A stretch of DNA of 50,555 nt from assembly GCA_008080735.1 (NCBI GenBank), contig SHMW01000023.1, positions 1 to 50,555 of the forward strand, given 5' to 3'. Positions 1 through 50,555 of the stretch are shown piece after piece. The translations under genes and the position numbers were made by a program. Under the pieces are notes generated by a model. That model was not told the origin of the DNA, searched no databases, and worked only from the letters and a program-made list of their open reading frames with translations. Source of the DNA: Promethearchaeota archaeon (lineage in GTDB: Archaea > Asgardarchaeota > Lokiarchaeia > Sigyniarchaeales > SOKP01). Every line of letters begins with the position of its first letter. Within the stretch, counting starts at the first letter, position 1.

Positions 1-592
1 AACCCATATCCGTGGCAAATTGATGGATCTGTAAGTGCGGATCCATGCCTTCCATTCCTTTATATCCTTCAGGATAGAGGTCATAAAAGATCTTGAGGGC
101 GAGTTTGTTGTTATACCAATTTCGGTATAGCGATAATTCGGTTGCAAATTGCTTGCTCGGATCTTTGACTTCGGGGAATTGGATGGTCACGGGTGGGTCT
201 TCCTTGTTGTTGGTCTGATCTCCTCTAAACAAGGCGTTCACGTCCGCGCCGTCGATATCGCCCGATTTCTTGAGTGAGTTCGCGAGGTTGTTCGCAAACA
301 TGTTCTGCGCGGAATATTTGGTATTTTTGGGCGATGCGTCCGGATCGATGCGTGTGATAGCAGACTCGATGGCATTGATCCGTTTATTCCTCCGAGAGGC
401 ATGGACTTCGGCCTTGGCTTTAGTAAATGCTCTGACGCCGAGTTCTCCCACGCTCTCTCCTAACGAGTGGGTGGTGCCCAGTGAGAGGAGGGTGCCGATG
501 CCCGCAAAACTGAACCCCGTCAAACACATGGTAATTGACGAACCGAGTGTCAGCATCGTGCCGAGGAAACAATTATGAAGAACTCTATGCAT
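1..592 (-). CDS. Partial hypothetical protein running off the left edge; 5' end probably truncated
   Basis: Own translation: stop-free frame from ATG at 592 (alternatives 556, 529) to the edge: ...MLTLGSSITMCLTGFSFAGIGTLLSLG...FATELSLYRNWYNNKLALKIFYDLYPEGYKGMEGMDPHLQIHQFATDMG. Absent from the ORF track, probably because there is no stop in the window. Confidence 0.65.
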   Translation of the reverse strand, partial: MHRVLHNCFLGTMLTLGSSITMCLTGFSFAGIGTLLSLGTTHSLGESVGELGVRAFTKAKAEVHASRRNKRINAIESAITRIDPDASPKNTKYSAQNMFANNLANSLKKSGDIDGADVNALFRGDQTNNKEDPPVTIQFPEVKDPSKQFATELSLYRNWYNNKLALKIFYDLYPEGYKGMEGMDPHLQIHQFATDMG

Positions 593-742
593 ATTTCCCA
601 AGAGCAACAACAACGATTAAAGCGAGAGGCAGAAGAGATTCTCGATATGGTGGAGGGATTCGGGCTGTTATGCCAAGAACCTCACGAATCGGACAAAAAA
701 GCCTTTATTTCCAACTATATCGAATACCGCCTCGCCCAATAG
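575..742 (+). CDS. Small hypothetical protein (55 aa) or 3' gene remnant
   Basis: MKNSMHISQEQQQRLKREAEEILDMVEGFGLLCQEPHESDKKAFISNYIEYRLAQ*; protein-like composition, followed by a T-rich tract at about 748-765. Confidence 0.45.
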   Translation: MKNSMHISQEQQQRLKREAEEILDMVEGFGLLCQEPHESDKKAFISNYIEYRLAQ

Positions 743-858
743 TAGAAATTTTTATTTTTTTATTTATATATCACAAAATCGTAACTCCCATTACTCATAA
801 ATAGCTATATTCATTTATTTCCGTACCAAAATTTTACAAAAACACGGGTAGAAAAGTT

Positions 859-2820
859 ATGGCAAAAAAACTGAAAAACCTATTCAAAAACATTTCAGAT
901 AATTCTAATCCTAATTCAAATTCCATACACCTTACAGATCCCGAAGTGCAAGAACGCATTACGAAACTTGAAAACCTCATCCGACACCACCGCGATTTAT
1001 ACTATAACAAGACACCCGAGATCAGCGACGCCAAATACGACCAACTCGAAGACGAGTTAAGGGAGTTGGACCCGACCAACCCGCTCCTATTCAAAGTAGG
1101 GCAAGACAGCAACCCGTTGTTTACCAAGACCGCACATATTATGCCGATGATGAGTCAAGACAAAGCCTCTACGCCCGAAGAGTTTGAAAAATGGGCAAAA
1201 AAGCGATACTATAACCAGTTTATCATCCAATACAAGCTCGACGGGATTTCAATCGAACTCCAATATAAGAGCGGTATCTTCCAGAAAGCGGTCAGCAGAG
1301 GAGACGGGAAAGTTGGGGATGATGTAACGGAGAATATCCTCAATGCGAAAGGCTTAGTCAAACACCTTCCCGACCGATTCACGGGAGCGGTCCGAGCGGA
1401 AGTCCTCCTCTTCCGGGACACTTTCGAGCAAAAATATTCAGACAATATGAACCCTCGCAACGCCGCCGCGGGTATTATCAGAAGGAAAGACCACAAAGGT
1501 AGCGACGACCTCAATCTCATTGTCTATGACGCGTGGGCTTCGGATAGTCAGATCACCTTTCACGACGAGATCCACAAGATTAAGTGGTTAGGGCAGCAAG
1601 GATTTGAGGTAGTCAAGACCAAAACCGTGCATACAATCCAAGAAGTCATCGAGACCCGCCAGGAGATCATCGACTCAATCCGCGATTCACTGAACTACGA
1701 GATCGACGGGTTAGTCATCAAAGGCAGAGAGATCGATAGAGAAGATATGAAACGGGCTAAGCCGGAATCCCAGATCGCATTTAAATTCCCCGCCGAGATG
1801 ATAGACTCCACACTAATCGACGTGGAATGGAGCGTCAGCGGAGCCAATTATACCCCCGTCGCAATAATCAAGCCCGTAGAGATCATGGGAAGCACCGTCC
1901 AACGAGCAAGTTTAGCAAACCCCGACATTATGAACGATCTCAAGGTCAAGATCGGCTCCAAAGTGATGGTATCTAAACGAGGAGACATCATCCCCAAGAT
2001 CGAATATGTAATCTCAACGCCCGAAGACGCAGAAGAGATTGTGATCCCAGCCCGATGCCAGGCCTGCGACTCCGAGCTAATCAACGAGGGGAGCCGCCTC
2101 TATTGTCCGAACGAGGACTGTCCCAACGTTAAATATCGGAGGATCGTTAAATGGATCAAAAAGAACGACATCAAACATTTTTCCGAGAAACTTATCCTCA
2201 GACCTCTGTTTGAAACTCAAAAGATTCATACGATTGCCGACCTCTATACCCTCAAAGTGTCCGACCTCACGAAACTGGAAGGGGTCCAAGAAAAGTCCGC
2301 CAAAAAAGCTCTGGACAACCTATTCGCGGTCACGGAGATCCCCTTAGAACGATTTATTGCGGGCTTCGAGATCGAGGGCTTGGGAGAGCGGATGGTCAAA
2401 AAAGCCGTGAAGGCGGGATACGACACATTAGAAGGCATCAAAAACGCTTCGGTAGGCGAGTTGTCGCAGATCGACGGATATGCCGAGATCACCGCAGAAG
2501 CCCTACAGCAAGGAGTAGAGAAATTATATCCCGAAATGGAACGACTCTTAGAGACCGGAAAGGTCACCATCGCCGCACCCGTCACCGAAGGCAGGCTCAA
2601 GGGACTCACTTTTTGTTTCACGGGCAAGCTCAATACGATGTCCAGAAAAGAAGCACAGGGGTTAGTAGAAAAACACGGAGGGGAGGCAAAAAGCAGCGTG
2701 ACCAAGAACCTCAGCTATTTAGTGACGAATTCAACAGAGCAAACCACCAAATACAAAAAGGCTCAAGCCCAAGGCACCGCCATCATCACCGAAGACCAAT
2801 TTTTAGCAATGCTCGAGTAA
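859..2820 (+). CDS. ligA: NAD+-dependent DNA ligase
   Basis: YYN...ISDAKYD domain Ia, KLDG adenylation motif, SRGDG, NPRNAAAG, EIDGLVIK, RGDIIP, Zn finger CQAC...CPNEDC, HhH repeats, C-terminal BRCT (FCFTGKL...GG). Confidence 0.97.
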   Translation: MAKKLKNLFKNISDNSNPNSNSIHLTDPEVQERITKLENLIRHHRDLYYNKTPEISDAKYDQLEDELRELDPTNPLLFKVGQDSNPLFTKTAHIMPMMSQDKASTPEEFEKWAKKRYYNQFIIQYKLDGISIELQYKSGIFQKAVSRGDGKVGDDVTENILNAKGLVKHLPDRFTGAVRAEVLLFRDTFEQKYSDNMNPRNAAAGIIRRKDHKGSDDLNLIVYDAWASDSQITFHDEIHKIKWLGQQGFEVVKTKTVHTIQEVIETRQEIIDSIRDSLNYEIDGLVIKGREIDREDMKRAKPESQIAFKFPAEMIDSTLIDVEWSVSGANYTPVAIIKPVEIMGSTVQRASLANPDIMNDLKVKIGSKVMVSKRGDIIPKIEYVISTPEDAEEIVIPARCQACDSELINEGSRLYCPNEDCPNVKYRRIVKWIKKNDIKHFSEKLILRPLFETQKIHTIADLYTLKVSDLTKLEGVQEKSAKKALDNLFAVTEIPLERFIAGFEIEGLGERMVKKAVKAGYDTLEGIKNASVGELSQIDGYAEITAEALQQGVEKLYPEMERLLETGKVTIAAPVTEGRLKGLTFCFTGKLNTMSRKEAQGLVEKHGGEAKSSVTKNLSYLVTNSTEQTTKYKKAQAQGTAIITEDQFLAMLE

Positions 2821-2890
2821 TATCCTTTCTATTTTTTTTTAATTATTCTTTTCTTATTTGATTTTTTCGTTTTTACTTATTTTTTTACTA
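2821..2890 (+). terminator. Oligo-T tracts, archaeal-type terminator
   Basis: Several T runs immediately after the ligA stop. Confidence 0.5.
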
Positions 2891-2974
2891 TTTCCGAACT
2901 CCATCAATACTTAAATATCCCCTACTCCTAATATTTCCTATCCACAATTACAACTACGGAGGGAAAAAATCAAA

Positions 2975-3133
2975 ATGGGAAATATCGAAGGCAAGAAATT
3001 CTGTTTTACGGGCAAGCTCGAGTCAATGACCAGAAAGGAGGCGCACGAGTTGGTCGAGCAGAAGGGCGGAGTCCCCAAGACCAGCATCGTAAAGGACTTG
3101 GACTACTTGGTCAGCCACGCCGAAGTAATATAG
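2975..3133 (+). pseudogene. Truncated stand-alone BRCT-domain gene (52 aa)
   Basis: GGAGG upstream; MGNIEGKKFCFTGKLESMTRKEAHELVEQKGGVPKTSIVKDLDYLVSHAEVI* aligns with the LigA BRCT (FCFTGKLNTMSRKEAQGLVEKHGG..SVTKNLSYLV) but lacks the last helix; ends where GC content drops. Confidence 0.8.
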
Positions 3134-3179
3134 TGTTCATTTTAAGAAATATTTTAACAAAACAAGTGAATAATTCTAG

Positions 3180-4361
3180 GTGATGGTTAAGGTGCGAAAA
3201 TTTTCTTTTTCCTATGGTTTTATAGGAGATGATTTAGGATTAAAAGAGAAAATTAGATTTAGTCTTTCCACGGAGGGAATGATAAATAATCTGGAATTTG
3301 ATGATTGCAAGGACCTAAAAATTAATTACAACCATCTCAACCACAATAAGATCATTTTACCCGGTCTAATAAACTCTCATGTCCATATCGGTGATAGTTT
3401 TGTAAAGGAAGCGGGATATAATAAAGGATTGATCGAAACCGTTGCACCTCCAGATGGGATAAAACATATACAATTAAAGCAAGGTAGGAGAAAGCAGAAG
3501 CTAAAAGGAATAAAAGAAGCGGCACGGGAAATGATTTCGAATGGGATCACTTGTTTTATTGACTTCCGGGAAAATAGCGTAGAAGGCATCAATTTACTAA
3601 AGAAAGCGCTAAATGAACAGCCGATAAAGTGTTTAATATTAGGTAGATTTACTCAAGCTGGTGAAATTAAAGAGATATTTAGAAATGCTGAAGGGATTGG
3701 TTTATCAAGTTATAGCAAAGTGGATAAAGAAATCTCAGCAATTATGGCGAGATATAAAAAAAAATATGACAAACTAGTGAGTTGCCATCATGCAGAATTA
3801 ATTCGAAAGCCAGAGCAATTTGAAAAACTAATTGAGGATGGTATAATTGATATTATCGTTCATGGAACACAATTGAATGCGACCGATCTGTATAAAATGC
3901 AACAATCGAATATAAAATTAATATTATGTCCTCGATGTAATGGCTATTTTGGAGTTGGATTCCCACCCATAGTAGAAGTTATAGACCAAAACATCCCAAT
4001 ATCCATTGGAACCGATAATATAATGGCAAATGCACCAAACCTGTTTGAGGAAATAAGATATCTTTACTTACTTTATAGAGTTCTGAATAATAGAACAAAT
4101 TCAAATTTCAGATTAGATGCGAAAAAACTATTGCAAATGATAACTATTAATGCTGCACAAAACTTTAATTTAGAAAATGAAATTGGATCCATTATGGAAG
4201 GAAAGCAAGCAGATTTTATTGTGATTGATTTGAATTCTTCAAATTATTATACCAATATTCTAGACCAAGATAATATCTATCCATTAATTGTTCAAAGAAC
4301 TACTCCAGAAAATATTAAAGAAGTTTATATTAAAGGTGAGAAGGTTTTTGAAAGATTATGA
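3180..4361 (+). CDS. Metal-dependent amidohydrolase, nucleobase/nucleoside deaminase-like
   Basis: PGLINSHVH (HxH), CHHAE (HxxE), IVHG, IGTDN, IGSI.EGKQADF. Confidence 0.88.
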   Translation: MMVKVRKFSFSYGFIGDDLGLKEKIRFSLSTEGMINNLEFDDCKDLKINYNHLNHNKIILPGLINSHVHIGDSFVKEAGYNKGLIETVAPPDGIKHIQLKQGRRKQKLKGIKEAAREMISNGITCFIDFRENSVEGINLLKKALNEQPIKCLILGRFTQAGEIKEIFRNAEGIGLSSYSKVDKEISAIMARYKKKYDKLVSCHHAELIRKPEQFEKLIEDGIIDIIVHGTQLNATDLYKMQQSNIKLILCPRCNGYFGVGFPPIVEVIDQNIPISIGTDNIMANAPNLFEEIRYLYLLYRVLNNRTNSNFRLDAKKLLQMITINAAQNFNLENEIGSIMEGKQADFIVIDLNSSNYYTNILDQDNIYPLIVQRTTPENIKEVYIKGEKVFERL

Positions 4362-5019
4362 AAAACCATATATCATTTTAAGCGCAGCAATGACTATTGA
4401 TGGGAGAATTGCTTCTAAGACAGGGGATCCCGAGCTTTCAGATGAGGAGGATTGGAAAGAAGTCCACAAACTAAGGACGGAAGTAGACGCGATTATGGTG
4501 GGAAAGGGAACCATTCTAAACGATAATCCAAAATTACATATTAAGTACTACGACCATAACGGATATTATCGAATTGTATTAGACAGCGATTTGAGCATTC
4601 CACTCCATTCAAAAGTATTTAATTACCAACCAGAACTCTATCCAACCCTCATTTGTACGACTAACCATATTCCCGAAGAAAAAGTTAGAAAATTTGAATC
4701 AAAAGAAAATGTAGAGGTCATAAAATGTGGTGAATCTGAAAAGGTGGATATATTGAAATTGATGCCTATCCTAAAGCAAAAAGGAATAAAAAAGATTCTC
4801 TTAGAAGGAGGAGGGACACTTAATTGGAGTTTTATCAAGAATAACCTAATTGATGAGTTGCGATTGACTATTGCTCCTTGGATTGTGGGAGGTAAGGATG
4901 CTATCAGTCTTGTCGAAGGTGTAGGTTTTAGTAAGATGGATGAAGCTCCAAGGTTTATGTTAGTCAATATTAAACATAGAAATAATTATGTAATTCTAGA
5001 ATACACAGCAATAAATTAA
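4348..5019 (+). CDS. arfC: 2,5-diamino-6-ribosylamino-4(3H)-pyrimidinone 5'-phosphate reductase (stand-alone RibD C-domain; ArfC/Rib7 type)
   Basis: KPYIILSAAMTIDGRIA, DAIMVGKGTIL.DNP.L, LLEGGGTLN, IAPWIVGG; no deaminase domain. Start reassigned to TTG 4348 (AGGTGA upstream), overlapping the previous gene. Confidence 0.9.
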   Translation: MKDYEKPYIILSAAMTIDGRIASKTGDPELSDEEDWKEVHKLRTEVDAIMVGKGTILNDNPKLHIKYYDHNGYYRIVLDSDLSIPLHSKVFNYQPELYPTLICTTNHIPEEKVRKFESKENVEVIKCGESEKVDILKLMPILKQKGIKKILLEGGGTLNWSFIKNNLIDELRLTIAPWIVGGKDAISLVEGVGFSKMDEAPRFMLVNIKHRNNYVILEYTAIN

Positions 5020-6143
5020 TGCGAAAAACCTTGAGAATTAAAGACTTATTAGTATTATCACTTACTCAGATACAAGATCGCGTGTTAAAGATTAGATCAG
5101 AGTTGAAAACGAAACAAAGACATATTATTACGTTCTCGAGAAACTATACACTCTCCTTATCGAATTATTGTCAAAATCAGTGTGGATATTGTTATTATAA
5201 TTATCTGATTCCTAAAAATTCAGGGGAGAAAAACACAATCCTATTATCTGAAAAGGAAATTGAGGGTAAGACTGAGATTGCCTTAAAATATGGGTGTACG
5301 GAAGCTCTGATCATGTCAGGCGAAAAACCAGACACCTTCCCGATGGTGCGGGAGCGTCTAAAGGAATATGGATTCAGAGAGTATATCGAATATGTACAAT
5401 ATATCTGTAAATTTTTATTAAAACAAAATATTCTTCCGCATGTAAACATTGGACTTTTGGATTTTCAAGAGATGAGATCTCTAAAAAATGACGTAGCAAG
5501 TATGGGTTTAATGCTCGAAAGTACTGATGAGGCTTTATGTAAAGAGGGAGCTGTTCATGAAGATTCACCTGGAAAAATACCGAGTTCAAGAATTGAACAT
5601 ATAGAGAGAGCGGGTGAACTTAAAATACCCTTTACCACCGGATTATTGTTGGGAATAGGAGAAACCATGGAAGACAGAATAAATGACCTATTCTTGATAA
5701 AAGAATTAAACAAAAAATATGGTCATATTCAAGAAGTTATCATTCAAAATTTTGTGAAAAAACCCTATATTTCTTATCAGCCGTCGAAAATTATCTCAAT
5801 TAAAGAGATGCTAAGGGTAGTGGGAATAGCTAAGATAATTTTTGAAAATGAGATTGCTTTGCAAGTACCTCCAAATTTAATTTCTGGATATGAAAAGGAC
5901 TTCTTACGAACAGGAATCGATGATTTTGGGGGGATAAGCCCCTTTACGATCGATTATATCAACCCAGAAGAAAGGTGGCCTCAAATCTCACAGTTAGCCA
6001 AAGTATGTAAAAAAAATGGATTTAATTTACAAGAGAGATTACCTATTTATGAGAAATTTATAGATAATGAGTCTTTCTGTCCCAATAATATACAAAAAAT
6101 CGTAAAATATAATAAAGAAAATGTTATTAAACAAAATCCTTGA
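5019..6143 (+). CDS. cofG: FO synthase subunit CofG (radical SAM)
   Basis: ITFSRN, CQNQCGYC, PHVNIG, SMGLMLES, IPFTTGLLLGIGE, HIQEVIIQNF, QVPPNL, DDFGGISP.T.DYINPE..WP. Confidence 0.93.
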   Translation: MRKTLRIKDLLVLSLTQIQDRVLKIRSELKTKQRHIITFSRNYTLSLSNYCQNQCGYCYYNYLIPKNSGEKNTILLSEKEIEGKTEIALKYGCTEALIMSGEKPDTFPMVRERLKEYGFREYIEYVQYICKFLLKQNILPHVNIGLLDFQEMRSLKNDVASMGLMLESTDEALCKEGAVHEDSPGKIPSSRIEHIERAGELKIPFTTGLLLGIGETMEDRINDLFLIKELNKKYGHIQEVIIQNFVKKPYISYQPSKIISIKEMLRVVGIAKIIFENEIALQVPPNLISGYEKDFLRTGIDDFGGISPFTIDYINPEERWPQISQLAKVCKKNGFNLQERLPIYEKFIDNESFCPNNIQKIVKYNKENVIKQNP

Positions 6144-7251
6144 TGATATAAAACCAGATATTAAGATTATCCTCGAGAAAAGCCTCAATAATATAGAAAT
6201 TAGTATACCAGAAGCGGTCCAACTATTAAAAATTACGGGAAAAGAGTTTTTAGCCCTACAAGCAACTGCAAACCAAATATGTTTTGAAAAGAAAGATAAT
6301 GTGGTTACGTTCGTTATAAATAGGAATATTAATTTCACCAATATTTGCCATCAGAATTGTAAATTCTGTTCTTTTAGTGTCCCGCAAAATGATTCTGAGG
6401 CATTTCTGCTATCAATTGATGAGATAGAAAAAAAAGTTCTTGAGGCGAATAAATTTGATATCTCAGAAGTATGTATCCAAGGAGGAATCAATCCCGAGCT
6501 CACGTTTGACTATTATTTGGATATTCTTAGAAAAGTGAAAGAAATTAATTCAGAAATTCATATTCACGCATTTTCTCCTCAAGAAGTCTATTATATGGCT
6601 AAATTATGTGATAAATCAATTAAAGAAACCCTCAAAGAACTTAAAAAAGCGGGATTAGATTCGATGCCGGGGACTGCCGCCGAAATCCTCGTGGATGATG
6701 TCAGAAAGATTATTTGTCCGAATAAGATTTCAACGAAACAATGGATCGAGATTATTAAAACAGCTCATATTATTGGTATACCAACCACATCAACGATGAT
6801 GTATGGACATATCGAATCATTAGAAGATCGAATTGAACATTTGAACATCTTACGAGATATCCAAAAAGATACACAAGGGTTTACGGAATTCGTACCGCTT
6901 CCGTTCGTGAAGAACAAACCCATATTATCACAACTGCCTGAAAGACCCCTTAAACCGAGTTATGGTATGGCAGATCTCAAATTATTTGCGGTGGCACGCC
7001 TTTTTTTGAACAATTTAATTGAAAATATTCAGTGTTCTTGGGTTAAATTAGGACCAAAATTTGCTCAAGTTTCTCTTAATTATGGTGTGAATGATTTTTC
7101 AGGCACATTGTTAGAGGAAAACATTTCGAAAAGTGCTGGGGCAGAATTTGGAGAATATTTATCTTCTGATGAGATAATTTCAATAATTAAAGAAGCAGGA
7201 AAGAAACCAGCTCAAAGAAATACTACTTATGAAATTCTTAAATATTATTAA
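6121..7251 (+). CDS. cofH: FO synthase subunit CofH (radical SAM)
   Basis: VTFVINRNINFTNIC...CKFCSF, HIHAFSPQE, SMPGTAAEIL, TSTMMYGHIE, FTEFVPLPF, IQCSWVKLG; adjacent to cofG. Confidence 0.92.
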   Translation: MLLNKILDDIKPDIKIILEKSLNNIEISIPEAVQLLKITGKEFLALQATANQICFEKKDNVVTFVINRNINFTNICHQNCKFCSFSVPQNDSEAFLLSIDEIEKKVLEANKFDISEVCIQGGINPELTFDYYLDILRKVKEINSEIHIHAFSPQEVYYMAKLCDKSIKETLKELKKAGLDSMPGTAAEILVDDVRKIICPNKISTKQWIEIIKTAHIIGIPTTSTMMYGHIESLEDRIEHLNILRDIQKDTQGFTEFVPLPFVKNKPILSQLPERPLKPSYGMADLKLFAVARLFLNNLIENIQCSWVKLGPKFAQVSLNYGVNDFSGTLLEENISKSAGAEFGEYLSSDEIISIIKEAGKKPAQRNTTYEILKYY

Positions 7252-7289
7252 GGATTTTGTTTAGTAATTCTTAAAAATAACCGAATAAG

Positions 7290-7592
7290 GTGTTGATAAT
7301 TACAATAACAATTATCGCCTCAGTCCAAGTAAAGGAAGGTAAGATGGAAGAGGCAAAAGAAGTTTTAAAAGAACTAGTTCCAAAAATTAAACAATCTGAA
7401 CAAGGAACTCTCGAATATATTCCGCATACAGTAAAAGGACGAAAAGAAAAAAATACGATCGTTTTCTATGAAAAGTACAAAGATAGCGAAGCTTTACGGG
7501 TACATAGCGGGAATTTGGCAAAGTCATTAGCTCCTCTTATGCCCTTGTTAGAACCTGGAATGGATATGAAGACATGTTTCGAAATCGTCTGA
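7290..7592 (+). CDS. Antibiotic biosynthesis monooxygenase (ABM)-like protein
   Basis: ITIIASVQVKEGK...EQGTLEY..H...IVFYEKYKDSEAL..H pattern. Confidence 0.8.
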   Translation: MLIITITIIASVQVKEGKMEEAKEVLKELVPKIKQSEQGTLEYIPHTVKGRKEKNTIVFYEKYKDSEALRVHSGNLAKSLAPLMPLLEPGMDMKTCFEIV

Positions 7593-7604
7593 AAATAAAG
7601 CCAA

Positions 7605-9185
7605 TTATTCATCTTGAATATATGGTTTTGCAAATTTAAGGCACATTTCAGCCTTTTTTAACTCTCTTCCGAGATAATTAATATGAGTCAGATTCGTGGT
7701 TAATTTCAATTCAATTATTTTTTTCGATAAAAATTCGGCCTTCTGTCCGCTAAAACCATTCAAGAATTGATTTTTATTAGAATAAAATAAAACAAAAATT
7801 CTCTTTTTATAATGATCTACGTAGATTTTGAAATATCCTGCCTCATCTGCTCTATAATGAGTGTTTGGCCCTTTCACGTCCACAATATTCTCAATTGGTA
7901 AATCTGGAATTTCTTGAGAAGTCTTACCTTTTGCTTTGAAAACTTGCATTCCAATATTAATTGGTGGGGTATTTTTGTGTTTTGCAAGATAATTGAGCAT
8001 CATTGATTTTTTAAGTTCTTTCACACCTCCGAACATTTTTGTGCTATGCTCCACAGTGAATAAGATACCCATATCCAATTCAGCTGCGATACTTGCCAAT
8101 AAACCATTTATCCCTACTGAATCAACATCCATCAATTCCACCACGTTGGAGATTCCAAAAAACATGGGTAATTTTAATTCTTTATATTGTTTTTTCGAGC
8201 TAATTTGGGTATATAAATAATAAGCTTGAAGAGAATTGATAATTCCAGGAGAAATTGGCGTTTCGAGTAATGGGTCAGCGATTAATTTAGTAAATCCATG
8301 TGACTGTAATTTATCTGTTAAATCAAAAAGATTTTGTACTCGTGTCTGTGGATCTCTGGGAAAATATCCTTTGTTAATATTAGTGGGAAGGATCACAATC
8401 GGGATATCTCTAGGAATATCTAAAAAGGTTTCATAATTCCCTATGTCAAAACTTAGGATCATATCAATCCCTTCATCCACCGCGGCTAAAATTTCATCAC
8501 TATCCATAGAATCGATACTGATGAGTATGTTAAAATGATTATGAATCAATTTGATGATTTCTCGAACGCGATCTTGATTAGGTGCGTTTGCAATGCAACC
8601 AATATCTATTATATCTGCTCCAGATTCGATATAATGCGTTGTTTTTTTTAAGATAGACTCGTTGGATTTCTTCGGACAATTAACAATTTCAGCAATGATT
8701 GGAGGGGGCAATTCCTTTCCAATCATAACATCACTCTTGTCTTGATTTATAAAAAAAGTTTGAGTAGATATGTTATACATGGCTTTCTCGAGCATTTCTT
8801 TAAAGAGAGTTTTATGTTGTTCCGTTCCTGATGATTCAAATAATTGATTCGCGGGAATATTTGTTGAAAGATCAATGACTTCTAAGTTTTTTAAAATCAT
8901 CGGTAAATCCGAGGCAAATTCTGGACCTTTTCGAATAGGAATATTGAATTTTTCTTCTAATTCGGATGAATCCCACTGCACAAAACCGGGAAGGAGAATT
9001 AGGTCATAACCAGAGAGATTACGAGTGTTTATAGAATCCTTAACCATTTGAGGAGTGATAAATGCGGATATAGACACGGGCACTTTTACTATCTCAATTT
9101 GATGGGTTTGAATATTTTGAATAACCCCTTTTAGAATGGAATAACTCTGCGTTCCCGTTAGAATTAAGATTTTAATGCATATCAC
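7605..9185 (-). CDS. Dihydropteroate synthase-like pterin-binding protein (MJ0107/Orf20-like) with DUF4346-like C-terminus
   Basis: SAFITP..YDLILLPG..KGP N-domain; IIAEI, GADIIDIG, ISIDS, LIADPLL, FFGISNVVELMDVDSVGINGLLA; C-terminal D.AGYFKI...HINYLGRELKKAE.CL...YIQD. Confidence 0.85.
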   Translation of the reverse strand: MICIKILILTGTQSYSILKGVIQNIQTHQIEIVKVPVSISAFITPQMVKDSINTRNLSGYDLILLPGFVQWDSSELEEKFNIPIRKGPEFASDLPMILKNLEVIDLSTNIPANQLFESSGTEQHKTLFKEMLEKAMYNISTQTFFINQDKSDVMIGKELPPPIIAEIVNCPKKSNESILKKTTHYIESGADIIDIGCIANAPNQDRVREIIKLIHNHFNILISIDSMDSDEILAAVDEGIDMILSFDIGNYETFLDIPRDIPIVILPTNINKGYFPRDPQTRVQNLFDLTDKLQSHGFTKLIADPLLETPISPGIINSLQAYYLYTQISSKKQYKELKLPMFFGISNVVELMDVDSVGINGLLASIAAELDMGILFTVEHSTKMFGGVKELKKSMMLNYLAKHKNTPPINIGMQVFKAKGKTSQEIPDLPIENIVDVKGPNTHYRADEAGYFKIYVDHYKKRIFVLFYSNKNQFLNGFSGQKAEFLSKKIIELKLTTNLTHINYLGRELKKAEMCLKFAKPYIQDE

Positions 9186-10276
9186 TCCGTATTTTCTTTC
9201 TTAAAAGGAATATAAATATCATCTAAGATCGACCCAGATGATTCTTTAATCTTCATGTTTTCTATAATAGGAGAATATTTACCTCCCAATAACCCATTTG
9301 CGATAAACGCTGCGCCTTGAGCAGCTCTTTTTGCGATTTGACTATAAGAATTCATTAATCTTACAGGAGCCACATCCGATAAGGATTTAATTACCTTTTC
9401 CTTTAAATAGGGAATTTCCGCACCCCTCCCTGCAAGTAAAATCTCTTTTATTTTGTTTTTTGCAGAAAAAGAGGAGGAAATTCCAAATACTGCCTTTTTC
9501 ACGCTTGAGAGATAGGCTTTAAATGCTTTTTTCGTTTGTTGATCTTTTTCTGCTAAGATGGTAATTTCCTTTAGACTTAAATCACTATACCCAGAAATAT
9601 AGGCCACACCACCTTTATATATATTTTTTTTCTCAATATGTTTAATTAAATAGGCTAATTCTCCATCTAAACTTCCACACGCTCGAAAGCCCATAATATT
9701 AGAACCCCCAATACCATCTACGATTTGCCCATTCTCGATGGCGAGTACGGCTGTAAAGCCATAACCAATTTCCACCATAATAAAATTGGTTTCAGATGGA
9801 GGAAGGCTAAATTTTTCGCATTGATCTTTAATACCCGTAACAGAGGTACAGAGCTTATCTGCAGTGCCCATATCTATTTTATTGATTTTGTAATATTCTG
9901 GAACTGTAGATAAATGTTTTACCCCAGGCACGATCACTCCAGGAATATCTATATTTTTCAGTAAGCGTAAAATTTCACCAAGTCCTACCAATTTATTTTT
10001 CTCCTCAGCCTTAAATTTCAATAAAGTTAGAAAAAGATCTCGTTCAGTCAATTCCTTTACTTTCTTTAAGGGCAACCCGAAGCCAGAAGGGGCTGTAAAA
10101 AGGTCGATTGTTTCTCTTTGATTTAAAGACTCGATTATATTTAATACTTTTATCGGCTCTCGCATCAAATCTTTTGTCGGAAGCGAGAGATCTAATATAA
10201 TATTATCTCCCTTAATTCCAAGAAAATCCCAACTTTTCGAACCAGGATCAATACCTAAAACAGTTTTCTTTTCCAT
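9182..10276 (-). CDS. DUF1464 family ASKHA-fold (acetate/butyrate kinase-like) protein
   Basis: GIDPGSKSWD, APSGFGLP, PGVKHL.TVP...K.NKIDMGTADK, VEIGYGFTA, IVDGIGG, G.LDGELAYL, AAQGAAFIANGL.GG; overlaps downstream gene by 4 nt. Confidence 0.85.
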   Translation of the reverse strand: MEKKTVLGIDPGSKSWDFLGIKGDNIILDLSLPTKDLMREPIKVLNIIESLNQRETIDLFTAPSGFGLPLKKVKELTERDLFLTLLKFKAEEKNKLVGLGEILRLLKNIDIPGVIVPGVKHLSTVPEYYKINKIDMGTADKLCTSVTGIKDQCEKFSLPPSETNFIMVEIGYGFTAVLAIENGQIVDGIGGSNIMGFRACGSLDGELAYLIKHIEKKNIYKGGVAYISGYSDLSLKEITILAEKDQQTKKAFKAYLSSVKKAVFGISSSFSAKNKIKEILLAGRGAEIPYLKEKVIKSLSDVAPVRLMNSYSQIAKRAAQGAAFIANGLLGGKYSPIIENMKIKESSGSILDDIYIPFKKENTE

Positions 10277-10466
10277 CTTAGTTGAATAAAAGAGTTATTT
10301 TATTCTTAAGAACTCTATAGGTGACTAACAGTTAGAATTGGTAAAATCATATCTCAATCAATTTCATTCATTCTATATTCATTTAGTTTCTTATTTACAA
10401 TAATAAAGGATTGATTATAATAATATAACAATTTTCTAATAAATAGATAAAAAGGATGAGAAGATT

Positions 10467-11396
10467 CTATTTCCTGCCTAGAGCTACAATCATCCCTTTA
10501 TAATCAAAAATCTCATTATTTGTAAATCCAGTTCTTTCTAAATCTTTAAGAATCTCTTCTTTTGAAAAGATCAAGTTGGAAATAGATTCTCTATAGATTT
10601 GAAGGATCTCATCAGCTGCTATGTCTTTTGTAAGAGGGAATGGGGCTTTTGCTACCAATACAATCATTCCGTCATCTCTTAAAAGCCTATATAATTCAGT
10701 CAAAAGCTCAAAGCGATTCATATCATAAAAATGAGGTGTTTTCTTATAATTTGGGATAGCTACCATCTCAATCATGTTATCGGGCACAAATACTTTCTTA
10801 TTATGAATCTCTGGTAAATGGACATCTTCGAGATCTGTTTTTGAATAATCCTCGTAATTCTGTTTCTTAGAGAGCACAAAAACTTCATCGGCAAGTGGTT
10901 TGAACCAATTAACGAGTCTTAAATGAATGTATTCAGAGATCCAAACCCCCATCAGGTTATCTAAATGAGTTTTTTTCGTTCGTTTGATAATTTCATTAGT
11001 TAATTCTTCATCAAATTTGACAAAATCGGGTATCACTGTTGAATCCATGAAAAATTGGAGCAGACTTTTAATCACGCTTTTTGCTAATGGTGTTGGTTCG
11101 ACCGTATCTATACGACCTTTATGATTTAGATTAAATTTAACTAATCCTCGCTTTTCTAAATTGGATAAATTATTGTAAAAGCTGGAAGTTGAGAGATCTG
11201 AGCTATTGAGCTCCTTTTTTTTAACATATTTAAGTAATCGGGTCTCATATTCCTCTAATTCCTTTATAGGGATATTATCTAAATCTAGCTTTCTTGATTG
11301 AATTAACTCATTCACGATAACATATAGAGTATAGCGTACGATTGGCCTTCCATATTCGAGCAACGAATTAAGTGTGATAATTTCAACTAATGACAA
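10467..11396 (-). CDS. Winged-HTH regulator fused to a degenerate methyltransferase-like domain
   Basis: SSFYNNLSNLEKRGLVKF (wHTH helix and wing); C-terminal ELYRLLRDDGMIVLV...LERTGF as in class I MTase folds; no GxGxG seen. Confidence 0.6.
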   Translation of the reverse strand: MSLVEIITLNSLLEYGRPIVRYTLYVIVNELIQSRKLDLDNIPIKELEEYETRLLKYVKKKELNSSDLSTSSFYNNLSNLEKRGLVKFNLNHKGRIDTVEPTPLAKSVIKSLLQFFMDSTVIPDFVKFDEELTNEIIKRTKKTHLDNLMGVWISEYIHLRLVNWFKPLADEVFVLSKKQNYEDYSKTDLEDVHLPEIHNKKVFVPDNMIEMVAIPNYKKTPHFYDMNRFELLTELYRLLRDDGMIVLVAKAPFPLTKDIAADEILQIYRESISNLIFSKEEILKDLERTGFTNNEIFDYKGMIVALGRK

Positions 11397-11774
11397 ATTG
11401 ATAAGGTTCCCAATTCGGAGTTTATTAACTAATATTAGATCTTCAGAAATAAGGTTTCACCCAAATTTGTAATCTATTTGATTTCTATCTGTAATATATC
11501 AAAAATAATGCTTCAAACATATATAAAATCTTCTTTTTTTCGAATACTTCAGTAATAGTATGAGTTCTCATAATTTCCATAATTGAAAACATACCCCATA
11601 TCACGCGAAAATGAATAAAATAGTATTCTATAAGAAATCAATAAGATTTTTTCTACCTAAGATTGTGTAATTTGAGATCATAAAGCGTATAATCATAGTT
11701 TTCAAATCTGAAAAAGGAGACACAATAGACAGAAAATATTTAAACGATACCAAACGTTTTTATATCTGCAGAAG

Positions 11775-11816
11775 AAATAAAATTGACATTCGTTATATTT
11801 GATATCAATTTTATTT
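11775..11816. promoter_or_regulatory. Inverted repeat, putative operator of the GRE operon
   Basis: AAATAAAATTGA-N18-TCAATTTTATTT (perfect 12-bp arms) just downstream of TATA-like TTTTTATAT (about 11757-11765). Confidence 0.55.
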
Positions 11817-11890
11817 TAATAGTACTGATGTTTTCTTTAAAGTGGAAAATCAAAGTTTAATTTTCACAACCTATTGAGGTTATTAAAAAA

Positions 11891-14380
11891 ATGAGTAATG
11901 CACAATCTGATTCTGGAAAGGATAAATTTGACATCGCGAGACCTCATGATCTTCTACCTCGCTCTGCATGGCTACGGGAATATTATTTTAAAGGAGCTGA
12001 GCGTGAATGGAATAATGAATACATGGCATTTACAACGGGTGTAGAATGGGATATTGTATGGGAGGAAATGAATTATTATGTGGCGCCTGAAGTCATTATG
12101 TATATTGGCGTAGACGGGAAAGGCGTGTTTGAAACTTCACTCAGATCCATCGCTGAGCGAGTAGAGCTCCCGGAAAATTTTTGGGATCTTTCGCTACCTG
12201 AAAGAAAAATCGAATTTTTTGAAAGAGTTATGCTTGATTATATCCCCCAAGAGATTATTTCCGACAATGATTTAATCGCGGGAGGGAGGTTTAATACACA
12301 ATTGAGCAATTGCTTAAATGAAAAGGAGACGAAACAATATTGGAAAGAAATCCTAAGAAATCGTCATGAATATTTAAAATTCCATTACGCTGGATTTGGG
12401 AACGTAGGTGCCACTGGAGGTCATTTAATTCCTGACCTTGAGGGTGTTGTTAAAAGAGGATTCAAATATTATCATCAAAAAGCTAAAGATACCTACAAGA
12501 GATTGACCGATAAGGAAAAAAAGGGCGCAAAAGGGCAAGAACTTCGTGCTATAATAAATGCTACATTAATACCTAAAAAACTTGCTGCTAAATATGCTGA
12601 AGAATGTCGGAATTTAAAAAAGGACGCATCACCAGAGAGAGCAGAAGAACTAGAGCAAATGGCTCGGAATTTAGAAAGGGTTCCTTGGGAACCAGCCGAA
12701 ACGTTTTGGCAAGGAGTGCAAGCCATATGGTTGACTCATATGCTAATAATGGCTGAAGAGTCATATCCAGGCCCAGGTGTATCATTTGGTAGAACGGATC
12801 AACATCTTTGGGAACTCTACAAAAAAGATGTGCTAGATGAGAAAAATATCACAAAGAATTTTGCCAAAGAAATACTTGGAAGCTTCTGGTTTCATTGCAA
12901 TACTGCCTATGATGCACAGATACGCGTTGGCAGGCAGGGAATCACATCTGCTTTTGGACAACTTATGACATTATCTGGATGTGGTCCAAACGGAGAGGAT
13001 TTAACCAACGACTTAACTTATACGATCTTAGAGGTGATTGACGAGTGGTCTCCGATTTTAGAACCAAAACCCAATATAAGATTACACAGAAATTCTCCAA
13101 ATAAGCTTTTAGATATTTTAATTGAAATGATTTCAAGATCGCAAGGTTCACCATTTCTAATTAATTTTGACGAAAGAAGCATAGCGGGGATGATAGGAGA
13201 AGGGATACCCGAGAATGAGGCGTGGGATTATGCGTGTGTAGGTTGCCTTGAGAATACCATGCAGGGCAACGATCGATCTGGTACGGTTAATTGTAATCCC
13301 AATTTAGCAAAAAGCATCGAATTAACTCTATGGAACGGTGAAATAATGCCTGAAAACGGGAAAAAGCCATGGTCGAAAGAAGGAGAGCGATTTGGTCCAA
13401 AGACAGGAGGTCCTGAACAATTTAAAACTTGGGAGGAATTCTGGGAGGCTTGGAAAGCTCAAATAGAGTTTATCATCCAGTATGTCGTTAGAGTAAATAA
13501 TTTAACAGAAGAAACGAGAGGAAGATTTTTGCCTACACCCTATTTATCATCTATTGTAAAAGGATGTATTGAAAAAGGGATTGATATAAGAAACGGTGGA
13601 CCGGAATTACGCTTTGTTACAATCGAAGGCGTCTCTTTTGCGACTGTTGTTGATTCATTGTTGGCAATTAAACATTTTGTTTATGATGAGGGGAAATATA
13701 CAATTGAACAGATAAAAGAAGCGTTGTTGCATAATTTTGAAGGAGAATATGCTGTAATGCAGACGATTTTAAAAAATAAAGCACCTAAATATGGAAACGA
13801 TAGGGATAAAGCTGATGAGTTAGCAAGGAAAGTGATGAAAGTTTGGTCAGATGAAACGTGGAAATATACAACTCCTACTAATTTTCAATACAGACCTGGG
13901 ATGCTTTCATGGAATTATTGGGCAGGTGAGGCAGCAGCCTTGACCCCCGCTACTCCAGATGGAAGGAAGGCAGGAACCTATTTATCAAATGCGATATGTC
14001 CTACAGATGGAGTTGATACAAAAGGGCCAACAGCAGTCACTAATTCCGTTGGAAAAGCACTCGGTGGCAAAACAGAGGATGGTCAATATATAAATTACCT
14101 TCCAAATGGAGCCAGCCATACCATCACCTTCAATCCGAGCATACTTAGAGATGCCGAGCATCGAGACAAATTCAGGTCGTATCTAAGGGGTTATATAGAA
14201 AATGGGGGAACATGTTTACAGATAAATATGTTAGATTCTGAAATGTTAAAAGACGCGCAAAAACACCCTGAGAATTACGAGAATTTGTTAGTGAGAGTGA
14301 CCGGTTATAATGCTTACTTTAATGCCATAGGGAAAGAGCTTCAGGATGAGATAATAGCAAGAGAATCACATAAAATGTAG
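11891..14380 (+). CDS. Glycyl radical enzyme of unknown substrate (PFL-like superfamily)
   Basis: C-terminal LLVRVTGYNAYF glycyl loop, YACVGCLEN thiyl loop, SFGRTDQ, PKYGND, ATPDGRKAG, LQINM. Confidence 0.95.
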   Translation: MSNAQSDSGKDKFDIARPHDLLPRSAWLREYYFKGAEREWNNEYMAFTTGVEWDIVWEEMNYYVAPEVIMYIGVDGKGVFETSLRSIAERVELPENFWDLSLPERKIEFFERVMLDYIPQEIISDNDLIAGGRFNTQLSNCLNEKETKQYWKEILRNRHEYLKFHYAGFGNVGATGGHLIPDLEGVVKRGFKYYHQKAKDTYKRLTDKEKKGAKGQELRAIINATLIPKKLAAKYAEECRNLKKDASPERAEELEQMARNLERVPWEPAETFWQGVQAIWLTHMLIMAEESYPGPGVSFGRTDQHLWELYKKDVLDEKNITKNFAKEILGSFWFHCNTAYDAQIRVGRQGITSAFGQLMTLSGCGPNGEDLTNDLTYTILEVIDEWSPILEPKPNIRLHRNSPNKLLDILIEMISRSQGSPFLINFDERSIAGMIGEGIPENEAWDYACVGCLENTMQGNDRSGTVNCNPNLAKSIELTLWNGEIMPENGKKPWSKEGERFGPKTGGPEQFKTWEEFWEAWKAQIEFIIQYVVRVNNLTEETRGRFLPTPYLSSIVKGCIEKGIDIRNGGPELRFVTIEGVSFATVVDSLLAIKHFVYDEGKYTIEQIKEALLHNFEGEYAVMQTILKNKAPKYGNDRDKADELARKVMKVWSDETWKYTTPTNFQYRPGMLSWNYWAGEAAALTPATPDGRKAGTYLSNAICPTDGVDTKGPTAVTNSVGKALGGKTEDGQYINYLPNGASHTITFNPSILRDAEHRDKFRSYLRGYIENGGTCLQINMLDSEMLKDAQKHPENYENLLVRVTGYNAYFNAIGKELQDEIIARESHKM

Positions 14381-14396
14381 ATAGGCATAATAAGGG

Positions 14397-15416
14397 ATGG
14401 AATTAATGACAGAAGATACAAATAATAAGGCTCTTGTCTTTGAAATACAGAAAATGTCAACGGAAGATGGACCAGGAATAAGAACAACAGTGTTCCTTAA
14501 ACATTGTCCCTTAAAATGTATATGGTGCCATAATCCGGAGTCTATAGAAAAAAAGTCCGTGCTTGAATGGTTAAAACATAAATGCATAGGATGTAAAATA
14601 TGTATAGATACATGTAAACAATCAGCCCTATATTTCGATGAACATGGATTACATATTGATCGGAATAAATGTATAAGTTGCGGAGAATGCGTTGAGGAAT
14701 GCCCCAGTACTGCGCTTCATATGTTTGGCACATGGTGGGAATTAGAAGATTTATTTCATGAAGTCAATAAAGACAGAGTGTATTATCTCAAATCTGGAGG
14801 TGGGGTCACCGTGTCTGGTGGAGAACCAACCTTGCAATCTGGATTTGTTATAAATTTTCTAAAAAAATGTAAAGAAAATGCAATCTCAACCGCTTTAGAT
14901 ACTTGCGGATATGCATCTAAAAAAGTCTATGAGAACCTTTTACCGTACGTTGATCTTATTCTTTTAGATATAAAAGAAATCGATTCCGAAAAGCATAAAA
15001 AATTTACGGGGGTGTCCAATGAAAAAATACTGGAAAATGCCAAATGGATTGCGCAATATGCAAAAAATAATGGGAAGAGATTATGGATTAGGACCCCTTT
15101 AATCCCAAAATATACCGCGACAGAAGCGAATATTAAGGGAATAGGTGAATTTATTATCAATGAATTGGATAATTTTCCCGAACGATGGGATCTGCTTTCA
15201 TTTAATAATCTTTGCATAGACAAATACAAACGACTTGATCTGGATTGGGAATTGAAGGAAATAAATCTTATGAGAAGAGCAGAGATAGAAAAATTGTATA
15301 GTATTGCGAAAGACACTGGAGTAAAGAATGTTCAATGGTCTGGACTCACTAAAAATGAAGAGAATTCTGGAAATTCAGTGAGTCAGGCAAATAAAACGAA
15401 ATTACCATCCTGTTAA
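14397..15416 (+). CDS. Glycyl-radical activating enzyme with 2x[4Fe-4S] insert
   Basis: EDGPGIRTTVFLKHCPLKCIWCHNPES, CIGCKICIDTC, CISCGECVEECP, GVTVSGGEP, DTCG. Confidence 0.95.
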   Translation: MELMTEDTNNKALVFEIQKMSTEDGPGIRTTVFLKHCPLKCIWCHNPESIEKKSVLEWLKHKCIGCKICIDTCKQSALYFDEHGLHIDRNKCISCGECVEECPSTALHMFGTWWELEDLFHEVNKDRVYYLKSGGGVTVSGGEPTLQSGFVINFLKKCKENAISTALDTCGYASKKVYENLLPYVDLILLDIKEIDSEKHKKFTGVSNEKILENAKWIAQYAKNNGKRLWIRTPLIPKYTATEANIKGIGEFIINELDNFPERWDLLSFNNLCIDKYKRLDLDWELKEINLMRRAEIEKLYSIAKDTGVKNVQWSGLTKNEENSGNSVSQANKTKLPSC

Positions 15417-15452
15417 ATAAAAAAAATCTATAATGTTAATAGAGGTTGAAAA

Positions 15453-16343
15453 ATGAGTAAAAAAGAGAAAGAATTAGAATGGTCCTCAGAATTGTCCGAA
15501 AAAGCCTTACATTTTACACAACCAGATGTTATGCTGAAGCTAGTTTCTACTATTGATGATCGAGGATGGCCCCATATCACGATGATTACGAGTAATAGAG
15601 CGATAAGCAAAAAAGAAATTGCGTGGGGAGCTTTTACTGAGGGGACAAGCAAGGAAAACGTGAATAATAATCCGAAACAAGGAATATTGTATATGACCGC
15701 GGATATGCCATTTAAATTTCTTCAAGTGAAAGCCAAATACGATTATCTCAAAAAGGAAGGGGAAGAGCTGGAACACTTCAATAAATCGGAATTAATGAGA
15801 TATTTTACGTATGTGCGAGTCCATACCGCATACTACAATGACGTTATTGCTGCCCGACCGGTACGAGATTTACCCCTTTTAGGAATCGTAGGAGGGATCA
15901 TCAAAGATATAATCGGAAAAGGAGCTCTGAAAACAAGATTATCAGAAAAAAGATTAAACCCTCTTGGATACCAACTATTTAGGGCACCTATCGCAGTGAG
16001 AGCAATAAGTTATCTTGATCCCGAAGATGGATATCCAGTAATTATCCCGCATATCCCTCTCCAAGCAGCAGATCATAATAGATTAGTGTTCCCACTTTCT
16101 GGGCTGAAGGAAGATCTATACGCAATCCCAGACGGTGTTAAAGTGGCTGTATTTTGCATGAACTTTGATTATGCGAATCAAGTCGTTAAAGGAACATACA
16201 CCGGTATCGAGAGACACAGATTAATTAAATTTGGGATAATTGAAATAGAAGAGATCTATAATAGTTGTCCGCCCGTCACGGGTGTCATATACCCAGAAGA
16301 GCGTAAATATAGGCGACCAAAAGTGACCAATTTTCATCTATAA
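15453..16343 (+). CDS. Pyridoxamine 5'-phosphate oxidase-like split-barrel protein, apparently two tandem barrels
   Basis: KLVSTIDDRGWPHIT...SKENVNNNPK and a second copy RAISYLDPEDGYPVIIP. Confidence 0.65.
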   Translation: MSKKEKELEWSSELSEKALHFTQPDVMLKLVSTIDDRGWPHITMITSNRAISKKEIAWGAFTEGTSKENVNNNPKQGILYMTADMPFKFLQVKAKYDYLKKEGEELEHFNKSELMRYFTYVRVHTAYYNDVIAARPVRDLPLLGIVGGIIKDIIGKGALKTRLSEKRLNPLGYQLFRAPIAVRAISYLDPEDGYPVIIPHIPLQAADHNRLVFPLSGLKEDLYAIPDGVKVAVFCMNFDYANQVVKGTYTGIERHRLIKFGIIEIEEIYNSCPPVTGVIYPEERKYRRPKVTNFHL

Positions 16344-16390
16344 CTTTTTTTTTGATTTTTTTTCAAATCTTTTTAGTGCATTTTTGATTC
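16344..16390 (+). terminator. Oligo-T terminator
   Basis: T9/T8 runs directly after the stop of the GRE operon. Confidence 0.55.
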
Positions 16391-16469
16391 CTCCATTGAG
16401 AGCTACTGAGATTAAATTTAGCTAAAATCATTTTGACTTTTGAAAATTATAGCAGAGAATTATAGTGAT

Positions 16470-17834
16470 TTACGAATTATATGGAAGTATTTCTGGTTCT
16501 TCTTTTTCAATATGGTTTATAAACCATAACAATCTCTCTTTTAAAATTTTTTTAATATCCATATGTTCTCTTAATTTGATTAGATTTTCTTGTTCATAAG
16601 GATCGGTTTCAAGGTCATAGAGATACTCTTCTTTGTAGGTATTACTTTTTGAATATAAAAAACCGTTCTTTTTTGGAGCAGAGACGGAAAATTTCCATTT
16701 CTTAGTTCTTATTGCTCTTCCAATCTGAGATTCACTTATTTGGATGAAAATTTCATTTGACCAGTTTTGAGACTTATCATTCAACAGATTATGTAAATTC
16801 CGCCCCTCCATATAATCGGGAATTTTTATATTAGCAGAAGCGAGAATCGTTGGGGGAAGATCAATTAAACTTACCAATTCATCAACAATCTTTCCATTTT
16901 TAAATACATCTCCTTTTATGATTAGCGGAATGTGGATAGAGGATTCATGACAACTCCGTTTATATTCTCGATTCCGTGTTTTAAAATGACACCCGTGATC
17001 GCTGGTATAGAATATAATCGTATTTTTATCTATTTCTAAGTCTTTAAGCATTTTATTAATACGACCGAAATTTTTATCGATGCTATGGCAACATCCAAGG
17101 TAATCGGGATAATATTTTTCCCAATCTCCTTTATTACCTTTTAAATCACCAGGGATTTCATAATCGCTGAATTTTTCTTTGGAATAGTTCGGACCTACGA
17201 AACTTTTATAATCATTTTGTTGATGAGGTTCAAGGTAAGAAAGAAAGAGGAAAAAAGGACGGCTCTTTTCAACGTTCTCTAAATATTCTAAAGCAAAATC
17301 CGTTATTGCATCTACCCTATATTTATTAAATTCTCTTTTTTTCATATCTTTATCAAATAAATGGCCCTCATAGGGATGAGAGGTAAACTCAAGTAAATCT
17401 GAAGCTAACCAATAATCTTTATACCCACCTCTTCTCTCTTTGGGTATGGGTTTTGTCCTGTAATCAGCCTCCGGACCAATATCTTCATGTGAAGGTAAGC
17501 CATTACTAGCGAGATGCCATTTCCCAATATATCCGACAGAATAGCCATTTTCAGAGAAAATGTGAGCAATTGTCTTCATATTGGTTGGTAAGGCAATACC
17601 ATTTCGATAGCATCCAGTTTGAGTTGCATATAAGCCTGTTTGAAGGCATGAGCGTGCAGGTCCACACACTGGTTGGCAGGAAAATGCATTAGTAAATTGA
17701 ACTCCCGCCTCTGCTAAGGCATCCAAATTTGGGGTCACATTTAAAGACTGTCCATAACAACCCATCGTATCGAATCTTTGTTGATCGGTGAATATAAAAA
17801 GAATATTTGGGGTATCCATAGTTAAAAATTGCAT
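16470..17834 (-). CDS. Cys-type sulfatase (formylglycine-dependent family)
   Basis: PNILFIFTDQQR, CGPAR (CxPxR) then LQTG, GKWHL, EPH, SDHG, YLYDLETDPYEQENL; no signal peptide seen. Confidence 0.93.
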   Translation of the reverse strand: MQFLTMDTPNILFIFTDQQRFDTMGCYGQSLNVTPNLDALAEAGVQFTNAFSCQPVCGPARSCLQTGLYATQTGCYRNGIALPTNMKTIAHIFSENGYSVGYIGKWHLASNGLPSHEDIGPEADYRTKPIPKERRGGYKDYWLASDLLEFTSHPYEGHLFDKDMKKREFNKYRVDAITDFALEYLENVEKSRPFFLFLSYLEPHQQNDYKSFVGPNYSKEKFSDYEIPGDLKGNKGDWEKYYPDYLGCCHSIDKNFGRINKMLKDLEIDKNTIIFYTSDHGCHFKTRNREYKRSCHESSIHIPLIIKGDVFKNGKIVDELVSLIDLPPTILASANIKIPDYMEGRNLHNLLNDKSQNWSNEIFIQISESQIGRAIRTKKWKFSVSAPKKNGFLYSKSNTYKEEYLYDLETDPYEQENLIKLREHMDIKKILKERLLWFINHIEKEEPEILPYNS

Positions 17835-18009
17835 GTGTTTCGATATAAGCTTTTAGTTATTTATTTATGATATAGATGATTGAGATTTTTTCTTGGTTTT
17901 GATTATTTAGAGAGGGAAATCTATCATATCATTTTTTTTTACTGATAAACATTATTACTAATATAGTTTAAAAAACTAACTCATCATTATCAGAAAGAGG
18001 AATAAAAAC

Positions 18010-18771
18010 ATGGATAGCGGTAAAAAAGGAGGGATGGATAATTTCTGTTTGAAAAAAAATTATTTATATGAAATTTTAGCTACAACTTTTTTTTGGGATG
18101 ATTTTTCAAAAAAGAATGTCTATAATACTTCTTGTATGGGTATACAAGTTTTAAGCAATGATTCAATCACAATCAAACCTTATCCAACCACTCAAACCTA
18201 TAAAAATCTCGAAAAGAACGGTTTTATAATCCTAAATTTCGTTGATAATATCTATTATTATGCTTTAGCAGCATTAAAATCACCCCAATCAAATAGAAAT
18301 ATCAAAAAATTTCCCAAAAGGTATTATTCTTTTAAGAAAGATCAAACACTACATTCTATTCTACAATTTTACTCAGATAAATTGAAAGGTGGGATAAATC
18401 AAATACCCTATATAAAAAATGCTTGGGGAATAATTATAGGTTTCGTGGTTGATTCGGAACTTATAGCGAAAAAAAGCGATTTGGGAACAACTCAATTAAC
18501 CCAATTCATAATTAAACCGATCTTATCAGAGTTATTAAGAAAATCATATCATTTATATAATAGAGCAGAAAATTTAGCGTTAGAGATGATAATTTTAGCA
18601 ACTCGATTAAAGGTTGCGTTTGAACGAGGGGATAAAAAAGTAATTCATTCAATTAAAAAAAAAATAGCGAATTACGAAAGTGATATTAACCGATTCAGTC
18701 AAAATAAGCAAGTTTTTAAAACTATAGAAGTGATAAAGGATTACTGCTCCCAATTTATACAAATCTTTTAA
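18010..18771 (+). CDS. DUF447-like protein (flavin-binding split barrel plus helical C-domain)
   Basis: YLYEILATT, NTSCMGI, T.TYKNL..NGFIILNFVDNIYYYALAAL, NRAENLALE.IILATR; start may be ATG 18034. Confidence 0.75.
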   Translation: MDSGKKGGMDNFCLKKNYLYEILATTFFWDDFSKKNVYNTSCMGIQVLSNDSITIKPYPTTQTYKNLEKNGFIILNFVDNIYYYALAALKSPQSNRNIKKFPKRYYSFKKDQTLHSILQFYSDKLKGGINQIPYIKNAWGIIIGFVVDSELIAKKSDLGTTQLTQFIIKPILSELLRKSYHLYNRAENLALEMIILATRLKVAFERGDKKVIHSIKKKIANYESDINRFSQNKQVFKTIEVIKDYCSQFIQIF

Positions 18772-18797
18772 GATTAGGTGGTGAAATTTGAACTTCT

Positions 18798-19187
18798 TTA
18801 AATCTGAACGATCTTCTCAATAAACATTAGTGGATATTCTAACTCTTTAACCCAGTCAATTTTAGCAGTGACTTCTACATTCTCAAAATTTATAATAATT
18901 TTTGCTCGAATAATCCTCCCCGTTATTTCGTCGTAATCAAATTCATGATATTTTTCCCCACGAATCAAATGCCGATCTAGTTGAATATTCACTTCCTTTA
19001 CATATGGTTGGCAGGATATACTCTTTTCAATCCCTTTCTCAATAGCCTTAAGAACTTTCTCATCAGTAGAAATAGGAATTCCACATAATATATGATAGAG
19101 AGCGCCAAGTTTTATTCCCGTCTCAAAACAGGCTCGTTCTTTTATACTTAAATCTGATGAAAAATAAATTTTACTTTTATCAACCAT
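18798..19187 (-). CDS. mptD: Archaeal dihydroneopterin aldolase
   Basis: ERACFETGIKLGALYH..CG.P, IEKSISCQPY, ELEYPLMFI. Confidence 0.9.
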   Translation of the reverse strand: MVDKSKIYFSSDLSIKERACFETGIKLGALYHILCGIPISTDEKVLKAIEKGIEKSISCQPYVKEVNIQLDRHLIRGEKYHEFDYDEITGRIIRAKIIINFENVEVTAKIDWVKELEYPLMFIEKIVQI

Positions 19188-19192
19188 GATTC

Positions 19193-20194
19193 CTAATCAA
19201 GAATTTCATATCTTGCTCCTTCGTTATTGGGTTTACATATATAAAAATGTCCAATGTGATTAAGCCGAGATTTGAGTGCGTCTAATAACTCTTTTGCTCT
19301 TGAATCAGATTCCGTGATTCCCACAACGCTAGGGCCAAATGAACTCATCCCATAAGCTTTAACACCTAAATCACCCATAAAATTAAGCAAATCTTTCACT
19401 ATTTTATCTTGCAAGCCTATCTCGATCTTTTTGAATCCAATAGATTGTATTCGGCGTAGTCCCTCTCCAAAAATTGATAAATCTCTCTTTAATATTCCTG
19501 GAATTATTTTCATGAGTATTTGATGGGACACCTCATTAACTTCTTCTCTTGGGATAGGAGTATGTTTTTGAAAAATTGAGACTTCCTCATCTCCATATGC
19601 GCCCTTTCTTACATTGGGAATAACTAAAACAAATCGCCAATGTTCGGGAATATTATATCTAAATATTGTAAGCGCAGGATCCGCGGAACTTGAGGCAGAT
19701 GAAGGGAGAAATGTTTCTTTTTCTTTTCCAATCCCAAAATCGTGTCCTCCATCTAGAATAAATCCGCCACTTTTAAATCCGCGCCAACCGATCCCCGACG
19801 TGCCACCTCTTCCAACAATATTGGTAAGTGTTTCATGAGAAATGTCGAGATCTTTTAATTTTGCAATGGCTGAAGCGATAGCTAATGATAATTGGGTTTT
19901 GCTCCCTAGACCAACATGGGAGGGATAATATTGTCTTAGATAAAAATGAAAATTCTTATTGCTAATATCGAGAGTTTTAAACACTTTTGAAGCTTTTTCA
20001 TTGATCACTTCAATGGATTCCCTATAATATTGATGTGCTTCAATCTTAAATTCTTTGGCGGAATTGCTTGCTTCAAAGACCACATTTGGTTTATCGAGCA
20101 TCAGACCAATTCCACCATCGACTCGTCCAGTATAACCGTTCTCGTCAATTAGCGATAGATGGATGCGACATGGAGTAGTAATTTTGATCTTCAA
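19193..20194 (-). CDS. mptG: beta-ribofuranosylaminobenzene 5'-phosphate synthase
   Basis: TPCRIHLSLID, RVDGGIG, HVGLGSKTQL, GRGGTSGIG, GGFILDGGH, FLPSSAS, GMSSFGP. Confidence 0.93.
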   Translation of the reverse strand: MKIKITTPCRIHLSLIDENGYTGRVDGGIGLMLDKPNVVFEASNSAKEFKIEAHQYYRESIEVINEKASKVFKTLDISNKNFHFYLRQYYPSHVGLGSKTQLSLAIASAIAKLKDLDISHETLTNIVGRGGTSGIGWRGFKSGGFILDGGHDFGIGKEKETFLPSSASSSADPALTIFRYNIPEHWRFVLVIPNVRKGAYGDEEVSIFQKHTPIPREEVNEVSHQILMKIIPGILKRDLSIFGEGLRRIQSIGFKKIEIGLQDKIVKDLLNFMGDLGVKAYGMSSFGPSVVGITESDSRAKELLDALKSRLNHIGHFYICKPNNEGARYEILD

Positions 20195-20341
20195 CTTTTA
20201 CTCTCTCTTTATCTGATTGATAATTCAATACAATTCTAATGAATTATTTTAAAAAAACATTAACAAATGAGATTGAGAAAGAAATTGTAAAAAACTTTCC
20301 AAATAAAAGTTTTTTTAGCTCTTTAAAAAGATTTTAATTCT

Positions 20342-20752
20342 TTATTTCAATGATTTAATCATCGCGGTATAGTCTCTCAATGTGAGAGCCTTCACACCTT
20401 TGATACCACCTAAATGAGTATACCACTTTTCTTTATTTTCTATGAAATTCAATTTGGGTACAAGATCTTTGAACTCAGATCTATCTTCAAAAAATTCAAT
20501 GAGATTTAATTTAAATCTATAAGGTCGGTTCTTACCCTCAAATATTGGAATATCTTCCTTATATTTTGATATTACTTCGTATAATCCTTTTATCTGTGAT
20601 ATCCCACTTACATATACTAATATTTTATCATTAGCTTTAATTTCATCATAGATATCCTTGTTATCAGTCCCAATAATATTTCCGGATTTAACAATATCCC
20701 AGTTCGATTCTTGGACTATGAACAAATAGTAATTAAAATCTTTAGAAGCCAT
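20342..20752 (-). CDS. EVE domain protein
   Basis: NWDIV...IIG, IKANDKILVYVSG, PYRFKL, LVPKLNFIENKEKW, LTLRDY. Confidence 0.8.
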   Translation of the reverse strand: MASKDFNYYLFIVQESNWDIVKSGNIIGTDNKDIYDEIKANDKILVYVSGISQIKGLYEVISKYKEDIPIFEGKNRPYRFKLNLIEFFEDRSEFKDLVPKLNFIENKEKWYTHLGGIKGVKALTLRDYTAMIKSLK

Positions 20753-20999
20753 TTAATCCACCATGCTATTATACTCCTAAATAGAGGATAAGAATAATAA
20801 CTTAAATCTTTTAAATCTATAAACTATTAATGATGCTTAGCTAATAATGAGATTTATTAATGTCTCAAGTTTAATCTTATTTATTTACAATATTGGGCAT
20901 GCCAAATGAGTAATAGATATTATAAAAATTAAGAAAAAGAGAGTAAATGACTTATGATTTCCAAGTTACAATCTTTTTTTAATACTCCATGAGAAGTGT

Positions 21000-23180
21000 T
21001 TATATCACCGCAAAGATTCCCAGCGCAATCCAATTGACAATCCCTCCGATTAATAATGCGATGGCGATCTCCAATAGCGAAATCTTAATCGCATATTTCC
21101 AGCTTGTTTCACGTGCGATTATGATGATAGTAGCAAAACACGGTATATATAACATAGTCACCAAACTGAATGTTATCATCTGTAATGGCGTAAGAAGTTG
21201 TAGTATGCTTAATCCCAAGGATCCTGCAAGAACTTGAAGCAGAATGAGAGTTAATTCTTTTCTAAGAATCCCATAAATAAGGAAAATGCCAGTAATCATA
21301 GGTAATCCTAACCAGAGGACAGTAATTGGGTATAGCACGATATTGATGGGATCAAGTACATTGAAGATAAGCATAACTTCCAAAAATATACCTATCCCAA
21401 TTATCAGCGGTAATGATTTAAAGATAAATTCTTTCGATCTTATCCAGGTTTGCTTCAGAATAACATTAACATTCGGCAATCTATATTCATGCATTTCCAT
21501 GATTAATTCTGTACATTTCCCTGGCATCGTTTTATTCAATATTTTTCCTATCAGGATTATCACGAGAAAATTGATAAGAAAAAGCACCAATACCCAACCA
21601 AGACCAAGATATCGCCCTACAAGCCCTAAAACAACGGTCATAACTGCCGCACATGGAATTAAAGAGGTTAAAGCGATTGAGATTTTTTTTTCGCGTTGTG
21701 TTTCCATTATTCTACAGCCTGCGCATGCGGGAACATTACATCCAAATCCTAAAATCATAGGAATGATCGATTTTCCATGGATCCCTATTGCGTGCATAAA
21801 TTTATCCATAAGAAATGCCGCACGGGGGAGATATCCCGAATCTTGCAAAATTTCAATAATAAGGAAAAAGGGGACGACATAAACTAATACACCTCCTACA
21901 GCTCCAAAAAATCCCCCGACCCCACCATCCCATAACATCATCACCCATATGGTATCTTCTCCATATAAGGCATAAATACCTTCGGTCCATATTCCATAAA
22001 TTTCATCTAAATATCCTCCTATAAGGTCTCCCACAGTAAATGTAAAATAATAAATCCCAAAGAGTACTAGGAGTAAAATGATATATCCCCAAAAAGAATG
22101 AGTTGTGAGATGGTCGAGCTTATCAGTCAAGGTTTTTTTCTTAACATCTTTTTCCGATTTTATTATTAGTATTTTATCAATAACTTTATTAATGTTGTGA
22201 TATATTTCTGAAGAGATAATAGTGGTTATATCCTCTCCATGTAATTCTTCTAATTGATCACGACAATTTGATGCTTCCTTAAGAATTTCACATGTTTCTT
22301 CTTTATCTTTAAATAATCTCTCTATTTCGTTATCCTCCTCAAGAATTTTTATGGCAAGAAATCGGGGAGGATAATTGAATTGAGAAAAAAATTCTTTGCA
22401 CTCAACGATTTTTTCCTTTACAACTTGGATTTTGGATTCAATTTCCTTTCCAAAGGAGAGGAGATCGGATAAATCTGGAAAATGATAGATCTCTTTTAGT
22501 GAGCTACATGAGCGTAGTTTTTCGAGAAACTCTTCTCTTGATAGGAAATACTGTGGGTGATCTCTCCAGCGCCCTCTCTGATGTTCTTTATGGTGGGGAT
22601 GAAAATTTTGGCAGGTGATAAATTCTATTGATTCCTCTAAGAGTTGATGAACTCCTTTTCCATGTACCGCAACCGTTGGAATAACTGGAACTTTAAATAT
22701 CTTTTCCATCCTTTCGAAATCAATTTCGATGTTTCTTTTGCGTAATATATCCATTTGATTTAAACAAATAATCATCGGGATTTTTAATTCAAGCAGTTGG
22801 AACGTTAAGAACAGATTACGCTCTAAATTGGTCGCATCGACAACATTTACAATAATATCAACACTTTCAGAGACCAAATATTCTCTACTAACAATCTCTT
22901 CTAATGAATAGGCCGATAAACTGTATATTCCTGGAAGATCTACGATATTAAAGTGAAAACCCATAAAATCTAATTCTCCGATCTTGCGTTCTACTGTTTT
23001 CCCTGGCCAATTCCCGATTGTCTGTGAAAGGCCCGTGAGTTGATTAAAGATTACTGATTTTCCCACATTGGGATTTCCAGCTAAGGCAATATTAATTTCC
23101 CTTTCTTGCTTAAAATGTTCCTCAGCCAATTTGCTAAAGTGTCTTGGTCTATGAGGCTGTTTTCTGTGAGGTTTTTTCAT
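21000..23180 (-). CDS. feoB: Ferrous iron transporter FeoB
   Basis: GNPNVGKS, NWPGKTVE, DLPG, DATNLERNL, DSGYLPRAAFLMD, GFGCNVPA, LYIPCFAT. Confidence 0.96.
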   Translation of the reverse strand: MKKPHRKQPHRPRHFSKLAEEHFKQEREINIALAGNPNVGKSVIFNQLTGLSQTIGNWPGKTVERKIGELDFMGFHFNIVDLPGIYSLSAYSLEEIVSREYLVSESVDIIVNVVDATNLERNLFLTFQLLELKIPMIICLNQMDILRKRNIEIDFERMEKIFKVPVIPTVAVHGKGVHQLLEESIEFITCQNFHPHHKEHQRGRWRDHPQYFLSREEFLEKLRSCSSLKEIYHFPDLSDLLSFGKEIESKIQVVKEKIVECKEFFSQFNYPPRFLAIKILEEDNEIERLFKDKEETCEILKEASNCRDQLEELHGEDITTIISSEIYHNINKVIDKILIIKSEKDVKKKTLTDKLDHLTTHSFWGYIILLLVLFGIYYFTFTVGDLIGGYLDEIYGIWTEGIYALYGEDTIWVMMLWDGGVGGFFGAVGGVLVYVVPFFLIIEILQDSGYLPRAAFLMDKFMHAIGIHGKSIIPMILGFGCNVPACAGCRIMETQREKKISIALTSLIPCAAVMTVVLGLVGRYLGLGWVLVLFLINFLVIILIGKILNKTMPGKCTELIMEMHEYRLPNVNVILKQTWIRSKEFIFKSLPLIIGIGIFLEVMLIFNVLDPINIVLYPITVLWLGLPMITGIFLIYGILRKELTLILLQVLAGSLGLSILQLLTPLQMITFSLVTMLYIPCFATIIIIARETSWKYAIKISLLEIAIALLIGGIVNWIALGIFAVI

Positions 23181-23351
23181 AATCCTAATTTCACTGTGAG
23201 TTTTAGTTTTTTAATTCAAATAAAATTATTCATAATAGACCTATAATGTAAGATCCTAATTCTTGATATGATTAGAATTCTATTATAATATTTGTTGATC
23301 TCGAAAGTTCTAAGGTCCTATTTTATTATGTATTGTATCACTTAAAAGTTT

Positions 23352-23365
23352 TTAGGTAAGTCTAA
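23352..23365. promoter_or_regulatory. DtxR/IdeR-like box upstream of feoB
   Basis: TTAGGTAAGTCTAA, close to the TTAGGnnnnCCTAA palindrome; on the minus strand it abuts the TATA-like AAACTTTTAAG. Confidence 0.65.
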
Positions 23366-23687
23366 GTAACTTTCTTTTTTCTCCTATTGCAGATTTGGTA
23401 AGCCATTGATATATGGTATTTATTTTCTATTAGTCTATTTTTATCATTTTAAAGCCCTTTCTGATACTTAAGATAACCTTATTGAGTTTGATAACTCTTT
23501 CCTGGATTAAACATATATTTTTTTATAGATATCTAATTAACTCGCCATTTATTAAAATATCATCAAGAATTTCAATTTTTAAAGGGTGGAAATAAAAAAA
23601 ATATTCACTAAAAAGATCTCAAATATGATTTTTTATTTATATAGTTTTGATAGAAACTAATTATAGAACATACTATGGTGATTTCCA

Positions 23688-23981
23688 GTGCAATGTGAAT
23701 TATGTAAGAAAGTTTTTTCCCGAACCAGGAAGAGAAAAATCAAACATAAAAATATCATATTTTGTTCTAAGAAATGTTTTGAGGAGTGGAAGAAAATACG
23801 CCAAGAACCAACGGAGCATAAATATATGATATGGTATGTGAAAATTTCTTCTATAAATATTGAATTTCAACAAAATGAACTAAAAACTCAAGGTATAGAT
23901 CCACACTATGGAAATATAACTAATAATTCCCATTTCTCAACAAAATTAGCTTCTCTCATCAAAAGAAGAGAAGAGAAATAA
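23688..23981 (+). CDS. Small TRASH/treble-clef-like Cys4 metal-finger protein
   Basis: CELC...FCSKKC; GGTGAT upstream of GTG start. Confidence 0.6.
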   Translation: MQCELCKKVFSRTRKRKIKHKNIIFCSKKCFEEWKKIRQEPTEHKYMIWYVKISSINIEFQQNELKTQGIDPHYGNITNNSHFSTKLASLIKRREEK

Positions 23982-24177
23982 AAAGACTCTTAGCAATTTT
24001 TTTAGAATTGTGTATCTACCTTTCGCTCCCTTAAAAGAGTTATATATCACGATCAGTCATTTAATTCCAAAAGAATTAAATAATAAAAGCATCTATCATT
24101 TAATATTCAGTAGAGAGATTTTCAATTCGGGATTTTGAGAATTTCTAAAATTATATCTGTGAGGAGACTTTAATTTA

Positions 24178-24543
24178 ATGGTTAGTATTTTTATCGTTGA
24201 AGACGATGAATCTTTATTAAATTTGTATAAAAAAGCGTTGAGTTTGAACGGTCATAATGTAGTTGCGTGTGCTAAAGATGGTGAAGAGGCGATAAATACC
24301 TATAAAAGCCTTGATAAAAAACCGGATATTATTCTAATGGATCATCGGATGCCTGTAAAAAGCGGCTTGGAAGCGGCGCGAGAGATCCTTGCACTCGATG
24401 ATGATGTAAATATAATTTTTGCCAGCGCAGATAAAAGTGTGAAAGAAGAGGCGCTCTCATTAGGAATAAAGAGCTTCAAGGATAAACCTTTTACTTTAGA
24501 TAGATTGTTTAAAAATATTGAAAAAGCTATAAATAGTTCGTGA
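24178..24543 (+). CDS. Single-domain response regulator (receiver)
   Basis: IFIVEDD, PDIILMDHRMP..SG, ASA, DKPF. Confidence 0.93.
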   Translation: MVSIFIVEDDESLLNLYKKALSLNGHNVVACAKDGEEAINTYKSLDKKPDIILMDHRMPVKSGLEAAREILALDDDVNIIFASADKSVKEEALSLGIKSFKDKPFTLDRLFKNIEKAINSS

Positions 24544-24677
24544 TTTGTCCCTAAACACAAAATCTACAGAATCTAATCTTATTTGGTCTTGAAAGCATTA
24601 TTCCAAGAATTGATTAAGCATAATATAATTATAAATGATAAAAAAGGCCTAAATGGATACTATATCGTTCCAAGTTT

Positions 24678-24956
24678 TTATTGAGTACATTTTCCATTTG
24701 CGCAGTTCACCAAAACTTTCGCTGCCAACCCTCTCCCTAATACGATCTGAGTTCCTTTAACGATAATCTCTACTGGGCCCCTAAAAGGTGCTGCTCGAGA
24801 TTTCTTAATAGTAACACCAGGAACAATTCCAAGATTTGCTAGTCTCTGTTTGGCTCCTCTCCCCGCGTTTACGGAAACCACCTCAACCTCGGCACCAGTT
24901 GAGCATTCAGTTAAGCATTTCAAGAGATTTCTAGTTTCTTTGGCTTCTACTGTCAT
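24678..24956 (-). CDS. feoA: FeoA family protein
   Basis: QRLANLGIVPG, APFRGPVEIIVKG..IVLGRGLA. Confidence 0.93.
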   Translation of the reverse strand: MTVEAKETRNLLKCLTECSTGAEVEVVSVNAGRGAKQRLANLGIVPGVTIKKSRAAPFRGPVEIIVKGTQIVLGRGLAAKVLVNCANGKCTQ

Positions 24957-25141
24957 TTTTTTTTATTTTTTCAAAAGTATTTTAATGAATTGAGAATGAT
25001 TATTCAAAATAAAACGTCTTAATTTATTTTCACGTAATGTTGTATTTATTTCCATTTAAATTTTTAGATTATTAAAAATATTCGTTCTAGTCAACTTAAA
25101 TCAATTATCAAATAGACATTTATCAAGTTAGGATCTTTAAT

Positions 25142-25155
25142 TTAGGTTTATCTAA
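25142..25155. promoter_or_regulatory. DtxR/IdeR-like box upstream of feoA
   Basis: TTAGGTTTATCTAA, sharing TTAGGT...TCTAA with the feoB box; additional TTAGGA half-site adjacent. Confidence 0.6.
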
Positions 25156-25238
25156 AATAAAAACCAATTGTTTTTAGTAGAGATAGTGATAAAATTTTCT
25201 CTAAATCGATATTAAAATGCATTAATATTAAACAAATC

Positions 25239-25541
25239 TTAGTTCACCATATTAAATCTTTCTTTAACGCGAGAAATGAGTACTTTGAGATTATTTTTAT
25301 AATTCTTATTCTCAACAAATAAGGTCTGTATTTTCCTAAATGGAGAATTTTCATTCTGGGTTGATTGGTATTTGGTTTTGAAAGAAGTCATAAGCAGATG
25401 AAAAGACTGTTGTATTTCCTTAGAAAATTTACTTACTTCCTCATCAATTATCTGGGTAAGAAAATTGAAATGAGTTCTATTGTTTTGGATTCCTAAAGTT
25501 GAGGGCAAATGTTTAAATTCGTGAATTATGTCCAAATCCAT
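25239..25541 (-). CDS. Hypothetical protein, possibly 5'-frameshifted
   Basis: 100-aa ORF, no motif recognised; a T7 run just upstream could hide a frameshift. Confidence 0.35.
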   Translation of the reverse strand: MDLDIIHEFKHLPSTLGIQNNRTHFNFLTQIIDEEVSKFSKEIQQSFHLLMTSFKTKYQSTQNENSPFRKIQTLFVENKNYKNNLKVLISRVKERFNMVN

Positions 25542-25760
25542 TATATCTAAAAAAATGAAAGTTCCTAATATAGTTAAGGATTATCATATTAACAAAAATG
25601 TAGAAGAGATTGATTTATCTATAATTGTAGATATGATCATTAAATAATAACCCAAAAGATCATTAGAAATTAGCTAAAGAAAGCTTTTGACAAAAAACAA
25701 TTAAAAATTTTTGATATATTAACAGATGTTCCAGAAAATAAAGGAAAAAGAGAGAAGCTT

Positions 25761-25907
25761 CTATTTGTATTTTTTATCCCATTCTTCTTGTTTTTTTTTG
25801 GGATCGTCCCGTATTTCGCATTTGTGATGAATTTGGTCTTGCATTGCAAACGTTTTATCCAAAAGATCGTCAAGATCCTCTTCTGAGATATCTTCTTTTC
25901 GATTCAT
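25761..25907 (-). CDS. Small charged hypothetical protein (48 aa)
   Basis: Own translation MNRKEDISEEDLDDLLDKTFAMQDQIHHKCEIRDDPKKKQEEWDKKYK*, preceded by GAGGT. Confidence 0.5.
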   Translation of the reverse strand: MNRKEDISEEDLDDLLDKTFAMQDQIHHKCEIRDDPKKKQEEWDKKYK

Positions 25908-26101
25908 GATAAAATACCTCTGTGCAAACAAACCATTCAAACATTAATAAAGATTAGTTTTATGTGTTATTGGTTTAGTCGTGTATAAAGTTCCACATCC
26001 AAGAATAATCATTCGCATTAATTGAAAGAGGGATGAATTTCATATTAAAAGCTATATTTAACCAATTATAAGAATTAAATATAAAGTCAACGCTAACAAT
26101 T

Positions 26102-27502
26102 ATGAGCGATTTAGAAGGTTTAACAAGAAAATTAATGCAAAAAGGATATTCCGATGCGGAAATTGTCGAGCGGCTCACACAAGAATACCTCGATTACAAA
26201 GACATTACAAATTTCCGTGCTAAACAACTTTCTGAAGCGGTTTTAGAAGAATGTAAAAAAAGTGATCTATCTTCCCTTTCAGATGGTTTTATTAAGGATT
26301 TGCTTTCAATTAATAGAGCCGATATTACAATAGGAGATCAAGGCGTCGGATGCAGAGGTGCAGGAGATTTTTTTGTTCATAAACTAATCAGTGAATTCTC
26401 GGGTGTGGATACTGAAGCATTTCTCTCTCCGCGTTCCTTGGATGATGCAGGAGCAGTTAGATTAAGAGATTTTGCATCTTTAAGGTCGATTGATGGAATA
26501 GACGGAAAGGAGCAGATCATTGTATCCAAGATGGAAGGGATTCATTCTCGTTTAAGTGATTTTCCCTTTCTCTGCGGCTTCCATGTCACTCGAGCTGCAT
26601 TACGCGATTTGTATGTCAAAGGAGCGATACCCATATCGATTTTAGTTGATGTTCATTTGGGTGATGATGCTGATGTGGGTAAATTATTTGATTTTATGTC
26701 TGGGATTTCCACAGTCTGTGAAATATCAAAAGTACCCTTAACAGCCGGTTCTACGCTACGGATTGGAGGAGATATGGTGATTGGCAATCGCTTGACAGGA
26801 GGGATTGGGGGTGTGGGTATTGCTGGCACTAATCTTTTCGCGAGAAGAAATATACATCCAGGAGATAAGATTCTGATGACAGAGGGGGCGGGAGGAGGTA
26901 CAATATCTACAACAGCCATCTATTCGGGGAACCATGAGGTAGTCAGAGAGACAATGAATATCAAATTTTTAGAGGCATGTGAACTGATATTAGATTCTCA
27001 CTATAAGAATGGAATCCACGCGATGTGTGACGTGACTAATGGGGGATTAAGAGGGGATTTATATGAGATTAACTATGAGTCGAACTGCGGAGTCACTGTC
27101 TATGAAGAAAAAATCAGGGCGCTTGTGAATGAAAAAGTTTTGAAATTACTGGAAAAGGTAGGCGTGGATTATTTAGGTGTCTCTTTAGATGCACTCTTGA
27201 TATATTGTTCAGAAAAAGTAGCAGAGCCTATAATTTCTGATTTAAATCAACATAATATAAAATGTGCGGAGATAGGATATGTCGATGATTCAAAAGAAGT
27301 TGCGATGATATTTGAACAAAAAGAAAGCAAAAAAATATTACCAAAATTCAGAGAATCAGCATACACTAAAATAAAACAGGAAGTTGGCGAGGAGACTCCC
27401 GAAGAAAAACAGGAAATGGAAGAGAACATAGAAAAAGCAGCTATAAAGGCATTAGAAAAACGGAAGCAGATCATTGATTACATAAAACATTTTACCGAAT
27501 AA
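26102..27502 (+). CDS. AIR synthase-related (PurM-like) archaeal protein of unknown function
   Basis: GVGCRGAGDFFVH, LDDAG, EGIHSRLSDFPFL.GFHVTRAALRD, GSTLRIGGDMV, MCDVTNGGLRGD, YLGVSLD, FRESAYT. Confidence 0.88.
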   Translation: MSDLEGLTRKLMQKGYSDAEIVERLTQEYLDYKDITNFRAKQLSEAVLEECKKSDLSSLSDGFIKDLLSINRADITIGDQGVGCRGAGDFFVHKLISEFSGVDTEAFLSPRSLDDAGAVRLRDFASLRSIDGIDGKEQIIVSKMEGIHSRLSDFPFLCGFHVTRAALRDLYVKGAIPISILVDVHLGDDADVGKLFDFMSGISTVCEISKVPLTAGSTLRIGGDMVIGNRLTGGIGGVGIAGTNLFARRNIHPGDKILMTEGAGGGTISTTAIYSGNHEVVRETMNIKFLEACELILDSHYKNGIHAMCDVTNGGLRGDLYEINYESNCGVTVYEEKIRALVNEKVLKLLEKVGVDYLGVSLDALLIYCSEKVAEPIISDLNQHNIKCAEIGYVDDSKEVAMIFEQKESKKILPKFRESAYTKIKQEVGEETPEEKQEMEENIEKAAIKALEKRKQIIDYIKHFTE

Positions 27503-27564
27503 TTCTTATAGTTTTGTGAGATCATTTTTTTAAAGGTTAAATTTATTACTCTATCAGATATAAG

Positions 27565-28221
27565 ATGATATGCGAATATTGTGGAGCTCCCCTTGACCCG
27601 GGAGCAAGATACTGTGAGAAGTGCGGCAGAAGGGTCCATGAATTTCATGGAATAGGTCTTGGTTCACAAACTCAACTCTATACGCCGATCACCGATGAAA
27701 ACGTCCTTTTTGAGGGGAAGAATGATTTATACATATTAGATCTCTCATCAAATAAAATCTATAATCAAAATAACGATCAAGTTGGTAAGATTCAATTTAA
27801 GGAAAAACTTTTCAAAATAATTTGCAAAGTTTACGATCCAGAGGATAATTTAGTGTTACAAATCTCCCCTGTACTCTTATCACCAGCGACCTTATATAAG
27901 TTCATGAACTCAAAGGGTAGGGATATTGCAAGAATAAAGAAGCCTACCTTTTCCGCAATGCCTACCAGATTCTATATTGAATCTCCATTTAATGAAAAAT
28001 GGTTCCAAATTCTCAGAGCCACAAATTATAAAATTCAAAGCTTCGCAACAGACGAGATAGTCGCTGAATTCGGTAAGATAAATAGTTTTAAAGAAATATT
28101 TCTTGATTTAGAAATAAAAAACCCAAGAAATACCTATCTGTTGAAAATAAATGATAGAAGAGTGGATCGTGCTATTATTATCGGGACTTTTTTATCCTAT
28201 TTTATGATTACTCGAAAATAA
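27565..28221 (+). CDS. Zinc-ribbon plus LURP-one/scramblase-like beta-barrel protein
   Basis: CEYCGA.L..GARYCEKCG; repeated beta-hairpin pattern (IYNQNNDQVGKI, VYDPEDNLVLQI, DIARIKK) and hydrophobic C-terminal helix. Confidence 0.6.
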   Translation: MICEYCGAPLDPGARYCEKCGRRVHEFHGIGLGSQTQLYTPITDENVLFEGKNDLYILDLSSNKIYNQNNDQVGKIQFKEKLFKIICKVYDPEDNLVLQISPVLLSPATLYKFMNSKGRDIARIKKPTFSAMPTRFYIESPFNEKWFQILRATNYKIQSFATDEIVAEFGKINSFKEIFLDLEIKNPRNTYLLKINDRRVDRAIIIGTFLSYFMITRK

Positions 28222-28231
28222 AGTGGAATTG

Positions 28232-29053
28232 TTAAACGTCTAAGTTGCGATCCATTGATCCAGATTTAAATCCCCCTAAATCAATTGTTACGTACGTAAA
28301 TCCCAGTTCTTTCAGTTTATCTTCAATGAGAGAGAAGTTTTCCTGATTGCAGATGTTTAAAAGCTCATTGTTTAAAACTTCAATCCTTGCCAAATTACCG
28401 TGATGATGCCGAACCCTCAATTGGCTTAAATTAAATTTGTCTTTAAGGAATGTTTCTGCGGATTGTATTCTACCCATAAGTTCATTGGTTATTGATAACC
28501 CATATTCAATTCTTGTTGCAAAACAGGCATTGGTGGGTTTAGAATGGAGAGATAATCCATAATATTTGCTCAAAGTTCTGATATCCTCTTTTCCCATTTT
28601 AAAGGTGACATAGGGCGTTGAAATATCTAATTCCTGAAGAGCTTTAAACCCAGGTCTATGTCCCTTAAGTTCAGATATATTAGTACCATCAATTACTATA
28701 TCATAATTATTTTGATCCTTGATATTCAAAATTTCAGAATAAAGTAATTTTTTACAATAATAACATCTATTGGGAGGATTCTTGGAAAAAAGTTCGTCTT
28801 CTAGCGGGTCAATCTCTATTATCAAATATGTGATATCATATTCTTCAGCAAATTCTGAAGCCTCTCGAATCTCCTTGTCGGAAAAAAGGGAGGAAGATCC
28901 TATCACTAAAAGAGTTTTGATCGCATATTTGTCTGATAAAAAGGCCAATAGAGAACTATCAACCCCTCCTGAAAAAGCAACTATTACCTTTTTATCTCTT
29001 AAGAAATGTGTGAGATTGATAAGTTTTTCTCTCAAAGAATTCGAGATTTCCAT
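28232..29053 (-). CDS. larE: LarE-like PP-loop ATP-dependent sulfur transferase
   Basis: VAFSGGVDS, NRCYYCK, DGTN, HRPG, ACFATRI.YG, QLRVRHH..LARIEV, GFKSGSM. Confidence 0.88.
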   Translation of the reverse strand: MEISNSLREKLINLTHFLRDKKVIVAFSGGVDSSLLAFLSDKYAIKTLLVIGSSSLFSDKEIREASEFAEEYDITYLIIEIDPLEDELFSKNPPNRCYYCKKLLYSEILNIKDQNNYDIVIDGTNISELKGHRPGFKALQELDISTPYVTFKMGKEDIRTLSKYYGLSLHSKPTNACFATRIEYGLSITNELMGRIQSAETFLKDKFNLSQLRVRHHHGNLARIEVLNNELLNICNQENFSLIEDKLKELGFTYVTIDLGGFKSGSMDRNLDV

Positions 29054-29121
29054 ATCTACATATCTATTAAGTTCAATAAATTAAAAAAATAACGCAAAAA
29101 AAAATGAAAATAAAAAAGAAT

Positions 29122-30273
29122 TCATTCTACAGGTTCTCCTAGTCGAGCGGCTTTATATATATTATAAACTATCGATATTGTCAAACCGATCAAGATAGCA
29201 GCACCCACCCAATAATAAATATCTAAAACAATTCCAGGGGTGATTGCACTTATCTGAAATCCGCTAAAGAGGTATATTGGAAAGATATCGGGTCGATTAA
29301 TAAGGTAAATGACTAGAGGAAAATAGGCAATATTATATAATCCGTTAATAACTAACATTACCTTTTGACCTCCGATACTATCCGCTCCAATTGCCAACCG
29401 AATCAACTCAATCAATCCTCCGATTAATACCACCATACCAAAAGTGCTCATCCATTCACGGAATTCTGGCTCAAAGTATACAAGAAAATCATAAAAAGGT
29501 TGGATGATTAAGACTAATCCAAAGACAATTCCTAATACCGAACCTGTTATTAATTCTGCGGTGGAGACTGATCTGAACTTTTTCTTGGCTTCTATTCGTG
29601 CTTCTTTTACCTTCTCCTTCGCTTCAGCTATTTTTATCTTTGCTTCCTCAATCCCCTCTTTGACTCTTACTTTGGTTTCCGCTATTTGAGCTTGTGTTTG
29701 CGGAGTAATTTGTTCTTCATATTCAAGTTCTCTAAAAACTTCTGTTGCTTTTGTTTGAATTATTAATCCTAAATATCTTGGGAGATCACCAAAATCTTCT
29801 GGCAAATAGCCTTCCATCGATAAAAAGACAAATAATCCGGTCATTACCACAACTAATATAAGAAATCCAATATATACTCCACTGAGAAATTCACCTAACA
29901 ACGCATACCATGGAGCAAATAAAACCAGCACAATTACACGAATGAAATTGATAATTACAACCACCGCCATCGAAAATAGTAATGCCCGTAAATAAAAGTC
30001 CCATAACTCTTCAGTAATATAGAATTTAGGCGTACCGCGTTTTTTATATACCTTTGCAATACTTTCTGGCGTTCCAATAGTGTATATGGCTTCTTTTATG
30101 GCTTCTCGAGGAGGCTCTTCCATTCCAGAAATCTCTCTTGCCTTTTCTATGACTTGTATCTCTAAATCAGTAAGGATCGCATCTACTTGTTCAGGTTTCG
30201 CTTTCAGCCACTCAGGAAATTTGTTTTTTACTTCTTGTAAAAATTCATCAATAGATGTGTTTTTTAGACTCAT
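29122..30273 (-). CDS. Membrane protein with N-terminal HAAS-like helical domain and internal charged coiled coil
   Basis: IDEFLQEVK..FP...IL.DLE...IGTPESIAKVY; about 6 hydrophobic segments; E/K/A-rich insert. Confidence 0.7.
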   Translation of the reverse strand: MSLKNTSIDEFLQEVKNKFPEWLKAKPEQVDAILTDLEIQVIEKAREISGMEEPPREAIKEAIYTIGTPESIAKVYKKRGTPKFYITEELWDFYLRALLFSMAVVVIINFIRVIVLVLFAPWYALLGEFLSGVYIGFLILVVVMTGLFVFLSMEGYLPEDFGDLPRYLGLIIQTKATEVFRELEYEEQITPQTQAQIAETKVRVKEGIEEAKIKIAEAKEKVKEARIEAKKKFRSVSTAELITGSVLGIVFGLVLIIQPFYDFLVYFEPEFREWMSTFGMVVLIGGLIELIRLAIGADSIGGQKVMLVINGLYNIAYFPLVIYLINRPDIFPIYLFSGFQISAITPGIVLDIYYWVGAAILIGLTISIVYNIYKAARLGEPVE

Positions 30274-30404
30274 TTTTACTATACCAAAATTATATGTTAT
30301 TTAATTCAAAAAAATATATCTTAATTCTTAATATTTCAAGAGTCCAGTAATAATAAATTAATTTTCTCGGTAAAAAAGTTTTAAACGCGATTGAACAATT
30401 CCTC

Positions 30405-31115
30405 TTACTCAAATGTTTTATAAATGGTAAAATAGATTGGAATAATCCAGAGCATTATAGAGAACAAGATCATCCATTCTAGAAATGGTTGAGATACTGA
30501 GGGAGGATTTACTATGAACAAGATACCCATTGCGGGTGTAGAAAAGAACATAAATAATCCTAAAATTATGTGGAAAATCGTATCTTTCAGCATAATCACC
30601 AGACCATTATATATCGAGGCGAGTCCGAAAGCTCCGAAGACTAATACGGAGAACTGAAGATGTAAACCTAATTCGGTGGTTCGGTCTTCAGAAAAGAGCC
30701 CAATACCGAAAAACCCAAGTGAGGCAAGAAAAAGAAAAAATAATCCAATCAAAGATAAGGTTTTTGTTATAAATCGAAAGGTCTTTCCAAAAAAGCCAGG
30801 ATACTCTTTATAATCCTTGAATAGGAGTGTTGAGAAGTAAATAAAAATTGGGATAAACAAGATAGAGGTAAGCATGGCACTAATGTCTAATAGAAGGGGT
30901 GCGGGAGTGTAATTGAGAGAACCCAAATCGGAGATATAGTTATCCCAAATATTATATGATTCTGGACCAAAAAAATATGCGATAATTACACCTATTAAAA
31001 GTGCGGGAAGAAATATTAAGAGAGTTGCATACATACAAGTTTTAACTAGCATAGGGTTGGTTAACAACCTATATACCCCATTTAATTTACTGATGATTAG
31101 GTTCTTTCGATTCAT
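30405..31115 (-). CDS. DUF998-like membrane protein
   Basis: YNIWDNYISDLGS, GIGLFSED...LH, PFLEW; multiple TM segments. Confidence 0.7.
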   Translation of the reverse strand: MNRKNLIISKLNGVYRLLTNPMLVKTCMYATLLIFLPALLIGVIIAYFFGPESYNIWDNYISDLGSLNYTPAPLLLDISAMLTSILFIPIFIYFSTLLFKDYKEYPGFFGKTFRFITKTLSLIGLFFLFLASLGFFGIGLFSEDRTTELGLHLQFSVLVFGAFGLASIYNGLVIMLKDTIFHIILGLFMFFSTPAMGILFIVNPPSVSQPFLEWMILFSIMLWIIPIYFTIYKTFE

Positions 31116-31244
31116 ATCTACCTATTGATAAAGAGGGAATTTTTTTTAAAATACTCGATAAAAATATCCTTAATAATGTAAAGAAAAATGAGATTTAAAT
31201 TTGTTTTTAGTATTAATAAAAGGAGTATTATTTAAGTATCGAGC

Positions 31245-32132
31245 TTAGATACTGGCAAATACAAAAGCTAATAAACCTAAAAATGCTCCAATTTTTAATA
31301 ATAGGCTGATCCTACTAAAACTTTTCTTTTCCAAATCGCAAATTAATGAGAGTCCCAGCGCGAGCATAACTACTGCAAGACCAAATAGCATGGAAATAAT
31401 GAACGCCCAAAGATTAATAATATTTGTAAAAATAGGCAAAACAAAGAAGATGACAGCAAGAACATCACATACAATAGACACGTACAGGGCTTTTTGAATC
31501 CCGATGGTTATAGCTAATGTTTTGACACCCTCTCTTTTATCTCCCTCTATATCTTCACAACCCTTCACAATCTCACGCGCTAACAATAAGAAGAATGATG
31601 TAAGGAAAAAATAATAAATATAGAGCGGAACGTTATAGCCATTTAAAATTGCCCCGTATAGCAATCCGATTGAAAAGGACACACTTACGATAATATTTCC
31701 GATAAATCCACTCTTTTTTCCCCATGCAGCATACAGCCATCCAATCAAAGCAAAGAATATGGCTACCACTATATTAATAAATCCTAAATTCAGAAGCCAA
31801 CTATGAAAAATTGATAATAAAATACCAATAAACATTATTCCCAGATATAAATATTTTGCTTCCTTTAAGGTTAAATCTCCTCGTGGAATTGGTCTTTCTG
31901 GACGATTAATTCTATCGATTTCTACGTCATAGATATCATTAATAACCATCCCGCTTCCCGCGATAAGGATATAAGTAAGAACCCCAATTATGAGGTTTAA
32001 TATCAGATTCAATAACGGAACTTCTTTTCTCGTATTTAGAACCCCAATTATGACAGTCAAACTTCCCATAAGACAATTTATAGGTCGAATAACCTCTATG
32101 GCAGCTTTCGCTTTCAATTCATTCACCCTCAA
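31245..32132 (-). CDS. Digeranylgeranylglyceryl phosphate synthase (UbiA family)
   Basis: IRPINC, NDIYDVEIDRINRPERPIPRG, REIVKGCEDIEGD..EGVKTL; next to GGGPS. Confidence 0.9.
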   Translation of the reverse strand: MRVNELKAKAAIEVIRPINCLMGSLTVIIGVLNTRKEVPLLNLILNLIIGVLTYILIAGSGMVINDIYDVEIDRINRPERPIPRGDLTLKEAKYLYLGIMFIGILLSIFHSWLLNLGFINIVVAIFFALIGWLYAAWGKKSGFIGNIIVSVSFSIGLLYGAILNGYNVPLYIYYFFLTSFFLLLAREIVKGCEDIEGDKREGVKTLAITIGIQKALYVSIVCDVLAVIFFVLPIFTNIINLWAFIISMLFGLAVVMLALGLSLICDLEKKSFSRISLLLKIGAFLGLLAFVFASI

Positions 32133-32141
32133 AAAGAGATA

Positions 32142-32978
32142 TTATTTTTTAGCATAATTTTTGCTATGATGCTTTCCAACGTTTTTAATTTCATCGATAA
32201 TTGGTTTTAGCGATTCACCATTATCGTCTAGTACTTTTTTTTCGATAAATGTGCCCATAACGATGATGTCTGCTCCCGCTTCGACAAATTCTCTAGCATC
32301 TTCTTTATTTTGAACTCCTCCACCAGCGATTATTGGCACTGATAACACTCGTGAGGTAAGCGAGATGTGTTTTGTAGGTATTCTATCACCACCAGAACCA
32401 GCTTCAAGATAAATCAGTTTAAAACCAAACATTTCTGCTGCTAGAGCATATGCCGCAGTGATTTTCGGTTTATTCCTTGGAATTAATTTTGCATCTCCAA
32501 TCCAGCCCGCACTCGCGCCAGGCTCTATTATTAAATATGCCATTGGGATATGTTCCAATCCAGACATCTTCACAGTATAGCACGCCATCGCTTGCTGCCC
32601 TATTATAAAATAAGGATTTTTAGAATTCAACAATGACATGAATAATATTGCATCTGCATGTGAAGAGACGCATGAAATACCCCCGGGAAAGATGATTATA
32701 GGCGTCTCTATTTTATCCTTAATTTTACATATAGTCTTATCGACAAATCCTTGATCAAAGGCGGTACTTCCACCAATTAGGATAGCATCTGTGCCAGCCT
32801 TTTCCGCATACGAAGCCATCTTAGCGGCTTTCGAGGGACTCTGATTCATAGGATCTGGGTCTATGAGGGAGAAATGCAGAGCTCCTTCCTTATTGATTTT
32901 TTCTATTAAATAATTATAAATTAAGCCTTCTCTAGCACTTTTTCCATTCAATATAGTATCAACCATATTAATTATCAC
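32142..32978 (-). CDS. Geranylgeranylglyceryl phosphate synthase
   Basis: HFSLIDPD, DAILIGGS, IFPG, FMSLLNS.NPYFI, YLEAGSG, AGGG; start probably ATG 32966. Confidence 0.93.
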   Translation of the reverse strand: MIINMVDTILNGKSAREGLIYNYLIEKINKEGALHFSLIDPDPMNQSPSKAAKMASYAEKAGTDAILIGGSTAFDQGFVDKTICKIKDKIETPIIIFPGGISCVSSHADAILFMSLLNSKNPYFIIGQQAMACYTVKMSGLEHIPMAYLIIEPGASAGWIGDAKLIPRNKPKITAAYALAAEMFGFKLIYLEAGSGGDRIPTKHISLTSRVLSVPIIAGGGVQNKEDAREFVEAGADIIVMGTFIEKKVLDDNGESLKPIIDEIKNVGKHHSKNYAKK

Positions 32979-33001
32979 TTGTAATTGATTGTTTATTATT
33001 T

Positions 33002-34402
33002 TTATTTTTCTTTTGCTTCAATTACCATCCGCTTTATTTTCGAATAGATTTCCTTCACTCTGTCTTTCCAATCTTCAAAATATGTAACTTTTTTTGGAAA
33101 TGCTTTATACAAACTATTAATTTCATTCATTCGAATTCTTAAATAATTCAAATCTAATAATAGATTCGGACGTGAGATTCCCTTAAATGCCTTAAAGGCC
33201 ATATCCCATAATGAGAGACTTACTTCTCCCGTGCCCGCGATCTGGAGGATTTCTGATGCGGTCAGAATCTCTTTTTCAAGTCCAAAATTCAAATCCACAT
33301 TACCTAAACTCTGTAGGACTCTTCTGAGTAGATCAAGCGCCGCAAACTCTGCTCCAAAATCAATCATGACCTTTCTATTGTAATCCCAAAGCTGAATTAT
33401 GGAATAATCTCCCGCTTGTATAGCGTCATATGCCGTTTGAGCAGCGAAATATCCTCCCCGCATGGAAGGATCTATGCCTCCGCCATGTAAAGGGCTCACT
33501 TGACACGCTGAATCCCCAACAAACATAATTCCGTCAGAAGCGCAAGACCATAAAGGACGTCGAACAGGAACAACACCTCCACCAGATGAGACAATTTCTA
33601 TATCAGTTGTATGAACGAATTCTTTAAAGGCATACTCTTTATAATACTCTTTCACTTTACCTCCGAATTTTGGATATACTCCCAGTCCGAGATTAATTGA
33701 ATATCGGTCTTTAGGGAAGTACCATATGTAGCCTCCAGGGGCTTTCTCTTGATCTAAAATAATGGAAATATATTCTTGATCTTGAACCTCTTGATCGCGA
33801 GCAGGAAATTTAATTATTTCCCGATAACATAAAATAGCGTCTTCATCGGAGATCTCTTTTTCAATTATTGGACTTTCAATTTTTTTGCGTAAAGGGGAAT
33901 AATACCCGCACGCATCAATCACTAATTTAGAGTGTAACTCATGCTCACTCCCATCTTTAGTTTTTACTTTTACACCTGAGACATAACCGTTAGAATCATA
34001 AAGAAGGTCTAAGGCCATAGTGTGATCCAAAAAGGAGTTCACCCCCGCATTGAGGGCCTCTTGGAGTAAACGCTGTCCAAACTCAAACCTATCCACGATA
34101 TAACCCGTTTGTTTTGGATCTATCATTGTAATACATTTTTGACGGTTTGGAGGATAGAGTTTTGCTCCCTTAATATCGCACGATTTTTCTTTACCGCTTG
34201 GTGGGGAAATCTGAAGAATATCGAATATTTCTTTACCTACAGCATCTCCGCAAATTTTTTTGCCAATATCATATCGCTCTTTTCTGTCTATTAAGCATAC
34301 GTCTAGGGCTTTTTTGGCAGCGAATCGGGCGGCCGTAGTACCGCCAGTACCAGCACCACAAATAATTAAATCAAATTCAGTTTTTTCAAGTTCCATTTTC
34401 AA
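33002..34402 (-). CDS. Geranylgeranyl reductase family flavoprotein
   Basis: GAGTGG, KICGD, PGGYIWYFP, VGDSA.QV.PLHGGGI. Confidence 0.92.
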   Translation of the reverse strand: MKMELEKTEFDLIICGAGTGGTTAARFAAKKALDVCLIDRKERYDIGKKICGDAVGKEIFDILQISPPSGKEKSCDIKGAKLYPPNRQKCITMIDPKQTGYIVDRFEFGQRLLQEALNAGVNSFLDHTMALDLLYDSNGYVSGVKVKTKDGSEHELHSKLVIDACGYYSPLRKKIESPIIEKEISDEDAILCYREIIKFPARDQEVQDQEYISIILDQEKAPGGYIWYFPKDRYSINLGLGVYPKFGGKVKEYYKEYAFKEFVHTTDIEIVSSGGGVVPVRRPLWSCASDGIMFVGDSACQVSPLHGGGIDPSMRGGYFAAQTAYDAIQAGDYSIIQLWDYNRKVMIDFGAEFAALDLLRRVLQSLGNVDLNFGLEKEILTASEILQIAGTGEVSLSLWDMAFKAFKGISRPNLLLDLNYLRIRMNEINSLYKAFPKKVTYFEDWKDRVKEIYSKIKRMVIEAKEK

Positions 34403-34608
34403 TAAACTCAGTTTTTACCTTGATCTATTCTAACTATAATGCTAAATAAAATTTAACTTTTAAAGTAATTCCTATAAATGCAACTCTTGATAGGTAGAAT
34501 ACTCAAGGGATGGAAAAGAGTGTTTAAACTCAACATTGACAAAAACTACAAATATATATTTTTGTAAAATTTTTATCATTCTAAATAATAGATTATTTTT
34601 GTTTTATT

Positions 34609-37461
34609 ATGAAAGAAGTAGATTTAGAAGTCGAGGATATTTTCGGAAGTAATCAGAATTTCACCTTTCTAATTGGAGCGGGATGTTCCGTGGATTCCCC
34701 TTCCTGCCAACCGGCGGGCAAGGTTATGATCGATGCTATGCTCGATTTCGCTTGTATGGGAACTGAAGCAGAAAAAATTAAATCTCTGGATAATCTTCGA
34801 TTTGAAGCCTTAGTGGAAATTTTACGAGATAATCTTGATGAGGATTTGAAGATAATCGACTTTTATGGGATATGCGACAGCCCAAATACTCAACATTTTT
34901 TCTTGGCGGATATGATCAATAGGGGTCATTTCGTTATGACCACCAATTTTGATTATCTAATCGAACACGCATTAATTCAAATAGGTATACCGAAAGAGGA
35001 GCTAAAGATCATAATAACTAAAAAGCAGTTTGAAGAATATAGTGATCCAGAGAATTTATTTCAAAGAGGAATCAAAACCTTGTATAAAATCCATGGGAGT
35101 AAAAAAGATATTATAGAAAATATTGACACAGGAGATACATTGGTCGCAACTATAGAAGCTTTCGGTTCTAATAAGGAGGGATTAAATGTATTTCAAGTGG
35201 AGCCATTTAAGAAGGAATTGTTTGAAAATATCACAAAAAATCGATCCATTGTGGTGATGGGATACTCTGGAAGCGATGATTTTGATGTAGTACCCACCTT
35301 AAAGGCTTTACAACACTTTAGAGATCTCATCTGGATTAATTATGTCAGTGACAAAGACCATTTTGCAGTTTTCGAAGTTGAAGAGGAAGATGCGATGAAT
35401 AGAGAGGATTATGGTAAAATCAATCAAATCTTAGTAGATATTAAGCGAATGGGATTCACAGAGCATGTATATAGGGTGGATGTAAATACATCTCAACTCA
35501 TAACACGCCTTATGAAGCTTAGTCCCCCGATAAATGAATTAGATTTTTCCATGAATCCTTTAGAATGGCTAAGAGAACATATCGAACCTCCCGGAAAGTT
35601 TCTTGAATATTATATCCCTCATAAAATCTTTTTGGAATTAGGAATGTTCGACGATGCGATGAGGTGTGCCGAAGAAATGCTCAAGATTACCGAAGATTTA
35701 GACGATCAAGAAAATAAAGCGACAACTCTGAGCAATATTGGTACAATTCACTTCAACAGAAGTAATTTTGAACAAGCCGAAGATTATTTTACGCGAGCTT
35801 TGAAAATAGACGAAGAATTGGGTATCGCCTATAAGAATCCCGCAACATATGCGAGCTTGGGAAAATTAAAAGCTGATACCGGGCGATATGAAGAGGCATT
35901 AGACTATTATCAACACGCGTTAAAGCTCACGGAAAATCTGGATGCTGATAATAGTCGAGCGATTTATCTTAATCACATTGGGAATATCCTTCAGAATCTC
36001 GGAAAATATGAAGAGGCGTCCAGCCATTATAATAGAGCATTAAGATTAAATGACAAAACAGGGGATTTATCGGGAAAATCGATCACTCTCAACAATATAG
36101 GAAGCCTTTATTATGATAAAGGAGATATCCCTAATGCTTTAGATAATTATTTAAAGTCCTTGGATATAGATACTCAGTTGGGAAACTATGTTGGAGAGGC
36201 GTCGCTCTATAATAATATTGGATTAATCTATTATGACCAAGGAGATATTTCTGAAGCTGTGAATTGGTTCAATAAAGCATTAGAATTGAATGAAAAAGTT
36301 GGAAATAAAAATACGCAATCCATTACCTATGGGAATTTAGGATTGGCCTACCAGCATCTAAAGAAATTTGATGATGCCTACAAATATATGGTACAATCAT
36401 TAGCAATTAAGAAGGAACTAAACCTCGACGCGGAAAAAGGAACTATTCTGACTAATATCGGAAATCTCTATTTCGAACAAGAGAATTATGATGAAGCGTC
36501 TAGTTGGTATGAAAAAGCACTTAGTTTAAATGAGGAATTAGGGAATCTCCCCTCTAAGGCAATCACATTGAACAATATAGGAACAGTCAAAGAGCGAAAA
36601 GGGAATTATATAGAAGCTGTGAAATATTATGAACAATCCAAATCCATTTTTAAACAGCTTGGCAACAAATTATCCATCTTGACGATAACCAATAATATCG
36701 GCAACAGCTTCAGAAAACGTGGTGAATATAAAGTAGCTCTCGAATATTTTAACGATTCCTTGAAAATCGCTGATGAACTAAATAATCGTCCAGAAATGGC
36801 GAATACATATAATGCAATTGGGGAATTATATTCTGAACAGGGTGAATATGCAAATGCGTTGGAGATTTATCAAAAAGCATTATCCATATTCCAAGAATTT
36901 AATAATATCGCTGATGAGGCACTCTGTCGTAATTCGATTGGATTATTGAACAATGCGCTGGGAAAGTCCGATATAGCGATTGAACATTGGCAAAGTGCGC
37001 TGAAAATCAGTGAAGATTTGGAAAATAAAGAATGGCAGATTATCTTACTCAATAGTTTATCCCAGACTTGTGAAAAAATTCAAGAATTTCATAAAGCATT
37101 GGAGTTTTATACAAAACTAGCGACTATTTACGAAGTGATTGAGGATTTTGAACAATTATCTACTCATTTCGGTAATATCGCAAATATGTCAAATAAAGTA
37201 GGTCAGATTGAGGTGGCAATTGAATATTATCAGAATGCGATTAAGATTGCTGAAAAATTAGAAGATGACGTGCGGCTGGTTAAACGCGCCAAATATTCAA
37301 ATCGAATTGGGATTATTCAATTCAAAAAAGGGCAATATGAAGAGGCGCTCGCGATTTTTGAGGACTCACTAAAAAATATTCAAAGGGCGAATCTCGAAGA
37401 TACTCCTTTAGCAGAGTCGATTCGGAAAAACATAAACGCAGCTACCAAAAAATTAAGCTAA
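34609..37461 (+). CDS. SIR2-like domain fused to about 15 TPR repeats
   Basis: FLIGAGCS, TTNFD, YKIHGS, VMGYSGSD; from about aa 340 a 40-residue repeat (LNNIG..Y...G.Y..AL.YY..AL). Confidence 0.9.
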   Translation: MKEVDLEVEDIFGSNQNFTFLIGAGCSVDSPSCQPAGKVMIDAMLDFACMGTEAEKIKSLDNLRFEALVEILRDNLDEDLKIIDFYGICDSPNTQHFFLADMINRGHFVMTTNFDYLIEHALIQIGIPKEELKIIITKKQFEEYSDPENLFQRGIKTLYKIHGSKKDIIENIDTGDTLVATIEAFGSNKEGLNVFQVEPFKKELFENITKNRSIVVMGYSGSDDFDVVPTLKALQHFRDLIWINYVSDKDHFAVFEVEEEDAMNREDYGKINQILVDIKRMGFTEHVYRVDVNTSQLITRLMKLSPPINELDFSMNPLEWLREHIEPPGKFLEYYIPHKIFLELGMFDDAMRCAEEMLKITEDLDDQENKATTLSNIGTIHFNRSNFEQAEDYFTRALKIDEELGIAYKNPATYASLGKLKADTGRYEEALDYYQHALKLTENLDADNSRAIYLNHIGNILQNLGKYEEASSHYNRALRLNDKTGDLSGKSITLNNIGSLYYDKGDIPNALDNYLKSLDIDTQLGNYVGEASLYNNIGLIYYDQGDISEAVNWFNKALELNEKVGNKNTQSITYGNLGLAYQHLKKFDDAYKYMVQSLAIKKELNLDAEKGTILTNIGNLYFEQENYDEASSWYEKALSLNEELGNLPSKAITLNNIGTVKERKGNYIEAVKYYEQSKSIFKQLGNKLSILTITNNIGNSFRKRGEYKVALEYFNDSLKIADELNNRPEMANTYNAIGELYSEQGEYANALEIYQKALSIFQEFNNIADEALCRNSIGLLNNALGKSDIAIEHWQSALKISEDLENKEWQIILLNSLSQTCEKIQEFHKALEFYTKLATIYEVIEDFEQLSTHFGNIANMSNKVGQIEVAIEYYQNAIKIAEKLEDDVRLVKRAKYSNRIGIIQFKKGQYEEALAIFEDSLKNIQRANLEDTPLAESIRKNINAATKKLS

Positions 37462-37600
37462 GAATCAATTATAAAAGAAGAAAAGACAGAAAAGAAAGTC
37501 GAAATTCGACTCTCCCAATCCTCCGCAAGGATATAAATTTCTTTTTATATTTCTGAGTTTATATTATTGTTATCTCGCTTGTTTAGATTTTTTTATAGGC

Positions 37601-38356
37601 CTAGATGAGAGTGGGAACAATTGCCAATAACCAAATTATTAATGTGGTGGAGATAGGGACGGTAAGATCGTCATATGTACTTGGGCTGATAAGTTCGATA
37701 AATGTTCCCAAGAGACTGGTTATTAATGAATAAAGGACCACCAAATCTAATCCAAGCGTAAACTGAGAATCACATGGTAAATAACCAAATATGAAAAATG
37801 TCCCAAAACTCAGGATAAAGGCTGATAGGAAAAACACTGCTGAGCCTTCTACACTTCGTACTGTGCCCGTATATTTGATGTTTATTCTATGTTTGCCGTA
37901 TTTCTTTCCAAAAAGCGATGCGAGCGTGTCGGAGATGATCATAATTAAAATGCCGGCGATGGGAAAATAAAATCGCGATGGATCAACGATGGCAAATAAA
38001 GTTACCAAAAATGTTATCGACAGGCAATAGTGGAAGGGGCCTTCGAGAAATCCGACTTTTTCTTCAGCTTCTTCTCCAATGGTATCATAGAGTTCTTTTA
38101 GTTTCCTGACTTTGCTGTCTCTTCCGCTGAATAAAGTAACTATCGTCAGCGAACCCGCGATAATCACGGCATACCAAGGCCACGAGAAATAGGGTGTGGA
38201 TAGTACAGAGAGTCCCGCAAATAAATGAACAAACTTTCTGGCTTGGAATTTGCTAATGATATCTTTTTTCTTTAGTTGTACCGGTAGCATGATTGTTGCG
38301 CCTACGTACAAATAGGCACCAACTAATAACAATAAATCGAATAATATTAATTCCAT
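37601..38356 (-). CDS. CTP-dependent polyprenol (phytol/dolichol) kinase-like membrane protein
   Basis: ARKFVHL, GPFHY, SDTLASLFGKKYG, RSVEGS, IELIS...DDLTVP. Confidence 0.82.
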   Translation of the reverse strand: MELILFDLLLLVGAYLYVGATIMLPVQLKKKDIISKFQARKFVHLFAGLSVLSTPYFSWPWYAVIIAGSLTIVTLFSGRDSKVRKLKELYDTIGEEAEEKVGFLEGPFHYCLSITFLVTLFAIVDPSRFYFPIAGILIMIISDTLASLFGKKYGKHRINIKYTGTVRSVEGSAVFFLSAFILSFGTFFIFGYLPCDSQFTLGLDLVVLYSLITSLLGTFIELISPSTYDDLTVPISTTLIIWLLAIVPTLI

Positions 38357-38940
38357 AGTTAGTATTTATTAAAATAAATAAAAAGTTCAATCCGATAGAT
38401 GAAAGTATTAATAGTTAAAATTGGGAAAGATTGGTCATTAGATAAATACACAAATAAGATTGGGAATAGTATGAAAGAACTTCAGTTTCTGGTCTGAGGG
38501 CCCTTGAGATCCTGGAGATTCTGGTTTGAGATCGATTCTCCCATAACATCTAATTAAAACTCAAAGCTATTTATAGGATTCATTCAAACATTTTTACCTG
38601 CTTTTTCAGGAGGGGCATCAGGGGGAGAGAGAAGATAAAAAAATAGAATACTATTCTAGTAAGTAAGCTATAGACTCAATCACCATGATCTCAATCGTAA
38701 GTTAAAGATTTCTTTTAATTTTGAGTCTGTAGAATAAATTATATCTGTTTCATACTTTTTGCATGTCGTTGCAATAATTTCATCATGCAATTCATGATGC
38801 GACGATCCCTACACTCAAGTGAGAGTTAATTTTTCTATTCAAATTCAATAGAGAAACACGGTTCAAAATCATAAATTTTAATAAAGTATTCTCCATTTTT
38901 AACATACGACTAATAATAAGCTAAATAAATCGATAAAAAA

Positions 38941-40203
38941 ATGTTGCGAGTTGGGATAATTGGTGCGGGCGTCATCTCGAAGCTGAATGCTTTGGGATAC
39001 ATTTATTCGAAAGATGCAGAAATCGTTGCCGTGGCGGACAAAGATAGGGATAACGCCATTGGAAAATTAGAACGTTGGGGGATTCGCACGGCAAAAATCT
39101 ATGAAGATTATAAAGAGATGGTGGAAAAAGAGGATTTGGATATAGTAGAAATCTTGACACCCCATCATCTTCACGCACCGATGACCGAATATTGCGCGAA
39201 AGCGGGAGTCCCCGCAATCTCCGTCCAGAAACCGATGGCTCATTCTATTACCGACTGTCAGAAAATGATTGATGCGTGTAAAGAACACGATGTAAAACTA
39301 AAGGTATTTGAGAACTTTATTTTTGCCCCCCATATACTGAAAGCAAAGGAGCTATTAGATGAGGGAATAATTGGAGAAAGGACTAATTTTAGAATTAATA
39401 CAGTGCTTACTGGCGGGCCCCATATGCCTTATAGCTTAATTGAATCATATTTGTGGAGAGTTCAAGTGGATAAATGTGGAGGTGGCCCTCTAGTGTATGA
39501 TGATGGAATCCATAAATTTTCTCTGGCCTTATGGTTGATGAACCAAGAGCGTGTGGAAAAAGTTTATGCTTGGATTGACTATTTTTCGGGAATTATGGAT
39601 GGGCCGAGCAATATCTTTTGGAAATATCCCACAGAAGAGGATAAGCTTCCTAAATATGGCTCCATGGAATTCAGTTTAGCACCGAACATGTATTTCCCAA
39701 GTAATTACTACGCATGCGAAGAATTTATTGAGATTTCCGGAACAAAAGGAATGATGTGGATCAATCAATGTACATCGGGTGGGAACTTCTTATCGAAAGC
39801 ATCAGAATATCCTCCCATTATAGTATATACTGATGGAGAAGTTAAAAATTACGGGGAGGATTTAGCCATGGATTGGCGATATTCTTTCATCAATTCCACG
39901 GAGGATTTTATTGGTGCGGTTAAAAACGACGAGGATCCTGTTTATACCGGGGAAGGGGGGATGGGTCTTTCGATATTCGCGAAAATGCCTTACATTTCGA
40001 ACCAAGAGCAAAGGGAGGTCTATTGGGACGAGATCACGCCATTTGCAGAGGCAAATAACTCGTGTTTAGTGGAGAAATTCTTTACCAAACGTAAATCTAT
40101 TTTTCAGATGCTCAAATATAATTGGCGCGTGAGAAAAGATATGAAAAAGGGAAAAAAGCAAGGTTTAAAACATACTGAGTTTAAATATACGTATCAAAAA
40201 TAA
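38941..40203 (+). CDS. Gfo/Idh/MocA family oxidoreductase
   Basis: VGIIGAGVI, ILTPHHLH, VQKP, GGGPLVYDDGIH. Confidence 0.9.
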   Translation: MLRVGIIGAGVISKLNALGYIYSKDAEIVAVADKDRDNAIGKLERWGIRTAKIYEDYKEMVEKEDLDIVEILTPHHLHAPMTEYCAKAGVPAISVQKPMAHSITDCQKMIDACKEHDVKLKVFENFIFAPHILKAKELLDEGIIGERTNFRINTVLTGGPHMPYSLIESYLWRVQVDKCGGGPLVYDDGIHKFSLALWLMNQERVEKVYAWIDYFSGIMDGPSNIFWKYPTEEDKLPKYGSMEFSLAPNMYFPSNYYACEEFIEISGTKGMMWINQCTSGGNFLSKASEYPPIIVYTDGEVKNYGEDLAMDWRYSFINSTEDFIGAVKNDEDPVYTGEGGMGLSIFAKMPYISNQEQREVYWDEITPFAEANNSCLVEKFFTKRKSIFQMLKYNWRVRKDMKKGKKQGLKHTEFKYTYQK

Positions 40204-40257
40204 AGAATATACTCCAATGCTCCAGATTAATTACAATAGTTATAAATAGATTTCAAA

Positions 40258-41364
40258 TTACATATCTTTTATTCGTACTTCATGACCTTTAGAAGCAGAT
40301 TCAACCGCAGCCAAATTATATTTTAAAATCTCGCGAGCTTGGTGACCGCTCAATATCGGTTCCGCATTCCCCCGGGCAGCGTTGATAAAATGCTTTGTCG
40401 CATTCATGAAACTGAATTTCCAATCTTTTTTGAAATTAGTAAAAGGTTCGACTTTTCCATCTCTCACCACGATAATTGGAGCAAAAGCGTCAGCATTGGA
40501 CATTGGATTGCCAATAGATGTCCCTTGATTAATCTTCATCAAGCCTCGTGTGCCCACGATCTCAATAAACTCATCAGTTGAATAATATTCAGAGGGAATT
40601 TTCATTTCTGGTAAATAAGTAAATTCCATATTTCCATATTGCGGAACTACATGGTTTTCCAATTGTTGAAATTTAAACATTACATACGCGGGCACATCTA
40701 AGCCATGAAAGGTATCGTGCCACGCGAATATCTTCTCAATTTTTTCTTGAAAGAATAATCTGGTTAATGCAAAAGCGTGCCATGCATTGTCAAATAAAAT
40801 AGGAGAGCCTCTCTCTGAGTCACCCCCGACTTTTTGAGGCTCACTTCGCCAATCATTTGATTTACCCTCCTGTTCCCATCCCCCTTTTCCTGCGATGACA
40901 GTCTTAATACGGATTGATGTTGGTTCTCCGATATAATCATTGGCAATAAGTTCGTGCGCTTTTCGGATATGATCATCAAAATAAAAATTTTCATATATCG
41001 ATAAGAGAACGCCATTTTCCTCGCAAGTTTGAATCATCTTATCTGCCTGTTCTATGCTTAAGGCGATGGGTTTCTGGACGGATATTGCTTCCACACCCGA
41101 ATTCGCAGCTGATATGCAGACCTCTGAATGGAGGAAGTTGGGAATAAGAATCTCCACTAAATCTAAATCCTCATTCTGAAACATCTCGGTGTAATCGGAA
41201 TAAAAGTTAATATCCTCTCCGAGATTGAATTTTTCCGCCTTCTTCTTTGCTTTTTCAACATTCCGGTTGCATAACGCAGTAATTTTGATATCATTCTCAT
41301 CTAGATATCCAAGAATACTAAGATCGAATATTCTTCCCGTTCCGACAAAGCCAAGGCTCATCAT
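40258..41364 (-). CDS. Gfo/Idh/MocA family oxidoreductase (paralogue)
   Basis: LGFVGTGRI, ILIPNFLH, VQKP, LFDNAWH. Confidence 0.9.
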   Translation of the reverse strand: MMSLGFVGTGRIFDLSILGYLDENDIKITALCNRNVEKAKKKAEKFNLGEDINFYSDYTEMFQNEDLDLVEILIPNFLHSEVCISAANSGVEAISVQKPIALSIEQADKMIQTCEENGVLLSIYENFYFDDHIRKAHELIANDYIGEPTSIRIKTVIAGKGGWEQEGKSNDWRSEPQKVGGDSERGSPILFDNAWHAFALTRLFFQEKIEKIFAWHDTFHGLDVPAYVMFKFQQLENHVVPQYGNMEFTYLPEMKIPSEYYSTDEFIEIVGTRGLMKINQGTSIGNPMSNADAFAPIIVVRDGKVEPFTNFKKDWKFSFMNATKHFINAARGNAEPILSGHQAREILKYNLAAVESASKGHEVRIKDM

Positions 41365-41454
41365 TTCAAATAATAAAAGAATCGATTCTATTTATATTAG
41401 AGGATAACCTCAAGGATTGCTTATTGGTTATGCTATTGAATATTGTGAATAATG

Positions 41455-41646
41455 TTATGTTTCACTAAGAAAGGTTTCCATTTCTTTAATATAGTCATTC
41501 TTTGCTTCATAATTTATCATGTGTCCTATTTTCGGAGAAAATACAACTAATTTTGATATAGGAATTTTCTGATGCATTTTTTCAGATTCACTGGGGAGAA
41601 TGAATACGTCCTTATCTCCAGTGAGAATTAATATTGGGATTTCCAT
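41455..41646 (-). pseudogene. C-terminal remnant of an alpha/beta hydrolase
   Basis: IPILILTGDKDVFI...SKLVVF...GHMINYE; nucleophile half missing, in-frame stop just upstream. Confidence 0.75.
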
Positions 41647-41660
41647 TATAACTATTTACA

Positions 41661-41984
41661 ATGGAATTCATCGTCTTAATTTTTCTTTGGTACTTTCGGT
41701 TGAAACATAGATTAATAAAATTTTACAACTCCTTCGATTTTTTTCAAGATGATCTGGAAATAGAAATCATTAAAATGAGTGAAGATGAAATCATATTTAG
41801 ATTAGAAAATTCCAAATTTTTAGAACCATCGGGAAAATATCTCTACTTCTACTCTATCGCATGTGGCATAATAGAGGGAATTTATTTACAAAATTTAAAC
41901 TTAAAAGTGGATTGTTCTATTGAGAATGTTTCCAGTTCGGAGGGCAAAAATAGATACATAGATATTTCCCTAAAGGCATTATGA
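41661..41984 (+). pseudogene. Probable C-terminal remnant of a V4R/NO-binding-fold-like protein
   Basis: EIIFRLENSKFL...YSIACGIIEGIY...VDC; the first ~20 codons look unrelated. Confidence 0.45.
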
Positions 41985-42036
41985 ATTTTCTCTTTTACAG
42001 CAACTTTAAAAAAAATTTGGTATTCCATCTTTGATT

Positions 42037-42936
42037 TTAATTAAAATCTAAAGCTTCGAAAGTCCATACACTTAAAAACTTATCACGTAATTCATCAGCA
42101 AGTTTTGGATCTACAACATTCATGCATGTAAATATCTGATAGGGTTTTAAAGGATTTTTCAATTTGAAGAGTATACGTTTTTTATCAATAATATCAAAAT
42201 TGAATGACATAAAATGATAAGTATATTTCATATTGAAATTAGGTAATTCCACTGAAAGACCATAAAGGTGATCTTGAAGAGATCTTAGTTCTTGAAAGAC
42301 CGATTTGCACTTCGCTTTTTGTTCTTCGTTTAAAGGACGTTTATCATATTCAAAACTCCATAGATCTCTAACCTTCACACCTCGATCTACGGCTTCTTTC
42401 AAGGGAGTGTAAATTAATGACGCATGAGGGATTATTTTTAAGGTACTTTTATTGATAAATTCATTGAAGATAATCTCTTCCTTTGCTTCGTTTATGTATT
42501 TTGCATACAATGTTAAGATTGATTTCGTTCCAAATTTAGTTGACCAGAATATCTTGGATGGTTCCTTCCTTATTTGAATTTCTGATTTATAAAGATCATG
42601 CTCTATTTTTTTTGCCCTTTCATATAAAAAGCTCATTTTGCGTTTATTTTCTTTCTTATGAAAATTTATCAAATTCTCAAGAGCTTTGTTGAGATTAATA
42701 GCTGTAAATTTCTTTGGACGTGCTTCAATAATATCAATAAAGCCTTTTAGATTCAATTCTTCTAATACTTCATAAATTCTTCCACTTGGAACTCCAGAGT
42801 CCTGGGAAATCTCACGAGCTGTAGGAGGATTCGATTTTGAGGCAGTTAGAAGTGAAATGTAGACATTGATCTCATAATTCGAAAGGTTTGCTTCATTGAG
42901 AAATGTTTTCAAATCTTCAAGTAAATCATAGGACAT
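42037..42936 (-). CDS. TrmB family transcriptional regulator
   Basis: LSNYEINVYISLL, TAREISQDSGVPSGRIYEVLEEL..KGF, RPKKF, RGVKVR, FDIIDKK. Confidence 0.92.
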   Translation of the reverse strand: MSYDLLEDLKTFLNEANLSNYEINVYISLLTASKSNPPTAREISQDSGVPSGRIYEVLEELNLKGFIDIIEARPKKFTAINLNKALENLINFHKKENKRKMSFLYERAKKIEHDLYKSEIQIRKEPSKIFWSTKFGTKSILTLYAKYINEAKEEIIFNEFINKSTLKIIPHASLIYTPLKEAVDRGVKVRDLWSFEYDKRPLNEEQKAKCKSVFQELRSLQDHLYGLSVELPNFNMKYTYHFMSFNFDIIDKKRILFKLKNPLKPYQIFTCMNVVDPKLADELRDKFLSVWTFEALDFN

Positions 42937-43048
42937 TATTAATAGAATATATTAGCCCACCTTAAAAATGGTAGCATTAAACTCATTTCAACTTGTAATC
43001 GATCGATTACGATTTAAAAGTTACTTTAATATTTTTATAATAAAAAAT

Positions 43049-44149
43049 ATGGATGTGATAAATATTTCTGAAATTTATGAGGAATTAAGAACTCATCTGG
43101 ATAATTTACCCTCTGGCTATCCTAAAACAGATTCTAAAGTTGAAATTGAGATTTTAAAAGAATTATTTACTCCAGAAGAAGCTTATATTGCTACAAAGCT
43201 TTCGTTTTTTCCTCAAAAAATAAAACAATTGTTTCGTAAATTAGATAAAAATACACTTGTTCTTAATGATTTGGAGAGAATCTTGGATCGGATGGCTGAA
43301 AAAGGATTAATTATGATAAGTGAAAATAATGGAGAAAGGATGTATTCGAACCTTATGTTTCTCGTAGGATTCTATGAATATCAACTTGGTCGATTAAATC
43401 CAACCTTGGTGTCCAATATTTTTCAATATTTCGAAGAGGCCTTTTTTGAAAGAGAATATAATTTAACAGGCATTCCACAATTAAGAACTATTCCAGTAGA
43501 TAAGTCAATCTCCCCAAATTTATCTGTAGCAACCTATGATCGGTTAAGAAATTTTATTGAAAATGCCTCCACAATTGGAATAATGGACTGTATATGTAGG
43601 ATTGCTCATGATACAATTAATGACCCTTGCAAAAAGACGGATTTAAGAGAAACCTGTATGACTTTCGGAACTGCTGCAAAAACATATAAAGAAAAGGGAC
43701 TCGCGAGACTTATCTCTAAAAGTGAAGCCTACGAACTAGCTGATAAATTCGAAGAAGAAGGATTAATAGTTTCACCTTCAAATTCACAAAAGCCTTTCGT
43801 TGTATGCAATTGTTGTGGATGTTGTTGCGAGATAATATCGAATCAGAAAAAATTTGAGAAACCCTCCCAATATTTTGCTACAAATTTTTATGCGTTAGTG
43901 GATGAGGAGGTATGCTTGGGATGCGGTATCTGTGTTGATTCATGTAATATTGGAGCAATTCAATTAGATAATAATGTAAGTAAAATCAATCTTGGGAAAT
44001 GTATTGGCTGTGGAATTTGTGTAACAAGATGTCCAGAAAATGCTATTACACTAAATAAAAAAGATAATGAATTGATTCCACCAAAAAATACTTTAGAAAC
44101 ATATATGAACATGATGAATGAAAAGAAAAAGATTAAATATGAATTATAA
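43049..44149 (+). CDS. Multi-cluster Fe-S protein with C-terminal 2x[4Fe-4S] ferredoxin domain
   Basis: CICR, CNCCGCCC, CLGCGICVDSC, CIGCGICVTRCP; start reassigned to ATG 43049 downstream of TTTATAA. Confidence 0.88.
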   Translation: MDVINISEIYEELRTHLDNLPSGYPKTDSKVEIEILKELFTPEEAYIATKLSFFPQKIKQLFRKLDKNTLVLNDLERILDRMAEKGLIMISENNGERMYSNLMFLVGFYEYQLGRLNPTLVSNIFQYFEEAFFEREYNLTGIPQLRTIPVDKSISPNLSVATYDRLRNFIENASTIGIMDCICRIAHDTINDPCKKTDLRETCMTFGTAAKTYKEKGLARLISKSEAYELADKFEEEGLIVSPSNSQKPFVVCNCCGCCCEIISNQKKFEKPSQYFATNFYALVDEEVCLGCGICVDSCNIGAIQLDNNVSKINLGKCIGCGICVTRCPENAITLNKKDNELIPPKNTLETYMNMMNEKKKIKYEL

Positions 44150-44168
44150 AAAGGAGGAATAAGAAAAT

Positions 44169-44609
44169 ATGGAAATTAATGAGGGATTAAAACAAAATTT
44201 GATGGAGAGAATGGAGTATTCTACAGAAGAATTAGATATATTCTTAAATAATCCACGTAATAAGAAAGTTCTTGCAAAATCTCTTAACTTATTAGGAAAA
44301 ACGATTATTTTCGAAGTAGTGGAATCTCACGGATGCAATAGTTTACACAAAGTTGGAGATAAGTTTTATTTTGATGGCGCTGGAAATCTTTTAACAAAAT
44401 TATCCCCTAAGAAAATATGTATATACGCTTTAGCGGAGCTTGATAAGCTAATCTTTGCAGCAAATGAATTATTGTATGCTGGGGTTAATCCAAATGACAT
44501 TGTTTTCGATAGAGCCAGTTGTTTTGACGTAGGCTTAAAATGTGGTGGATGGGGTCAAATAATTATGAAAATATCTGTTGTTGATCGGGAGAAAATAAAG
44601 AATGTCTGA
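44169..44609 (+). CDS. Cys-rich small protein, TIGR04076-like
   Basis: EVVESHGCNSLHKVGDKF, ICIYA, SCFDVG..CGGWG; AGGAGG upstream. Confidence 0.65.
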   Translation: MEINEGLKQNLMERMEYSTEELDIFLNNPRNKKVLAKSLNLLGKTIIFEVVESHGCNSLHKVGDKFYFDGAGNLLTKLSPKKICIYALAELDKLIFAANELLYAGVNPNDIVFDRASCFDVGLKCGGWGQIIMKISVVDREKIKNV

Positions 44610-45129
44610 TATAGAGAGATTTTTTAAAATTAAGAACAAAAATACTGAAGAGTTAAAAGAGATTCTGATAAAAAATTGGATGAGTCATGATGGATTTTGG
44701 TTTTTTCATTGCTTACAACTTTGCGGAATAGAAAAAACTAATATAATCAATAGAGCTGCTGTCAGATCGATGAGTTTGCTTGAAATTGAGCGACTAAAAA
44801 AAATGTTTGAAATAGAGATTATAAGTACTTTTGATGACTTAAAAAATGTCATACATCTAATCTTTCAGGTGGTAAAAGCAAATTTCATGGATTTTGAATA
44901 TTTTTTTCCAAAAGATAATGTAATAATATTCAGAATGAATAACTGTTTTGCTCATGATGGTGTTAAAAGGATAGGAGCATTAGAAGAATACAAATGTGGA
45001 ATATTTTTGAGAATTGACTGCTGGTTAGAAGGATTAGATTTGGAATATGAAACGAATCCCGAGGATTTTGGGTGCTTATTAAGAGATTATGGAAAATGCG
45101 AAAGAAAATATTTATTCAAATTTAAATAA
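44602..45129 (+). CDS. DUF6125-like protein
   Basis: NWMSHDGFWF, NCFAH, YKCGI, GC...CER; overlaps the previous gene. Confidence 0.65.
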   Translation: MSDIERFFKIKNKNTEELKEILIKNWMSHDGFWFFHCLQLCGIEKTNIINRAAVRSMSLLEIERLKKMFEIEIISTFDDLKNVIHLIFQVVKANFMDFEYFFPKDNVIIFRMNNCFAHDGVKRIGALEEYKCGIFLRIDCWLEGLDLEYETNPEDFGCLLRDYGKCERKYLFKFK

Positions 45130-45203
45130 CTTTTATTTTTCTTAAAACTCAAGAATAAAAACAAGAGAAAGTTCTATAGAGATAATTATAGCTCCGAAAA
45201 AGA

Positions 45204-45775
45204 TTTTTATTAGGTTTTAGCGGATTGTTAATTGAGGTTACGAATTATGATTTCTCTGATGAATCTTTTTTAATTCGCTCAGCTGTTTTTTTAGGAATTA
45301 CTTTCAGTTTAATTTTGATATTTGAGATAACCCAGAAAAAATCACTTCAGTTCCGCGGTCTCTCATTAGCAATAATCGCGGGTTTATGGGCTATGATTCA
45401 GAATTTTCTAATGGCATTTTTTACTGCAGCTATTTCAAAAGTAACTAGCGGAAGTGTAGAATTAATCTGGATCTTTATGATGATTATCGGAGGAGTATTA
45501 GCGTTTTTGTCTTTAGCAATTAGTATTGCTAGAATGCAAGTTGGGTTTAGGTATAACGATGCTCATTTAGCCATTCCAGTAAGAGAAATTCCAACTCAAT
45601 TTGATCCGGCATTTCTGTATGTCATTGTTTTTGCGCTGACCCCACCAGTCCTTATTCCATACCATTTCTATATATTTCAATAGTTTTAATCATTATTAGC
45701 ACATTCGTTTTAGCAAAACGGCAAGCTCAACTTGAAGAAATTGATCTCATTGAGGAAATTGATGAGTTAATCTAA
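45204..45775 (+). pseudogene. 5'-truncated, frameshifted membrane transporter (DMT-like) remnant
   Basis: TM-rich frame from about 45204; shifting frame near 45645 continues SPYSIPFLYISIVLIIISTFVLAKRQAQLEEIDLIEEIDELI* to 45775. Confidence 0.7.
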
Positions 45776-45826
45776 AAATGGATATTTGAAATTTAACTAA
45801 AAATTTCTTTCTTCTAACTATTTAGA

Positions 45827-46339
45827 TTATTCGAATAGCTCCTTGCTTAATTTTAGTACTCGAGAATAGAATTCTATCAATTTTTCTACTTGTGAGGTTA
45901 AATAATTCAAATGTTCAGAGATCTCTTTATTTTTATCTTGTTGATTTTTTGGAATCTCATTTTGTATTCTGACTAAATTATTTTTTAATTCTTCACTTTC
46001 TTTTATTAGATATTTGAATCTTTTAGAAGCAATTTGATTAATCGATTTGGACATATAATATTTTCTTTCTCTTCTATCATTTTCATTGATTTTTTCAACA
46101 AAATCGCAATATTGTAAATCAACGAGCTTATTCAATAATCTAGATGCTGTACTCACAGACCTATCAATCATCTCTGCTATTTCTTGCTGGTCTAAACCCT
46201 CTTCCGGATTATTTGCCTTATAGGATAATATAGCAAATATTTGACCGAGAGTTTGTGTAAATCCTCTCTTTTCATACAACTTTCCGAATAATTGAATATA
46301 ATGCTTTTCAGGTTGACTAAAATAATTGGTTTTAGGCAT
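45827..46339 (-). CDS. GbsR/MarR-type wHTH regulator
   Basis: FGKLYEKRGF..TLGQIFAIL, LDQQEIAEMIDRSVSTASRLL, RRERKYY; start reassigned to ATG 46339 (MPKTNYF). Confidence 0.82.
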   Translation of the reverse strand: MPKTNYFSQPEKHYIQLFGKLYEKRGFTQTLGQIFAILSYKANNPEEGLDQQEIAEMIDRSVSTASRLLNKLVDLQYCDFVEKINENDRRERKYYMSKSINQIASKRFKYLIKESEELKNNLVRIQNEIPKNQQDKNKEISEHLNYLTSQVEKLIEFYSRVLKLSKELFE

Positions 46340-46394
46340 TGAAATTATACTCAAAATTTTTATAATAAAATAAATGAAAAAGTTTATAAAAATG

Positions 46395-46422
46395 TGATGA
46401 TTGCACAATTGTGCAACCATCA
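46395..46422. promoter_or_regulatory. Operator palindrome between divergent regulator and condensation-domain gene
   Basis: TGATGA-TTGCACAATTGTGCAA-CCATCA: perfect 16-bp core, 28 bp with one mismatch, directly after TTTATAAA (46383-46390). Confidence 0.75.
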
Positions 46423-46437
46423 AAATGAGATTATAAT

Positions 46438-47814
46438 ATGAAAAAGAAAAAAGTTGGAAATTCAGAATTGAGAAATTTTAATAGCTATGAAAGAAATTTG
46501 TCTGCCTTTGAAAGAATGCACTTAAAGCAACCTAATGCTAATGTTGTCATGGTGGCTCAGATTAAGGGAATAATTCGAGCAGAACATCTTAAGATCATAA
46601 TAAATGACTTGATAATAAAGCATCCACTAATTAAAGTGAAAATAAAATTTGATAACCGAGGTAATGCGAAATTTGTCACCTCAAGAGTAGAATCGCCGTC
46701 CATTGATGAGTTTCCAAGAAAAGATGATAATTTCTGGAAAACTATTGTTAAAGAAGAAATTAGTGAAAAATTTAATATAGAAAGTGGTCCATTAATACGA
46801 TTCAAATTACTAGTCGGAAAAGAATTAATAGATCTAATAATCACATCACATCATTCCATTTGTGATGGTTTATCAATTGTGTTCTTAATTAGAGATATCT
46901 TGGAATTGATAAGTGCACCTCAAGAATCTGTTGAAAATCGTTTAAATCCACCCGAATTAAATGAGAACTCAATTCCTGTATCTGTTTCAGGTGGAATTTT
47001 GAAGAGTTTTATAATGAAACTTATCAATAAGAAATGGGAAAAAGAAAAGAGCCGGTTTGAAAGAGTAGATTTTGATAAACTTCATGAGCAATTTTGGGTT
47101 GATCATAATAATAATGTTCATGTGTTCAAGTTAGATTCAAATGTTTATTCTAAGCTTATTCATAAATCCCAAAAGAAACACGTTTCGGTTTCGAGTATAC
47201 TTATTGCACTAATTCTAAAAGCTCATAATTCTATTGCACTAGAACTAAAAGGAAATCATGAATCTATCATTTCGGTGGATTTTCGAGATTATTTAAAACC
47301 TCCTGCTAAAGAAACATTTGGTAAATTTGCATCTGCGATACGACCAAAATTAGAATATGATACATCAATTAGTTTTTGGGAAAATGCACAAAAAATAAAT
47401 GAGAAAATCCATAATTTATTGAAATTAGAAAATATATTTCAATCCTTTCAATTGAATGATTTCGATCCAAATCTGATTGATGCCTTCTGGTACACCAAAT
47501 TTGGGGAAATTTCTAATAAATTCGTGGAAAAATTTCTAAAAAAAATGCATCTGGATGAAGTATATCACAGTTTTATTTTAACGAATCTAGGAAAAATACA
47601 AATCGAAAAACATTATGGCAACTATATATTAAATTCTATTCATGGACCATATATTTACAGTGATACAATTGAGAAATATTTTGGTGTTATAACTTTGAAT
47701 GAGGAGATGTTTATCAGTATTAGCTATGGAGAAAATACCATATCGACATCTAAAATCATCAAATTAAAAAACCGATTTCTTGACCATTTAGAGGAGATGC
47801 TCTATAGTGAATGA
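46438..47814 (+). CDS. Stand-alone condensation-domain/acyltransferase (CAT-like fold; PapA5/alcohol acetyltransferase-like)
   Basis: R.LSAFE, KHPLI, GPLIRFKLL, HHSICDGLS (HHxxxDG), SVDFR, LTNLG. Confidence 0.85.
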   Translation: MKKKKVGNSELRNFNSYERNLSAFERMHLKQPNANVVMVAQIKGIIRAEHLKIIINDLIIKHPLIKVKIKFDNRGNAKFVTSRVESPSIDEFPRKDDNFWKTIVKEEISEKFNIESGPLIRFKLLVGKELIDLIITSHHSICDGLSIVFLIRDILELISAPQESVENRLNPPELNENSIPVSVSGGILKSFIMKLINKKWEKEKSRFERVDFDKLHEQFWVDHNNNVHVFKLDSNVYSKLIHKSQKKHVSVSSILIALILKAHNSIALELKGNHESIISVDFRDYLKPPAKETFGKFASAIRPKLEYDTSISFWENAQKINEKIHNLLKLENIFQSFQLNDFDPNLIDAFWYTKFGEISNKFVEKFLKKMHLDEVYHSFILTNLGKIQIEKHYGNYILNSIHGPYIYSDTIEKYFGVITLNEEMFISISYGENTISTSKIIKLKNRFLDHLEEMLYSE

Positions 47815-47957
47815 AAATAAACAAGAACTATTGTATCTTAAAGTTCTCATTAGTAAATTTCAATTTCAACTTGATATAAGTTGAATAAGATCGGTGACAA
47901 TTAAAAAGAATAATAGTTTTTATCAAAAAGTAACAAAAACGAGATGAATTAGGAAAA

Positions 47958-48278
47958 ATGGATTTAAATGAAAAGATAATAGAAAAATCAAAATTAAATG
48001 ATATAGAATTAGAGGAATTCTATAAAAGGAGTGAGAAGATTCAAGGTCATTCTCTTGCTTTTCGAACTATGATGAGCTCAACCAGGAGAAAGATCTTACA
48101 ATATATTGGAGAGGAGATAAAAAGTACTGAGGAAATATGTGAAAACTTTAACATGGACGAGACACAAATTAAATATCATCTCTCCATGCTGGAACAAGCT
48201 TTATATATCATTGAATCTCCCCTCGGTTGGAAAGCGACTCCAAGTGGGATTGGGTTCATTTTAAATACAAAGTTATAA
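47958..48278 (+). CDS. ArsR-like wHTH protein
   Basis: TRRKILQYI...EEICENF.M...QIKYHLSMLEQ. Confidence 0.78.
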   Translation: MDLNEKIIEKSKLNDIELEEFYKRSEKIQGHSLAFRTMMSSTRRKILQYIGEEIKSTEEICENFNMDETQIKYHLSMLEQALYIIESPLGWKATPSGIGFILNTKL

Positions 48279-48302
48279 TTTCCGAGAGGTTGATAAAAGA
48301 AA

Positions 48303-50048
48303 ATGTCTACTTTGGATAAAAATGGAGGAGATCTTCTTATTGAAAGTTTGCATGCTTTAGATATTGATATCAAATATATCTTTGGAATAACTGGTTCTGA
48401 AATCCTTAGAATATATGATGCGATATATCGAAAAGGAAAAGATTTTGGAATACGATCAATCATGGTTCGTCATGAACAAGGAGGAGGTCATGCTGCCGAT
48501 TGTTTTGCTCGTGTTTCTGGTGGTTTAGGGATATGTTTGGGTACCGTCGGACCGGGAGTCACCCACATGGTGCCTGCAGTTGCAACAGCTTATGCAGATT
48601 CTATACCTTTGCTTGTGCTAGGTGCTCAAGTTGGAAAAATGTTTGATGGAATAGGGATGATCCAATCCTCCATTGATCAGATAGCTCTAATGAAGCCTAT
48701 CACAAAAATGCAATTTGCAGTAGAGTATCCGGAAGAGATTCCAAATGTTGTAAAGAAGGCTGCTGAAACGACTCTGGAAGGAAGGAGAGGACCTGTGTTC
48801 ATAGAACTTAGGGAGACAGCTTTGGTCAGAACGATTAAACAACAAGATTTTTCCTTTCCTGATAATCTAAGAATTGAATTCGATAAATATCGTATCAGAG
48901 GTAATAAAAAGGATATTAAAGCTGCCATTAATCTATTAAAATCAGCCAAGAAACCCATGATTATTGCGGGAGGTGGTGCAACGGCTTCTAAAGCTTCTGA
49001 CCAACTACAAATCCTTTCTGAAAGCTATAGAATTCCCGTAGCTACGACAATAAATGGAATTGGATTAATGTCAGGAAAGAATACTACATTTTTAGGGTCC
49101 TATCTTACTTCAAGTCCTTATCGTAAAGCTATTGCCGAAGCAGACCTAGTATTATCCATCGGTTGTAAATGGGATTATACTGTATTTTACGGATCTGCTC
49201 CTTTATGGAATCAAGAACAAAATATCATTCAAGTGGATATTGATCCTACAGAAATTGGAAAAAATCGCAATGTCGAAGTTGGGATTTTAGGGGACTGCAA
49301 GACCGTGCTTGGTCAATTAATCTCGGGTATGAATAAGGAAATATTTCCATCACATATGGCAAAATGGCATGAATGGAATAATAATCTTCAGAAATACCAT
49401 GATATTGATAAAAAGGCTATTAATGAAATCTTAATCTCGAAAGGAGATTTAATGAAACCTCAAGAACTTGTATTAAGAATTTATGATTTTTTTCCAGAAA
49501 ATACAATTTATACTATTGATGGAGGAGATATCATGGTCTATAGTCTAACCTATGCAAATTATCGAAATCGTACCCCTCGCAGCATCATATTCCCTACTGC
49601 TATGGGACATTTGGGTGTTGGTATTCCATATGCTATTGGAGCAAAATTGGCGAAACCGAACAATCCGGTGGTTTGTATTACTGGAGATGGAAGCTCACTA
49701 TTTAATATTCAAGAACTAGAGACAGCCGTAAGGCTTGAATTACCAATAATCTGCGTGATAAGCAATAATAATTGTTGGGGAATGATTAAGGGGAACCAAA
49801 AGCAATTTTTAGAGAAGAGATATATTGATGTTGATTTACCACCAACCAATTATGCTAAAATAGCAGAGAGTTTCGGATGTTATACGGAAAATGTTAATAA
49901 TAGAGAGGAATTACTACAAGCCCTTGAAAATTCATTCCAAAGTTCAATTCCTTCAGTGATTGATGTAAAGACTGCTTTTGAACCTTCACCTACGATCGCT
50001 ATGATTAATCTGTTCAAGAAAAGTAGAGGTCTTTATGGTTCAATCTAA
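48303..50048 (+). CDS. ThDP-dependent enzyme, acetolactate synthase/2-hydroxyacyl-CoA lyase-like
   Basis: VRHEQ, GPG, GRRGPVFIEL, QVDIDP, GHLGVGIPYAIGA, GDGS...NNN. Confidence 0.92.
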   Translation: MSTLDKNGGDLLIESLHALDIDIKYIFGITGSEILRIYDAIYRKGKDFGIRSIMVRHEQGGGHAADCFARVSGGLGICLGTVGPGVTHMVPAVATAYADSIPLLVLGAQVGKMFDGIGMIQSSIDQIALMKPITKMQFAVEYPEEIPNVVKKAAETTLEGRRGPVFIELRETALVRTIKQQDFSFPDNLRIEFDKYRIRGNKKDIKAAINLLKSAKKPMIIAGGGATASKASDQLQILSESYRIPVATTINGIGLMSGKNTTFLGSYLTSSPYRKAIAEADLVLSIGCKWDYTVFYGSAPLWNQEQNIIQVDIDPTEIGKNRNVEVGILGDCKTVLGQLISGMNKEIFPSHMAKWHEWNNNLQKYHDIDKKAINEILISKGDLMKPQELVLRIYDFFPENTIYTIDGGDIMVYSLTYANYRNRTPRSIIFPTAMGHLGVGIPYAIGAKLAKPNNPVVCITGDGSSLFNIQELETAVRLELPIICVISNNNCWGMIKGNQKQFLEKRYIDVDLPPTNYAKIAESFGCYTENVNNREELLQALENSFQSSIPSVIDVKTAFEPSPTIAMINLFKKSRGLYGSI

Positions 50049-50273
50049 TTTATTATGTATCTAATTCTTAGATTAAATGATGGCATTAATTTTAAATTTC
50101 TAATTTTTTTATATTTAAAAGCTAGATTAACAATCACCCAAGATAAATTAAGCTAGACTAATTCATATTCTATATTATTCCGAAAAGAATCTTCTCGACA
50201 ATTATAATTAGGAGAAATTTAATAAATTTGTAAAGTTGGAATTAATTTCAATAAAAAATTGGAAATGGGAGTA

Positions 50274-50555
50274 TCATCTCTGAACAACAAATGTATGATG
50301 AGATGTGAGAGAATCGATCTGCTCTATAGGATCTATACTCAACCTCCACCCATAAAAATTCACTGTAATATTTGATTTGAAGATATCAACTACCATAAAT
50401 CCAGATTTTTCGTAACTTGGAAGATCCTCCTCAACAATTAGGTCAACGGGAGGTGCCGCCTCTATACCTCTTTGGACATAAGGTCAATCCTTCTTTTCCT
50501 ATCAATAGTGGGTATGAGCCGTTTATCTTAGATTTTAAACCATTTTAACTTTCTT
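50274..50555 (-). pseudogene. Degraded 3' end of a gene (possibly PhoD-like metallophosphoesterase)
   Basis: Own translation *PYVQRGIEAAPPVDLIVEEDLPSYEKSGFMVVDIF...GWRLSIDPIEQIDSLTSHHTFVVQR*; all three frames upstream contain stops. Family call is from recall only. Confidence 0.45.

Follow-up and report, generated by a model that had tools for sequence, protein, structure and literature searches.

A predicted archaeal pyrimidine deaminase of the MJ0699 family heads a putative four-gene FO operon in a lokiarchaeial genome

Introduction

In archaeal riboflavin and F420 biosynthesis, C2 deamination of the pyrimidine precursor is the only step for which we found no assayed enzyme in the literature searched. 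Any reconstruction of the pathway, be it in methanogens, in ammonia oxidisers or in Asgard archaea, thus rests on a prediction. The candidate family, that of MJ0699 (identified here by its accession, UniProt Q58110) and HVO_2483, corresponds to NF005552, to PRK07213 ("chlorohydrolase") and to the SEED entry "Pyrimidine deaminase archaeal predicted". Under the name "PyrD" it was already put forward as the pyrimidine deaminase of archaea by Rodionova et al. 2017 (PMC5397151; see also PMC8305020), and an earlier proposal is attributed to Osterman et al. 2010 (reference 10 of PMC5397151). The published prediction was based on chromosomal clustering and on co-occurrence with genes of the riboflavin and FO pathways. 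The first-pass annotation of the DNA described here had remarked that the archaeal deaminase lacks a firm assignment; in agreement, our literature search returned no deaminase assay on any MJ0699-family member.

The bacterial RibD and fungal Rib2 deaminases act in the same pathway and catalyse the same C2 deamination that is predicted for the protein analysed here. However, they have a zinc cytidine-deaminase fold (PF00383), which is absent from our protein, a TIM-barrel amidohydrolase. Moreover, the latter probably works after reduction, as Rib2 does, and not before reduction, as RibD does.

The locus lies at positions 3180-7251 (+ strand) of contig SHMW01000023.1 of a Promethearchaeota archaeon (Asgard, Lokiarchaeia), within a window (the whole stretch of DNA analysed) of 50,555 nucleotides. 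It would be one translationally coupled operon by which a pyrimidine derived from GTP is turned into FO, the chromophore of F420 and a deazaflavin. 2,5-Diamino-6-ribosylamino-4(3H)-pyrimidinone 5'-phosphate would first have its ribosyl side chain reduced by ArfC, and the amidohydrolase would then hydrolyse the C2 amino group of the resulting 2,5-diamino-6-ribitylamino-4(3H)-pyrimidinone 5'-phosphate, giving 5-amino-6-ribitylamino-2,4-pyrimidinedione 5'-phosphate. Once an enzyme encoded outside the locus has removed the phosphate, CofH and CofG would condense the product with tyrosine to yield FO. The order of reduction and deamination in this scheme is taken from M. jannaschii biochemistry, while the substrate, the metal and the deaminase activity are what we infer. 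Taken as a whole, a coupled four-gene FO operon with the amidohydrolase as its predicted C2-deaminase is the reading that we consider likely.

Results

Gene arrangement

The first-pass annotation claimed four genes overlapping in series, and this is borne out, all four being on the + strand (Table 1). The amidohydrolase stop codon (TGA 4359-4361) lies beyond the TTG at which the reductase begins, a 14-nt overlap (4348-4361); at the TAATG of 5017-5021 the stop of the reductase and the ATG of cofG overlap by one base (5019); and the cofH ATG at 6121 precedes the cofG stop (6141-6143), a 23-nt overlap. The open frame of the reductase extends over 4288-5019 and offers alternative starts at GTG 4336 and TTG 4288, but TTG 4348, from the N-terminus MKDYEKPYIILSAAMTIDGR, is most likely the one used.

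Table 1. Genes of the locus and the gene that follows it
Feature	Position	Strand	Start codon or supporting match
Amidohydrolase, MJ0699-type, predicted "PyrD"	3180..4361	+	start GTG 3180 or ATG 3183
ArfC-type reductase, RibD_C domain only	4348..5019	+	TIGR01508 and RibD_C profile scores
cofG, FO synthase radical-SAM subunit	5019..6143	+	NF004884, TIGR03550
cofH, FO synthase radical-SAM subunit	6121..7251	+	NF005609, TIGR03551
Small ABM-domain protein	7290..7592	+	Pfam ABM, 39.5 bits

The order amidohydrolase-arfC-cofG-cofH was kept in 46 of the 48 Asgard loci compared, the two exceptions being one locus with an insert between cofG and cofH and one without cofH. Since the same order recurs in all but two loci, the arrangement is not due to chance. 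The ABM-domain gene starts 38 nt 3' of cofH and is a possible fifth member of the operon; a homologue (cluster 12) stands 3' of cofH, ahead of a convergent DHPS-like gene, in 22/48 Asgard loci. A whole-window search for the RbkR operator (TTAC-N10-GTAA) found no exact match and nothing convincing ahead of the operon, while one-mismatch matches numbered 30 against 22 +/- 5 expected.

The three genes behind the amidohydrolase were identified by profile scores. The reductase is of the ArfC type (TIGR01508, 213 bits; cut-off 186) and, as the annotation had claimed, carries RibD_C alone (Pfam, 171.8 bits), with no PF00383 deaminase domain. CofG scored 395 bits against NF004884, over its cut-off, and 372 bits against TIGR03550 (cut-off 213), and CofH scored 471 bits against NF005609, likewise over the cut-off, and 466 bits against TIGR03551 (cut-off 374).

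Family, catalytic residues and fold of the amidohydrolase

The first protein of the operon matched Pfam Amidohydro_1 with 146.8 bits. Among NCBIfam models its best match was NF005552 (268 bits, as compared with 109 bits for the next family), below the curated cut-off of 294. Scores against NF005552 were 589 for MJ0699, 321 for one Thaumarchaeal copy and 323 for one copy from Asgard family f18; in 41 sampled genomes of the source genome's own family, by comparison, all 33 matches fell at 150-283 bits, and the cut-off thus misses this particular clade of Asgard archaea altogether. Aligned directly with MJ0699, the protein is 36% identical over 335 aa (E 7e-51), a full-length similarity, and a sister cluster is listed in SEED as "Pyrimidine deaminase archaeal predicted". 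Judged by these comparisons, the amidohydrolase is an MJ0699 orthologue. The two have in common the invariant catalytic residues, a similar length, the arfC partner and the predicted reaction; unlike MJ0699, the protein is encoded ahead of arfC, cofG and cofH in one operon, and ribB and ribH were not detected in its genome.

The HxH/HxxE/H/D set claimed for the gene was found in full, as H67-x-H69, H203-x-x-E206, H228 and D279, and all six residues were invariant in 22 Asgard and 14 pan-archaeal homologues. This set fits the single-metal COG0402 deaminase subtype, in which strands 1, 5, 6 and 8 of the TIM barrel bear HxH, HxxE, His and Asp, respectively. One active-site metal ion would be held by H67, H69, H228 and D279, with H203/E206 as the proton shuttle. 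In the AlphaFold model (pLDDT 88.8) the nearest folds were COG0402 deaminases at a Foldseek probability of 1.00: 2UZ9 (guanine), 7WW2 (isocytosine), 1P1M (TM0936, MTA/SAH) and 4V1X (AtzA), with TM-scores of 0.72-0.82 and with matching metal ligands and HxxE motif, but only 14-20% identity. Guanine and isocytosine deaminases take the 2-amino group off a 2-amino-4-oxopyrimidine. Set apart from these structures are the family-specific invariant residues D72, K95, R130, E131, R156, C250 and R373, which may bind the ribityl phosphate.

Linkage and co-occurrence

Neighbourhood analysis had been suggested as a check on the linkage, and in 77 of 78 loci from Asgard archaea, Bathyarchaeia and Thaumarchaeota it found a co-oriented arfC directly 3' of the amidohydrolase, an adjacency that holds across these three distant groups at a mere 30-35% protein identity. 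In Thaumarchaeota the amidohydrolase stood between arfA and arfC in all 29 loci, with ribB-ribH in front in 28 of them, and in one Asgard genome (G038) the operon reads ribB-ribC-ribH-arfA-amidohydrolase-arfC-creatininase. Among 81 Asgard genomes, each of the 32 with a strong amidohydrolase match also had arfC, and the pair was seen only where ribB or cofG was found, and was not found in the families with neither. In Asgard family f16 the two genes co-occur even though they are unlinked. These genomes are related and not independent, so the counts of loci and genomes overstate the support. The adjacency, the riboflavin operons and the co-occurrence are of the kind on which the published "PyrD" prediction was based.

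Two sequences carried fusions, namely P0154, in which the amidohydrolase is joined to RibD_C, mirroring the deaminase-reductase fusion of RibD, and P0243, in which a creatininase domain is joined to the amidohydrolase. As the genes overlap, either fusion could reflect an indel or a sequencing error, and a search with P0154 found no second amidohydrolase-RibD_C fusion. A RibD/Rib2-type deaminase elsewhere in the genome had been named as evidence against the assignment; the genome has three cytidine-deaminase-fold (PF00383) genes (TadA-like, dCMP-deaminase-like and a phage-region ORF), none of them linked to flavin genes. Orthology, linkage and co-occurrence thus support the first-pass proposal that the amidohydrolase, by its predicted activity, fills the step between the reductase and FO synthase, and on the sequence evidence the gene very probably encodes the archaeal pyrimidine deaminase.

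Alternative functions

The annotation itself had offered an alternative, in which the protein is DadD-like and clears 5'-deoxyadenosine, the inhibitory radical-SAM by-product of CofG and CofH, and both the two radical-SAM genes in the operon and the fold and catalytic set, common to DadD and the MTA/SAH deaminases, point that way. We reject this alternative as scarcely credible: against NF005557 the protein scored 84.6 bits (cut-off 522), over the C-terminal half only, and the genome has a DadD/MtaD-like paralogue elsewhere, on contig C40 (NF005557 198 bits, NF004701 242 bits). DadD (MJ1541) is of the same superfamily as the amidohydrolase and, like it, linked to radical-SAM metabolism, but belongs to a different family. 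Moreover, the conserved partner is arfC and not cofGH: no cofG or cofH match was found within the <=8 kb fetched on each side of the Thaumarchaeota riboflavin operons, and Asgard families f16 and f14 have the amidohydrolase while cofG was not found in them. It is also very unlikely that the protein deaminates an unrelated base or nucleoside (guanine, cytosine or a pterin) and that its place beside arfC is inherited gene order. The nearest solved relatives do act on such substrates, and synteny inside one genome family is not independent evidence, but the adjacency to arfC spans three distant archaeal groups at low identity, the co-occurrence persists in f16 where the genes are unlinked, and the gene was not found in the Asgard families lacking both ribB and cofG.

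Within the pathway the amidohydrolase could instead carry out a different hydrolysis, such as deformylation of the formylamino-pyrimidine as a substitute for ArfB, or, in a variant, act on the triphosphate or ribosyl form from a type I cyclohydrolase. Canonical ArfB was not found in the source genome, the sole genome tested for it (NF033501 <=28 bits; cut-off 180), amide hydrolases exist within the amidohydrolase superfamily, and the creatininase-amidohydrolase fusion P0243 shows a closeness to the deformylation step. Such a role is nonetheless improbable, since the invariant HxxE glutamate and the single-metal ligands are those of the deaminase subtype, the riboflavin operon of G038 encodes both the amidohydrolase and a creatininase-family gene, a 35%-identical creatininase homologue is present on contig C90 of the source genome, and deamination would still be left without an enzyme.

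The first step of the pathway

No GTP cyclohydrolase of type I, IB, II or III was found in the 93%-complete source assembly, and neither tblastn with relatives' proteins nor Pfam models returned MptA or FolE. Cyclohydrolase II/III was likewise not found in Loki-type Asgard archaea, in family f16 or in the control genome Methanosarcina acetivorans. Beside the three creatininase-family genes of the source genome no cyclohydrolase was found; the neighbours were transporters, a peptidase, a chaperonin and a TetR regulator. The slot directly 5' of the deaminase is occupied by GTP cyclohydrolase III in Thaumarchaeota and some Asgard families, and in the source genome's family by MptA or, as an in-place replacement, by FolE. 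On the contig analysed here ligA is seen 5' of position 3140, which may reflect either a true replacement of mptA or a chimeric contig. We tentatively suggest, as a possibility that we hold to be rather less than even, that Loki-type Asgard archaea and f16 draw the pyrimidine precursor of FO (in f16 also of riboflavin) from the type I cyclohydrolase MptA/FolE. The MptA/FolE reaction passes through formylamino- and diamino-ribosylaminopyrimidinone intermediates, one of which would be captured by ArfC, perhaps helped by a creatininase-type formamidase, ahead of pterin formation. In Sinorhizobium and Brucella a creatininase-type formamidase has been reported with an unknown upstream cyclohydrolase (PMC9478397).

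Discussion

The deaminase idea is not new, and the locus is a well-supported rediscovery of the "PyrD" candidate; what is known of the deaminase stays unchanged, the proposal dating back to 2010. What is new is that ribB, ribH and GTP cyclohydrolase II/III were found neither in the source genome nor in most genomes of its Asgard family. The source assembly has a riboflavin kinase/regulator, but neither ribB and ribH nor riboflavin synthase was found in it, so this branch appears to be F420-only, and the genome appears to take up riboflavin from outside. In this respect the locus is a clean example: that the reductase and the candidate deaminase are kept in the FO operon despite this apparent riboflavin import links them to the trunk common to both routes rather than to riboflavin itself.

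Operon organization and flanking genes

The operon belongs to a metagenome-assembled genome of 4.1 Mb from an Asgard archaeon of Loki/Promethearchaeota type, with 93% completeness and 7% contamination, whose contig C23 is the window. The first-pass annotation had described four genes overlapping in series, which both the ORF coordinates (all on the plus strand) and the junctions read in the sequence bore out: the amidohydrolase and reductase genes overlap by 14 nt (4348-4361), the reductase gene and cofG meet at TAATG (5017-5021), and cofG and cofH overlap by 23 nt (6121-6143). The reductase scored 213 bits on the archaeal ArfC model (cut-off 186) with RibD_C as its sole domain, confirming that it carries no deaminase domain, and the HxH/HxxE/H/D set ascribed to the amidohydrolase was located to individual residues.

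Features of the operon and its surroundings in the window
Feature	Position	Strand	Remarks
ligA	859-2820		NAD-dependent, bacterial-type; occupies the slot where relatives carry mptA
BRCT remnant	2975-3133		52 codons; 54% identity to the BRCT domain of the adjacent LigA (residues 578-625)
Amidohydrolase	3180-4361	+	H67-x-H69, H203-x-x-E206, H228, D279
Reductase (arfC)	4348-5019	+	RibD_C domain; start TTG 4348, alternatives GTG 4336 and TTG 4288
cofG	5019-6143	+	above CofG model cut-off
cofH	6121-7251	+	above CofH model cut-off
ABM-domain gene	7290-7592	+	100 aa; starts 38 nt past cofH
Methanopterin-type cofactor genes: DHPS-like protein, DUF1464, DUF447 and GHMP kinase	7605-10276, 18010-18771, 19193-20194	-, +, -	DHPS-like protein: TIGR00284, pterin-binding C-terminal domain
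Glycyl-radical enzyme, then radical-SAM activase	11891-15416	+	PFL-like, 829 aa; activase directly downstream
Archaeal lipid genes in a row	31245-34402	-	UbiA prenyltransferase, PcrB/GGGP synthase family protein, geranylgeranyl reductase; ordinary

The G+C content of positions 1-3140 was 46-52%, versus 30-37% for the operon and the rest of the window, with the shift ~40 bp before the amidohydrolase start; the segment is a foreign insertion, or else the contig end is chimeric. Neither mptA nor folE (type I GTP cyclohydrolases) was found anywhere in the window genome's assembly, and the gene may have been lost, may fall in an assembly gap, or may be missing because the contig end is chimeric. 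Among the downstream genes, the GHMP kinase is possibly RFAP-synthase-like, and most Asgard loci keep the DHPS-like and DUF1464 pair beside the operon. A homologue of the ABM-domain gene lies downstream of cofH in 22 of 48 Asgard loci. At least 31 related loci carry, just past mptA, a ubiquitin-like set (ubiquitin-domain protein, ThiF-type E1, UQ_con E2 and JAB deubiquitinase; e.g., 819-5683 of locus L009), which is absent from the window.

Family and fold of the amidohydrolase

The top NCBIfam match of the amidohydrolase was NF005552 (PRK07213 "chlorohydrolase"; 268 bits, curated cut-off 294), with other families far lower, and its closest recorded proteins were Asgard "amidohydrolase family proteins" (50-87% identity). 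A profile search, through which the family was followed to Methanocaldococcus, yielded 369 cluster representatives at E <= 1e-30, one of them from Methanotorris igneus, whose relatives include the cluster with AAB98692.1/Q58110, "Uncharacterized protein MJ0699"; a cluster sister to the latter bears the name "Pyrimidine deaminase archaeal predicted". MJ0699 itself scored 589 bits on NF005552 and is 36% identical to the window amidohydrolase over 335 residues (E 7e-51). Across 14 homologues spanning Asgard, Thaumarchaeota, Methanococcales, Methanobacteriales, Methanomicrobia, Halobacteria, Sulfolobales and Acidilobaceae, the catalytic set was invariant, as were D72, K95, R130, E131, R156, C250, N280 and R373. 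Moreover, an AlphaFold model (pLDDT 88.8, pTM 0.91) matched COG0402 deaminases, including MTA/adenosine deaminases, AtzA, guanine deaminase and isocytosine deaminase, with TM-scores of 0.72-0.82 at 14-20% identity; the PDB holds no structure from the MJ0699-type family.

Archaea apparently lack orthologues of RibD's deaminase domain (Rodionova et al. 2017; PMC5397151). As recounted in PMC5397151, an archaeal-specific pyrimidine deaminase, "PyrD", was put forward as a candidate in 2010 by Osterman, Overbeek and Rodionov based on clustering and co-occurrence. Pfeiffer et al. 2021 gave HVO_2483 and MJ0699 as that deaminase candidate and called for experimental confirmation (PMC8305020), and no archaeal deaminase is named in a 2026 review of riboflavin enzymology. 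The window amidohydrolase adds an Asgard member to this family, whose function had already been predicted.

Conserved partnership with arfC

In public genomes, arfC directly follows the amidohydrolase gene on the same strand in 77 of 78 related loci, the lone exception being a locus cut by a contig end; the linkage is conserved. Of 48 Asgard loci compared, one of them the window's, 46 share the order amidohydrolase-arfC-cofG-cofH; of the other two, one has cofG and cofH split by an insert and one is missing cofH. Outside Asgard, all 29 Thaumarchaeota loci read arfA-amidohydrolase-arfC at merely 30-33% identity (ribB-ribH in front in 28), with no cofG/cofH match within the up to 8 kb fetched per side. 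A Bathyarchaeia locus has the same three genes in the same order, and one Asgard genome (G038) carries ribB-ribC-ribH-arfA-amidohydrolase-arfC-creatininase. These neighbourhoods identify arfC, not the radical-SAM pair, as the constant partner of the amidohydrolase, which fits a trunk-pathway deaminase and not a by-product scavenger.

Co-occurrence was surveyed in 81 genomes of the phylum: a strong amidohydrolase match was present in 32, all with arfC, and arfC alone in one further genome (78% complete), a pattern rather than a statistic since related genomes are not independent. The pair was seen in Asgard families with cofG (f1, f3, f4, f7, f18, f21), ribB (f3, f7, f14, f16, f18) or both, and was not found in the ten sampled families lacking both ribB and cofG. 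Genomes of f16 also have both genes together, although unlinked. Two profile matches are fusions: P0154 (636 aa, Promethearchaeota MAG) joins the amidohydrolase to a RibD_C domain, whereas in P0243 (542 aa) the amidohydrolase is fused to a creatininase (ArfB-type) domain. A search found no second P0154-type fusion, and an indel could fuse the amidohydrolase and arfC because these genes normally overlap; the fusions weakly support a deaminase role.

Two other assignments bear on this role. The first is a DadD-like 5'-deoxyadenosine deaminase scavenging the radical-SAM by-product, which we rejected: the amidohydrolase scored just 85 bits on the DadD model (NF005557; cut-off 522), a separate DadD/MtaD-like amidohydrolase (475 aa) is encoded on contig C40 of the same genome, and the constant partner is arfC. 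The second is a RibD/Rib2-type deaminase elsewhere; of the window genome's three cytidine-deaminase-fold genes, one is TadA-like, one dCMP-deaminase-like and the third a short ORF within a phage-like region, and all lie away from flavin genes. The first-pass placement of the amidohydrolase between ArfC and FO synthase is supported by linkage and co-occurrence, but it is not new, the candidate having already been published. We regard the amidohydrolase as very probably the pyrimidine deaminase of the archaeal riboflavin/F420 trunk.

The first pathway step

In relatives, a type I GTP cyclohydrolase gene lies directly upstream of the amidohydrolase (loci L007-L055; genomes G008, G019, G071, G081 and others). 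A divergent MptA/FolE2 gene takes this place in 36 of 48 loci and in ~27 of the 34 genomes of the window genome's family that have the amidohydrolase. FolE, on the same strand, takes it in six loci and in the only two sampled genomes of this family without MptA; it is 53-98 bp away where measured and ~400 bp in G019. Cyclohydrolase III fills the same slot in Thaumarchaeota and families f3, f7 and f18. Family f16 has amidohydrolase, arfC and ribB with FolE in 4/4 genomes, and no cyclohydrolase II, III or MptA was found there; in a control genome, Methanosarcina acetivorans, MptA is present and neither cyclohydrolase II nor III was found. A type I cyclohydrolase might feed the pyrimidine branch, which we consider rather unlikely. 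We favour the explanation that MptA owes its position to the methanopterin genes next door (DHPS-like, DUF1464, DUF447 and the possibly RFAP-synthase-like GHMP kinase), as MptA adjoins the operon even in genera having cyclohydrolase III.

As for the formamidase, none of the window genome's three creatininase-family genes is a canonical ArfB (<=28 bits, cut-off 180). One of them (contig C90, 7536-8300) shares 35% identity with the last gene of the G038 riboflavin operon, also a creatininase, and the canonical model matched neither the C90 gene nor the P0243 fusion. These non-canonical creatininases suggest a second formamidase type in Asgard flavin pathways. Sinorhizobium and Brucella, which require a creatininase-type formamidase and for which no upstream cyclohydrolase is known (PMC9478397), offer a bacterial parallel to the first-step gap in this Asgard family.

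Riboflavin and F420 genes across the family

Cyclohydrolase II is mostly kept alongside the operon in f4 and f21, where ribB is mostly absent. It also occurs in 7/9 f6 and 3/3 f12 genomes showing no arfC, MJ0699-type amidohydrolase, ribB or cofG. The window genome gave no match to ribB, ribH, archaeal riboflavin synthase, or GTP cyclohydrolase III or II, and it encodes a winged-helix riboflavin kinase, RbkR; its pyrimidine branch appears to supply F420 alone. The phylum sample shows the same in relatives with 91-100% completeness: eight of ten genomes of its family retain amidohydrolase-arfC-cofG but have neither ribB nor cyclohydrolase II or III. The likeliest reading for this family is riboflavin salvage combined with de novo synthesis of FO, the F420 chromophore.
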